A DNA stretch of 63,817 nucleotides, the filler included, from Folioceros fuciformis (taxonomy: Eukaryota): the NCBI GenBank assembly GCA_049999805.1. It is 11 parts of 11 records of this genome, joined end to end, with 100 filler letters (N's around TTAATTAATTAA, not from the genome) between each part and the next. Parts side by side here need not be neighbours in the genome. Positions count along the whole stretch, not along the records: positions 15,564 to 21,459 come from JBNGIO010004924.1; 10 more parts are not named here. One strand, 5' to 3'. Below the pieces are notes generated by a model, which was not told where the DNA came from, ran no database searches, and worked only from the letters and a program-made list of their open reading frames with translations. Positions 1-63,817 of this stretch are shown one piece after another; position 1 is the stretch's first letter, and every line of letters begins with the position of its first letter. The translations under genes were made by a program, and so were the position numbers.

Positions 1-2761
1 AGCACAAAAGTGAAGCCTTCTCTTGCTTTCTTCTGTACCTCTCGTATTCTCAACGCTTTACAGGTCAGAAATTGAAGTGCTTGAGAAGTGACAATGGAGG
101 CGAGTTTACCTCAGGAGAATTCACGGAGGTTTTGCTCACGGGAGGGTATTCTTCGGCAACTCACCGTTCCCTATGAGCATGAGCAAAATCCTTTGCCTGA
201 GAACAAAAACAAGGTCACACAGGCTACTGCTAAGTCTATGCTGCATCTTTCCCGACTTCCCCAGTGCTTTTGGGCAAAAGCACACCTTTTGAGCGGTGGA
301 CTGGCGTTAAGCCTCGGGTGGACCACTTGCGTATCTGGGGCTGTCCAGCCTATGCTCATACACCTGATGAAGTCAGACGCAAGATGGACTTTAAGGCAAC
401 CAAACACCTGTTCATCGGCTATACAGAGGGCATTAAAGGCTACAAGCTTTCTAACCCCCTGCACCGTCATTTCCAGCATGCCAGAAATGTTATCTTTGAT
501 GAGCAGTCCCTTCTACAAGCCTCAGAATAGGGCAGAGATGTACCTGGCCTGGAACGCCTCACAACTGATGAACAAGATGCATCCTCAACACATGATGAAC
601 ATTTGGTTACCTCTCAGCAAGTACCAACCGCCACTGAATAGCCTGCCGATGCCTTTCCAGAAGATGAACCTGACCTCACTGCAGATGACTCAACCTCGGA
701 GACAAGTGACCAGGTTGACGAGCCTCAGCATGAGGATCATGACAATGTGACTAACGAAAGTACCCCACCTTCTCCTCCACTTGAAGTTGAGGAGAATGTG
801 GAGCAACTCTCTTCAGAGGTCGCTGAGGAAGTAGTTCAGGCACCACAAGAACTGAGGAGATCTGCTAGGTGTCATACCATAGATCCAAGTTAGTGGACAT
901 ACAAACCACTGAGCTACGAATTGGATGAAGAGTATCGAAGACAGCACGCAAACCTTGCAGCCAGCTCAGATGCTCCCGCAACTTATGACTTTCGCATACC
1001 TCATAACTACGTTGCACACGCCCTGATAGCAGCTCAGGACCTCGGAGAACTTGCTACCCTGAAGGAAGCACTAACCTCCCCAGAAGGCAAGCTCTGGAAG
1101 GTTGGCATAGACTCTGAATACCAGTCTCTTATTGATAATCAGACTTGGGAGCTGGTAGACCTGCCTCCAGGACGCAAACCACTCACAGGCAAATGGGTGT
1201 TTAAGAAAAAGTTGAATCCTGATGGGTCAGTGGCCAGATATAAGGCAAGATACGTCATTCATGGATACAAGCAGGTCGAGGGACTGGACTTTCATGAGAT
1301 GTTCTCACCTGTTGTACGAGCCTCCTCTGTAAGGATGCTCTTTGCCTTGGCTGCTGAATGCAAGTTGGATATTCACCAAATGGACGTGAAGACCGCTTTC
1401 CTGCATGGTGAAATAGACGAGGAAATGTATATCACCCAACCTGAGGGATATGTCAGTAAGACTGAACCACATAAGGTATGCAAGTTAAGGAAGAGCCTGT
1501 ACGGCTTAAAACAAGCGCCAAGGATATGGTACCAGAAGATTCATGCTTACTTGGTCAAGTCTGGATTCAGTCAGAGTGATGCTGACACAAACGTCTACAT
1601 CCTGAGATTTAGGACAGCTCACTTTCTTCTTAGGCATACAGATAGTCATCAGTCCAAACAAGAGCAGCATATTCTGTCACCAAGCACACTACGTAAGGCA
1701 AATGTTAGAAAGATTTATTATGACAGACTGTAAGCCAGCAATCACTCCCATGGCTGTGGGAGAGAAGTTCTCCACAGACCAGAGCCCAGAGACAGAAGCT
1801 GAGAAGTTGGAAATGGGAAAGAAACCCTACAGTATGCTAACAGGATGCCTTATCTGGATCAGCGGGTGGACAAGACTTGATGTAGCTCCGGCTGCACGAG
1901 TCTTCTCAAGATTTCTTGCTAACCCTGGCATTGCACACTGGACAGGGATTAAGAGAGTCCTGCGCTATTTAAAAGGAACGCAACATCTTGGACTCAAATA
2001 CGAGTCACAAGGAAAGTTTCCACTACTCATCTGCTACTCTGACTCTGATTGGGCAAGTGATGAAGACTTTAGACAGTCAATCACTGCCAATTGTACAATC
2101 CTCTCTGGAGGAGCAGTCAGCTGGACGTCAAAGAAGCAGACTGTGGTCGCACTCTCTAGCACCGAGGCAGAATATACGGCCGCAACTGCAGCCGCTCAAG
2201 AAACAGTCTACAACCACCTGTTCATGGCGTCTGTGGGTTTTCCTCAACCCGGAGCCACAACTGTCTACTGCGACAACCAGTCAGCCATAGCCCTGTCCAG
2301 AAATCCAGTGCACCACTCTCGGACCAGGCACATAGCCGTCAAACAGCACTATATCATGCAGATAGTAGCCTTTGGAGAAATCGACCTAGTCTACGTACCC
2401 ACAGAGCAAAACGTGGTAGACCTACTCACTAAGTCACTCGCAAAGGACACACACACCGCTCACTGCAAGGGTCTGGGGCTCGACACTCAACCAAGTTCTT
2501 GACTCTCGCACACCTGCACAGCACAAGCACAAGCACGCACATGCCCACTCAGAGGGTTAGTGTGGAGGCAAAACCCCGGGCACTGATTGCCGACGGGTCC
2601 CACCTTTAGTGGCCACACTTATCCCACTGTCGTTGAGACATTGGGTTTCGTTCCCACGAAGGAGCGATGGGGTTCCTTGCTGCTGTGGATGGAGGGTCGG
2701 ACTTGATGAACTCGATGATGGATTCGAGGGCTCCCCTCCAGCTCCGATCAGGCGTAGGACA
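1..2761 (+). mobile_element. Ty1/copia retrotransposon A, 3' part (integrase C-terminus, RT, RNase H, PPT, start of 3' LTR); inactive
   Basis: Frameshifted integrase (CLRSDNGGEF, FIGYTEGIKGY), RT 921-1733 (KWVFKKK, HQMDVKTAFLHG, LYGLKQAPR) and RNase H 1702-2502 (YSDSDWA, VALSSTEAEY, DNQSA). Purine-rich AGAGGGTTAG at 2551-2560, then LTR starting TGTGGAGG at 2561, cut by the gap. Confidence 0.93.
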
Positions 2762-2861
2762 NNNNNNNNNNNNNNNNNNNNNNNNNNNNNNNNNNNNNNN
2801 NNNNNTTAATTAATTAANNNNNNNNNNNNNNNNNNNNNNNNNNNNNNNNNNNNNNNNNNNN
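2762..2861. other. Artificial contig spacer (44 N + TTAATTAATTAA + 44 N); also at 8671, 15464, 21460, 42504, 46273, 50359, 57521, 58843, 62220
   Basis: Identical 100-bp structure ten times; TTAATTAATTAA puts stops in all six frames. Confidence 0.98.
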
Positions 2862-3019
2862 TGGTCAATTAACCCAATTAGCACAAAGAAAAATAGGAAA
2901 AATGACCAGAAAATCAAGGAAAATTAGGGAAAATAAGTTGAAAAAGAAAACCAAACCATACCACTATTAACCCTTTTTCAACCAAAACAAACTACTACCC
3001 CAAACTTTGGAGGTTCACA
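2862..3019 (-). repeat. LTR-like terminus, inverted copy of 8384-8541
   Basis: 158 bp near-identical reverse complement of 8384-8541; inner ends read ...GGTTCACA / TGTGAACC... like an LTR boundary. Confidence 0.75.
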
Positions 3020-3123
3020 CAGTGTCTGGTAGGATCGCAAGCAGCGTGTTGGCGGCTGTACAGTGTCTGGTAGGATCGCGGGCAGCGTGTTGCCGGTTGT
3101 ATAGTGTCTGGTAGGATCACAAG
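3020..3123. repeat. 41-bp tandem repeat, ~2.5 copies
   Basis: (C/T)AGTGTCTGGTAGGATC starts at 3020, 3061 and 3102. Confidence 0.85.
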
Positions 3124-3260
3124 GTGTAATGACCAGGGTGTAGGGGCTTGCCCCTAGCTCTTGATTGTAAAGGATGTGTCTTTCTCTCGACCTATCCACT
3201 CTTGTTCCTTGCTTGGACAAGTGCTGTAGGCCGGCCATGTTTCATGGCATCTGGTAAGGT

Positions 3261-3731
3261 TGTAGGGGGGGAGATATCCAAGAGGGGAGTGTGTTCCCTT
3301 CTTCCTTTTGTTTGGGGTTAGTCTAGTGACTCTTGCCGGGTAGGAGGAGTCAGTAGGGAAGTGTAGAAGGTAGTGGTGTCGTTGTTAGTTGCTGGTGTTG
3401 GTGCTGGAGTGAGGGAGTGAGTGAAGTGAGTGAGAAAAGTCGCAGATCTGAGAGGTTAGGGTCGTTGTAGTGACAGGAGTGAGTTTGTGGGCACCGAGAG
3501 AGGTGCAGCTGACCGCCGGACAGGGAGGCCTGTCCTACGCCTGATCGGAGCTGGAGGGGAGCCCTTGAATCCATCATTGAGTCGATCAAGTCCGACCCTC
3601 CATCCACAGCAACAAGGAACCCCATCGCTCCTTCGTGGGAACGAAACCCAATGTCTCAACGACAGTGGGATAAGTGTGGCCACTAAAGGTGGAACCCGTT
3701 GGCAATCAGTGCCCGAGGTTTTGCCTCCACA
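3261..3731 (-). mobile_element. Solo LTR (471 bp) of copia family A with AAGGT TSD
   Basis: TG...CA ends; AAGGT at 3256-3260 and 3732-3736; ~3530-3731 is the reverse complement of the LTR at 2561-2761. Confidence 0.9.
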
Positions 3732-5137
3732 AAGGTGGAGAGGAAGCAACTCGAGTTTGGCTCCGGCTCGAGTCATGCTTTGAGCAGGGAGGCTACGGTG
3801 GTGTGGACAAAGGTCAGGGGTGCAGCCCGCCAGGTGAATGTGTGTAGACAAAGTTGAGGGACTTGCGAACTGCCTCGTCCAAGCGGAAAGCCTAGTACAG
3901 GCGTGTTGCTAGCGGGTGGGAAGCCCAATGATAGTTATGTTGTTAGAGATGGTGGATTGTCGCTTCGAGTGCCAAGCTTACAAGTTGCCCACTCAGGGGC
4001 ACTAGATGAGTAGCTCTGCTAGGTCAATGGCCTTGGCCAGCAGAATGGAGGGAAGGATCAGAAGAAGATGGAGATTCTGAAGTGTTGAGGGTGATTTGAG
4101 GGAAAAGGATGATCCGGGAAGAGAGTGTCGAGAGGCACTCATGAGTTTTGGTAGTTTGGAGAGGTTGATTAATTTTGATAGGAGCAACCAGGGCCGCAAG
4201 TCGGGGGCAGGTTAGGTCAGAGTTAGCATTAGGATTAGGTTGTGGAAGTTAATTAGGTTAATTACTTAAATAGGCAGGCTTTACATTAATTATTAATTAG
4301 GCACCCGAATCGTTACATGATATGAAGCGCCATTGCGTTTCATACGGTCGTGACTCTAGACTAACCGCCACATTCCTTGCTTTGTGAACAGGCACGAGCA
4401 CGCCTTAAGAGGCCAAGGTCACGGCCAATAAATAATTCTTCCTTTTGTGTTTTTATCTCTCTCTCTCTCTCTCTTTCTCGATCCTTCGACTATCTTCATG
4501 GTATCAGTGCCATGCTCATGATTTGATAGAGTCCATCCGCCCTCTTTCGAGGACTTCAGTCGGAGGCCAGATTGAGTCTCCACAAGGGTGACGAATTTTT
4601 GAAACACTGTCAGAACATCATCCTTTTTCCTCAAAGGATAAACCCACATCTTGCGTGAAAAGTCATCAATGAAAGTGACAAAATAAGATGCACCGCCTAA
4701 CGATACAGTGGGCATAGGTCCACAAACTTCACTGTGAACCAACTCAAGAGGTTTACTTTTGTGTTTACCTCTTGCTCCATATGGTGACTTCGTCTGTTTC
4801 CCATACAAACAGTGCTCACACACGGAGAAATCGGAGAAGTCAAAAGCAGGGTCGTAACCAAAACGAGATAAGATCTTCATTCCTTTTTGAGACATATGTC
4901 CTAACCGACTATGCCACAAGGAAACACTTGGCTGTTCCGCTACACAAATCACATGATCCTTAACAATGGTTACCTGAAGTGAGTACAAAGTGCCACACTT
5001 CGATCCACGAGCTATCACAAGAGAACCTTTGGAGATCTTCCAAGAACGATCTCCAAACCAACAGTGGTAGCCAGCGTCATCCAACTGCCCTGCGCTAATC
5101 ATGCTTTTGGTCAACTTCGGAACATGCCTGACATCCT

Positions 5138-6211
5138 TTAGTGTGAATGAAGTCCGTTGTCGAACTTCAGCTGCACATCACCAACGCCTGCTATCTCGCA
5201 CGCGTAGTTATTTCCAAGCCGAACACATCCTTTCCTAGTAGCATCATAAGTGCTAAACCACTCCCTATGCAGAGTAACTTGGAAAGATGCTCCAGAGTCA
5301 ATTATCCAATTAGAGAATAAGTGACTCTCCATGGCTGTCAGTTGTGCAGAACCAAAAGAAGAAGAGATAAGAACATCTTCATCGTCAAAAGAGTTCACCT
5401 CATCACGCTCGATACTCGAATCTGCCTTGTTGTCGCTCTGCTTCTTCTCCTTGCCTTTTTCCTTCTTGAACTTCTCGCAGTCCCTTCTGATGTGACCCTT
5501 CTTGTGACAATGGTAACACTCAACATTGTTACAACTACGAGATTTGCTACGGGAAGAACTTCGCTCCTTGTACTTCCCCTTTGAAGTGGACCTTCCTCTC
5601 ACCATGAGGGCATTAGAACCTTTCGAAGGTTCCATATTCTTCCTGTTCACCTCCTCTGTTAACAGGCTATCTTCTACATTTACAACGGTAAGACCACTGG
5701 CAGGAGCGGAATTACTCAGAGCCGTACGGAAGGTGTCCCAGCTCTCTGGTAATGTGACCAACAGAAACATAGCTCTCATGGAATCTGGGAATGAGATACC
5801 TTGAGATAAGAGCTGGCTGAAAATGGTATTGAACTCATTTAGATGATCGGACATCCTCGTCCCTTCCTTCATCTTCAAGTCCACCAGCTGTTTCAACCAA
5901 TACACCTGAGAAGCCGCACTTTGCTTCTCATACAAGTCACACAGCTTCTGCCATAGCTCGAAACTTGTGGTCTTGTCTTTCACGTTGAAGTAGACCGACT
6001 TCGACACTGTTAGCATGATGGTAGACCTAGCAAGCTCATCTAGATCCTGCCACTCATCCTGAGTCATGCTAACAGGTTTCACTCCTAGCAGCTTGATGGG
6101 CTTGATCTGCTTCTTCTGTACTAGAACATTATACACTTGTTCTTTCCAGAACGGGAAGTTAGTACCATCTAACTTCTCGATATTGAACATGACATTTTCT
6201 GAGGACATCAT
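5138..6211 (-). pseudogene. Copia gag-protease ORF, frameshifted relative to the downstream integrase
   Basis: Gag, CCHC knuckle and DSGAS; the reading FDNG/TSFTLKDVRHVP needs a frameshift near 5150. Confidence 0.85.
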
Positions 6212-6725
6212 GCTTCAAAATCGATCCAAACCAACCAAAAGGCTAGTTTGAAATGGGTCGAAATGAAATGTAGATTCTACAGGTTACCCTCACAACTTCT
6301 TCCGAATCGTATGTCCACAACTTGGGCCTCTGTCGCTCATAACAGGAATGTCCTCCTACATCTGATTGAGATCCTGACTTCCTCAGCCGGGGTCAATACG
6401 GCGCCCACACTCTCGCTCCCGGCGTCTGCGATTTGTTCACTTTCCGGCGCTCGTCAATCGGGTCCTCGCTTCACTGGCACGCTCGTTTCGTGCGTCACGG
6501 GCACCCACGTGGTGCCCGGTGGCGCCTAGGTGGCATCCAAGTGGCACCTAGGTGGCGCCTGCATGGCGCCCAAGTGGCGCCTGGGTGGCACCGAGGTGGT
6601 GCCCGCGTGGCGCCCAAGCAGCGTTGATGTGGCGCCCGCTGGCGCTCACATGGCGCCTAGGTGGTGCCTACGTGGCACCCCTCCCCCTCCTAGATGGCCA
6701 TCTTCATGGTCTTGCTCCACAACCT

Positions 6726-6737
6726 GCTCTGATACCA
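6726..6737 (-). promoter_or_regulatory. Primer binding site for initiator tRNA-Met
   Basis: TGGTATCAGAGC on the minus strand, 2 nt inside the LTR end. Confidence 0.92.
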
Positions 6738-7021
6738 CTTGTAGGATCACTAGAGGAGCATGGTGGAGGAGAGGAGAAGAGGAGGCAGAGAGGAGAGGAG
6801 AAAAAGAGGTCACATTGAGAGTAGTTGGCAAGGGAGCTCAAGAGGGTATTTATACCCTCTAGAAGAGCTCCCTAGGAAGCTTCACAAGAAGCTCACAGGA
6901 AGCTGCGCAAGAAGCTTCCTACAAATTAGCTTAAGCTAATCTAAACTAATGATACTTAACTAGACACTAATCTTAGACTAAACACATTAGCCTAAGCACA
7001 TTGGGCTTTAATAACCCTACA

Positions 7022-7490
7022 ATGAGGGCATTGGAACCTTTCGAAGGTTCCATGCAAATCAACTAAAAGGCTAGTTAGTAAACAGTCGGAATGTAATGTA
7101 GATTCTCAAAGTTACCCTCATAACTTGTTCCAAATCGGATGTCCACAACTTGGGCTTCGATCGCTCACAACTGGAATGTCTCCCATCGTCCGATCGAGAT
7201 ATTGACTTCCATGGTCAGGGTCAGTTTGGCGCCCACACCCTCGCACTCAACAACCGCAATTTGTTCGCTTTCTTGCATCCATCTTGCGCACTCGGTGCCT
7301 GGAAAGATCCTTGCCTTGGTAGCACTCCACTGGCGAACGACTACCGTCCAGGTATCTCTTCCATTGGTGCCTAGTTGGTGCCCAGTTGGCGCCCTGCTGG
7401 CGCCCTGCTGGCGGCCAAGTGGCACCTTGGTGCCCGAGTGGCGCCTTGTTGGCGCTCAAGTGGCAACCGAATGGCACCTTGTTGGCGCAT
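7022..7490 (-). mobile_element. Older, internally deleted relative of family X (leader fused to mid-gag), target of copy 1
   Basis: 7022-7052 matches gag at ~5604-5634; 7054-7490 is a diverged copy of the leader at ~6227-6660. Confidence 0.8.
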
Positions 7491-8383
7491 GAGGGACTGG
7501 TGCATGAGTTTAGGGTTGCCCTATATATATACCCTAAATCCTAAACCCTATATATATACCCTAAACCCTATATATATATATATTGATCATATGAAAGGTT
7601 TAAAGAAAACACTTCAAAGTATTTTAAAAATAAATTAAAAAATGAATGCCCTAAATGAATTTGAAACCCTAATTGATAGACATACGAAGTACATGACCAT
7701 GACCATTATATATTAGCTTGAGCACTCTTGGCTAAGTTAGTATGCTGAGGTACGTTTTCACTTTTGCTCTCTTCCCCTTTGGTCCCCGCTCCTCTCCTCT
7801 CCACTTTTTGTTTTTGTTGAATGTATTCTCTCTCTCCTTTGGTTGCGTTTCTCTTTTCTTTCTTAATGTGTTTTATCGATTTTGTGTGTCACATGAGTGC
7901 GTTTGGTTTCTTGGATTGTTCCATTTTTCTCTTGTTGTGTGTGTTTTCTTCTTTTTCTTATGGTCCTTAATTGTCTCTTCTCTTTCTAATATGTTTGACC
8001 TAAGTGCTTCTTTTCTTCTTCCATTGTTTCTATCTTGTTTCCTCTTAGAGTTCTTTTGGTTTCGGTTTTGGTTTTTTTTTCTTTTCGAGCTATTCTTTCT
8101 CTCCTTCTTTTGAGGGTTTCATTGATTTTGTCGTAATCCTAATGTTAGTCTTAATCTTAGTCTTCATCTTCATATTGTTCTTGTTCTTCATGGTGAATCT
8201 ATTTCGTGTTTGATTGTTTATTTTTGTTTTCTGCTTTTTATTTTGTTCTATGCTTTGAATTAATCTTTATCTTATTGTTTTATGTCTTTATCTTTATAGA
8301 TCTATAATTGAACTTTTATGAACATCAAAATTTTAAACTCAAAAGGAGATCCCTTCAATAATTCAATTATGAGAGAAGTCTAT

Positions 8384-8670
8384 TGTGAACCTCCAAAGTT
8401 TGGGGTAGTAGTTTGTTTGGGTTGAAAAAGGGTTAATAGTGGTATGGTTTGGTTTTCTTTTTCAACTTATTTTCCCTAATTTTCCTTGATTTTCTGGTCA
8501 TTTTTCCTATTTTTCTTTGTGCTAATTGGGTTAATTGACCAAGAAATAGTGGGTTTGGTTATAAGAGTGGGTATAGCTTTGGTTCCAGAGCTGGGAAGGT
8601 TTAGGTTCGGTACCAGGCCATAGGGTTGGGTGATTAGTTTAATATTAATTAAAGATATATAATATTAAAT
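8384..8670 (+). repeat. LTR-like terminus running into the gap (inverted partner of 2862-3019)
   Basis: Starts TGTGAACC; reverse-complement match to 2862-3019. Confidence 0.75.
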
Positions 8671-8770
8671 NNNNNNNNNNNNNNNNNNNNNNNNNNNNNN
8701 NNNNNNNNNNNNNNTTAATTAATTAANNNNNNNNNNNNNNNNNNNNNNNNNNNNNNNNNNNNNNNNNNNN

Positions 8771-8965
8771 TACAAGGGAGCTCAAGGGGGTATTTATACC
8801 CTCTAGAAGAGCTCCCTAGGAAACTTCACAAGAAGCCCACAGGAAGCTGCACAAGAAGCTACCTACAGATTAGCTTAAGCTAATCTAAACTAATGGTACT
8901 TAATTAGACACTAATCTTAGACTAAACACATTAGTCTAAGCACATTGGGCTTTAAGAACCCTATA
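8771..8965 (-). mobile_element. Family X LTR (partial, cut by gap) inserted in the RT of another copia
   Basis: High identity to ~6829-7021; immediately followed by GRTIVKCKWVLK. Confidence 0.9.
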
Positions 8966-9620
8966 GGAAGGACAATTGTCAAGTGCAAGTGGGTACTCAA
9001 AACAAAGTTTCAAGAGGTTGAGCCCCGCATACGTTATAAAGCGAGGCTAGTCGCCAAGGGCTATAGTAAGAAAGAAGGAGCCGACTATCAAGGCGATCAA
9101 GTGTACTCACCTGTCATCAAAGTAGCTTCAATAAGGATGCTCCGTGCTTTATGTGCAGAACATAACTTGGACATCTATCAGCTGGACGTTTGTGCAACCT
9201 TCCTCTATGGTCACTTGGAAGAAGAGATCTACATGGATCAACCTGAGGATTATCAGGATAAGAGATTCCCGCAAAAGGTGTGTAAACTCCTTTGTTCTAT
9301 TTATGGGCTCAAACAAAGTCCTCGACTGTGGTACAAGAGAATTGACTCTTATCTTAAGAAGATTGGCTTCGTGCAAAGCGAAGCAGATACTAACCTGTAT
9401 GTGCTACAAAAGGACAGCTCACTTGTTTTAATAGCGTTGTACGTGGATGACTTAGTTATCCCCGGTAATAATGTGGAGCTGGTTAACCAGATCAAGGCTG
9501 ATCTCAGCAAGGAGTTTGAAATGAAAGATCTGGGTCAAGTTAAATACATCCTTGGAATGCATGTACATAAAGACAGGTCCACTGGAGCAATCTACCTTCA
9601 TCAAGGTCGATATGTAGCCG
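8966..9620 (+). pseudogene. Copia reverse transcriptase fragment (DYQGDQVYSP family)
   Basis: RYKARLVAKGY, YQLDV, IYGLKQSPR, LYVDDL, MKDLG; ends abruptly at GRYVA. Confidence 0.9.
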
Positions 9621-12600
9621 ACATAGAATGGAGTCATAAAACAAGCACAACTTGCAGCTAATAAGGGGCAAGGTTCGGATTTCACCACTTCAGAAGTAAT
9701 TGGGGCTCTCATAGGGGAAGAAGCCACACGTGGCCAGGCTTGCACATCAAATGCTACAGCCCAAGGTTGAGCTCTCTTTGTGGTACGAGGCAGAGGGAGA
9801 GGACGAGGACGTGGATGAGGCCATCCTCCTTACAGCAATAGGCCATCTTCATCTTTTTCAGCACCAAGGAGAAAAGGAGCTTACCATTTGTGCCAAGTAG
9901 AGGGCCATTACGAGAAAGAGTGACATAGGAAAAAGGTTGGAGAGCCTAGGAGAAGACCACCACCTTCAACAAACATTGTACAACAAAAATCACAAGTACT
10001 CTTAGCAATATTTTTGGTTTCCTCCAAGAATGATACCCATAGTTGGTACATTGATAGTGGTGCTTCAGCTCATATTTGTCACACAAGATCCTTCTTTTCT
10101 GCTTACCACCCTTGTGAACTAGGTAGTTTCGTATTGCTAGGTGATGATAGTGGCCTACATGTACAAGGTAGAGGCACTATGTTGTTGTCCTGTGAGGGAG
10201 GCAAAATTTTGAAGTTAGAGGATGTTTACCATGTCCCACAAATGTCAAAGAATTTAGTTTCAGTTCGTAGACTTACAACATCAAATGAGTACAATGTTCA
10301 CTTTGTTGGAGGCACCTGCATAATCCAAGACATAGTCAGTCCTCCTAGTGTGTCATGTCTCTCTACTGGTTGTTCTTTTAATGATCTATATAGGTTAGAT
10401 TTGTCTCCAACACCAGTTACCAACATTGCCAATTTAACTCAGACTAAGCAATCTATGCTCTGGCATCATAGACTAGCACCTGTCAATTCACATAAATTAG
10501 TAACTCTCAACCAAAGCAACTTGTATTCAGAATCCCTACCTCAGTTTTCTCCACTGTCATTCTGTGAATCATGTGTTTATGCCAAGAGTCGTGTAGCTCC
10601 TTATCCTGTTGGTCCTGCTGTACAAGCAACCTGTTCGTTAAAACTGGTTCACACTGACTTTTGTGGTCCTATACCAGTAGCCTCATTCAATCAGTCCTTG
10701 AATTTTTTGCCCATTGTGGATGATGCCACTAGAATGACTCACATATTTTCTATGGCATAAATCAGAAGCTATGGACAGGTTTCTTGAGTACATCAACATG
10801 GCTAAACGCCAACTTAATGTCAAGCTCAAAGCCATGCGCACATATGGTGGAGGGGAGTTTGTAGCTGGTGCCTTTGCACATTTGTGCAACTCTCAAGGCA
10901 TACTCATGTAGAGAAGTGTTCCATATTCACAAGCCTAGAATGGTGTGGCTGAACACTGTCATCAATGGCTTATTGAAGCTGTTCGGGCCATGCGGAACAA
11001 TTCTAGGCTGTCTCAGCAATATTGGGCAGAAGCTATTTCAACAACAACCTACATTAAGAACCGACTTCCGACATCTATTGTTATTGGTGTTACTCCTTAT
11101 GAGGGTTGCACTGGCCGCAAACCCAACCTATTGCATCCACGAATTTTTGGGGCACTTGCATATGCACACATATCCAAACAAACTTTGTCAGAAGCTTGAT
11201 GACAAGGCCAACAAGATGCTGTTTGTGGGATATACTGAAGGAATCAAGGGATACAAGCTGGTGAATCCACAAACTCATAGGGTTACGTATTCTAAAAGTG
11301 TGGTTATTGACGAGCAATCTCTAATGATCAGTCGGAGAGGGAGAGAGATGGAGAATCACCCTGCAGCGTCTGAACTAGCAGATCCAGGCAAGGCTGTACT
11401 CCCTCTAGTTTTTGACCACCCTACAGATGTGAGTGGGAGCGATGATGACCTGCAGCTGTCTGAGTGGGAGTTTGAGGATTCTGGTAGCTCACAACCTGCA
11501 CATACTTCACAAGAGTCATCGCCCGTTAAGGTACCTTTTCCACACGCATAGCCTAAACCTTCTTTAGCTTCCCAAACCACATAGCCAACAGCCCCTATTC
11601 TGCCAACACCTCAACGTCTACTATCGGCCCATGTACCTGTAGCACTCCCTCCCACACATATGCCGCGGTCTGATTCGAATGATCTAGCCAATACATTGGG
11701 TAACCAAGCACCTGCAGCGCCTGTTGCAGTCACTCCACAAGGACGCGCAAACCCCCAACTTGGTTAGACTCTTATCACTTGGAAGGTACGCACATGGCAC
11801 CAAGGGAGGGACGTGCCTCCTCATGTGCTGCACCTGGGCGCGCATCTAATCATGCACCCTCCTCCTCACACACAGAATCTGTGCCCCAAGCCACATCTGC
11901 AGAGCCCGCTTTAGCTCTTGTTCCTACACCCTTTGTTTCACCTGCACCCATTTTAAATAAAAATAATAACTTTTCACTAATTGCCCCTTTACTTAATTCA
12001 GAAAATGAACCTATTATCGATGTTAATGTTTTAACTTTTGCACATGCCTCTTTAGTTCAAGCTTACATAGCAGCCATAGATCTCATTGAGCCTGCTACAC
12101 ATGAAGAGGCTCTGTCTAGACTTGACAAGGTGAAGCGAGAGACAACCATTTTATCTGAATATAACAGTTTAATAGAAAATAATAATTGGGAATTAGTTAA
12201 GCTTCCTTATGGTAGAAAGCCTATACAATGCAAGTGGGTGTTTCACATTAAATTGAAAACAAATGGTAGTGTAGAACGCTATAAGGCACGTCTGTGTACA
12301 AAGAGGTATAGCCAAGTTCCAGGTGTTGATTATCATGAAACATTTTCTCTTGTAGTTAAATTGCGGACTATCAGATACTTGTTAGCCTTAGCAGTTGAGT
12401 TAGATTTAGATTTACACCAAATAGACGTTACAACTGCATTCCTTTATGGTAAATTAAAGAAGGTTATTTATATGGGACAACCAGAGAGGTTCATTGATCC
12501 TAAGGCAAAGGACTTAGTTTGTTGACACTTAAAATGCATTTATGGACTCAAACAATCTCCTTTGAAGTGGTATGCTTATATACTAATAGCCAGGAGTTAT

Positions 12601-13120
12601 TATCAGAAGTGAAGACCACTCTTAGTTCCAAGTATAAGATGAAGGATATTGGGACTCTTACCTACTGTCTTGAAGTACAAATTACTAGGAATAGTTGAAG
12701 TACAATTACTAGGAATAGGGTAGCTCAATATTTATTAAACTAAATATATTAAGGAACTTCTTAGTCGTTTCAAGCTTGAGCAGCTCGTCTAAGCAGCTAC
12801 TCCACTTGCAGCTGAACAAGTCTTACAGATTACTAGGAATAGGGCAGCTCAGTATTTATCAAACTAAATATATTAAGGAACTTCTTAGTCGTTTCAAGCT
12901 TGAGCGGCTCGTCTAGCAGCTACTCCACTTACAGCTGGACAAGTCTTATCCACTTGAGAGAATGCTTCATACCCCTTATAGGAAGGCAGTAGGATGTTTA
13001 CTTTTCCTTAGTGGTTGGACTCCTCCTCATATCACTCATGCAGTTTCTAGTTCTACTGTATCGCAATTCCTTTCTAACCCTGGTTTAGCTCATTATGTTG
13101 CTGTGAAACGCATCTCGTAC
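9621..13120 (+). mobile_element. Degenerate copia C (late gag, protease, integrase, RT) with many stops
   Basis: WYIDSGAS, LWHHRL, VHTDFCGP, WAEAIST, CKWVFHIK, HQIDVTTAFLYG across broken ORFs; ~123-bp tandem duplication at ~12705-12948. Confidence 0.9.
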
Positions 13121-13139
13121 CCTGCATGTAGGACTTCAA

Positions 13140-15463
13140 TGTAAGTGATCCGAATAGGAAACCTATTACTTGAGGGTTTATGCACACTACACGCTCATTT
13201 GCGACTCACACCACGATTTGCACCCGGCTACACAACACGTGTTGGGAGAAGGGGAGCATAGGCTTCTGCACGGGGCTGGGCAGATTGGGAGCAACGTCCA
13301 CTCCTGTGAACTACCACCTGGGTTACCTCCTGCCTGCTTAATCCTCAGTTTTCATAGACGATCGCAACCGAAGAGCGCGAGGCCCAATGGAAGTGGTGAC
13401 CAAGCTCTTTGCTCAGAAACCAAGGTCCATGGCCGAAGGTTGGCAGCAGCCGTTGGGCGGACAGAAGGGGATGGACTAATGGAGTGACAGTCCAAGACCT
13501 GTCACCAGCAGCTCTTCATCCAAGAGGCATCAACCAACAGACATACCTCTTCACGTAGTACCCTGCATAGATTAAGGACGCAAATGAACGCTCAATATTG
13601 TAACTATCCCGACACTCAATGAAAACACATATCCATCTTCAATTTAATATGGTATCAGAGCCATGCCGTGATGAAAAGCCTACCGTGATGAAAGGCCTAC
13701 CGTGATGAAAAGCCTACCGTGATGCTTTCAAAGGCCTACCATGTGACACTGGTGCGCTTGAGGTTTCTGGTGGTTAAAAGCCATGGCTCAGAACAGGGGA
13801 ATACGCGCAACCAACAGCGCGGTGAAGCCTGAGACTTACAACAAATCCTGACATCATGTCAGGAGCTGGTGGAGTAGCCGGTGGAGGGACCGTGACAGGA
13901 GCAAGTGGAGGAGCCGCTCAACCTAACCCTGTATACCTCACCAGCTTCCGCATCGAAATCAAAGAAAAAGATAGATTCACTGGTACCGATTACGATGTGT
14001 GGTCTACGAGAATGAGAGGGCACTTGGAAGATGCCGATTTGTGGACAATAGTCGACGGATCGCTCCCTTGCCCTAATTCCGCAGGTCCAGATCTTGATCA
14101 CTGGAACAAATCAGACAGGAAAGCCAGAAACCTCTTAATTGCAGGACTGGATAAGGACATGGTGCATCATACCTTTGGTGCACCTACGTCCCACAACGTC
14201 TGGGAGCGCTTTCGCCAGATGTATGAAGCAACTGATCCACAGCACGTAGCCCTAAACTCTCTCAGAGCCTGAGGCGGCCATAGCCCTCCTCATGACACTA
14301 CCACAAAGCTGGCGTACCTTCACAGCCACACAAAACGGCCTTATCAAACAATCACAACTCGCGAAGAAATTAAAACTTGGAGACGAGATGACCCTCTCAG
14401 AGGTCATAGCGGCTGTCATAGAGGAAGACTCTGCCAGGGGATCCTCAAGAAGCGCTGCCCCAGGACATGCCTTGTTCATCTCAGGGCCAAACAGGCAAAG
14501 ACAACCAAGAAATAGAAACTGGCTAAGCAGGAAGGGAGGAGAGAGTTCGTCTTCTTCAGGCCCTGCCAATCCCTGTCGAAAAGGGAGCTGCAACTGGTGT
14601 AGAAAACTAGGGCACTATGAGCGAGAGTGCCGAAGTAAACAAGCGGGCGAACCAAGAAAGCCTGGTCCCCAAAGTGCTAACGTTGTGCAGCGAGTGCCAA
14701 CAATCCTCATCACTGCTCTCACACCCGGCAGTGACAGTTGCTCCTCATGGTACTTAGACAGCGGAGCTTCCGCTCACATATGTAAGGAACGCAACTGCTT
14801 CTCCACCTACAAACCACTGCAGGAGGGAGGGCTGATTTATGTTGCAGACAACCGGACTGCAAATGTTTGTGGCACTGGCACGGTTACCCTAACGTGCAAG
14901 ACTGGTGGCACTATAACCCTGACAGACGCGCTTCACGTACCTAAGGTAGCAAAGAACCTTGTCTCAGTGAGCAGCCTGACAGACGATAAGAAACATGAGG
15001 TACACTTCAAGGCCCAGAAGTGTGAGATTTCCTTGTATGAAAATCCTCTTGCGGTTATTTGCCACGGAGAGAAGGAGGATCAGCTCTACACTCTTGAAGC
15101 GACTGCTACCCTTGGATCAACCCTCTTGGCTCAGACTTCAAATAAATCAGAAGTGACAAAGCTATGGCATCTACGCTTGGGACATCCCAATCTGAAGCGT
15201 ATGAAGGAGATGCAGGCAGGTCAGCTATATGCAGAGCCTCTACCTGAGTTCAATGACTCGCTCTTCTGTGAGGGCTGTCTGCTCGGTAAAAGTAAAGAGA
15301 CACCATACCCTCGTGCCTCCACTCACCGTGCAACTAAGCTACTTCAGCTGGTACACATCGATCTCTGCGGGCCTATGTCAACTCACTCGTTTGGAGGAGC
15401 ATCTTACTTTATGCCCGTGGTCGATGACAAATCCCGTATGGTTCACACCTATTTTCTGCGTCT
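13140..15463 (+). mobile_element. Copia B: probable 5' LTR (~13140-13647), PBS, gag-pol to integrase; cut by gap
   Basis: PBS TGGTATCAGAGCCA at 13650-13663; gag from 13856 with deletion/frameshift near 14250; CNWCRKLGHYEREC, WYLDSGAS, LWHLRLGH, VHIDLCGP. LTR start is approximate. Confidence 0.88.
13666..13740 (+). repeat. 17-bp tandem repeat directly after the PBS
   Basis: CCGTGATGAAA(A/G)GCCTA at 13666, 13683 and 13700, partial at 13717. Confidence 0.9.
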
Positions 15464-16149
15464 NNNNNNNNNNNNNNNNNNNNNNNNNNNNNNNNNNNNN
15501 NNNNNNNTTAATTAATTAANNNNNNNNNNNNNNNNNNNNNNNNNNNNNNNNNNNNNNNNNNNNAACATAGCAAAGTCTAATAAGCTATATATATATATTA
15601 ATCATAAACTTAATCATTCTTACCACTAATTAGTACAAACTCAATAAGCTGGATTAGCACTAATTAATCTCAACATTAATCATGCTTAACACGAAAATCC
15701 ATCGAGTAGTTGGGTATAGCATGGTGTAAGTTGTTAAGTACCAAGTCCTATGACGAAAATCCATCCTTAGTGGACTTAAAAAAAAACATTTGTCTCCTTC
15801 TACACAATATGAGATATATGTCTCTTCATTTATCTTAGCCACCTAATCATGTCTTAACCCTAATTATCAAACTCAATAAGTTACTTACTTCTAAATTGTC
15901 AAATTCAATAAGCTACATCCTTAATGGTAGCCATAAGAAAGGACTCAAGCTCCAACGGGTAGGTGGGAGGTGCTAATCAAAGTAGGTGGGAGGTGCTAAT
16001 CAAATTGGAGAAGAAGACAATAGATCGAATTTCAACTGCAATTATTGTAGCAGCAATAGACACATTGTGAGAAATTGTTTCAAGAAACACACTGATGAGA
16101 GAACTCAAGGACCTTGCAATTGTGCTAAACAAATTCTTTATGTGTAGAC

Positions 16150-16460
16150 AACACAGTTTGAAGACACTTTGTGCTTGTCAAAATTCAAGGAATATAAGGA
16201 ACTTGTGGAGAATTAGATTGGCAAAAAAATCAAGGTTTCAAGGAGTGACAAACATAGGAGAGTACATACATAAGAATTTTGACGCCTTTTATAAAGATAT
16301 CAAACCATGTATTCCCTCTCCCTACAAACGTCAACAAAATAGAGTTATTGAACCTGAAAATAGGACATATGTGAAGTAAACAAGAAGTACCCTTCATCAC
16401 TAGCAAATGCATTATGAGTTTTGGGGCAAGGCCGTTGCAATTACTATATATTTGACTCAG
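16150..16460 (+). pseudogene. Highly degenerate copia integrase fragment
   Basis: KFKEYKELVEN*IGKKIKVSRSD...PYKRQQNRVIEPENRT...EFWGKAV resembles the integrase core. Confidence 0.65.
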
Positions 16461-17067
16461 GGTCAGATATAAAATAGTAGCCCTTGAGTTAGTTCAATGC
16501 AATGGTTAACATTGCAAGAAGGTAGCAACTCATGAGGCAGCCCTTGAACTACTACATCCTTGAATTCTTGAAGCAAACTGTGAATGACTTAGTTGGGTTC
16601 ACTTCGTAACATACCTTGTGTCTTCCATCTGGGAACCACAGCCATAATCTTTACTCTACGTTAATGAGTATCAACAAGAAATTCCTCTTCACTAGCCATG
16701 TGTATTGCCAAGGTTGTTTGTCCTCAAACAAATGAGATCCTAGGGATTGTGTTGTTCTTTAGGGTCCCCAACTCACATGGTTCTCCTCGTCTATGAGATT
16801 TGAGGCTCTCAAGCCTCAAGCCACTCCATTCCCAAAATAATATCACATCCTTGTAGAAGTGGTGTAACTGTACATATAATTTCATCCGGAAATGACCCTA
16901 GGGATAGAAAAACATTCTAAATATTTATGAATGTTCTCCATATGAACACAACCTAGTATTGAGGATGACATATTCACTAATTGCATCTCTTATGTTGATA
17001 CCTAGTATTGAGGATGACATATTTACTAATTGGATCTCTTATGTTGATAGTGACAATCATAATTGCA

Positions 17068-17453
17068 ATTGAAATTAGTTCTACTTGATCAAAAATAAGT
17101 CCATCCACAAAGAAACACCATTGGGAAGAGTGTCAGCACATCTACAATCGAAAACTAGTTCTACTTTATAAAAAACAAGTCCATCCACAAAGAAACACTA
17201 TTAGGAAGAGTGTCACTACATCTACATTGGAAAACTAGTTCTACTAGATAAAAAACAAGTCCATCCACAAAGAAACACCATTGGGAAAAGTGTCAGCACA
17301 TCTACAATTGAAATCTAGTTTTACTTTATAAAAAACAAGTCCATCCACAAAGAAACACTATTAGGAAGAGTGTCACTACATCTGCATTCGAAAACTAGTT
17401 CTACTAGATAAAAAAACAAGTCCATCTACAAAGAAACACAATTGAGAAGAGTA
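17068..17453. repeat. 80-bp tandem repeat, ~5 copies
   Basis: CCATC(C/T)ACAAAGAAACAC at 17101, 17181, 17261, 17341 and 17422. Confidence 0.93.
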
Positions 17454-17879
17454 TAATGATGCTCCTTAAATCACACTCCTTAGAGAAAAAGAAGACCTCC
17501 TCCTTAGCCAATGATGACATTGCCAATGATGTCATGTCTATATGTGTAGCAATGCATTGGCAAGTGTTTCAAGTATTCGTATGTTTCGAGTTGATATCAT
17601 TTGAGCTCTACATGCCTAGGGTTCACTCTACGAGGCAATGAGCCTTGTCCGCTCCTAAAGGGGAAAACAAGCGTAACAAATGAACGTGCATAACCAGTAC
17701 AATAGGGCAAGAGAAAAATAATCTCCTTAATTACTTAAGAAAAACTTAATCACAAGGGCCGTTCGTCTTTTTGTCATTCTTCCCTCTAAAGTTTTCTAAT
17801 TCTTGTACTTTGTTTTCTTTAAAAGAGAACATACCCCGCACAAAAACGACGCATTCTCCACCGCCGTCGGCAGGACGAG

Positions 17880-20061
17880 ATGGAAATGTGCCGTTATTTT
17901 GGAATGCCTGGTGGTTGTGTTCGTGGGGAGAGATGCTTTTTCGCTCACGGAGAGGAAGAGCTGGGGAGAGCAAGGCTCGTGACGGGAGTTTCAAAACAGA
18001 ATCAAGCGACTAACAAGGTGAAGCATTCTTCCCATTGCATCATAGCAATACACGCCGGGTCCCTTCGATAGCTACTTACTGTGTGTATATTTAACACGTC
18101 GACGCATGGTGCCCTGTTCGGGAGACCACAGCGAGTGACAGAGGATCTGAGCAAGAAAGTTTTCGTGGGTGGCCTCCCTCCCTCTGTCGAATCTGGTGAG
18201 AACGTTTCGCCGTGGACACATTCAGAACGACAGAAACTTGTATCACTTCGTCTCTAATAGGGAATCCATCACGTTCCTTCGGCAGAAGTTCTTCGGGAAT
18301 TGTTCGAGGAGAATTTCGGGCCTGTGATGGATGCCATAGTCATCGGCAGTCACTCTGGTGATCACATTCAGTCACGAGGCTTTGGTTTTGTAACATTCAA
18401 ACACGAAGGATCCGTTACCGCTGCGGTCCAGGCTCACTACGTCAGCATAATTGGGAAAAAGGTTCTTCTCACAGTTCGATTTGTCTGCTGTTTGTTGCCT
18501 ATCCCACAGAATGCAAGTTGATCCATAAGGTGCGGTGTTCAGGTCGAAATCAAGAGCGCGGTTGCTAGATCGGTGGTGCCAGGCGTTGATGTGGGACCAG
18601 GAAGCGATTTATCAAGTCGAGTTGAGGACAACAGTTCGCTCAACCTCTCGTTGGGATCCGTTGGTGGCGAGTCATTAGATGAATCCGAAGCGTCTTGGAT
18701 AAAGGTGACGGGATGCCAGAAACATCGGGCGCGAGTCCTACCTTTGCGGTCTGTTTTGGGCGTGGATTCGAATGCTGCAAAGTGTACTTCACCAAGTTCA
18801 TTCCAGACCACCGTGATGCCAGCGATTCAAGGATCACCTGCAGCTTGGGTTACAAAATTCAAGCAATGGCTTCCCGGATTTTTGATCGAGGTATCAAGCC
18901 GGTTAAAAGAAGGGGAATGGTATCCCTTGTCTTCACTGAAGGGCGACTTCAGAGCAACATGTGGCCTGGAGCTTGATCACGTTGGACTTGGCTATCACAA
19001 GCTGAGTGATTTTATTCGTTCCATTTCCGAGCTCTGCAGAATGAAAATAGTTCCAGTTGGCAGAGGTCCAGCTACACACATGGTGTTGCTTCCCTTATCT
19101 TCGAGGGCTCTCCCAGCTGCACATTCAAAAGGCTATGCAAGTGGTCAGCTTGTTTGCAGCTCTGTTGTCGACGCAGGTCGATCGTATGCCGCAGCAGCCT
19201 GCAGCACTCAGAAGAATCTTGCATCAATGCAAGTTGTTCCTTCCGTCGTCACATCATATCGGAGCTATCCAGGGGTTGTCAGTTCAGCCGATTCGAAAAG
19301 CAGTCTGATTGGTGATGCAGGAGAATCATTTTTTGAGGCTTCGTCGATTGTGAATTCCCGCGATACTGTTGGCGACCAAGGATCATTCCGGCACCATCAT
19401 CTTGCAAACCACATGGAGGTCGAAGATCACGAATGTTTTGCAGAACTTCTGGCTCTGCTGCGGCCTCCAGAAAGCCAGCCGATGGAAGAAAGATCTAGAA
19501 ACCTCCTCCGAGATAGACAAGCAAACCAGGCCTCTCACGAAACAGACATTGCAGACCAATCGGGCATACCTGTAACAAAAACTCTGGCTACCCATGCAGC
19601 ATCGCTTGTGTTTGATCATTCTCTTCCCAGGATGCATGCAAAAGACAATTTCCCTTGGAGCGCGTGTACAGAGTCGCCAACAAGCAATCTTGAGCAGGTG
19701 TGCGAACAGTCGTTCATTTGAAGCTCGGTGTGAGTTGAACAATCCGCAATTGCGTCTAACCCGATAGCGCGTCTCGCAGGAGTCACCACAGAGTGTTCTA
19801 CCTTCATCGTCGACTGAGTGCGGTCTAAAGCTTTCTTCAACATTGGCAACTTTCGCAGTGGGGGAAGTGGGGGGTGAAATTCAGTTCCTGGCAGGACTGT
19901 GTCCTATGTGTGAGCAGCGAAAAGCTATCTGGGTAGCCGTGCCATGTGGTCATCGTATGGTCTGTCCGATCTGCAAGAATAAGTTTGGATTGTCCAGGCA
20001 CAACGATACACAGTGCTCCATTTGCTGGAGGCAAGTACAGCGGTGGATTGCTCTCCATTAG
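17880..20061 (+). CDS. CCCH zinc finger-RRM-OST-HTH/LOTUS-RING(C3HC4) protein, 604 aa; exons 17880-18017, 18132-18195, 18286-18461, 18543-19697, 19780-20061
   Basis: C-x8-C-x5-C-x3-H (CRYFGMPGGCVRGERCFFAH); RNP2 KVFVGGLP and RNP1 RGFGFVTF; LOTUS-like PLSSLKGDFRATCGLELDHVGLGYHKLSDFIRSI; RING CPMC...PCGHRMVCPIC...CSIC. Four GT-AG introns keep one frame (1815 nt). Confidence 0.88.
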
Positions 20062-21559
20062 GAAGGCCCGTGTGGTTGCTTGGAGATCTACTCTAGGACA
20101 TTAGACTCGACAACTACTTGACTCCCATGTACTTAATCTTGAGAGTTGTCACATCATTATCAAACAGACCCTTTTGCTGTTTTAAACTCAATCCGAGGGG
20201 AGAGCCACGAAAAAAAGAAGGGGCTATGAAAACGGCTCTCTTGCCATCGAAAGAGGGAGACTACGGAAACCAATCACTCACATGTCATAATACCATGCAT
20301 TACATTTGTTAAGAGAAAAAATAAATATTAGAATAAAAAACAAAAATAAAAAGATACAATGTCAATACGATGTGTGAAGTACAACTTAACTCCTAACGGG
20401 CGGGACGACTCAATTTAAGTTGTTATGATAATACAAGAGGACTCGCCATTGCGTATTTGACAACCCTCTTCAACGAAGCCCATAAGGCAATTGATGTAGA
20501 TAAGTATTCTCAAACATCACTAATTCACGCCACAAGAGCAAGAAACCAACACACAACTCGCAATTTGTGACATTAAACAAGGCTTCACTTAGCTTTACCT
20601 TCTACTAACATTTGGAGATCACGTTCTCCAGGTGCTACTATTTACTCAAAATACATAAGCCCCAAAAGAGTGCCCTTAATACTATGACAGCTTTCTTAGC
20701 TAAGATCTCCACATCTATCTCTCAATACAAAGTCGGTTGCGTCCCAGAGGGGGCTGAAGAGCTCAAGAAGGTCGGTCACGTGTTTACGGGGAGTTGAATT
20801 TTGTCGAGGAGGGAGGAGTAGTGGCTACGGAATGGGATCCCGTTGCGGATCAGTTGGTATTAGGGTCAAGCATTACTTTGGCTTTTATGGTGGGGATCAT
20901 CAGTCCAAGTGGGGGTTCTCTGCGTGTACCTTCGGTTGCCCAGCTCAAGCGCAGCATAGAGCTGTCAAAACGTAAGCATGTGGTTGTAGACAAGAAGACC
21001 AGACTACGTTAGAACCCTTGGATGGGTCAATGGATAAACAGATCCGAAACTGTTGGAATGAGCCTAAGGGAGGTAGTTTTTGCAATGAAACCTGGAGGAA
21101 GTTGATACCAAGCTTGGGAGGGCAAATGTAAAGTTGGAGAATGGTGAACTGGATGAAGGTCAAGGGTATTCCTGAATCTAGCGAGTCTTTGCACTCAGCA
21201 AACTGGTCCAACTTGTGCTTGTACACCTTGTGCAGCCCAGTGATGCTTGCCTGCCGAACATGTATCTTACAAGAGTTCACTTTTAGCATAGCTGACCACC
21301 AAAGTGTGCAGCCAAGGAAGGCAGAGTTTGTTACATGGAGAGGTGCAGCATGTAGGTTTGCAGCCGTTGATGTGTAGCGAGCTAGCGGGAAATACCCTCC
21401 CTGGATAGTATCTGGAGTCTCAAAGCAAGCGCCACAGCTATTCGACAATGGTAGGGGAANNNNNNNNNNNNNNNNNNNNNNNNNNNNNNNNNNNNNNNNN
21501 NNNTTAATTAATTAANNNNNNNNNNNNNNNNNNNNNNNNNNNNNNNNNNNNNNNNNNNN

Positions 21560-23257
21560 GGTAATCCTTCTCTTCCTCCGACCACGAGATATGCGCAAAC
21601 GGAAATCTTTCATCCTCATCTGCCTGTCCTTCCGTGTCCTCGGCTGAAGTGTACCCCTCCGTCTCAGAGGGTGTCTCACCTGCGTACATATCCTTACTCC
21701 AAGACAGACACATTCTTCCTTCCTTAGCCTTTGGATCCCAGTCCACTGGTTTAAAGCCTACTTCCTTCCGCCCCCATTTAAACGTGCACCTGGCACCATC
21801 CATCCAGGTTCTGCCGATCAGCACCTCATAACCCGGGGCTTTCTGCCTGATCACGACATAGTCCATGAGGTAGGGGATAGTTCCAATATGGGTTAATACC
21901 CCAAGAATTTCTCCGACCGGTGCCATTTTTGACATATCCGCCAATCGCAAGACCTTGGCAGTGTGCTCGATTTCCAAACCCAATTTCCGGGCTGTGTCTT
22001 CCGTCATAATATTTACTCCAAACCCTGTGTCTAAAGGTACTTTCTTAATTACACATCCCGCGATTTCGATTTGCAGCTCGACAGGTCCTTGATCTGTCAT
22101 GGTTACCAAATTCACAGCGTGTGTCCTTGGTCGCACCCTTGGCAGACTTGGTTTCCTCCTTGGTTGTGCCATCTTCAATGCTCGCCTCAACTGCTGCCGA
22201 TATCGCGGTGTATCTTGGAGCAATTGTCCGAAAGTCACCATGAATTTCTGATCCATGATGGCTTCCGCCAAATCCAGCACTCGTGATCTCCCCTTCTCTA
22301 CCCCTGCCGTGGGTCGAGAGGTCGCATCCTTTGGCCCGTCCTGTTCCCTTGCTGGCGTGGTCTTGGCTGGCCCCCCTTTTGTTGCCGCATCCTCCAGCGA
22401 TTGATTCAACTCCTCTTGGATCATATCAACCACCTTCTGACGCACATCCGGAGGAAATCCTAATTTCCTCATTTCATCCAGCCGCAAATCCTTTCCTCCT
22501 TCTTCTGCCTTCGGGCCCGCCCCCTCCCCGGGTCGTCGTTCTTCCTCCACGCGCGGTGCTGACTCCTCGGCCTGGTCGCCTGTAAATTCCTCCTTACCCG
22601 AATTTTGAGGGGGTTCCTGTGTCCTTGACAATTCCTGTTCCTCCTTGCTAATCGGAGTGGCGGGGTCTTCTGAACTGGAGGATGTAGTTTGGTCCTTTCC
22701 TCCATGCTCCCTCTGCCCCGACTGCTTGTTCTTTGCTGCTTTTGCTCGTCCCCGAGTTCGGATGGCCATCACAGGGGCTTCCTCGTAATATTGTCCGTCC
22801 AAGCTACCCAATCCTTCCAACTTCCTCAACATGCTTCCTTCCGCATCTTCCCATACAGCCATTAATGCGTCCGTCACCGGTATCGCAGGAGGAGCACTTG
22901 GTCCAGGGGCCTGAATCACCGCTGCTTGGGTGGGGGCAATCCTCACGTGTTTCCTTGGTGCAGCACATAAAACACTTCCAGCCACATGGCCCATTTGCTT
23001 GCAGTCAGTGCACAGCCTCTCATAGTCCCCATTTCCTTGGCGCGTCGCCGAGGGACAGCTGTTCGCAAAGTGCCCTATGACTCGACAATTATAGCACTGG
23101 ATGGTTTTCAGCTGCGTCGGATTTCTGGGGGTCTGTCCTCGTATGGGTGCATTGTTACATAAATGTGGAGGGTAGACCGTCTTGGGGTATCCCATCATGG
23201 GCATCGTTTCCTGAATTTGATAGGCGTCCTCCAAGTAAGCCTCCTCCTCCTCTTCTT
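21560..23257 (-). mobile_element. Ty3/gypsy gag (C-terminal part) and aspartic protease; interrupted upstream by family X, cut downstream by gap
   Basis: Open frame with CYNCRVIGHFANSC, a second knuckle-like CTDCKQMGH, and LDTGFGVNIM...VLIGRTWM protease. Confidence 0.85.
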
Positions 23258-24135
23258 TGTAGGGTTATTAAAGCCCAATGTGCTTAGGCTAATGTGTTTA
23301 GTCTAAGATTAGTGTCTAGTTAATGTGCTTAGACTAATGTGTTTAGTCTAAGATTAGTGTCTAGTTAAGTATAATTAGTTTAGATTAGCTTAAGCTAATC
23401 TGTAGGAAGCTTCTTGCGCAGCTTCCTGTGAGCTTCTTGTGAAGCTTCCTAGGGAGCTCTTCTAGAGGGTATAAATACCCCCTTGAGCTCCCTTGCCAAC
23501 TACTCTCATTGTGACTTCTTTTTCTCCTCTCCTCTCTGCCTCCTCTTCTCCTCTCCTCCACCATGCTCCTCTAGTGATCCTACAAGTGGTATCAGAGTAG
23601 GTTGTGGAGCAGGTTGTGGAGCAAGACCATGAAGATGGCCATCTAAGAGGGGGAGGGGCGCCACGCAGGCGCCATCTCGACGCCATGTAGGCGCCACCTA
23701 GTCGCCACGCGGGCGCCACTTGGGCACCACCTCGGCGCTACCCAGGTGCCACTTGGGCGCCACGCGGGCTCCACTGGGCGCCACCTGGGTGCCATCAGGG
23801 CGCCACTTGGACGCCACCTAGGCGCCACCGGGCACCACGTGGGCGCCCGTGACGCGCGAAACGAGCGTGCCAGTGAAGCGAGGACCCGATTGACGAGCGC
23901 CGGAAAGTGAACAAATCGCAGACGCCGGGAGCGAGAGTGTGGGCGCCGTATTGACCCCGGCTGAGGAAGTAAGGATCTCGATCAGACATAGGAGGACATT
24001 CCTGTTATGAGCGACAGAGGCCCAAGTTGTGGACATACGATTCGGAAGAAGTTATGAGGGTAACCTGTAGAATCTACATTTCATTTCGACCAATTTCAAA
24101 CTAGCTTTTTGGTTGATTTGGATCGATTTTGAAGC

Positions 24136-24963
24136 ATGACGTCCTCAGATAACGTCATGTTCAATATCGAGAAGTTATATGGTACTAACTTCCCGTTCTG
24201 GAAAGAACAAGTGTATAATGTTCTAGTACGGAAGAAGCAGATCAAGCCCATCAAGCTGCTAGGAGTGAAACCTGTTAGCATGACTCAGGATGAGTGGCAG
24301 GATCTAGATGAGCTTGCTAGGTCTACCATCATGCTAACAGTGTCGAAGTCGGTCTACTTCAACGTGAAAGTCAAGACCACAAGTTTCGAGCTATGGCAGA
24401 AGCTGTGTGACTTGTATGAGAAGCAAAGTGCGGCTTCTCAGGTGTATTGGTTGAAACAGCTGGTGGACTTGAAGATGAAGCAAGGGACGAGGATGTCCGA
24501 TCATCTAAAGGAGTTCAATACCATTTTCAGCCAGCTCTCATCTCAAGGTATCTCGTTCCCAGATTCCGTGAGAGCTATGTTTCTGTTGGTCACATTACCA
24601 GAGAGCTGGGACACCTTTCGTACGGCTCTGAGTAATTCCGCTCCTGCCAGTGGTCTTACTGTTGTAAATGTAAAAGGTAGCCTGTTAACAGAGGAGGTGA
24701 ACAGGAAGAATATGGAACCTTCGAAAGGTTCTAATGCCCTCATGGTGAGAGGAAGGTCCACTTCAAAGGGGAAGTACAAGGAGCGAAGTTCTTCCCGTAG
24801 CAAATCTCGTAGTCGTAACAATGTTGAGTGTTACCATTGTCACAAGAAGGGTCACATCAGAAGGGACTGCGAGAAGTTCAAGAAGGAAAAAGGCAAGGAG
24901 AAGAAGCAAAGCAACAGCAAGGTATTGACTTTGATGAGATTTTCTCACCAGTTGTCAAAATGA
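24136..24963 (+). CDS. Copia Gag (275 aa) with CCHC knuckle; terminates after the deletion junction
   Basis: Uninterrupted ORF, near-identical to the copy 1 gag up to KKEKGKEKKQS. Confidence 0.8.
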   Translation: MTSSDNVMFNIEKLYGTNFPFWKEQVYNVLVRKKQIKPIKLLGVKPVSMTQDEWQDLDELARSTIMLTVSKSVYFNVKVKTTSFELWQKLCDLYEKQSAASQVYWLKQLVDLKMKQGTRMSDHLKEFNTIFSQLSSQGISFPDSVRAMFLLVTLPESWDTFRTALSNSAPASGLTVVNVKGSLLTEEVNRKNMEPSKGSNALMVRGRSTSKGKYKERSSSRSKSRSRNNVECYHCHKKGHIRRDCEKFKKEKGKEKKQSNSKVLTLMRFSHQLSK

Positions 24964-26052
24964 CTACCTTGAGATGTGTTCTTGGTCTGGTTGCGAGGAA
25001 CGACATGGAACTTGTCCAGATGGATGTGAAGTCGGCATTTCTGCATGGTGATCTCCAGGAAGAGGTATACATACAGCAACTAGAGGGTTTCATTGAGAAG
25101 GGCAAAGAGAGTCTGGTGTGCAAGTTAAAGAAGAGCCTTTATGGTTTGAAGCAGGCACCCAGGGAGTGGTATTTCAAGTTCCACTCATTTATGCTTTCTC
25201 AAGGCTACAAGCATAGCGATATGGATCATTGCCTCTATACGAAGCAAGCTAACGATGGAAGCTTGCTCATTCTAGTCCTCTATGTGGATGATATGCTTAT
25301 TGCTGGGACTAACAGTGATGAGATTTTAGCATTGCAGTCAAAGTTGAATGGTCGCTTTGACATGACAGACTTGGGGGAGGCAAGCCATATTCTTGGCATG
25401 CGTATTCGTCGAGACAGACAGAAGCGTTTGATGTACTTGTCTCAGACAGAATACATTAACAAGGTGCTTCAACGTTTTAATATGGAGAAGGGGAAGGTCT
25501 TAAGTACTCCGTTGCCTCCATATGTGAAACTTTCGAGCAAGGATTGCCCAAGTTCTGCGGAGGATAAAGCTGAAATGGAGAAGGTTCCATACTCATCAGC
25601 TGTAGGGAGTTTGATGTATGCAATGATTGCTACACGTCTTGACATTGCTTTTGCAGTGGGAGTGGTTAGCAGGTTCATGTCAAACCCTGGCAGGAAGCAT
25701 TGGGAGGCAGTGAAAGGAGTTATGAGGTATTTGAATGGTACAAAAGCTTTGTGCTTATGTTTTGGTAGTGACTGTTTCAAGGGTGAGCTGTTTTGGTTTT
25801 GAATGTTTCAAGGGTGAGCTGCCAGTGTTGCATTGTGATAGCCAGAGTGCTATCCAATTGGCGAAGAATCCAGCGTTTCATGCGAAGACCAAACATGTGG
25901 AAGTGAAGTATCACTTCATTCGAGAGGTCTTGGAAGACAAGAGGGTACAGCTTGTCAAAGTTCACACCAGTCAGAACCCTGCAGATGTTCTTACCAAGGG
26001 GCTCCCTACGGAGCAATTCGCACAAGCTCGGATACTCATGGGCATGAGCTAG
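24910..26052 (+). pseudogene. Truncated RT and partial RNase H of family X copy 2
   Basis: QQQGIDFDEIFSPVVK, QMDVKSAFLHG, LYVDDML; RNase H resumes only at LHCDSQSAI, so the catalytic N-terminal half is missing. Confidence 0.9.
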
Positions 26053-28141
26053 ACCACTCTCTTATGAAGGTAAATTGGCCTTTAAGTGGGAGGTTGTAGG
26101 GTTATTAAAGCCCAATGTGCTTAGGCTAATGTGTTTAGTCTAAGATTAGTGTCTAGTTAATGTGCTTAGACTAATGTGTTTAGTCTAAGATTAGTGTCTA
26201 GTTAAGTATCACTAGTTTAGATTAGCTTAAGCTAATCTGTAGGAAGCTTCTTGCGCAGCTTCCTGTGAGCTTCTTGTGAAGCTTCCTAGGGAGGTTTTCT
26301 AGAGGGTATAAATACCCCCTTGAGCTCCCTTGCCAACTACTCTCAATGTGACCTCTTTTTCTCCTCTCCTCTCTGCCTCCTCTTCTCCTCTCCTCCACCA
26401 TGCTCCTCTAGTGATCCTACACCTTGGCTAGTGCTTGTTTCTAGGCCAAGCTACAACTTAGATCGAAGCAGCTAGCCTTCTTGGCCTTCCTCACAAGCGT
26501 CCTCGTGCCAAGTATGTTGCCTTTGGTGGGTTGCTGCCCTACTTGCCTGCCTTGTGACAAGCCTACCTCTTGTGTACAGCCTCGAGCCCAGCGGTAAGCC
26601 TTCGCACCTCAAATGAACTAATGTTAGAGCTGGGCTCCCTCTTCTCGAAAGCCAACCTCCTATAGTACTAGTCCTATTTCTCAATGGCGCCTCATGTTGT
26701 CAAGCTACTTGGCAGCCTCTCCTTATTGCCCTCCTTGCTACCCCCTCCCCTCCCTACTATCCGGCCTTTGGACTCTAGTCGGATTTTTGATGGATCCTTA
26801 TTAGAAAGGGTGAAAGAAGCAACCCATGACATTGGGGCGAAAATGGTGGAGAGCCTGGCTTTGGCATTCTGCATGGTGGCCACCAAGGAGGAGGAAAACG
26901 TGGCTACGTCCGCCCAAATGGTAGAAATGATGGTTGAGGTGGACACTGTTTGGATTGTGAAGGAGGAAGCTACTTGCTAGAAGAAGGAGACGAAGGCTAC
27001 TGTTTAACACGCATTAAACTACGGAAGGCAGCCTAATTTGTGAGGGACATGGAAAAATGTAGAGATGTGCAGTAATTCTTCTTTTATTACAACAGATCGT
27101 TTAGATTATTGTTCATGTTCTTATGGCAGTGCCTGTGAAGAGGTGTGACAGTTGAGCAAGATGTCTGTTCAGGCAGCGGGTGTCGGTTCATTGAGTGGCG
27201 CAAACTGTCTTGTTGGTGGGTCTTCATCACTCCTGCTTAGTTCAAGCCATCTCAAGAATGCTGCTTACTTGCAATGTTCACTAATCCTAGGGATGCTGTT
27301 AGTGACTCATGGCAGATTCTAGGTGGTGACTTCGTGAATAAGTCAACAAGGTTAGATTCTGTGGGGATGTAGACTATTTTAACAATACTGTTGGTAGATC
27401 AAATCGCATAGACCTTCTGCAGTTATATGTTGGTTTGTTTTCCGAGCGATCATGGGTCGACTCACCGTGCCCACATTTGTTGTTCACTCGGGGCTCCTGC
27501 TTTGTCTCAAGTTGTGAAGAACATAGAAGAAATCCTAAAAGGTAGTGGTGCAAGTTGCTTTTCACTTGTCGAAACGATCATAATGTAGGCACCCTATATC
27601 TCATGACTTCTTGACACATGTAGATGGCTGGCAGGAACAGAATTGCCATGAGCACGCATCTCAAGTAATGTTTACATTGCGTTCGTGGCATGCTCTGTCC
27701 GTCCCCCATATACTGGATCACTCTGTTTTTGGGGTGGTCTATGGGCAATAGCCGCAAACGGAAGTTTCCGTATGTGGCTGTTGTTGATGGACTGTTTACC
27801 ATTTTAGTAAGTCTTATTAATTATAACCATTTACATATTGGGTCGATCTTCCCATCATTGGAACACTAACCCCGTATGTTTGCAAGTATCATGCAGTCGT
27901 TCACGAGAAAGCCCGCCTCCATTGCAACTCGCCCTTTTTGCAGCCTGCCTCCATTGCCGCCCTACGAGAATTGCATTGCTCACACTGTTGTTCGCAGGCC
28001 GTCCTTGCTCGCAGGCTGTCCTCTCCGCAGGCCAATTGCCTCGCTTGTGGCTTGGACAATTCTCACTTGCAGCTTAGACAACTCTCACTTGTCTATTGCC
28101 AATTCTCCTTGTTTAGGTTCAATTTTTTTCATTGAAGAACA

Positions 28142-28993
28142 ATGGACCTCCCGAACTTGCTGGAATCTTCTATTTCTTCTTCTCAATATATTGCACCGTC
28201 TTCTCAACCCCCTGTACTACTCACAGCACGAGCTCCAGCACCTGTGGTTGTCACCAAGCCAAAGGTCAACTTTGCAGCATGCAACACTTTTGCCTTGATT
28301 GCAGCTTTTGAAGACATCTACAGGGAGCACCTTCAGCGGGGGAATTTGGCAGCCCACCACTGTGACAACATTGCCGTGCTAATTTCTCCTTTGTGTCAAG
28401 GTTTTCAGCTTACGGGAATTCAATGCAGGAATAAGATGAACAGTTTGAAGCGGCAATATAAAGCGGAGGCCAAGAAGCTCACAACCAGGGTGTATGCCTT
28501 GGGTGTTTTGGGAGGCCATGGATGCATTCATGAATGACAATCCTAAGGTAGTTGGAATTTCGAACTCTCATGATCCTGGGCTTGTTGATTTGACGACTTC
28601 AGATTGCTGCTCCAAGCAAGCTGCTGTTCCTCTCAGCACTGTTGAAGACCCCTTTGTTTCTACGGCGGACCCCCCACATGTGGCTACTATTTCACCGAGC
28701 TTGCTAGCCTCTTTACCATTGGAAGAAGAATGTGGTGAATCTCCTACAAGAAAGGTAACCAAGTTGAAGGGTGTAACAACTAAGAAAGCCAAGACTAGAA
28801 AGCGTAGGTCTGATGAATCAGGGCTTGATAGAATAGGTGATAGTATTTTTAGGTTTGCTGAGGTTTTTGCGAAGATTGAGACAGTAAAGTTAGAGAGCAT
28901 GCAAGTTGCGGAGAAGAGTAGACTAGAATAGAGCTTAAAAATCTTAGAGCTGCAACAATACATGTAGTTGGAGGTTGCAAAGCTGCTAGTATA
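28142..28993 (+). pseudogene. Myb/SANT-like (trihelix) protein, probably the PIF/Harbinger accessory ORF; frameshifted
   Basis: ALIAAFED...TGIQCRNKMNSLKRQYKAE then, after a frameshift near 28494, PWVFWEAMD; C-terminal coiled-coil with in-frame stops. Confidence 0.78.
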
Positions 28994-29099
28994 GTCGTAT
29001 AAAAGAGCAAGGAGCAGCTCCCCTTCGAACTAGCTACAAGTGTTGTTCGTATTATAAGAAATGCTCAAAAACTATGAATGTGAATTTCTGACTTCGGTC

Positions 29100-29548
29100 T
29101 TCATGAAAAAATACAAACAAGCACTTCAAAGAAAGCTTGTTCAAGTGCTTCACAATGATGCATAGCACGTTTTGTTTGGACAAGTTTGCTTTTCGAAACA
29201 AAGCCTGAAAGTAACGGGATTGTTGTTTGTGTTGTGTGAAAGCATAGAAACTAGAAACCATCATATCTCACTCCAGTTGTGATGAAAAAAATGCAAGTGA
29301 GCACTTCAAAGAAATCTTGTTTCAAGCGCTTCATAATGATGCATAGCACATTTCATTTTGACAAGTTTGCATTTAGGAAAGAAGCCTAAAACTAACGGGA
29401 TTGTTGTTTGTGTTTTATGAAAGCATAGAAACTAGAAACCACCGTATCTCACTCTAGTTATGACGAAAAAAATGCAAGGGAGCACTTCAAACAAAGCTCG
29501 TTTCAAGGCTTCACAATGATGCATAGCACGTTTCATTTGGACAAGTTT
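29100..29548. repeat. ~180-bp tandem repeat, ~2.5 copies
   Basis: GCACTTCAAA at 29121, 29301 and 29482; ACGGGATTGTTGTTTGTG and GAAAGCATAGAAACTAGAAACCA recur. Confidence 0.9.
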
Positions 29549-29618
29549 TTAGTTTGGAATGTAACTTGAAAGCAACGGTCATTGAGACCAGTCGCCATTG
29601 AGAGTCGCCCCCCCCCCC

Positions 29619-30920
29619 TTGCTACTAGACAATACATGTAGAGAGAATAAGAACCAGCTATTATTTGCGTATTTGAATATGTGAGTGAAAATGGGAAAAT
29701 TTGAGAAGGTGAAGGTAGGCTTGCTTCTGATAGACCATACTCATCACCAGATTGATCAAATGTTTTCCTGTTTTTCAAAGAGCTTATGGCACAAAGAGGT
29801 GCATACATTGGTTGCCTTGACGGAGATATTGGTCACGGTGTACACTCCTTTACCAAAGGTGATAGTACTAACACAAATACTTGATTTCAGGTCTTTCGTT
29901 TGGCCGGTCTGTAGAGGTGATGAGAGACAAACGTATGCTGCGGTGGTAAGGAAGTTGAACAATTTGTCATTCCAACACCAATTCAAGATAACACATGAGA
30001 ACGTAATAGACAAAGGGCTTACAACCATCATCCGCAGTAAGCAATATTCAACAACTTGCCATTGGGAGCCGGAAGGAGGTTTGGAGTTTTTGAGACATGT
30101 ACCTATGGCTGAAATTGGGGCAAGTCCACTACTGGCTTTGCGTGCGCGAGATAAAAAGGGGTTGGACGGTGGCTTGTCGCCCACCCAGGGTTTAGCACAT
30201 GTGAAGGCAGGGCTTATGGGGTTGAAGCCTTACATAACAACTGGAGACAATGAGTGGTGGGAGAGCTTCTGGAAGGACCAAGAAGAGATTGCAGTCATTG
30301 TTGAGAACAAGATCAGTGTCATGCTTCAAGCGCCGTGGAGATGGTACTCCATGGTGGCGATCAAAGGATCAGTAGAACCCATTATTATGCTAGACGTAAG
30401 TTTGCTGGATGATGCTTTATTATGTGACCTTCCTTGTCGCGATATGTACCTTGGAGGATATCAAAGCCGCCAAAGACAACGAGAAGAAATGGACAAGTTG
30501 AATGGAGATGTTTTAGAAATACGAAAGGACATGTATATTGCGACACCTTGCTTGACTGACATGCATAACAAAACATTTTGGATTGCAAGGGTTATTGAAG
30601 TGAGGCTTTAGGTGGAGAGGCCATCATTGTTAGGGCACTAGTACTTGACAGAGCACATTGATGCATTCGAGAGGAAGTATGTCGAGGAATACATCATGCG
30701 AGGAAGGGTGCCTGACGAGGGAGGGCGTTCCAGGCAGCATGAGTAGAAATTTGTTTCCCCTAAGAACGTACAAGAAATTTATTTGAATGATACTATTATC
30801 TTGTACTATGGGTTCAACCTAACTGCCCGCAAGCACTTATATGCAGTGGACAAGAAGGCCATTAGAGACAATCTTAGTGCATTGTGTGGGTGCATAGAGG
30901 CACAAAGTGAGACAGGTTGA
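29619..30920 (+). pseudogene. 5'-truncated DUF7869-like (putative transposase-related) ORF
   Basis: LLLDNTCRENKNQLLFAYL...GKFEKVKVGLLLIDHTHHQIDQMFS fits the LDN-x2-ENKN / GHTH-x2-IDQ-x-FS signature I recall for this family; in-frame stop at 29682-29684; ORF 29685-30611. Confidence 0.65.
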
Positions 30921-31719
30921 GATGACAGTGATGATAACAATGATGATGACGTTAGGTAGACGATGTATGATGATGTTCTGGATCAAGTTGTCAATGACAG
31001 TTGCGAGCTGTTATTTCGAAATTAGATCATAGACTGCTAGCGGTAAACACCCATTGTCCTCTCTGTATGAACCGTTGACAAATAGTTAGGATTTACATAT
31101 TTTCATCCACTTTGGTAGAATCCATTGTGACAGACGGCATCCATAGTCATCAACACTCGCCTTGTGGTAAAGATAAAGCCATATATATAACGAAGTAGTC
31201 TCCATTCGTGGTATGGCCGACCTTTGTTACTGCCTACTAATACACCATGGGGGTATGTATATATCGACACAAGCAGTATGATCGGACGATAAAGGCAGTG
31301 GACGCCGGCTGGCCGGCGCCTACCAGATGTCTCGGGCCAAAACACTCCTAGTGTTTAAAATGTCAGTGACCTCGTAGTACGTAACCTTGTGAGCACTTTC
31401 AGAAACCTTTCCCTTCACCATGTGACATATCCTCAACGATCATGCTAGATAGTGTGAAGGCGAGCATAGGACATTAGAGGCAATCGTAACACGGCTCTAA
31501 GCACGCACTCTTACCCAAAATCTAGACACATGGAAAGGAAATACCGGCTTGCATGGTCTGCCTCATGGGCTCAAAACAAGGAGACACACGTGGTTCTCGC
31601 AAATCACCGACCATGTGTGTTGACACCAGGTTATGAGAATGGTAGGATCGGCGAGCACACTGACCTTGTTTTCCGGCGTTCATTTCCGACAAAGGTTTAA
31701 AAAAGCCCTAGTGGCTATC

Positions 31720-32620
31720 ATCGTTGACCTTAATACAAGGATATCGTACCTTTGTCATCCTTCATGCATGTTCACCCCCTTGAAAATTCATCGTGGAATC
31801 CACCATGACAATGGGCTCTCTGCATATGCTGTTCTCGATAAGGCACTGCCATAAACTACTATTCCGCAAAATTCCAACATCATTAGATCCTCCGGGACTA
31901 TTGACACATATATCTAAAAACAAATGTTGATGGTCACATACAGCCTGTAGAACAATATAATGCATGTTTGTAACGCTTGCACTGATATGCTGCTGGCGTG
32001 TACCTTGGTGGCGGCTTAGCAGTGAACTTGATCAAAGAGCCATCAATAGCACCTACAATGTTAGGTAGTAGAGTCCACTTCTCAAACTTTGCAGAAATGG
32101 CTTATTGACGTTGTTTTGATGGAATGCTGATGAAAGATGAGTATAATTTTTTGGGATCACTTAAGATGGCCACCACAGCCTTGGTGTATTGCACCACTAT
32201 TGCGACACCTACACCATATTTCACGGCCACTTCATACGGGGCAACCCTCTTCTAAGCTGACAATATACCATTGCAACAGCTTTCTCAAAGTTCAATTAAA
32301 GCTCTCGGTGAACTGCGAACAAGAAAGGGGCAAAGTTGCTCAACCAAAACCATGAAAGTTGTTTAAGTCATACGATATTGCCGCCTCTACTTCTCATCCC
32401 ACACTAAAGGTGAAAGTATTTGCCATGCTTGCATGTGCAACCTCTCCCAAAGACCTTGCCAACTTGGAGCTTTCCACCAAACCCTCGAAACTCCCTGTTG
32501 CAGCTATGACCAACTGTATGAAACAACTCATTACATTACTCTATAAAATATCATCACTTTATATGCTAGGACATAGCCATTCTGTAGAGATATTCTTAAA
32601 ATATTCTTCTAAAATAAAGA
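31720..32620 (-). pseudogene. PIF/Harbinger (HARBI1-like, DDE_Tnp_4) transposase relic
   Basis: QYRMT*TTFMVLVEQLCP, LPNIVGAIDGSLI, IVLQAVCDHQHLFLDICVNSPGGSND; stops and frameshifts; 3' end truncated. Boundaries approximate. Confidence 0.85.
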
Positions 32621-33559
32621 ACTAAATAAACCCTAGTTTCATCCATAGCCAAGAAACCAAGGAGCGACAAACCGAGAGAAAAGACTAGATATAAGAATAC
32701 CAAAAAAAGTTCTTGTGAACCAAAGTTCCAGTAGCCCGAAATGCCGGGTCAAGCCCCGGATCGTATGGTTCACCTTTTGGTCCAACAGCCCCGAGTTAAA
32801 ATCGCCTACACGGTCTGTCCGTCGCCCGCTATACACAGGCTTGCGGACGGACCGAGGGGGTTTCCAATGTACACAGTACTTCACCTCAGGTGGTGGCAGG
32901 TTCGCTGATCTTGCCCACCTCAAGGCAGTGAATCAAATTCACTCTAAATGTAAGCATGCCTGAAAGTGGAATGCCTCGTACTTGCCACAGTAGCTTGCCT
33001 GAAAACTAATGCAAGACTGCCGGTGCATATAGACTTGACACGCCATGCGCCGTCGCGATCCACTTATCAGGTGGCTCCATAGCCTTCGAGCCCTTCTGAA
33101 CCTTGGCTTTGTGCTACCTTCCCTAACCTCTGACAGATAGGTGCCAACTGGTGAAGCCGCTGTCCGATTGCAGGACGAGTTAACTGTAGTGACCGGAGTT
33201 ACGAGCTTGCAAGTTGCCAAGCACCGGATGCTGCACCTGTGACACGAGCGCTAAGAAAGCACCTTATCGCCCGGCCATTGGAGAGAAATCGGAATCCCTG
33301 TTGAGAAAACATGTAGGAGATGAGTACCGTAGGGCGGTAGGCGTATCACCTTGGTAACTGTCCGTTCAGTTAGTAAAGGTCGGTTATTGGCAAACCCTAA
33401 TGAACGATGCGGTGGAGGGAGTTGCTATCTTGTGTGGCAAGCGTGACGTCGTTCGCATCCACAACTTCCGAGTTCCGGCTTGCGCATATATTTCGCTGCT
33501 GGATCGCGGCGTGATTTCGAGAGTAGAGACACATTAAAATCGAGAGCGTGTTTTACAGG

Positions 33560-33796
33560 ATGAATTTGGGAGATGGGGCCGGCGACGGTTTCAGGCGCAC
33601 AGGGACGCCTTTCTCTCGCATCGTGAACCCGGAGCTTTATGTCAAACCCAACCTCACGGTGGGTCTCATGGGCACTACCGTCTTTGTCGTCCTTCTCTCG
33701 AATTTCTGGTGGCAGCGGCGTAGCATGGAGAAGCAACGGGAAGTGAGGCTGAAGAATGCCCCGAAACCCGTGGAGGTTCTGCACCGGGATGATTAG
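33560..33796 (+). CDS. SMIM8: SMIM8/DUF4500-like single-TM microprotein, 78 aa
   Basis: FSRIVNPELYVKPN followed by a hydrophobic helix; resembles SMIM8 FRAVNPELFIKPN+TM as I recall it. Splice acceptor TTTTACAG ends 1 nt before the ATG; telo-box at 33392-33400. Confidence 0.75.
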   Translation: MNLGDGAGDGFRRTGTPFSRIVNPELYVKPNLTVGLMGTTVFVVLLSNFWWQRRSMEKQREVRLKNAPKPVEVLHRDD

Positions 33797-33961
33797 CAAT
33801 CCTGGGATGGTGCTGTACACATGGTCGTCGAGAACACGAGCAGGAAGTTAGATAATCGTAGTGATAGTAGTTTCATAGCGAGCCTGCCAATTATGACAGT
33901 TAGTAGAGATGAGAAAATGTCTTCCCTTTTCTTTGATTTTGTATTCCTTTCAGCAAGCAGG

Positions 33962-34906
33962 ATGTCCTGGGTTCAGTTTAGATGGGAGTGGGCTGCTCTT
34001 GTGCTGTCTCTGTCCGCTCCGAATGTGGAAGCTGAAGATGCTGGGAACTGCACGGTGAAAGGTGAGGTTGTATACCATACTGTGAGACTTGAGTTGGCTG
34101 CTCTCATTTGGGGCCACATGAAAGAAAATACGTGCTGCAGATGTGCCAGCAGTTGAAAGTATGACGGACACGGAACCTTTCAGTCCGGGCTTTCCAGGGT
34201 TGACTCATTTTTCTGTTGCCGGGGTGCAGCAGCATGGTACGAAGGAGGTTAGTTCTCAGCGTGGCATTGCAAGATTTCGCATATTCAAGTCTAAAAGTGC
34301 ATCTGCTTCTGTTGTACAAGGCTGAAGTCTGGGTGGGAACGTTGGCGCCTGAATCTGCAACTCGGGTTTCCAGGCATGGGAGCGAAGAGGTTTTCTTTGT
34401 GTCGAAAGGGAAAGGAACTGTCTACCTGTCCAAACCTCAAACGGGGACTTATTTTGGGAAGCCAGAGGCCGTCACTATTGCAGTGAACTCCGTTGTAAGG
34501 GTAGCACTCAACCGTGTGCATCAGGTACCTGAAGTTGCGCTTTGTGTTTTTCCATGACAGTTCTGTGCAGCGAACCACGATTCTTTCAGGCCTCACATCT
34601 TTTCAGTCGCTACTGTGATAGTAAACACTCCATATGCTGAACAGGTGGCAATCCTGACACAGAGGACCTTCAATTCTTAAATCTCAATCCCAGCCACCTA
34701 TGAAAGCGTAAGGCATCAATCTCTCTTCCAAGGGCGCGAGTTCGTTTCTCCATGTCGTCCTTACGGAAGCCATGTTTTTGCAGCTTTTCTATCCAGATTG
34801 GCCCACTCAAGACGTTGAAGCTTGTGTTCGCTTTCCATCCGCCAATGACCCAGTCTTTGTAAGGAGTGCTCATCCCCTTGGACCTATCCTCGAGCCCAGT
34901 CCTTGA
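33962..34906 (+). pseudogene. ABP1: Degenerate auxin-binding protein 1 (cupin); exons 33962-34061, 34141-34247, 34321-34524, 34645-34707, 34784-34906
   Basis: Signal peptide plus Cys; PGLTHFSVAGVQQHGTKE|AEVWVGTLAPESATRVSRHGSEEVFFVSKGKGTVYL...VHQ; ABP1-like 5-exon layout. Exon 4 (EDLQ, SQPPMK) is frameshifted, with TAA at 34678-34680. Confidence 0.82.
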
Positions 34907-35743
34907 ACGGTTGAACGTCTCACTCCAGTCAGCAATGGCTGAGAACTCCATTCCAAAGACTGCGTTCAAAGTGAACTGTCTGTCATCGGCCTGCTTACCT
35001 GACAAGAGATGTATGGCTGTCAGCAGAGCTGATTTCACTTGAATCAAAAGAAAGTGGAGACTTTATTGTCGTGAAAAGGAGTTGGGAAACATCGTCTAAC
35101 CTTACAAAAACCTTGGCATGCTGATGACTGGTTTGTTTGTGGGTGGTGACAGAACGTTCGACAGGATTCTGGTGAAGCTGGTGTACGAAACATACTCACT
35201 CTTTCCCCACAAGGTCAAGGAACTTGCAGACATAAATGAGGAGTGGTCCAGTCTCGAGCTCCATCGCAACCTCTACAGCTTGCAATTGCCTGCCCGACGA
35301 AAATCACTGCTTTTCCGATCCACGACGACGCCCATTCGGCGGGTGGGCGACCCATTCTTGTTACCATGTCTTCCGAGGGCTCTGGCTCTGTGGCGGCTGA
35401 TCGAGCAGGCTTCGACTTTGAGAAGCTATAGATGGAGGAGGCGAAGGAGGGCGCCCTTGTAGACGCCGCTCCCCTAGAGCACCACGTGTGTACAAAACTG
35501 TCCGGAACGCCATGTACTCCGCACAAGCTGACCCCCGCGCTGCAAACGTCTTACTCAACTCAACAATTGTGAGGTCACCCTCAAGCGACCACGGTCGAAG
35601 AGAACCGGAAACCACGACTTCGTGCATGCACACCATGGTTCTCCTGAAAGCGGCGAACGAATTGCCAAGCTCCAGCCTAGGGGTGTTAATGGCCGGTTTC
35701 GGGCTTCGCTAACCTACACGTCGCCAGGCGAGGTCCCCGCGTT

Positions 35744-38700
35744 CTACAAGAGACGGCGCTTCTTGGCTTGTTGTAGAGAAATTTGAGCTGATTCGTTTTC
35801 GAGCATCTGTTTCAACGTTCTGTCGCGTAACTCATCCAAAGTTTCACCCTCTTTAGCTCGCTCTAGCACCTGCAGGAATCCCAGGACAGGCCTGAGCGTC
35901 TTGCAGTTCAAGAATCGGAGCATGAGATGCCCGGAGAGAAGTGCTCACCAGATGGCGCCCGTAGAGATGTGTACTTCGTAGAGCATCAAAAGCATTCTGC
36001 GCTTCCTGTCGTGTGAGGAACTCCACAAATGCAAAGCCGCGATGCCTCCCGTGGACACCCTTGGGCAGCCGCAAACTTTTGATCTGAAAGCACCCAAGAT
36101 CAGGAGTGAGTGAGAAAGGTGGGTAGACCCTCTCTAGTTCCAGAAGGAAAAAGAGGACAAGGACTGTGTCCACATCACCTGACCAAAAGGGCTCACAAGT
36201 TGCTGCAAGTCCTTCTTTGTAGCCTCGAAGGCGACATTTCTAATTATGATCTTTGTGGAGCTCCCTTTGTTGTCTGGTACTGGGGCCTTCCGTTCCGCTG
36301 AAATTGCCTGGCCCTTGGGATTCGACGGACGGCTGAGCTGAACCACAAGCGCATGCCCATCTAGAACTGTGCCCTAAATGAAAGATCGTAAGAAGTGAGC
36401 TCAGACTTGCCACACTGTAACAGAACAGAAGGGAGGGGAGACCTGATAATAGATCTGCAGAAACAAGAGGCTAATCACAGCACCGCAGAACCCACCTGTA
36501 GCGATGTACACATTTGTTTTGCTGTGTTGACACTGTCAAACTCTACAAATCCAAAGCCCATGGACAGCGGTTTCCCGCTCTTTCCAGGCTTTGTACTTAT
36601 CTGCGGCACAGTCATCCCAACGTAACCACTTGTCATCCCTCAAGTGACAAGTCAACTTCTGCACTAGTGTCAAAACATTTTCAACTGCAGAACACGTGTA
36701 CACACCTTCACACTTCTTACTGCACCATTTTTCTTCATATGCTGGTGAACATGGTTTTTCAGGGAAGCTTCAGAAGTGCTGAAATTTAGATTCTTCACGA
36801 ACAACGACTTGGCCTGTGTAGCAGAGAGTCCTGGTTAGACCTCCTCCACATGATCACTAGCCCCAAAGGGTTTCAAACTCTTTGGATGTGACACACACCT
36901 GGGAAGAATCCAGGTCAGCTTCTAGGTCCATTTCAGATAGTTGCTCATCAGCAACATGTTTCACGTGACTTGCTACTACAGCACTTTCTTGCGATTGCTG
37001 ATCAAGCCCCTTCGATAATATACCTTCAGGTGCCCATTCCAAATACAGAGGGACGTGCCTGCACACAAAAGTCCTACCGTTGATCCAGAAGATGTGCCAA
37101 ATTTGTCTCATCCACGCATTGAAAACCTGGACACAAAAGGAATCAAAAGACAGATTCCAAGACTTACTTGAACCGCTTGTAGGCTAAGCCCTTGAAAGCC
37201 TTGCGTGCATCTGCCGCTTCTAGAAACTCGACCTGCATACAAGTTGTCAGAGAACCTGCAACAGGCAGAGAACTAATTTCAATGGCAGTGTGCGATGCTG
37301 TGTAGTACCAGAGCAAGAGTCTTGGTTGGAGGCAGCACTACCCTGCCCAAGTTCCCAAAGCTACTGAACATCTTCACCAGGTCACCGTGCAAAACCATAA
37401 AGGGAAGATTCTTCACTAGAATCACGTGACCACTGCGCTTAACATCTTTGTCTCCAGTGGAGGCAAGCTTTTCCAGAAGCTCAACATTAACGCCATCTCT
37501 GCTTAAAGCACGCTTTGTCTCAGCGATGATATGTGTTTCCCCGAGGGCCAACCTCACTGCAAGATCATCTGCCTCTGGATCCAGGAATTCACCTTTTGAT
37601 AGGCCATATTGTTGTGCCACACTTTCAGCAACCTAAAATCAAGATGCCATTTGCCAACATGAAGGTCAAACTGATGAGTTGATCTCAACAGGATGTATTC
37701 CTGGACAACACAAAATGGACAAAGAACAATTCGAGGACGTACAGTGTCTGGATTCATGAAAAACGCATTCCACGATGCAGTATTTCCACCAGCTTCTGTT
37801 GCCTTTCTCTCCTCTTGCTTCTTTTGACTGAATTTGGAATTCTTTGTTCCTTCAGATACGATCCTGCAGGTAGAACGATCATAATGATGTCCATAAGCTC
37901 CTTCGCTGAGGTTTTATGCAATCAAAAGACATGTACATTTCTTGCTTCAATCTGCTGTACACAGCTGCTAGATGATAAAAGCACAAACGAGTTTTCCAAC
38001 ATCGGAATGCTCTTTATTAAATCAAGAGAGCGCTTACTGTTCTTTCCCCGGAATGGGCCCCTGTCGCTTGGCAGGTAAAATGTGAATAAGCCTCCCTTGG
38101 AAGCTACTCTTATCCAATTCCTCCATAGCTCTGAAGAACAAACAAAATACAGGTTGGCCACAGTGTAAGTGGTTAGAAAGTTCAGTATGTAGGAGGGAGA
38201 GACTCTGAAGTACATTGAACCAGGAAGGTGTACCCTAGAGCATATGTTAGCACCTGACTGCTGCTTCTGGAAGCATGAACAGGATAAAAGCAAGCCCTTT
38301 CGATAAATTGGAATCTCTGTCAAGCACTAGGTGCACTTCCATAAGCTCTCCATACTTGCCAAACAGCTCTCTCAGATCTTCCTCACTGCAAGTCCAGGAA
38401 AGAACGTTAGCTCCAACACCTAGTGTTTGGAACAAATAAGGAGAAAACCGCTCCACATTCAACTGCTGAACGTTTCAACATCGTCAATAATACAACCTTG
38501 CTGTGTACGGTAGGTTTCGGACAAAAAGACGCCCAGTTTCAGACACACTGTCTTGGCCGTCAAAAACATGCAGCCGTTCCTCCTGGCCACTAACATTTGC
38601 TTCAGCCAGAAATGAATCCTGTAAAGCACTGCCGGATGTTTCCGCAGGCCTATCATCCCTATCAAATGAGCCCTGAGCCTCATCCTCATTCTGATCGTCA

Positions 38701-39622
38701 CCCTCACCTTCACGCTCACCCTCCACCAGAACCTGATCCTCCTCCTCATCATCACTCCAGTTCACTTTCACCCGGCTCTTCAGATACTCCGAATCAGTTA
38801 CGTTATCATGCCTGATAAGCTCATCTACTTCGTTTGGCTCTGCACCCTCCGACTTAGCCCATTCGTCTGTAATCGGATTGATCTCAAGACTAGACCTTCC
38901 TGCTCCTTTGTCGTGTCCATTTCCTTCCAGTCGAACGTTATCACGAGAAAATTGCTCTTTCCTTTTCACCTTGCTTATTGAAGATGTTGGCAACCCATCT
39001 TCAGCAGCGCTAGCCTTTCCTTTGACACCATCTCCAACTTTTTTTCTGTTGACTTCCAGCGTCTGCTGTGCTCCGGTGTCGTTGGTCCATAACTTTGTCT
39101 TACTCCGTGGTTGCATAGCCTCCAAAAATTCAGCAAACTGAGGATCGCCCTCCTCTTTACTGCTCTGCACCTGAAACTTAGCTTCAACATTTTTCTGGCC
39201 CTTCGACGATGAGGAAGGAGGCTTAGCCACGTGCTGCGTTTTATCGAAAGCAGAACTCCCTTGAGAATGACGACTCCAAGGTCGTGGTAAATTTGGATCG
39301 CCAATCGGCTGTGCAACCTGCACAACACGTAGCTTTAACGGGCCCAGCCAAGCATCATTTGATATCCCGCAACCCAAACACGACCACGAACTTCATTTAC
39401 CTCGCACCAAAGACGACTGCTATCAAAGAAGCTTCTGTGGAAATATTTCACGGCGGCCAGGGCATCCTCCTCTGACCGAAAGCCCACAAACCCAAATTGC
39501 CGAGAAATCCCGTCTCTGGAAATCACTCTAGCATCGGTGACCTCCCCGCGGGCAGCAAAATGTGCTTTGAGCCTCTCGTCGTCCACGTACTGTGGCAAAT
39601 TCTTCACGCAAATTCGAGACAT
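35744..39622 (-). CDS. MRD1: Multiple RNA-binding domain protein MRD1/RBM19 (40S biogenesis), multi-exon
   Basis: Five RRMs (MSRICVKNLP, GRLFVRNLPY, VILVKNLPF, SLFVKNLNF, KIIIRNVAF) plus LAVRLALGETHII and PLYLEWAP; first exon 39401-39622, last exon 35744-35869. Confidence 0.93.
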
Positions 39623-39907
39623 CTTCGCTTCTAGTGCATGATCGACAGAACGGTTCGGACAGAGCTTAAACCATAAACCCTAAATACATTTTTGTTATGG
39701 TAAATGGTAAACATTCTGCGTAGGTACTAAATACATACACATATACTGTAGTAGTTGATCATCTGGAATAAGCATGTTGGTTTTCAATAAAGTCTCCGTT
39801 CCAAGACGTGGATTGCAGGTCGTTGTGAGGCGTTTCCCTTCGGAAACAGGGCTCGGATCGAGCGAACCGTGGTCCGTCCAGGAGTTCAGGTGCGGCGACG
39901 TGAACAG
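39623..39907. promoter_or_regulatory. Putative bidirectional promoter with telo-box (AAACCCTAA, 39675-39683)
   Basis: 285 bp between the divergent ATGs of two ribosome-biogenesis genes. Confidence 0.65.
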
Positions 39908-40810
39908 ATGGGGCGCTGTCCGAATCACAAGAACAGCTCTAAGAAACATTACTCTCACAAGAGCGCGCGGCGGGCAAAGTTTCTTGTCAAAGATATCCTT
40001 GAATTATGTCTCCTGCGTGCTTGATTATTTATGTGTCCTTGTTTCCGAGTCATTGCTTCTTTCTTCCTGAGGCTGCAGTTAGCTGCCAAACGGAATCGGT
40101 GCTTGCCAGCCTCTGCATACATCCCTCTTGCTTGTAGCATCTGTTTCTGAGGACAGGCGGATTGTGGTGGCTTTGCTGAGAGGTGATTGCTGTATTAGGG
40201 TAAGATTTTGGTGTGACTTGACTTTGGTCCAATGCAATCCTTGACGGAGCACCACGGGATGACATGATACATGCAGAGCTGCAACAGGATGGGGTGGAGC
40301 ACAAGCCCAAAGTGTTGGATGAGGACTTGCCCGGGAAGGGACAATTTTACTGTCTCCATTGCGAGTAGGGTTTGATCTGCTGCTAGATCCTTTTGCTTCA
40401 ACTTAAACGTATTTTCCCGCAAAGCAGTGTGTGCACATCTGAGGGTTTTAGTTGTGGTGTGGGGAAATCTAGATCCTCTGACACTTAGCTCGTCTTGTTC
40501 CTGCAGCCGACACTTTGGTTCAATAGCAATTCGGGATGAGCACTTTAAGACGAAACGTCATAGGAAAAGGTAATTGGTGTATTGTTTTGATTATGGATCT
40601 CGTGGAGCCGGGAATCTGTTGTTCGCAAGTCGCGGAGCTAGTGGTGACCCAGGTAGCACTTTTGTTTGTGTTTGTGTGTGCAGAGTAAAGATGATGCAAG
40701 GTCCAGCCCCTCATAACCAGGTGGATGCAGAGGTTGCTGCGGGCATGGGGAGACCGGACAACGGGCCCAAACTGAGAAGCTCGATAGATGCCGTGCCCAT
40801 GATGTTGTGA
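39908..40810 (+). CDS. BUD20: BUD20/ZNF593 C2H2 zinc-finger 60S export factor, 127 aa; exons 39908-39992, 40256-40364, 40507-40569, 40684-40810
   Basis: DEDLPGKGQFYCLHCDRHF...DEHFKTKRHRKR...PHNQVDAEVAAGMG; exons join in frame (384 nt). Confidence 0.92.
39993..40255 (+). other. U12-type AT-AC intron
   Basis: Donor ATATCCTT at 39993-40000, branch site TCCTTGAC at 40238-40245, acceptor CAC ending 40255; splicing restores FLVK-GDD. Confidence 0.92.
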
Positions 40811-40917
40811 GAAACAGTTGGCTCCCGTGTACAAATAGCTGTCCGGTAGGTGGTAGAAGGCGTGAAAATCCCACATGTCATGCTGACATGCTTTGGTGGG
40901 ATGGGGATACGGGAGCT

Positions 40918-41578
40918 TGTAATATACAAGTGAGGGCAAGTTTTGGCAATGGAACGTACGAGTGAGAACAAGGGTGTATGGCAGTACATGGTCTACTGGA
41001 GGCCAGGCAGGCAGACGCGACGGGAGTTACGCTGTGGTGGAGACTGGAGGCTGTGTGATAATAGGACTGGGGACTGGGCAGGCGTTAGACGGAATTGCAG
41101 GGCTAACCACCGCGAGCTGAGCACATGGTACCAATTTGGCAGTCGAGGGTGGCAAGGTACTCCCGTGCTCTCTAGGTATCTGCGAGTCGCGTCTCGAGTG
41201 GCGAGTCGGAAGTTGGGACAAGTAGGGTGAGGGTACGCAGATCCACCCGGCTTATAGCCTCCCGGGTACAGCCAAACTTTTTGTGTGGGGCCCTGCACGC
41301 CGATGCGGGTCGTCCTGTCCTGTCTCCGGAGGTCTGGGGACTTTAGTAGTCCAGGCCTTGCTGCGATTGGCTGCTTGGAGTTTTGCTTGTTGGCAAGCTT
41401 CCTGGTTCTGGTTGCTTGCTCGTTGGGGCCTTCTCTGCAACGAGGGCCACCATACCTTTCGCCCTCCGTCGATTGGTCCTTCTTATAGACCTATTCCAGA
41501 TATTTTAACTGAAAATACCGCTCCAGCTGGTTCCGTATGAGGACAGGAGCCCTTTACCCTATCCAAGATTCCGTTACA
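40918..41578 (-). mobile_element. Possible solo LTR in the BUD20 3' region
   Basis: TGTAA...TTACA ends and a minus-strand TATAAG near 41481-41486, but no matching TSD. Confidence 0.4.
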
Positions 41579-42859
41579 CTGTCGTTTTCTTGTGTCTTCC
41601 TCGCAGAAAATTCCTGGGTTTCTATCATCCGCGGCTTTCTTGATAATCATACACCTGTTAATACCACGTCAACATTGCATGAGTGGTGTACATTACCACA
41701 ATAAGAAAGAGCGTATCAGATAAAAAAACGAGGTGAGAACTTTTTTTGTTTGAACACTTGGTTTTGTAGTTGCGGGAGAAAACTTGTTTAGAAAATTTGT
41801 TTGAACCCATAGTGTGACCAAACTACTCAAATCGACTCTTCCATACAAATCTTTGGCAAGCCATGCAACTGTCTAATCTTAATCATAGTATGGAGAGATT
41901 TGTTTCTATCCTTGTTTTGCACATGGGCAAATGCCTCATCATAATACACACTACAAAAAAATGCACTAAAATTAAGAGGTGACGAATGCATGTGTTGTCT
42001 TGATGTTGCTATATATAGTCAAAGTTGCAAACTTATAACCCTAAATCTCAAAAGGGTGGTGTGTCTCCCAATACCAAACAACTTTCTAATAAGGATGGGA
42101 TCAAGTGCTTGCAACTGCACACAAAAGGAAAACTCTAGTAAACACAAACAAGACCTATTTGGCCCACTACTTTTGAAGACATGAATGAGAGCTACTCTTA
42201 GGAACACCAATGCCCATGCTTCATGAAAAAATATAGTTGTGAGCTCTTGGGTGGTAAAGATCTTAGTTGGTGCTCTAGTATGATCTGATCGCAAAGGAAG
42301 TGCATGAGCTTGACAAAGGTTTTCTCACCTTCATATTTGCAAAGTACAGTTTTGTTCAATCAAACATAAATCTAAAGTCTTATTGATTTTGCAAAGACGT
42401 TTTGCAACATCATAAACTCTAAATCGTGATTACACAGACCAGGATTTGATTTTTTTGTTCTATATATATAAATATTGAATAAATATTTTTTAATATTTTT
42501 CTTNNNNNNNNNNNNNNNNNNNNNNNNNNNNNNNNNNNNNNNNNNNNTTAATTAATTAANNNNNNNNNNNNNNNNNNNNNNNNNNNNNNNNNNNNNNNNN
42601 NNNGGGACTTGGTCAGCATGGAGGGGGGAACCTAAAGCTGGAAGACTCTGAAGGTTGCAGGATGATCTGAGGGGAAGGAACGATATGATCCGAGAGAGGG
42701 GAGGAGAGTGTTGAGAAGCACTCCTAATTTTTGGTAGATGTGAAGGGCTGATAATTTTGGATAGAGGGCAACCAGCAGTGTCAAGGGGTAACGAGCAATT
42801 AGAAGCAGGGGAAGGTTAGAGTTAAGGTGCTTGGTTGGGATCAGAGTTAGGTCTGAATA

Positions 42860-43040
42860 GGTCTAGGTCTGATTAGGTCAGACCTAGGTTAGGTTAGGTC
42901 AGGTCAGACTTAGGTTAGGTCAGGTCAGACCTAGGTTAGGTCAGGTCAGACATAGGTTAGGTTAGGATAGACCTATGTTAGGTTAGGTCAGGGCTAGGTT
43001 AGGTTAGGTCAGACCTAGGTTAGGTTTAGGTCAAACCTAG
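42860..43040. repeat. Degenerate (TTAGG/TCAGG/TCAGACCTAGG)n simple repeat inside a dispersed repeat
   Basis: Pentamer-based array; the upstream flank (~42604-42830) resembles ~4035-4230. Confidence 0.8.
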
Positions 43041-43969
43041 GAGTAGGTATGGTTTAGGACAGAGAGAGATGGTTAGGTGGATGTTTCAGGTCAACCCTAG
43101 TAGACAGAGATGGAGGATTAGGCCAAGGCAATATAAGAGGGCAGACCTGTCGTTGAGGAGGGGGTGGTCTACGGTGTGATTTCCCTTGACCTTGTGTGCA
43201 GACTCCTGGCCTAGAGTGTTGAGCCGGTTTGAGACTGAACTAAGGGCTTGATTCCCCTTGCCACTAGGGGGACGTGGTGGATCCCAAGACTGTCGAGATC
43301 CGTGTGACTGGATCCGCAATGGCTGACTATTTTGCAGGCTGGCGGAGATGAAGTGACAGGACCGTGAGCCAGGAGGGCTATCCAGTCCTAGTATCCACAC
43401 CCATGTTTGAAGACTGCGAGAAGTAAGGCCATTGTGTCCTAAATTCCAGGGGTGAGCTGAAGCAAAGCGGGGAAGCGTTGTGGTGACGTGAAGTGAAGTG
43501 TGAGCTGCCGGAGTGCAGGAGTGTGAGCTGAAGTGAAAGGTGAATGACTGAAGTGAAGAAGTGACGGACTGAAGTGGGGATCATGAAGGGCTGAAGGACT
43601 GAAGTGCTGGAGCGTGAGATTTGTGGGCTGAAGATAGTCTAGGATTCTGACCTTTTTGTTGGAGTGCGGTCAGGCCTAGAGACTGGCTGATAGGTAGAAG
43701 TGAGAGGAGGCAGAGTTGTAGGAATCCTTGACACTAGTTCATTCCCTTGGGAGCGAATCATAAGACTCAACGACAATAAGGAAAAGTGTGGCTCCTTCGG
43801 TGGTTATTGGGTGCAAGAAATCACTCCACACCTATCCATGGTTGAACAACAATTTTGCAGTATATGAGCATGAAAGGGCGGATTGCAACGCATGTCCAGG
43901 ACCAATCCGAGTTTCTTGAGACATCCACCCTCTTGAGCTTCATTCAGCCCCTTGCAGCTTTGTCGTGTT

Positions 43970-44300
43970 GGATGCAAATCTTTTGTCTTAACAGATAGAC
44001 TCAAAAACTTCCCACACATCACTAGAGGTTTTGGCTCCTATGGTGTGTGGCATCATAGATCTATCTAAGGCAGCAATGAGTATAGAATGGGCATGTATAT
44101 CCTTTCACTCCCAGACTAGGATATTGTTTGCGGACCTAGGTGGTACTGTGACCTTGGATTCTATTCCATTCACGATGGACAACAACTCATGCTCCTTACA
44201 CATTTGGGTTAGTGTCATGGCCTAGATTTGGTAGTTTGTGTCATTGAAACTATCCTTATCACAAACTCTATTTTTAAAGGACTCAAGACAACTGCTGAAG
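43970..44300 (-). pseudogene. Degenerate copia gag fragment
   Basis: ELLSIVNGIE...WE*KDIHAHSILIAALDRSMMPHTIGAKTSSDVWE aligns by eye to the copia B gag. Confidence 0.65.
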
Positions 44301-44799
44301 CAACTAATGTAACCATGGTTACTGGGTTGACGATGGAATGAAGAACAAACTAATTTTTCTGGCTCTCTCTAAAAGGTTGGAAGGGGAAAAGTCCCAATCA
44401 GGGTAGGTGAACTCATTAGCAAACAACAAAGAAATGTCAAGGAACATCATTATCGTCTTTAGAATCAAATGCTCACAGCATAGAAATAAAGCAACTTACA
44501 TCATGGTGCAAGGTACCCTATCTCGAGGAGGGCTTGAACTGGGAAGGTATGAAGACAAATAGTCCTTACACAAGATGTTGAGTGACTTGATGCCTTGAGT
44601 TTATCAACAAGTAGGTCTCTCGACTTCAATCAACTCCTAAGAGAACTAAGTTGGTGAAAGATGACAATTTCAGCGACTCCTTTGTGGCGGATGGAAGAAT
44701 CCTTGCGCAAGTTGAAGATGTCCTTAGTGATGGGTTTAGGGTTGATGTACTCAAGAGCTGCATTAATCTCAATCCCAATTCCACTTGTTTGGTAGTGCG

Positions 44800-46272
44800 T
44801 GTTAAGTTTAGTAAGAGCTACATAACCCCAGCTAGTATTTAGGCGAGTTAGACTAACTCAAACTAGTTAAGCGAACAGTCGCACCCCTATGAAGGGGTGC
44901 CCTCGGGTCCCCTATATAAGGGCCCCCACCCTTGTACTTTGTAACACTTTTCTAATACTTTGTAACACTTTTCTAATCTACGCTTCCGCTCTTTTGATTA
45001 CCTTAGAAAAGTTCTCATGGTATCAGAGCTCATGCTCTACTGAGGTTTGCACCCGGGAGGGCGCCACAGCTGCTCCGTGGTGCCCTGCCCCAGTCCTGAT
45101 CTGTGCCAAGGCCGTTCAATGGTGGAGTCCCGATGAGCGCCTGGCCATCGGGCACCCATGCACCTTAGCACATCTCCCTCTGGTTTTGTTTCCTACTTGA
45201 AGGTCGTTATGAGTCTTTAAGAGGAAGGGCGGGGGGGGGGGCGGTGAGGCACACAGCCCCTCCCCCGTTTTTCCTTTTTCTCCCTCTTGCCCTTGCCTCT
45301 GCCTTGAGCGCGCGCCAGGAAAGACGGCCCTCCCCCCCCAGTGCCCCGGGCTCCTCATGGCAAGAAGAACTCCATCTCATGCCACTCACCGGCCTCGACG
45401 ACAGGTGAAAAGGGGGCGCCCTCGCCCTTGCCATCGATCTGTTGAGAATTCACGCCAATCCGGTGGCAGGCCCAGGAAGTCAAATTATGGCGAGACGGCC
45501 GCCCTGCTGCACATCTGGCAGGCGATCCATCAGCTGCAGGCGCTGGCCCGGGCACCTACGACCAGTTGCGATGGCCGCCCACCTGCTGAGGACCCGATCC
45601 TCATCTCACCCTCAGAATCTTTCCAGGACCAGGCCCGATTCCAGCCACCATCAACCGGGAAGCGCCCCAAGCGGTTCCTCGCTGACGGGCGGGAAGCCCC
45701 TCCATCCAAACCCCCGTCACCCTGGCTCGGCAAGCACTCCACGGATCTGCCTTACCTTCTTGAAGCCCAGAGAGCCGCAGCCATTGGGGACGCGCTGCTG
45801 GCAGATCGAAGACGCGCAGGCACGGGCTCACCCCCCAAACCCTGGCAGCCTTCTTCTTCTTCGGAGGATCGCTGGGCCGGAAGCGAAGGTCAGACCGTCT
45901 CTCGTGCACAATCCGGCATGGGGTTGGGCATGGCTGGCACAGGTCCCGGAAGGACAATTGCAACATCGCCGCACCCAGAATCTGCCATGGACGGACCATT
46001 GCAGGCACACGAGTGCGGGGCTACTCGGGGCGTTCTTGGTGCAGGTCCTTGTACAGAGACGGGCGCAGAGATCTGGCCAAGCGCCCGCGGTGTGGATCTG
46101 CGGCTCGAGCTCGCGAGAGGTGCGAATCCCGTGCCCTCGGACGGCATGGAGCCCTCAACCGGCGCGCCCCCGGCCGGCTCGAAGCGCTCAACCGGCGCGC
46201 CTGACCCGGAGCTCTCGACCGGAGCGCCCGCGGCCATCCCGGAACACCTAACGGCCGCGCCCGCCCGTGAAC
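44800..46272 (+). mobile_element. LTR element 5' end: short LTR (~44800-45017), PBS, GC-rich internal region; cut by gap
   Basis: TG...CA with CCTATATAAG at 44911-44920 and TGGTATCAGAGC at 45018-45029; ORF 45357-46272 has no motif I recognise. Confidence 0.7.
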
Positions 46273-47176
46273 NNNNNNNNNNNNNNNNNNNNNNNNNNNN
46301 NNNNNNNNNNNNNNNNTTAATTAATTAANNNNNNNNNNNNNNNNNNNNNNNNNNNNNNNNNNNNNNNNNNNNCTTCTGGCATAGCCCAGCTTGGGTGGAT
46401 GCACAGCCTGTCATCAGCCGTTATATGTTCATTTGGTGCTTCTGGCATAGCCCAGCTTGGGTGGATGCACAGCCTGCTGTGCGTGAACACGGCCTTAAAG
46501 CTGGGAGATGATTCTCTCAGCCCCGCGGGCCTAGCTGACGGGTTGCTTTTGAGGCTTTGGGATGTCTGTGCACACGCCAAATCACTCTTTTACAATGTGT
46601 TGAAGTGACGTGCAATTGGGAAAGGGCCTCGTTCTGGGTCAGGCACGAGAGTAGCACGCTTTCATGGCAAGCTTCTGAAAAGCTGCAGAAACATGTTCCA
46701 ACCTGCCAGCACCAGCAAAGGTGGCAAAATCCCATGACTGCTCGACCCTCGAAAAGACAAATTCATTCGAGCCTAGATGGGCGCTATCTATGTCTCAACA
46801 CGAGAGTCTACAGTCATCAACGTAACCTGCTGTCCGAATCCCAGCCGACACCCATTTCAAGCTTGCCGTCAAGAGAACCATTCGTGCCACCAAAACAACT
46901 GCGTCACCAGGTCCGCACGAGGTTGCGCCCATGAGGAGCAGGCCCCCAGCTGCAAAGCGGAAGGACACAGACTTCAAAATAGTTGTGCCCAAAATGCAGA
47001 AGGGGTGATTCCATCAAACACACAACCACGTTCTATCAGCAACCCACAGTGCGTGCCCCACTTCACAGCTGCTGCGGCCGGCCCACCAAGTACATTCGTC
47101 CTACTGATGGCACAAGATCTGTAAACAACAGTCTGACAGAAGCAATCGACCTGTGCCTGCATCCGCCTCCCATACA

Positions 47177-50100
47177 CTAGACGGTTTCTCTACTTGCCTC
47201 GTCAACAACTCCTCCTTCCTGTGTGACTGTACCATTGCCAGGAGTAGGGGCCCAGGCGGTGCCGTCAGGTACAGATTTCCGCTTCATAACGGTTTCATAG
47301 TCCAGGAAGTCAGGCTGGTGGGTTGAAGATAACAGTCGTGCCCACATCCTGTCACTGACGTTCACCCGATTTTGAGATTGGGTAATCCTCTACACATATG
47401 AACAAAGCCAAATTTTGATCAGTAAAATTTATGTTGCTGGTTCACACTTAAGAAGATCATTCCAACTAGCACAGAACAAATTTGATACAAGGAGTTCAGA
47501 AGAACAAATTTCATTCAAGGGTTTCAGGAGCCTACGTTGATTGGAATGTAGGTATGTCGCCCATTGACTGGGCCAACAGTGAATCCAGAATATCCAGCCA
47601 TAGCCCCATGGATAGCGCTATGGGCCAGCAGAGTGCAATACACATTGTCGGACGCATTACTTGGTATAGCTCGAATCATGTACGTGGGGTCTGTTTCCGA
47701 ATAGCACACCAGCAAGTCAAGGTTCATTTCACATGGTCCACCCCACACGAACCTTGGCATTGATAATCGGTGGAGACGTTTCCAGTAGGAGTGTAGATGA
47801 AAACACTCACCAATATACTTCAGGTTTAGGTCCCTGTTTCTCCTTTTCTTGAAGTCTGCCTGAAAATAGAATATAGGTACATTGTAACTGTAAGACTTGA
47901 GCCCCTGCAATGCAGAACCAACCAGATACTTGCTGACTTCGAAATTACCTTAAGTGCTTGAGATAACCATAGACCAACATCAAGTAGCAGCCGATTGCCA
48001 GATGCATCCATATTGCTGGAACCATTTTGATTTTCTAACTTCAACAACTCTTGACCAGCACCTTCGGCTACAACAATCACCATGTGTCCGTTTTCCAACA
48101 AACGTTTCTCCACAAACTCGTAAAGACCTCCAGGTCCCTCTAAGTAGAACGGATTTTCCGGTATCAAACAGCAGTCCTGCATAAATGACATGTCAAGGAG
48201 GTCACAAAGAACCCGTCTAAGAAGCATGGGTGCCGTTGCAGGGCTAGGCGGCCAAGGATGGCAGACTTACAACATCACGGCTCGCTAGTGTTGCATGCAT
48301 TGCGATATACCCTGCAAAACCAAAAGTAAGAAGCATACTGAGCACCCCCAGTTCGAGAAAGCTTATGATCAAACATAGGTGACAAAAGGGGTGCACTTGC
48401 AAATCCTACCACTGTATCGACCCATAAGCTTCACCAGGCCAATGGAGTTGTGCGTGCTCTCGGCTTCAACATGTGCTGCATTGATTGCCCGTTGAGCTTC
48501 TTCTACAGCTGTATCGAATCCAAATGATTTATCTATCACCTGCAGAGGGGGGCGGAGGATGATCGGTCAGTCTGCTAAGATAATTATTGTGCAAATACAA
48601 GGCCACCAGAGAGGTACAGAGATTGACGTACAGCAATGTCATTGTCGATAGTCTTGGGGATGCCAGCAACAACGACCTTCAGACCACGCCGTTCGATCTC
48701 CTGAGACACAAATGTTGCAACAGTGAAGGGGCTTGAGAGTCCAAACTAACACCTAGCCAAAGCTCGTGCTCCAAAATTTCTTGTGCAAACTTAACAGCAG
48801 CTTGTCCTACATGTGTATTGTATCATGCCATACCCTGTGAATGATTTCAGCACCTCGTTGTGTACCGTCCCCACCAATAATATAAACCTACAAAGTCAGT
48901 AGATATTTTAAGAGAAAATCACACCATTTACAAGTTGGCGGAGAGGTCAGACGATGAATCGCACAATCACAAAGACATACTTGATTGATTCCTCTGTCCT
49001 GAATACTGTCCACAATCTTGTTCACATCGTGCCCACCTCTAGAAGTTCCAAGCACTGTGCCTCCACGTTTGTGGATGTCGTTCACAAGCTTTGGATTCAG
49101 AGTTATTGTATTCCGAGAATAGAAGCCACTGTATCCCCCCTGAGGTGCAGACACAGGATCTAAAATAAGTAGACTGTGCATAATTCTCTTGGTAAGTCTT
49201 AGTGCATGCTGTCCTGCTTTCAAAAAAAATTATTAAAAGTAGAATAGATGACGCACATCTATACCGATGATCTCCCGGACACCATATTGAGTCCACAGCC
49301 CGCAGACTATCTCACGGATGACAGTGTTCAGTCCAGGACATAGGCCCCCGCATGTCACGATACACGCTCGAACTTCAACATCTTTAAAATATATCTGCAC
49401 ATAAAAGGACACGAGCTAAGTGCCTCTATTCACGTCCACTGAAAGACTTCTTGAAGCCAAAGTTTTCCCAGACGACATCCCAGTGGCAATGGCTGGTAAG
49501 TGATCACCTTCTGCCTCGGTCCAGCCCGACGAAAGTGAACACCATCGCCAGGAGTTTTAAGCTTCACAACGATCTGGAAAAAGTAGAACATGTCAGACCA
49601 ATCACACTCCAACACACAGTGTCGTGGTGTTACAAAGTAGCAGAGGCACCTACATCTTTCGCAACGACGTCATCCTCTTCCACGAAATACTGTCTGCAAA
49701 TCAAAAACCGAAACATGAGACCCAAAAAGTGGCAATCAGGAAGGCAAATTGCCGGCGTCCGCATGCACAGTTGCAAGGGGAACAATCGCTAAATGCCTTA
49801 CTTGACAGCCGCGTAGGCAGGATTGTGCTTGAGGGGATTCGGGTATGTCTGCTCACAAAGGCCAAGCCGTTAAAACGCGCAAGCCACCACCAGACACCAC
49901 AATGACACGAGGAGAAGCCAACAAACCTACCTCTAAATCCGTGCCCAGCCAATCCATGAGGTGGGGAACATCCTCGAGGCGAGCCCCGCATGCACCCTCC
50001 TGAGTCTTGCATTCGCTCACAAACACCTTCGGCTTCTTCCCCGACACGTCACCGGCTCCCGGAAGTGGTCCACACACACGAGAAGCCACAGGGCTCCCAA

Positions 50101-50275
50101 GGAGCTGCTTCCTCTGCAAACAGGACTCCAGAGCAGTACGACCAGCTGCGCCTTCAGCCTTGGGCACGTATCTCATTCGGTTAACCTTCACTCGAGCTGG
50201 CTCTGCAGAAGCTCTGCAAATCCCCTGCCCCACCCCCCGCAGCGCCACCCCCGGGCTGTTCAACGTAGCCTTCAT
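47177..50275 (-). CDS. PFK: ATP-dependent 6-phosphofructokinase (plant PFK group A-like), multi-exon, possible plastid transit peptide
   Basis: [49 protein letters not shown] (ATP-type GGDG), [48 protein letters not shown]; first in-frame ATG at 50275. Confidence 0.95.
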
Positions 50276-50468
50276 GTCGCTCCTGCACACTCCAGCCCCA
50301 CCAAAGTGCAGTCCTCAACTTCAGCAGCACTCTCATGTCAGTCCTGCCCGCCCACCACNNNNNNNNNNNNNNNNNNNNNNNNNNNNNNNNNNNNNNNNNN
50401 NNTTAATTAATTAANNNNNNNNNNNNNNNNNNNNNNNNNNNNNNNNNNNNNNNNNNNNGGTGTCTAAG

Positions 50469-50752
50469 TGTAGGATCACTAGAGGAGCATGGTGGAGGAG
50501 AGGAGAAGAGGAGGCAGAGAGGAGAGGAGAAAAAGAGGTTACATTGAGAGTGTAGTTGGCAAGGGAGCTCAAGGGGGTATTTATACCCTCTAGAAGAGCT
50601 CCCTAGGAAGCTTCACAAGAAGCTCACAGGAAGCTGCGCAAGAAGCTTCCTATAGATTAGCTTAAGCTAATCTAAACTAATGATACTTAACTAGACACTA
50701 ATCTTAGACTAAACACATTAGCCTAAGCACATTGGGCTTTAATAACCCTACA
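50469..50752 (-). mobile_element. Family X solo LTR (284 bp) with CTAAG TSD
   Basis: Near-identical to 6740-7021; CTAAG at 50464-50468 and 50753-50757. Confidence 0.96.
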
Positions 50753-53700
50753 CTAAGTCACGCACCAGAGTCCTTCTTGCTTCGTCCAATGACAAGGCTA
50801 ACCTGTGGCATGCGATGTTGGGCCATGTGACCAAGTCGAAGTTGAATTTTATGTCGAACTCCACCTTCTACATAGAGAAGCTCCCTAACTGTTTCAAGCA
50901 TCTATCAGCCTACACCTCTGGCATATTGTCTAAACAAAAAGAATTGCCTTTCAAGAATAAACAACCTACCAGGGCAACTGTTGTCCTTGAACTTGTGCAC
51001 GCTGATATTGCTGGAAAGCTGCCTGTGAAGTCTCTTGGTGGAGCAGAGTACTATCTATCACTGACTGACGATTTTTCTCGTTATGCTTGGACCTTCCCTA
51101 TCAAGTTGAAGAGTGATGTGTTCGAACACATCTCCTCCTAGATCCTCATGGTCCAGAGACAGACTGGACGTCTTATCATATGCTTCCAGATTGATAATGG
51201 AGGGGAGTTCATTGGCCATCGGTTTGATGATCTTTTTCAAGCATATCCTATTCTTCGCCAGTTGTCAGTGCCCTATACACAACAACAGAACGGTGTTGCT
51301 GAGCGCAAAAATCAAACTTTGATGGGCATGACTCGCAGCATGATCTCATGGGCTAACTTACCCAAATCATTCTGGGCAGAAGCTGTGGTGACAGCTACTT
51401 ACATTCTGAATCAACTTGTTACTTCAGCTCTGCCTGGTCGCACCCCTTATGAAGCTTTTTGGGGTCGCAAGCCTAGCCTGCTGCACTTGAGAATCTTTGG
51501 GTCACCCGCCTTTGCTTTTGTCCCTGAAGCTAAGAGGGGGAAGTTAGATGATAGGTCTCAACCCTCCATCTTTGTTGGCTAGTCAGAAGAATCCAAAGCC
51601 TATAAGCTGTATGACCCTAAGACTTCCAAGATTACACTAGCACGTAGTGTTACCTTCAAGGAATTTTTGACTCCTCAAACAGATTCCTTGTCTACCACTC
51701 TTGAGAGTACACCTGCTGATACAGAGTCCACACAAGAATACCCATAGTCAGATGGAGATGTTCCTACTCTGTTAGACCATGTAGCAGTTGATGCTTTCTT
51801 ACAACCACAAAATGATCAGCCTGACTCGCCTTTGGTACCTGCTGTTGGTACACCCCCTGTAGATCCAGATCCTATAGATGCTAAGGAATATGAGGGGGAT
51901 CACCAATATAATGATGAGCAGCCAGGTGGTTTCGAAGACTCGGATACCAGTGAAGCTCATAGTGATGATGTATTGTCAGATTCTGATGAGACTACTGATG
52001 CTGATCCTTCTCGCTATCCTGTATGTCAATAGGATCGACTCCAGTCTACGTGCAAGTGTAGGAGAGGAGAGGAGAGAAGAGAGGGTGGTATTGGTGATCA
52101 CAACCATGAAAACAATACACATCACCACTGTCTTACTATGGAGGTCCGAGGTCTCCATTTAAGTAGTACATTTAGGGCTACACAACTTCCAGGTTCAATA
52201 TGGGATAATCTACACTATCCTAAGTTCACTAATAACTAGAACTAGTCTAGTATGAACCCAACTGGGATAACTAACACCACATGAGTTTAGCTCATATAGA
52301 GCTCGATAACTCAACACTGTAAGGATGAGAAGACCACGAGAGTTATGGGATGAGCCACCTTATCAGTCTGAAGATTTCAAGAGACATACTGCAGCCAATG
52401 TAACAGACTTGTATGTACCTGATGTCAGACCTGATCCTCGAACACTTGATGAAGCACCGAATGGTCCTGATGGGGCCCATTGGCGAGTATCTGTGAATGA
52501 TGAGTACAATAGTCTCCTCAAAAACCAGACGCGGGAGCTAGTTGATCTGCCACCAGGCCGAAAACCTATTACCTGTAAATGGGTTTTTAAAACTAAACTA
52601 AAGTCAGATGGAACTATAGCAAGATATAAGAGCAGACTGGTGGCAAGAGGGTTCTCACAGATTCTTGGGATAGATTACGGAGATACCTTCTCCCCTGTAG
52701 TGAAGCCTCCATCTGTCAGGATCCTGCTTGCACTTGCCGTTGAGTTTGATCTTGAACTCCATCAGATGGATGTTTGCACAGCCTTCCTACATGGAGAACT
52801 GGAAGAGGTTCTCTACATGAACCAACCAAAAGGATTTGTTAGTAAGAAATGGCCAGGTAAAGTTTGTAAACTTTTGAAGACTAGCTATGGTTTGAAACAA
52901 AGCCCCATAGCCTGGTACAAACGAATTATGAAGTTCCTGTGTAAGGTAGGCTTCTCACAATCATCAGCAGACTCAAATGTGTTTTACTTATCTGAGTCTG
53001 AGCTTTTTGTCATCTTGGCTTTGTATGTTGACGATGCGATTCTATTGAGCAACAGCATGTCACACATGAACAAGGTTAAGGATCTTATGAGTAGCGAATT
53101 TGAGATGACAAACCAGGGTGCTCTTCAGTTCTGCTTGGGTATCCAGATACTTAGAAACAGGCAAGACGGGACAATTGTTCTTCATCAGTCAAAGTACCTT
53201 AAGGAAATACTTAAAAGATTTCACCTCGATGAAGCACGTCTTGTAACTACCCCTTCTGTTGTGGGTGAGAAGCTATCAATCGACATGTCCCCTCATTCTG
53301 CAGATGAAGAAAAGGATATGGCTGGCGTTCCTTATGCTGAGGCAGTTGGTTGTTTCATTTTCCTGGCAAACTGGACTAGACCAAATATAAGCTTCTCTGT
53401 TAGTATGGTAGCTCAGTTTATGAAGACTCCAGGTTGAGTCCACTGGGCTACAGTCAAACGTATCTATCCTTACCTAATGGGAACAGTCAATTTAGGCCTA
53501 CATTATACTGCCAGTGGCAAGAAGAGCTTTGTGCTGATTGCCCTAGCTGATGTTGACTGGGCATTAGATTCAAACACTTGTAAGAGTATGTCTGCCTATG
53601 TATGTTTGCTAGCTTCTGGTGCTGTCAATTGGTCATGTAAAAAGCAGTCTTCATTAGCCCTGTCGTCTACTGAGGCTAAATACAAGGCCCTAACAGATGC

Positions 53701-54308
53701 CTGCAAGGAACTTGAATGGGAAAGACAATTTTTAGAATCCATCTTTATGACACAAACCTCTGCAACTCAACTGCTATGTGATAATATGTCTGCTATAGCC
53801 CTCGTGGCTAATCCACAGTTCCACGCGAGGACAAAGCACATAGAGCTCTATCACCACTACATTAGGGACGTGGTGGAGAGAGGTGTGGCTAAGGTGGAAT
53901 ATGTAAGCACAGATGAAAATATAGCAGACCTACTGACAAAAGGACTTTCTAAGGTCAAGCACTATAAACATCTGGCCTCTATGGGCTTAAGGGTGTTTGC
54001 TATGCCGGTACAAGAGAGTACAGAATAGTGTGTGTGTTCTACTGACGGGAAGTGAATTAAGCGGTTTACTACAGGCCTGACCTTCCTGTCTAGCACACAA
54101 GCCATGAGGACAGCTCAGTGGATGAAGCAACCTGCATATTCAATCGTGAACTGTTCTTTACATCAACGAAATGCAAAGAAAACTTCACAGCAGTGATTTA
54201 CCTCTCTCAGGTAGACAAGGGACTTAGGTATCATCAGCTTCATGCACACCGCTGACTACTCCAGTATATCCCAGCGTGTCCAATTCCGTCACAAGGTGCT
54301 ATATTTCA
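50753..54308 (+). mobile_element. Copia D: integrase, RT, RNase H, probable 3' LTR (~54053-54308); inactive
   Basis: LWHAMLGH, VHADIAG, DNGGEF, QQNGVAERKN, HQMDVCTAFLHG, LYVDDA, ALSSTEAKY, DNMSA; premature stops; GACGGGAAG then TGAA...TTCA (LTR bounds tentative). Confidence 0.9.
52024..52316. mobile_element. Solo LTR (293 bp, another family) with CTGTA TSD inside copia D
   Basis: TG...CA; CTGTA at 52019-52023 and 52317-52321; removal restores the frame SRYPV-RMRRP. Confidence 0.92.
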
Positions 54309-57300
54309 CACTCTAACAGTGGAAACATGGTCGGATCCCGTTGTGGGAACCTGGCGACCAAGTCTCGAAGCTCCAAGACCCTACACTTCGCGGCCTTGAT
54401 TGCTTCTTTGACCTCCTCGCACTTCTGAGCAGTTTGAAGCAGATGGCACACCAGTTTCTGTCTGACTGTGTAGGCCACTCCGCAGGCTCCTTTGTTGTGT
54501 GAGTCTCGCCAGGCTCAATAGAGTTACTATGCTGCTGTGAGGACTCTTCCCTTGGATGCTTCTGACAACTCAAGCCACCACCCCTCTTGCGTGCCATTTC
54601 TTCCTGCACCAAAACACGGAAGACTGAGAATTCCCTCTGCAATGGTTGTTCTTATCCCTGGTACCGCGAGAGCACGGCGCCACGACCAATCTTCAGCTTG
54701 CCTTAAGCCTTCACGTCTCTCCCCGTTTGAAGTTGGATCATCCGTCATACTCCCTGCATGATTTTCCCGCTTGTGCCAAACAACAACTTCGCACGACTGC
54801 TTCATCATGAGGGAGTGACGAGCGTCATAGGGTTTAAGCACATACTTTAACCTCGTAAGGTGAAGAGGGGGCGTTAAGGTTATTTAGGTAACCTTGGTTA
54901 GATTAACCTAACTCGATTAAACAAGTGACTTTTGGGTTTAACAAACTTGACACTATAAAAGCTACAATTTTGTATTAATTGAATCAAGTTCTTTTGCTAC
55001 ATTGTCTCAAGTATTCTTTGTCTAAATTATCCTTGAACAAATGCATAAAATAACAAGGACAAGGCACATGTGGAGGAAGAGGCAAGCCAGGCGAAGGCAG
55101 AGATACAGGCGCTGAAGGAGCAACAACAGACACTCCTAGCTCAGGTGAGGGAAGCCCATGAGACTAATTTGGAAATGCAACAGGAGATGGCTAGGGCTCA
55201 GGAGCAGGAGATGGCTGCGGTGGAAAAGTCCAAAAGCTGGCCCACAGGTACAAACAGGAGCGGGACGAGGCCAGGGAGTGAGTGAAGGGGAAGGGCAAGG
55301 CTGGGCGAAGTAGTCGAACGCGAACGCCGATAGCCAAGGGGGTTACCGGTAGCCGAGCAACAATGCCATTAGCCGACGAGGCTACCGGTAGTTGAGTGGC
55401 CATGCCGGTAGCTGAAGGGGCTACCGGTAGTCATGCAACATCGGAGGTAGCCAAAGGGACTACCGGTAGAGGAGAGACGACGCCGGAAGCCGAATCCCCG
55501 ACCCCGCTAGCCGAAGAGGTGCTGGTGGAGGCGCATGTGCCCAGGCGCTCCAGAAGAGCGACTCGCGCCAGGAGGACTGAGCAGGGGGAAGCAGCAGCTG
55601 GAGGGATGGACTACCCTTCGATACCCCAGGAGAGCAGGGGCAGGCAGCCCGAGGCAGCCCAAGGGAGGAAGGGGTAAGCACCTCCTTTATGACAGAGGGT
55701 CAGGTTGTGCTGTAGTATGAGGAGGAGGCCTCTTATGTACCGGGCCTCTATGTGGAAGGAGCCCGAGTTCTGAAGCTGTTTTTGCATGTACGCATGGGCA
55801 CAGGAGGGAGGTGGGGCTATGGCCTGCAACTGAGGACCCGCAGCGGCCTCTACTACTACCGCTGGCGGGTATGGGGACTGCCTCACTGCTATTCTGAGGT
55901 AATCCTAGAGGAATTGACGAAGGAGGAGGCGCAGCAGTGGGTTGAGCGGGAACCCGTCCTCGTCCTCAGTAATCGGCGACGGAGGTAGGAGAGGGATTCC
56001 CTACAACGGACCCACCTGCTCCGCCGCCAGCAAGGTCCAACAGCAGCAGCAGCGAGGTGGAGGTCCTTTGGGAGGACCTGCCCGACCAACGACAGGGTAG
56101 AAGGGCTAGAGGTGGGCCAGTAAGGGGAGGAGTGCGACAGCCAGGGGGAAGGCGCCAGCGGTGAGGAGAGAGGCGATAATAATTGCAGTTTAGGCTAGTT
56201 TTTTTTAGATTGCTTTTGCTTGGACCTAAGCCGCTTAGAAATTAAGAGCACTGACTGACAGACTTTATGGCGGAAGGGACCGCCACTATCGTGTACAAGA
56301 GGCCGGTTTGGGGCCTTGGAAAATCAGCCCAACATTCCAACCTTGCGGAAGCCTAGCGATGGCTGTTACTGGACAGGGAGGTCCAGGCAAGCGAGCGCAC
56401 GTAGTGTTCTGAGGGTGTGGGTACAGGTGGTGGCTGCTCCGTGACTGGGTCTCGGGGACAAATCGGGAGGAGGAGCCTCGCCGAGTGGGAGTCGAGCTTC
56501 TCAGCTATCCCCGTGGCGGTCGCGTGGAGTGGTGAAGGGGTCGGAGGCCCGAATCCACAAGTTCGGAGTGGAAGCGGGTATCCCTTCCCTTAGCCTCTGA
56601 TGAACTCATCATTCCTTCCAAATTACAGAGAGAAGAGAAGGCCCTGGATGGGCAACTCGGAGGAAGAAGCCGAGGGATGTGAGTGGGATGAGAAGTGTGA
56701 ATGTGAGAATAAGAGAGTCGAATATCGTTTGTTGGTGAAGAGAGAAGGCGGTCCTAAGTGGCCGTCAACGTGAAGACTGCAGGTGAGGCGTCGAGAGGAA
56801 AAAAATGGCCATATTGACGAAGGGTCGATGTGACCGTGTGCAAATCGTGGATAGTTGAGAGGTTGTAATCTGAGTGAGGAGTGTGTCGCGTCGCGGGGGC
56901 GTGGCGTGGCTGATAACTGGACGACTGGAGTGCTGAGGGTGGTGAGAACCAGAAGTGACTATGTGCTGAGAAGGAATGCCTGTGGATTGAGGATAAGGCT
57001 ATATGTAGAGGTGACTGGAATGTAGTGAGGTGTGAGTAGATGTGAGGGTACTGATCTGGGATCGTGACTGAAGTGCGTGGGCGAGTTGGGACCGCACTGA
57101 TTAAGAGCTGTGTATGTGAGCGTAGGTGTGCCGTCGTGTGCGGCTGGGTATGAGGGTTCATGGGGTAACCGAAGAAAGACGACGACAAATGTTGTGAGTG
57201 TGTGCTTGTGTGTATGTGTGTGAACCGAGCGTCGACAGGTCCCAAGTCGGAGGCAATGAGCAGACAGGAGCGGACGAAAGAGTGTAGGCTGTGAGGTAAG

Positions 57301-57620
57301 CGCGGTTGCAAGTGAGAGAGTTCTAAGGCTGGTCGCGGCCGTGAGAAAGTGTGAGTCGGTGAGGTAGGTTCCTAGGGCTAGAGAGAGAAATAAGAGAGAG
57401 AGATAGAAGAGGGGGAGAGAGAGAGTGGGCCCCACTAAGGTAGCCGGACTAGCTTCTGTCGTAGAGAGACAACGGGGGTAGCCGGGCGTAGGGGTAGTCG
57501 TAAAGGCGATGAGGTAGCCGNNNNNNNNNNNNNNNNNNNNNNNNNNNNNNNNNNNNNNNNNNNNTTAATTAATTAANNNNNNNNNNNNNNNNNNNNNNNN
57601 NNNNNNNNNNNNNNNNNNNN

Positions 57621-57673
57621 GAAGACTGGATCCTCGACGCTGCCGCCGGTGTCATGTCGCTGTGCTTCGGCAT
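57621..57673 (-). CDS. Possible 5' end of a small SMP-domain/LEA-like protein, cut by gap
   Basis: ATG at 57673 gives MPKHSDMTPAAASRIQS; only 17 codons are visible. Confidence 0.35.
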
Positions 57674-58558
57674 GCTTGAAACCACGGGTTGCAATGCAAT
57701 GGGCACGTCCGGGAGAAGTTGCTGGGACTGAACTTCTCAATTGTGGCCTGCACTATGTAGAGTAGTTGCGAAGTTACACTCCATACCGGCCGACCGATCA
57801 GAGATCTATGTGGATGCGGCGACCACGTTGGACAGTAGAGTCTGAGATGGAACTTGGAAAACGTCCACGACGTGCGCCCCTGAAAACTAGAAGCTCGATC
57901 GACGATGGCGCTACAACATGACAGCATTTGCTACCCTTTTGTAGAGCAGAAGCGTGGAATCCGAGAGGAAGACCGAGAGTAAAGGGAGACCCGGAGAGTA
58001 CACAAACTACGAGACTACCCAACTTGCGAAGAGTAAAGGCGAGAGTTAGATCGGTTATTTAAGCTTCAGTAGGTTTTTAATATCTATTTATGAACCTATT
58101 TTCATCACACATATGTACCCTTGGGTCAACTACGGTGCATCCAAAAATAGTTTTTGTGGAGTCCCTACCAATGGTGAGAACTAGTAGTGCACCCGGATGT
58201 GTCAAGGGGGGAAACATGAGTCTCAAACCAAATCAAAAGCTTCTCCGTTAGTGTGGGGGTCGTTGAAAAAAATATAGCACTCCACCTGCATGCTCCCGCA
58301 TCCACCCGCACACAAACACCACAAATGTGTATCAGAAAAATAATAAAAATAAAAATAAAGGTGTTGCAAGATCAAATGTATCAAGATGAAGTCATACTTC
58401 ATAAGTTGCACTTTAAGGAGCTGTAGAGGATGAGAGCAGCATTTCTTTGTTTTCTTCTACGTAGGAGGTTTCCCTTCAATTAGCAAAGTAATGAAAACAT
58501 CCTAAGTGAGGGCATCAAGTGTAAGTTGAAGTCCATAGCTCTAGGAAGCAAGTCATGC

Positions 58559-58842
58559 GATGCCTTGATGCAAAGATTGCATTACATTGGGAACAAGGTT
58601 GGAGACACTCTCTCTTGTGGAACGATGCCTTAATGCAAAGATTGCATTACATTGGGAACAAGGTTGGAGACACTCTCTCTTGTGGAACGATGCCTTAATG
58701 CAAAGATTGCATTATTGGGAACAAGGTTGGAGACACTCTCTCTTGTGGAACGATGCCTTAATGCAAAGATTGCATTACATTGGGCACAAGGTTGGAGACA
58801 CTCTCTCTTGTGGAACGATGCCTTAATGCAAAGATTGCATTA
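58559..58842. repeat. 65-bp tandem repeat, more than 4 copies, running into the gap
   Basis: GATGCCTTAATGCAAAGATTGCATTACATTGGGAACAAGGTTGGAGACACTCTCTCTTGTGGAAC repeated head-to-tail; one unit is 2 bp shorter. Confidence 0.95.
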
Positions 58843-59202
58843 NNNNNNNNNNNNNNNNNNNNNNNNNNNNNNNNNNNNNNNNNNNNTTAATTAATTAANN
58901 NNNNNNNNNNNNNNNNNNNNNNNNNNNNNNNNNNNNNNNNNNGCAAGCAACAGCAATTGTCAAGGCTAGTTCTTTTTTATTGGTTGGCAGTTAGGGTTTC
59001 TAGCCTTTAATTAATTTAATTTAATTTAGGTTAGCTTTTCAATTGGAATGGGTTTTTTGCTTACTTCACATGCCTTTTCATGTTGTTGTAGTAAAAGGCA
59101 TGTTCACAGCTGTACCTTTTTCTTTTGTGGCTGCACATGTCTACCCTAGATCAACTTGTTGCCCAATTTCCTGCATTTAACTTACTTGGTGGGTCAGCAA
59201 AC

Positions 59203-61236
59203 ATGTCTTTTGCAACATCTTCCACCTTCTCTAGTGACTTCAAAGAAAAGGATTGCTTTGATGGCAAGCCACAACGTTTTGAGAGTTGGCGTGCCAGAAT
59301 GAAGGCCCTTCTAGATGCCAGAAATGTCTTGGAATTTGTGGATGGCACGTTTAAACAACCTAACCCTGCAGCACAGCAAGCTGATATTGATAAGTGGAAA
59401 AAGGGTAATAAATTGGCATTTGCTATATTACTTTCTGGCCTTGATGAGGCCACAGTGACGGAGGTTGAGTTCCTACCAACTGCAGCTGCTATCTGGACAC
59501 AATTACATGACACATATCAAGTAAGGAACATATTGACTCTTGTTGCTGCTAGGAATGAATTCTATGGACTAAGAATGAAGGAGGGAGATACAATGAGTGC
59601 TCACGTTACTCGCTTCCGCTATTTGAGACAACAAATTATTCAGCTTGGTGGCATTGTATCTAATATAGACACCATTGCACAGTTGTTGTCCAGTCTTCCC
59701 TCCTCCTATCAAAACTTTGTGTCCACACAGAATGTAGCCTTGCGCACCTCTGTTGCCGCAGTTAAAGCAAGTGGTGCTGCTACCCTCACTTTCAATGAGC
59801 TAGTGGGAGCTCTCCATCAAGAGGAGCAGTCTCGCCATCGGCCTTCTAGTTCTACAAAGGTTAGAACAGAGAAAGTGTTAGTTACAATGAAGAAGCCTTT
59901 TGGGAAGGGGAAGGATAAGGGTAAGAAAGCCTCATTTGGAAATCCCAAAAGGCAAGGCAACTGTAATTGGTGTCAGCTCCCAGGACACTGGGAAAGAGTG
60001 TCGTAAGAAGAAATCAGGAGAGGCTCGAAAGGAGCCCAAACTTGAACCTCATGTTGCTGAAAGAGGCAACAAATCTTCCAGTTCACAAAGTGCTCCAAAA
60101 AGCAGCTCAACAGTGTTGACTGTCTGCTTGACTTCAACAAGAGAGCATCCCTCTCTTTGGTTCATTGACTCAGGGGCGACTTCACATGTGTGTAATAATC
60201 GCCACCTGTTCACCACCTTCACTAGACAAACATTCCCACAATCAGTGTATGTGGGAGATGCACGTGCTGTGAAGGTACTTGGAAGTGGAACAGTAAGTGT
60301 ACTTGTCTCTAGTGAATTCACTCTTGAATTGCTGGATGTACTTTATGTTCCTGATATGTCAAAGAACCTCTTGTCAATTAGAGCACTTACACAAATGTCA
60401 GAGTTTGCTTTTCGTTTTGAGAAGGACTCTTGCTGCTTGTATAGCATAATACAACCTAGTGTGTGTCTAGCTAGAGGGTTACTTAAAAATGATCTCTATC
60501 AGCTTTCTGTGGGAGATCATAGTCAGGCTGTGAATGTTACTACATCTAAGTCGCTAGCAAACCTATGGCATGCTAGACTTGGGCATGTAAATAAGGTTAA
60601 GCTAGACCTAATGTCCACATGTGACTATTATAAAGAAAAGTTACCTTCATGCTTGAAGCATCTTCCAGTTTGTAAGTCATTTGTACTTTCTAAACAAAAG
60701 GAGTTGCCTTTTAAGAACAAAAATGCCACAAGAGCTGATGGTGTTCTAGGATTGATACATATGGACATTGCTGGAAAGATACAAGTACCTTCTCTAGGAG
60801 GAGTGGAGTACTATTTAACCTTGACTGATGACTTCAATAGGTACACTTGGACTTCCCCTCTCAAGCTAAAAAGTGATGCCTTTGATAAGATATCATCCTG
60901 GATACCTATGGTGCAAAGGCAAACAGGAAAATTAGTCAAGTGTATGAGATCAGATAATGGAGGAGAATTTGTAGGTCACAAATATGACTCTTTATTTGAT
61001 CAGTTTGGAATTACTAGGCAGTTGTCTATACCTCATACACAGCAGCAAAATGGTGTGGCAGAACACAAGAACCAAACACTTATGGGAATGACTAGAAGCA
61101 TGCTTTCATGAGCAGGACTATCAAAGCGTTTTTGGGCAGAAGCCATAGTGACAGCAACTTACATTTTAAACAGAGTCTTGACTAAGTCTGTGCCTGGTAA
61201 AACTCCTTATGAATCTTTTTGGGGAAGGAAACCAAT
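59203..61236 (+). mobile_element. Copia E gag-protease-integrase (related to copia D), frameshifted and truncated
   Basis: Gag, CNWCQLPGHW (frameshift near 59995), WFIDSGAT, LWHARLGH, SKQKELPFKNK shared with D, RSDNGGEF. Confidence 0.9.
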
Positions 61237-61998
61237 GTTTTCTTCTCCTTCTTGTCTTCTTCAGATTGGGGACATGAGGCAGATGAGAGCTTGACTCCAA
61301 ACGCACCTGGGGTGGTTGACGCCCTAGCATTCTCTATGTTGAAGCGTTTGAGCATACCGGCTACATATCTACCTTGGTGAAGATAGATAGCACTTGTGGT
61401 ATCCCTATGTACATGCATGCCAAGGATATACTTAAGCTTTCCCAAGTCCTTCATCTCGAATTCCCTGCTAAGATCAGCTTTTATCTTGTTGACTAGTTCA
61501 ACGTTATTGCTTGCAATGACTAAGTCATCCACGTAGAGTGCAACTAGAACAAGTGAGCTATCCTTGCGTAGCACATAAATATTACTATCTGCTTCACTTT
61601 GAACAAAACTTATTTTCTTAAGATATGAATCCATTCTCTCATACCACAGTCGTGGGCTTGCTTAAGGCCATAAATTGAGCGATTAAGTTTACACACCTTT
61701 TGTGGACAAGCCTTATCTTCGTAATCCTCGAGTTGATCCATGTAGATCTCTTCCTTGAGATGACCATAGAGAAAGGCTGTATACACATCAAGCTGATAGA
61801 TCTCCAAGTCTAGTTCAGCACATAAAGCAAGGAGCATTCTAACTGATGCAGCCTTGACGATGGGTGAGTAGACCTTATCGCCTTGATAATCCACTCCCTC
61901 TTTTTGACTATATCCCTCAGCTACTAATCTCGCCTTGTAGCGAATTCGTGGCTCTACTTCCTGGAACTTAGTTTTAAGAACCCATTTGCACTTGACAA
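61237..61998 (-). pseudogene. Copia RT fragment (DYQGDKVYSP family), opposite orientation to copia E
   Basis: VKCKWVLKTKFQEVEPRIRYKARL, LYVDDL, MKDLG; same family as 8966-9620. Confidence 0.88.
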
Positions 61999-62319
61999 AC
62001 GGAGTTGAAATGGAATTTCTGGAATTAAATCCAGAAAATAGGGAAGAAAATAGGAAAGGGGAAATTAGGAAAATAAAAAGAAAAGGAATACGGGGGTACG
62101 TATATGGTATACATATCAGTACGTATTAAATACGTATCTAAACCATATAAAATACAAGGGGGGTATACGTATACGGACCGTATACGATCTATAAAAAACA
62201 CCTTACTTGGAGACAAGGGNNNNNNNNNNNNNNNNNNNNNNNNNNNNNNNNNNNNNNNNNNNNTTAATTAATTAANNNNNNNNNNNNNNNNNNNNNNNNN
62301 NNNNNNNNNNNNNNNNNNN

Positions 62320-62458
62320 GAGAAGCTGACGGACAACAATGTGAAGAATGACATCATCGATTGCTAGCAAAGCTAGTGTCCCAAATCTCTCGCGAGAAGC
62401 TGATGGACAACAATGTGAAGAATGACATCATCGATTGCTAGCAAAGCTAGTGTTCCAA
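62320..62458. repeat. 74-bp tandem repeat (also at 63738-63817)
   Basis: GAGAAGCTGA(C/T)GGACAACAATGTGAAGAATGACATCATCGATTGCTAGCAAAGCTAGTG at 62320, 62394 and 63738. Confidence 0.92.
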
Positions 62459-63730
62459 GATGGAACGCGTTTGCAAGGCAAGGTTCCATAAAGACACATC
62501 ATGATTGCAAAACAAAAGGGAACAATGAGCTCGAAAATCCAGGCACTTCACCATCCCCGGGGGACTTACGATCGACCCTGGCACCGACTGGTCTTTTGAC
62601 AATCAGAAAAGATGGAGCAAAAGTTGATCCCGTAGCCGGGAGTTTGGCTCTACGTCTCCTCCAAATCACGCCCTGCCGCCTTACAGCATTGGCCAAATGG
62701 AGAGCGCTCTCTGCAAACCGCGAGAAAACCCGCCGTATTTGCGATGACGTATTCGCAAAGCTGCGGGGATGCGGGAGCTAGCGATGTTGCTGCATTGTCC
62801 GAGAGTTTCCTTTTCGCAGTGGCGCAGTTCAATGAATTGGTGATGGCAAGGAGGGCCAGTACCGCTCCGAATCGGGCTACCCGCGTGCAATTCGTTCTAT
62901 CCCCTGCCATGGCCTGACACCCCCAGGGCTTGGCCACACCCCAGCAGCCGGGCCTCACACCCCTGAAGGCCGGCCCCACGACACCCGGGCGGCCTGACCG
63001 GCGCCTGGGCAGCCTGGCCGGTGCCTCGTAACGTCTAGGCAACTTGGCGCCCCTGCGGCGTCTGGGCTGCCTAGCGCCCTGCAGCGCCTAGGCAGCCTGG
63101 TCGGCGCCCCGTAGCGTCTAGGTAGCCTGGCGCCCCTGCGGCGTCTGGGTTGCCTAGCGCCCTCAAGCGGGGCAGCCTGGGGACTGGCGCCCCATGCCTT
63201 CGCACACTGCCCGGGCCTAGCAATGTCTGCGCCCGCGACGCCCTCCTGCACTCGCGGCATCCTCCTCCGTTTGCGGCCTCGCTTCCTACGGCTTGGCTCC
63301 CACTCCGGTGAGCTAGAGCTCCTTGCACCTCAATATGCCACACATGGCCACTCACTTTGATGTTGCCTTACGCACCAAGTCCGCAATAGCAAGAGCCATA
63401 ACCCTTGCTCCACAACCTGGGCTCTGATACCACTTGAAGGATCGCTAGAGGAACATAGTGAAGGAGAGGACAGGAGAGAAGGAGGCAAGGAGGAGAGGAG
63501 AAAGAGAGGTCACACTCTCACAATAGAGTCTCTCAATAGCAAGGGAGCTCAAGGGGGTATTTATACCTCTAAAAGAACTCCCTAGAAAGCTTCACAAGAA
63601 ACACACATGAAGCTGCAAAAGAAGCTTCCTACATATTAGTTTAAGCTAATCTAAACTAATGATATTTAACTAGACACTAATCTTAGACTAAACGTATTAG
63701 TCTAAGCACATTGAGCTTTAATAACCTACA
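62320..63730 (-). mobile_element. Diverged family X-related element: 5' LTR 63435-63730, PBS 63421-63432, GC-rich leader, apparently non-coding interior
   Basis: LTR similar to 6740-7021 but more diverged; TGGTATCAGAGC on the minus strand; GGCGCC-rich leader; no gag motif seen in ~1.1 kb. Confidence 0.8.
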
Positions 63731-63817
63731 ATTGCGAGAGAAGCTGACGGACAACAATGTGAAGAATGACATCATCGATTGCTAGCAAAGCTAGTGTCCC
63801 AAATCTCTCGCGAGAAG

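What the first reader, a model, noticed from the sequence alone, without database searches (positions are those of the whole stretch)
17880..20061. Candidate RNA-binding E3 ligase with CCCH + RRM + LOTUS + C-terminal RING
Seen: five exons splice cleanly into 604 aa; the RING exon is separate in the ORF track and joins only through the 82-bp intron 19698-19779. Known: LOTUS/OST-HTH domains (Oskar, TDRD5/7, MARF1) act in RNA granules and transposon silencing; MEX3, Roquin and Unkempt couple RNA binding to RING ubiquitination; plant AtC3H46-type proteins have CCCH/OST-HTH/RRM in a different order and without RING. Inference: an uncharacterised plant RNA-regulatory ubiquitin ligase, possibly linked to silencing. 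I cannot confirm that the architecture is undescribed.
Basis: partly seen in the sequence, partly recalled or inferred. Interest (0 to 1): 0.75.

Follow-up and report, generated by a model that had tools for sequence, protein, structure and literature searches.

The report
Ankyrin-less MEL2/PAM1 meiotic RNA regulator
A real, spliced plant gene with four domains (zinc finger, RRM, LOTUS, RING) is the ankyrin-less form of the already described MEL2/PAM1 family, so it likely controls messenger RNAs around meiosis in spore-forming cells; its ubiquitin-ligase activity is only predicted.

Summary
Five exons give 604 aa, Pfam finds CCCH, RRM, OST-HTH/LOTUS and C3HC4 RING at or above their cut-offs, and transcript-like contigs splice all four introns, including 19698-19779. 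The novelty claim does not hold. The gene is a MEL2-like protein. Rice MEL2 is in the cluster of one of its homologue hits, MEL2's best hits in this genome are this locus, and its RRM groups with MEL2. [quoted passage not shown] Rice MEL2 and maize PAM1 are characterised meiotic regulators. The same four-domain form occurs in Physcomitrium, Sphagnum and Calypogeia. The LOTUS is of the minimal type, which argues against Vasa-like helicase binding. The RING keeps all eight zinc ligands but lacks the usual linchpin arginine, and I found no ligase assay for the family in the papers searched. It is one apparently single-copy gene among LTR retrotransposons, in a genome I infer (untested) to be a hornwort. 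New member of a known family; low interest.

The parts
17880..18017 (+). Exon 1 (aa 1-46), starting at the ATG just before the CCCH finger
   Evidence: in-frame stop upstream at 17820-17822; X1 contig begins at 17866
17889..17948 (+). C3H1 (CCCH) zinc finger, C-x8-C-x5-C-x3-H, aa 4-23; the 'ZINC' domain of MEL2-like proteins
   Evidence: Pfam zf-CCCH_4 24.6 bits; near-identical finger in Calypogeia, Chara, Closterium, Physcomitrium and Vitis relatives
18132..18195 (+). Exon 2 (aa 47-68), with RNP2 of the RRM (VFVGGL, aa 56-61)
18286..18461 (+). Exon 3 (aa 68-126), RRM core with RNP1 (aa 98-105); DAZAP1/Musashi/hnRNP A-type RRM
   Evidence: Pfam RRM_1; family profile's best PDB hits are hnRNP A2/B1, DAZAP1 and hnRNP A1
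18543..19697 (+). Exon 4 (aa 127-511): end of RRM, Ser-rich linker, LOTUS, long poorly conserved spacer (likely disordered)
18843..19094 (+). LOTUS/OST-HTH domain (about aa 227-310), minimal type: no conserved helix after the beta-hairpin
   Evidence: Pfam OST-HTH 40.6 bits; AlphaFold2 model, mean pLDDT 82; best folds TDRD7 Z 9.9, TDRD5 Z 9.8, Tejas Z 8.8; conservation stops at the hairpin's end
19698..19779 (+). 82-nt intron 4 that brings the RING exon into frame
   Evidence: spliced in contigs of X1, X2 and X9
19780..20061 (+). Exon 5 (aa 512-604 + stop)
19900..20058 (+). C-terminal C3HC4 RING (C552, C555, C567, H569, C573, C576, C590, C593) with a short hydrophobic tail; Trp at the linchpin position
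   Evidence: Pfam zf-C3HC4_3 36.1 bits; closest solved sequences MEX3C RING E 1.4e-4, RNF123, XIAP; family alignment; positions
20062..20207 (+). Transcribed 3' untranslated part (minimum extent)
   Evidence: X1 contig runs to 20207

Best explanation
The gene encodes an ankyrin-less MEL2/PAM1-family RNA-binding protein (CCCH-RRM-LOTUS-RING) that likely regulates the fate of meiotic mRNAs in spore mother cells of the sporophyte. SHOWN here: the spliced gene, its four domains, its place in the MEL2-like family, and no ankyrin part found. INFERRED from rice MEL2, maize PAM1 and MARF1: the CCCH finger and DAZAP1-like RRM would select target transcripts. The minimal LOTUS would add RNA affinity and recruit CCR4-NOT. 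The spacer and RING would help gather these RNPs into cytoplasmic granules that hold or release meiotic mRNAs around meiotic entry. Lacking ANK, it would not dock on the ASY1 chromosome axis as PAM1 does, so it should act mainly in the cytoplasm, like MEL2 granules. MORE SPECULATIVE: the RING acts as a weak, linchpin-independent E3 on itself or on granule partners, to clear the granules once meiosis starts.
For: Family: 57 hits at 211-674 aa and 67 at 675-2000 aa to the LOTUS region; all that are named are streptophyte proteins, and 61 of the 67 long ones carry ankyrin repeats. The cluster of hit P0132 holds UniRef 'MEL2 protein' F1LJ10 = P0149. MEL2 searched in this genome hits this locus first (LOTUS 65%, E 1.3e-29; RRM 49%). 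The RRM tree separates the 22 MEL2-like rows, window included, from 14 hnRNP/Musashi rows, SH-aLRT 99. Same four-domain form in P0005 Sphagnum, P0082 Calypogeia and P0085 Physcomitrium. [quoted passage not shown] PMC13187813 (passages and Discussion): PAM1 binds ASY1 through ANK and CCR4-NOT through its LOTUS-containing C-terminal part. PMC7498356 (passages): plant LOTUS domains bind G4 RNA.
Against: No tissue data here: the organ of X1 and X2 is unknown, so sporophyte-specific expression is borrowed from Marchantia and Physcomitrium. The Arabidopsis member is ubiquitously expressed and the family was not found in Fabaceae or Solanaceae, so its role is not fixed. MEL2 (entry timing, cytoplasm) and PAM1 (prophase splicing, chromosome axis) differ from each other. 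PAM1's CCR4-NOT test deleted LOTUS and RING together, according to the figure legend. Arg sits at the linchpin position in 1 of 32 family RINGs, and the window has Trp. Several members have no RING hit (e.g. P0007, P0009, Chara, Nymphaea).
Confidence: 0.7

Rival explanations
1. An RNA-dependent E3 ligase of the MEX3/Roquin/Unkempt kind with a general (non-meiotic) or silencing role.
For: All eight RING ligands are intact. The closest solved RING is MEX3C's, which also lacks Arg at the linchpin (Gln in the alignment). About half of yeast and human RINGs lack the Arg (PMC7667886, passages). The gene lies among Copia and Gypsy-like elements.
Against: All characterised relatives act in meiosis. 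The LOTUS is minimal, and Vasa binding needs the C-terminal extension, which plant LOTUS domains appear to lack (PMC5458760, passages). A position among transposons says nothing about function. The RING is lost in several family members.
Confidence: 0.15
2. The true gene is longer: ankyrin exons lie upstream, beyond the repeats or an assembly gap, and the 604-aa model is the 3' part of a five-domain MEL2-like gene.
For: An AG acceptor-like site lies at 17872-17873, just before the ATG, and the X2 contig starts to match at 17874. Calypogeia has both a 1307-aa ANK form and a 676-aa form starting at the same place. The assembly is in 7240 contigs, with gaps at 15464-15563.
Against: The X1 contig runs unspliced through that site to 17866 with no loose end. 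tblastn with 8 ANK-bearing relatives finds no ANK piece in the window. In G000 the family's N-terminal ANK block has no match better than E 0.049. Whole-protein searches give only 22-40% ANK hits of 70-220 aa on other contigs, whereas land-plant family ANK regions align at 42-46% over about 400 aa. ANK-less forms are normal in mosses and Marchantia.
Confidence: 0.08
3. PAM1-like nuclear splicing regulator on meiotic chromosomes, recruited through a separate partner rather than its own ankyrins.
For: PAM1 controls splicing with CCR4-NOT. Mimura et al. suggest the domains may be shared out among several proteins.
Against: PAM1 needs ANK to bind ASY1. No separate family-type ANK gene was found in G000, though these searches can miss genes with small exons.
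Confidence: 0.07

Closest known systems
Rice MEL2 (Os12g0572800, UniRef F1LJ10; P0149)
   Same: RRM-LOTUS-spacer-C3HC4 RING in the same order; reciprocal best hit in this genome; LOTUS 65% identical, RRM 49-58%.
   Different: MEL2 has N-terminal ankyrin repeats and Pro-rich repeats and has lost the CCCH finger. The window protein has the finger, no ANK and none of those repeats, and is 604 aa against 1160 aa.
Maize PAM1 (Zm00001d030741; P0169 is a 1095-aa maize protein that I take to be PAM1 from its length and domain positions)
   Same: RRM, LOTUS and RING; same family according to PMC13187813 and the trees.
   Different: PAM1 has ANK domains that bind ASY1 and two RINGs; the window protein has one RING and no ANK.
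Bryophyte MEL2-like proteins (Physcomitrium P0085, Sphagnum P0005, Calypogeia P0082, Marchantia Mp5g01760 and Mp8g18320)
   Same: Same ANK-less CCCH-RRM-LOTUS-RING layout in P0085, P0005 and P0082; Calypogeia P0082 aligns over the full length, 41%, E 2e-140; RING at the very C-terminus with a similar tail; moss-like metagenome ORFs start at the same exon-4 boundary.
   Different: Marchantia has at least four copies among the hits, some without a RING hit; this genome shows one. In the tree the window row falls in none of the moss, Marchantia or Calypogeia clades (unresolved).
MARF1 (minimal LOTUS + RRM meiotic mRNA regulator of animals)
   Same: Minimal LOTUS and RRM; CCR4-NOT recruitment and meiotic role (PMC6168497, seen only as a search listing).
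   Different: MARF1 has tandem LOTUS domains (and an NYN nuclease, per the legend); PMC13187813 calls the likeness convergent.
MEX3C / XIAP-type C-terminal RINGs
   Same: Closest solved RING sequences.
   Different: Only the RING is alike (E 1.4e-4); MEX3 uses KH domains (recalled).

Membership tests
MEL2-like (MEL2/PAM1) family | Consecutive RRM-LOTUS core | tested here: met
   Pfam RRM_1 then OST-HTH; LOTUS fold
MEL2-like (MEL2/PAM1) family | Domains drawn, in order, from the consensus ANK-ZINC-RRM-LOTUS-RING (ANK or RING may be missing in non-seed plants) | tested here: met
   ZINC-RRM-LOTUS-RING present in order; definition
MEL2-like (MEL2/PAM1) family | Groups with MEL2 in phylogeny / reciprocal best hit | tested here: met
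   RRM tree, SH-aLRT 99 against hnRNP/Musashi outgroups (quick method, 84 columns); reciprocal hit. The LOTUS-less ANK-ZINC-RRM sister group named in the paper was not among my rows.
MEL2-like (MEL2/PAM1) family | Sporophyte/premeiotic expression and granule formation | not testable with these tools
   Runs are contigs of unknown tissue
Canonical grass MEL2/PAM1 architecture | N-terminal ankyrin repeats | tested here: not met
   No ANK in the spliced model, the window or as a family-type block in G000; the transcript's 5' end is not mapped exactly
Extended LOTUS (Oskar/TDRD5/TDRD7, Vasa activators) | Conserved C-terminal alpha-5 extension after the beta-hairpin | tested here: not met
   Conservation over 43 sequences ends at the hairpin; no helix and pLDDT under 50 after it. 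Caveat: Oskar's extension is disordered until bound, so the lack of conservation is the stronger argument.
Active RING-HC E3 ligases | Eight cross-brace zinc ligands (C3HC4) | tested here: met
   C552, C555, C567, H569, C573, C576, C590, C593
Active RING-HC E3 ligases | Arg (or other H-bond donor) linchpin after the last ligand | tested here: inconclusive
   Trp594 here; Arg in 1 of 32 family RINGs; but about half of known RINGs lack Arg
Active RING-HC E3 ligases | E2-dependent ubiquitin transfer | not testable with these tools
   needs an assay
   The order here is CCCH-RRM-LOTUS-RING; the named LOTUS homologues are MEL2-like

The most novel reading that the evidence does not exclude
This lineage (probably a hornwort) keeps a single, ankyrin-less MEL2-like gene, the minimal meiotic-entry switch of early land plants. 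Its C-terminal RING is an active, linchpin-independent E3 that ubiquitinates the protein itself or its granule partners and so dissolves the premeiotic RNA granule, the missing 'timer' that Mimura et al. ask for. A single copy in a plant with a continuously growing sporophyte would make the idea that MEL2-like proteins delay meiosis, and so allowed the sporophyte, directly testable by one knockout.
Probability: 0.2. Interest if true: 0.6.

Novelty: new member of a known kind. Interest (0 to 1): 0.25.

Why it matters
As a discovery it matters little: the family, the domain combination and the ANK-less bryophyte form are described, and two members are functionally studied. Its use is as a tool. 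An apparently single-copy, compact member in a non-seed plant is a clean place to test whether MEL2-like proteins time meiosis across land plants, and whether the family's RING is a real ubiquitin ligase; I found no such test in the papers searched. Two small additions came from the homologue set: Closterium has all five domains including the RING, and a liverwort (Calypogeia) has an ANK-bearing form, so the five-domain protein is likely ancestral and ANK was probably lost more than once.

Tried and rejected
RING homodimer prediction (2 copies + Zn): no answer, score 0.07 against a mark of 0.32, alignment not used; no evidence either way. No holder of the stretch is on record as RNA; RNA status rests on the spliced contigs. 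The careful tree of the CCCH-RRM-LOTUS region did not finish, and the quick tree leaves the window row unresolved among non-seed plants and algae, so it names no lineage and no order of ANK losses. Foldseek gave no match at E <= 0.001, though its top 7 rows were all LOTUS domains. The Pfam OST-HTH search of G000 scored only 3 candidates, so its single match is no count of LOTUS genes. A weak tblastn hit at 50057-50179 (E 0.001, one query only) was not reproduced with the window's own protein and was set aside. The other RRM hit in G000 (L010) is an ordinary hnRNP-like protein. No LOTUS-less ANK-ZINC-RRM paralogue turned up among the 120 listed of 126 hits or in G000; this does not prove absence. 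Searches of earlier findings returned nothing. 'MEL2'+'hornwort' found 0 papers. Nonomura 2011 and Mimura 2024 (New Phytol) were not held and are known to me only through citing papers; the latter, and the preprint's figures and supplements that I could not see, may already include this lineage or RING tests.

Full report
Observation. The five exons named by the coordinates join to 604 codons plus stop, with four GT..AG introns of 81-114 nt. Pfam on the separate exons gives zf-CCCH_4 (24.6 bits, at the cut-off), RRM_1 (33.4), OST-HTH (40.6) and zf-C3HC4_3 (36.1). Of four runs laid, X1 gives one contig over 17866-20207 with no mismatch that skips all four introns, X2 (a relative) does the same, X9 shows the RING-exon joint, and X6 keeps the introns. 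The runs are only guessed to be RNA, but X1 covers just 4 of 30 bins of the upstream retrotransposon stretch, as RNA would. Of the 40 differences listed (of 169), those in the domains were 14 silent to 1 replacing, against 10 to 12 in linkers, so the gene is under purifying selection.

What it is. The LOTUS region found 57 proteins of 211-674 aa and 67 of 675-2000 aa. All named ones are from streptophytes: Chara, Closterium, mosses, liverworts, lycophytes, ferns, a conifer and flowering plants. 61 of the 67 long ones carry ankyrin repeats. An exhaustive search of cluster representatives gave 108 hits, mostly the same group at over 50% identity, with only a weak tail (unnamed). The cluster of hit P0132 contains the UniRef entry named 'MEL2 protein' (P0149, Os12g0572800). 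Searched back into this genome, rice MEL2 hits this locus first and second. An RRM tree puts the window row with 21 other MEL2-like rows, apart from 14 hnRNP/Musashi rows, with SH-aLRT 99. The CCCH+RRM part of the Calypogeia relative likewise finds MEL2-like proteins at the top (apart from one unnamed multi-RRM protein) and hnRNP/Musashi proteins further down.

What is in print. Mimura et al. [quoted passage not shown] They report Marchantia, Physcomitrella and Selaginella members lacking ANK or RING, find the bryophyte genes expressed only in the sporophyte, and note that the moss protein resembles ANK-deleted MEL2, which still forms granules. Maize PAM1 is the second characterised member (PMC13187813; passages and Discussion read). 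My scans show the same four-domain form in Sphagnum P0005, Calypogeia P0082 and Physcomitrium P0085. A search for MEL2 with hornwort found no paper; Nonomura 2011 and Mimura 2024 were not held.

Is ANK really missing? An acceptor-like AG lies just before the ATG, and Calypogeia has both an ANK-bearing 1307-aa and an ANK-less 676-aa model, so I tested this. X1 reads through that site unspliced. Eight ANK-bearing relatives find no ANK piece in the window. The family's N-terminal ANK block finds nothing better than E 0.049 in G000. Whole-protein searches return only generic ankyrins of 22-40% identity on other contigs, against 42-46% over about 400 aa between land-plant family members (35% for Closterium). 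The assembly is fragmented and the search is loose, so I leave about 8% for hidden upstream exons. Only one copy of the gene was found.

The domains. The RRM has intact RNP2 and RNP1 and is of the hnRNP A/DAZAP1/Musashi type. The LOTUS model (mean pLDDT 82) is a winged helix ending at the beta-hairpin, and its best structural matches are TDRD7, TDRD5 and Tejas LOTUS domains (Z 9.9, 9.8, 8.8). Conservation over 43 sequences stops at the hairpin. Vasa binding needs a C-terminal extension that plant LOTUS domains appear to lack (PMC5458760, passages), while plant LOTUS domains bind G4 RNA (PMC7498356, passages). It is therefore a minimal LOTUS, and a helicase-activating role is unlikely. The RING has all eight ligands and resembles MEX3C's most among solved structures. 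It has Trp at the linchpin position, and Arg stands there in 1 of 32 family RINGs. That weakens but does not exclude ligase activity, since about half of RINGs lack the Arg (PMC7667886, passages). Several members have lost the RING. PMC10838886 (passages) labels MEL2's RING an E3 domain, and the passages I saw report no assay.

Mechanism (inferred). In spore mother cells the finger and RRM would bind meiotic transcripts, the LOTUS would recruit CCR4-NOT, and the spacer and RING would promote cytoplasmic granules that store or release these mRNAs at meiotic entry. Without ANK it would not be tied to the ASY1 axis. Whether the RING ubiquitinates anything is open. I put 0.7 on this reading (about 0.95 on family membership alone), 0.15 on a general or silencing E3, 0.08 on a longer ANK-bearing gene and 0.07 on a PAM1-like nuclear role.

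Setting. G000 is 87 Mb. Short introns, small size and a tree position outside the moss, Marchantia and Calypogeia clades (unresolved) suggest a hornwort; this is inference from recalled genome traits and was not tested. The gene is an island between Copia-type and Gypsy-like remains, with an 80-bp tandem array about 430 bp upstream.

Verdict. A real, expressed gene, correctly read by the first stage, but a new member of a known and partly characterised family. Interest 0.25.

Noticed in passing
window 17072-17452: Tandem array of an 80-bp unit (4.8 copies, 86% matches; alternating as a 160-bp unit at 93%) ending about 430 bp upstream of the ATG, plus a 49-bp doublet at 16951-17049; it may lie in the promoter.
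   Followed up: no
window about 38300-39660, - strand: A second RRM gene; its first exon has Pfam RRM_1 (52.9 bits) and it looks like an RBM19/MRD1-type multi-RRM protein (resemblance recalled, not tested; translation).
   Followed up: partly
whole window, e.g. 10865-12522, 14256-15461, 21561-23264 (-), 52310-53434, 59095-60003: The window is mostly LTR retrotransposon remains (Copia gag, RVT_2, GAG-pre-integrase; a Gypsy-like gag with a zinc knuckle) with ten paired N gaps, unusual for a compact 87-Mb genome; it may be a repeat-rich, accessory or sex-linked region.
   Followed up: partly
window 29685-30608 (+): 308-aa open frame with DUF7869 (60.8 bits), possibly transposon-derived.
   Followed up: no
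proteins P0189 and P0082 (Calypogeia fissa): A liverwort has a 1307-aa five-domain MEL2-like protein with ANK beside an almost identical ANK-less 676-aa model on another contig: either ANK loss is not shared by all bryophytes, or the short one is a truncated annotation.
   Followed up: partly
protein P0091 (Closterium): A zygnematophyte alga has all five domains, RING included, whereas the preprint's only alga (Chara) lacked the RING; the full architecture likely predates land plants.
   Followed up: partly
protein P0022 (Marchantia Mp5g01760): Its RING has lost the His ligand, and two other Marchantia copies (P0007, P0009) have no RING hit: the RING decays in duplicates.
   Followed up: partly
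protein P0004 (Sphagnum balticum): RRM-LOTUS fused to a cation-efflux transporter, probably a gene-model merge.
   Followed up: no
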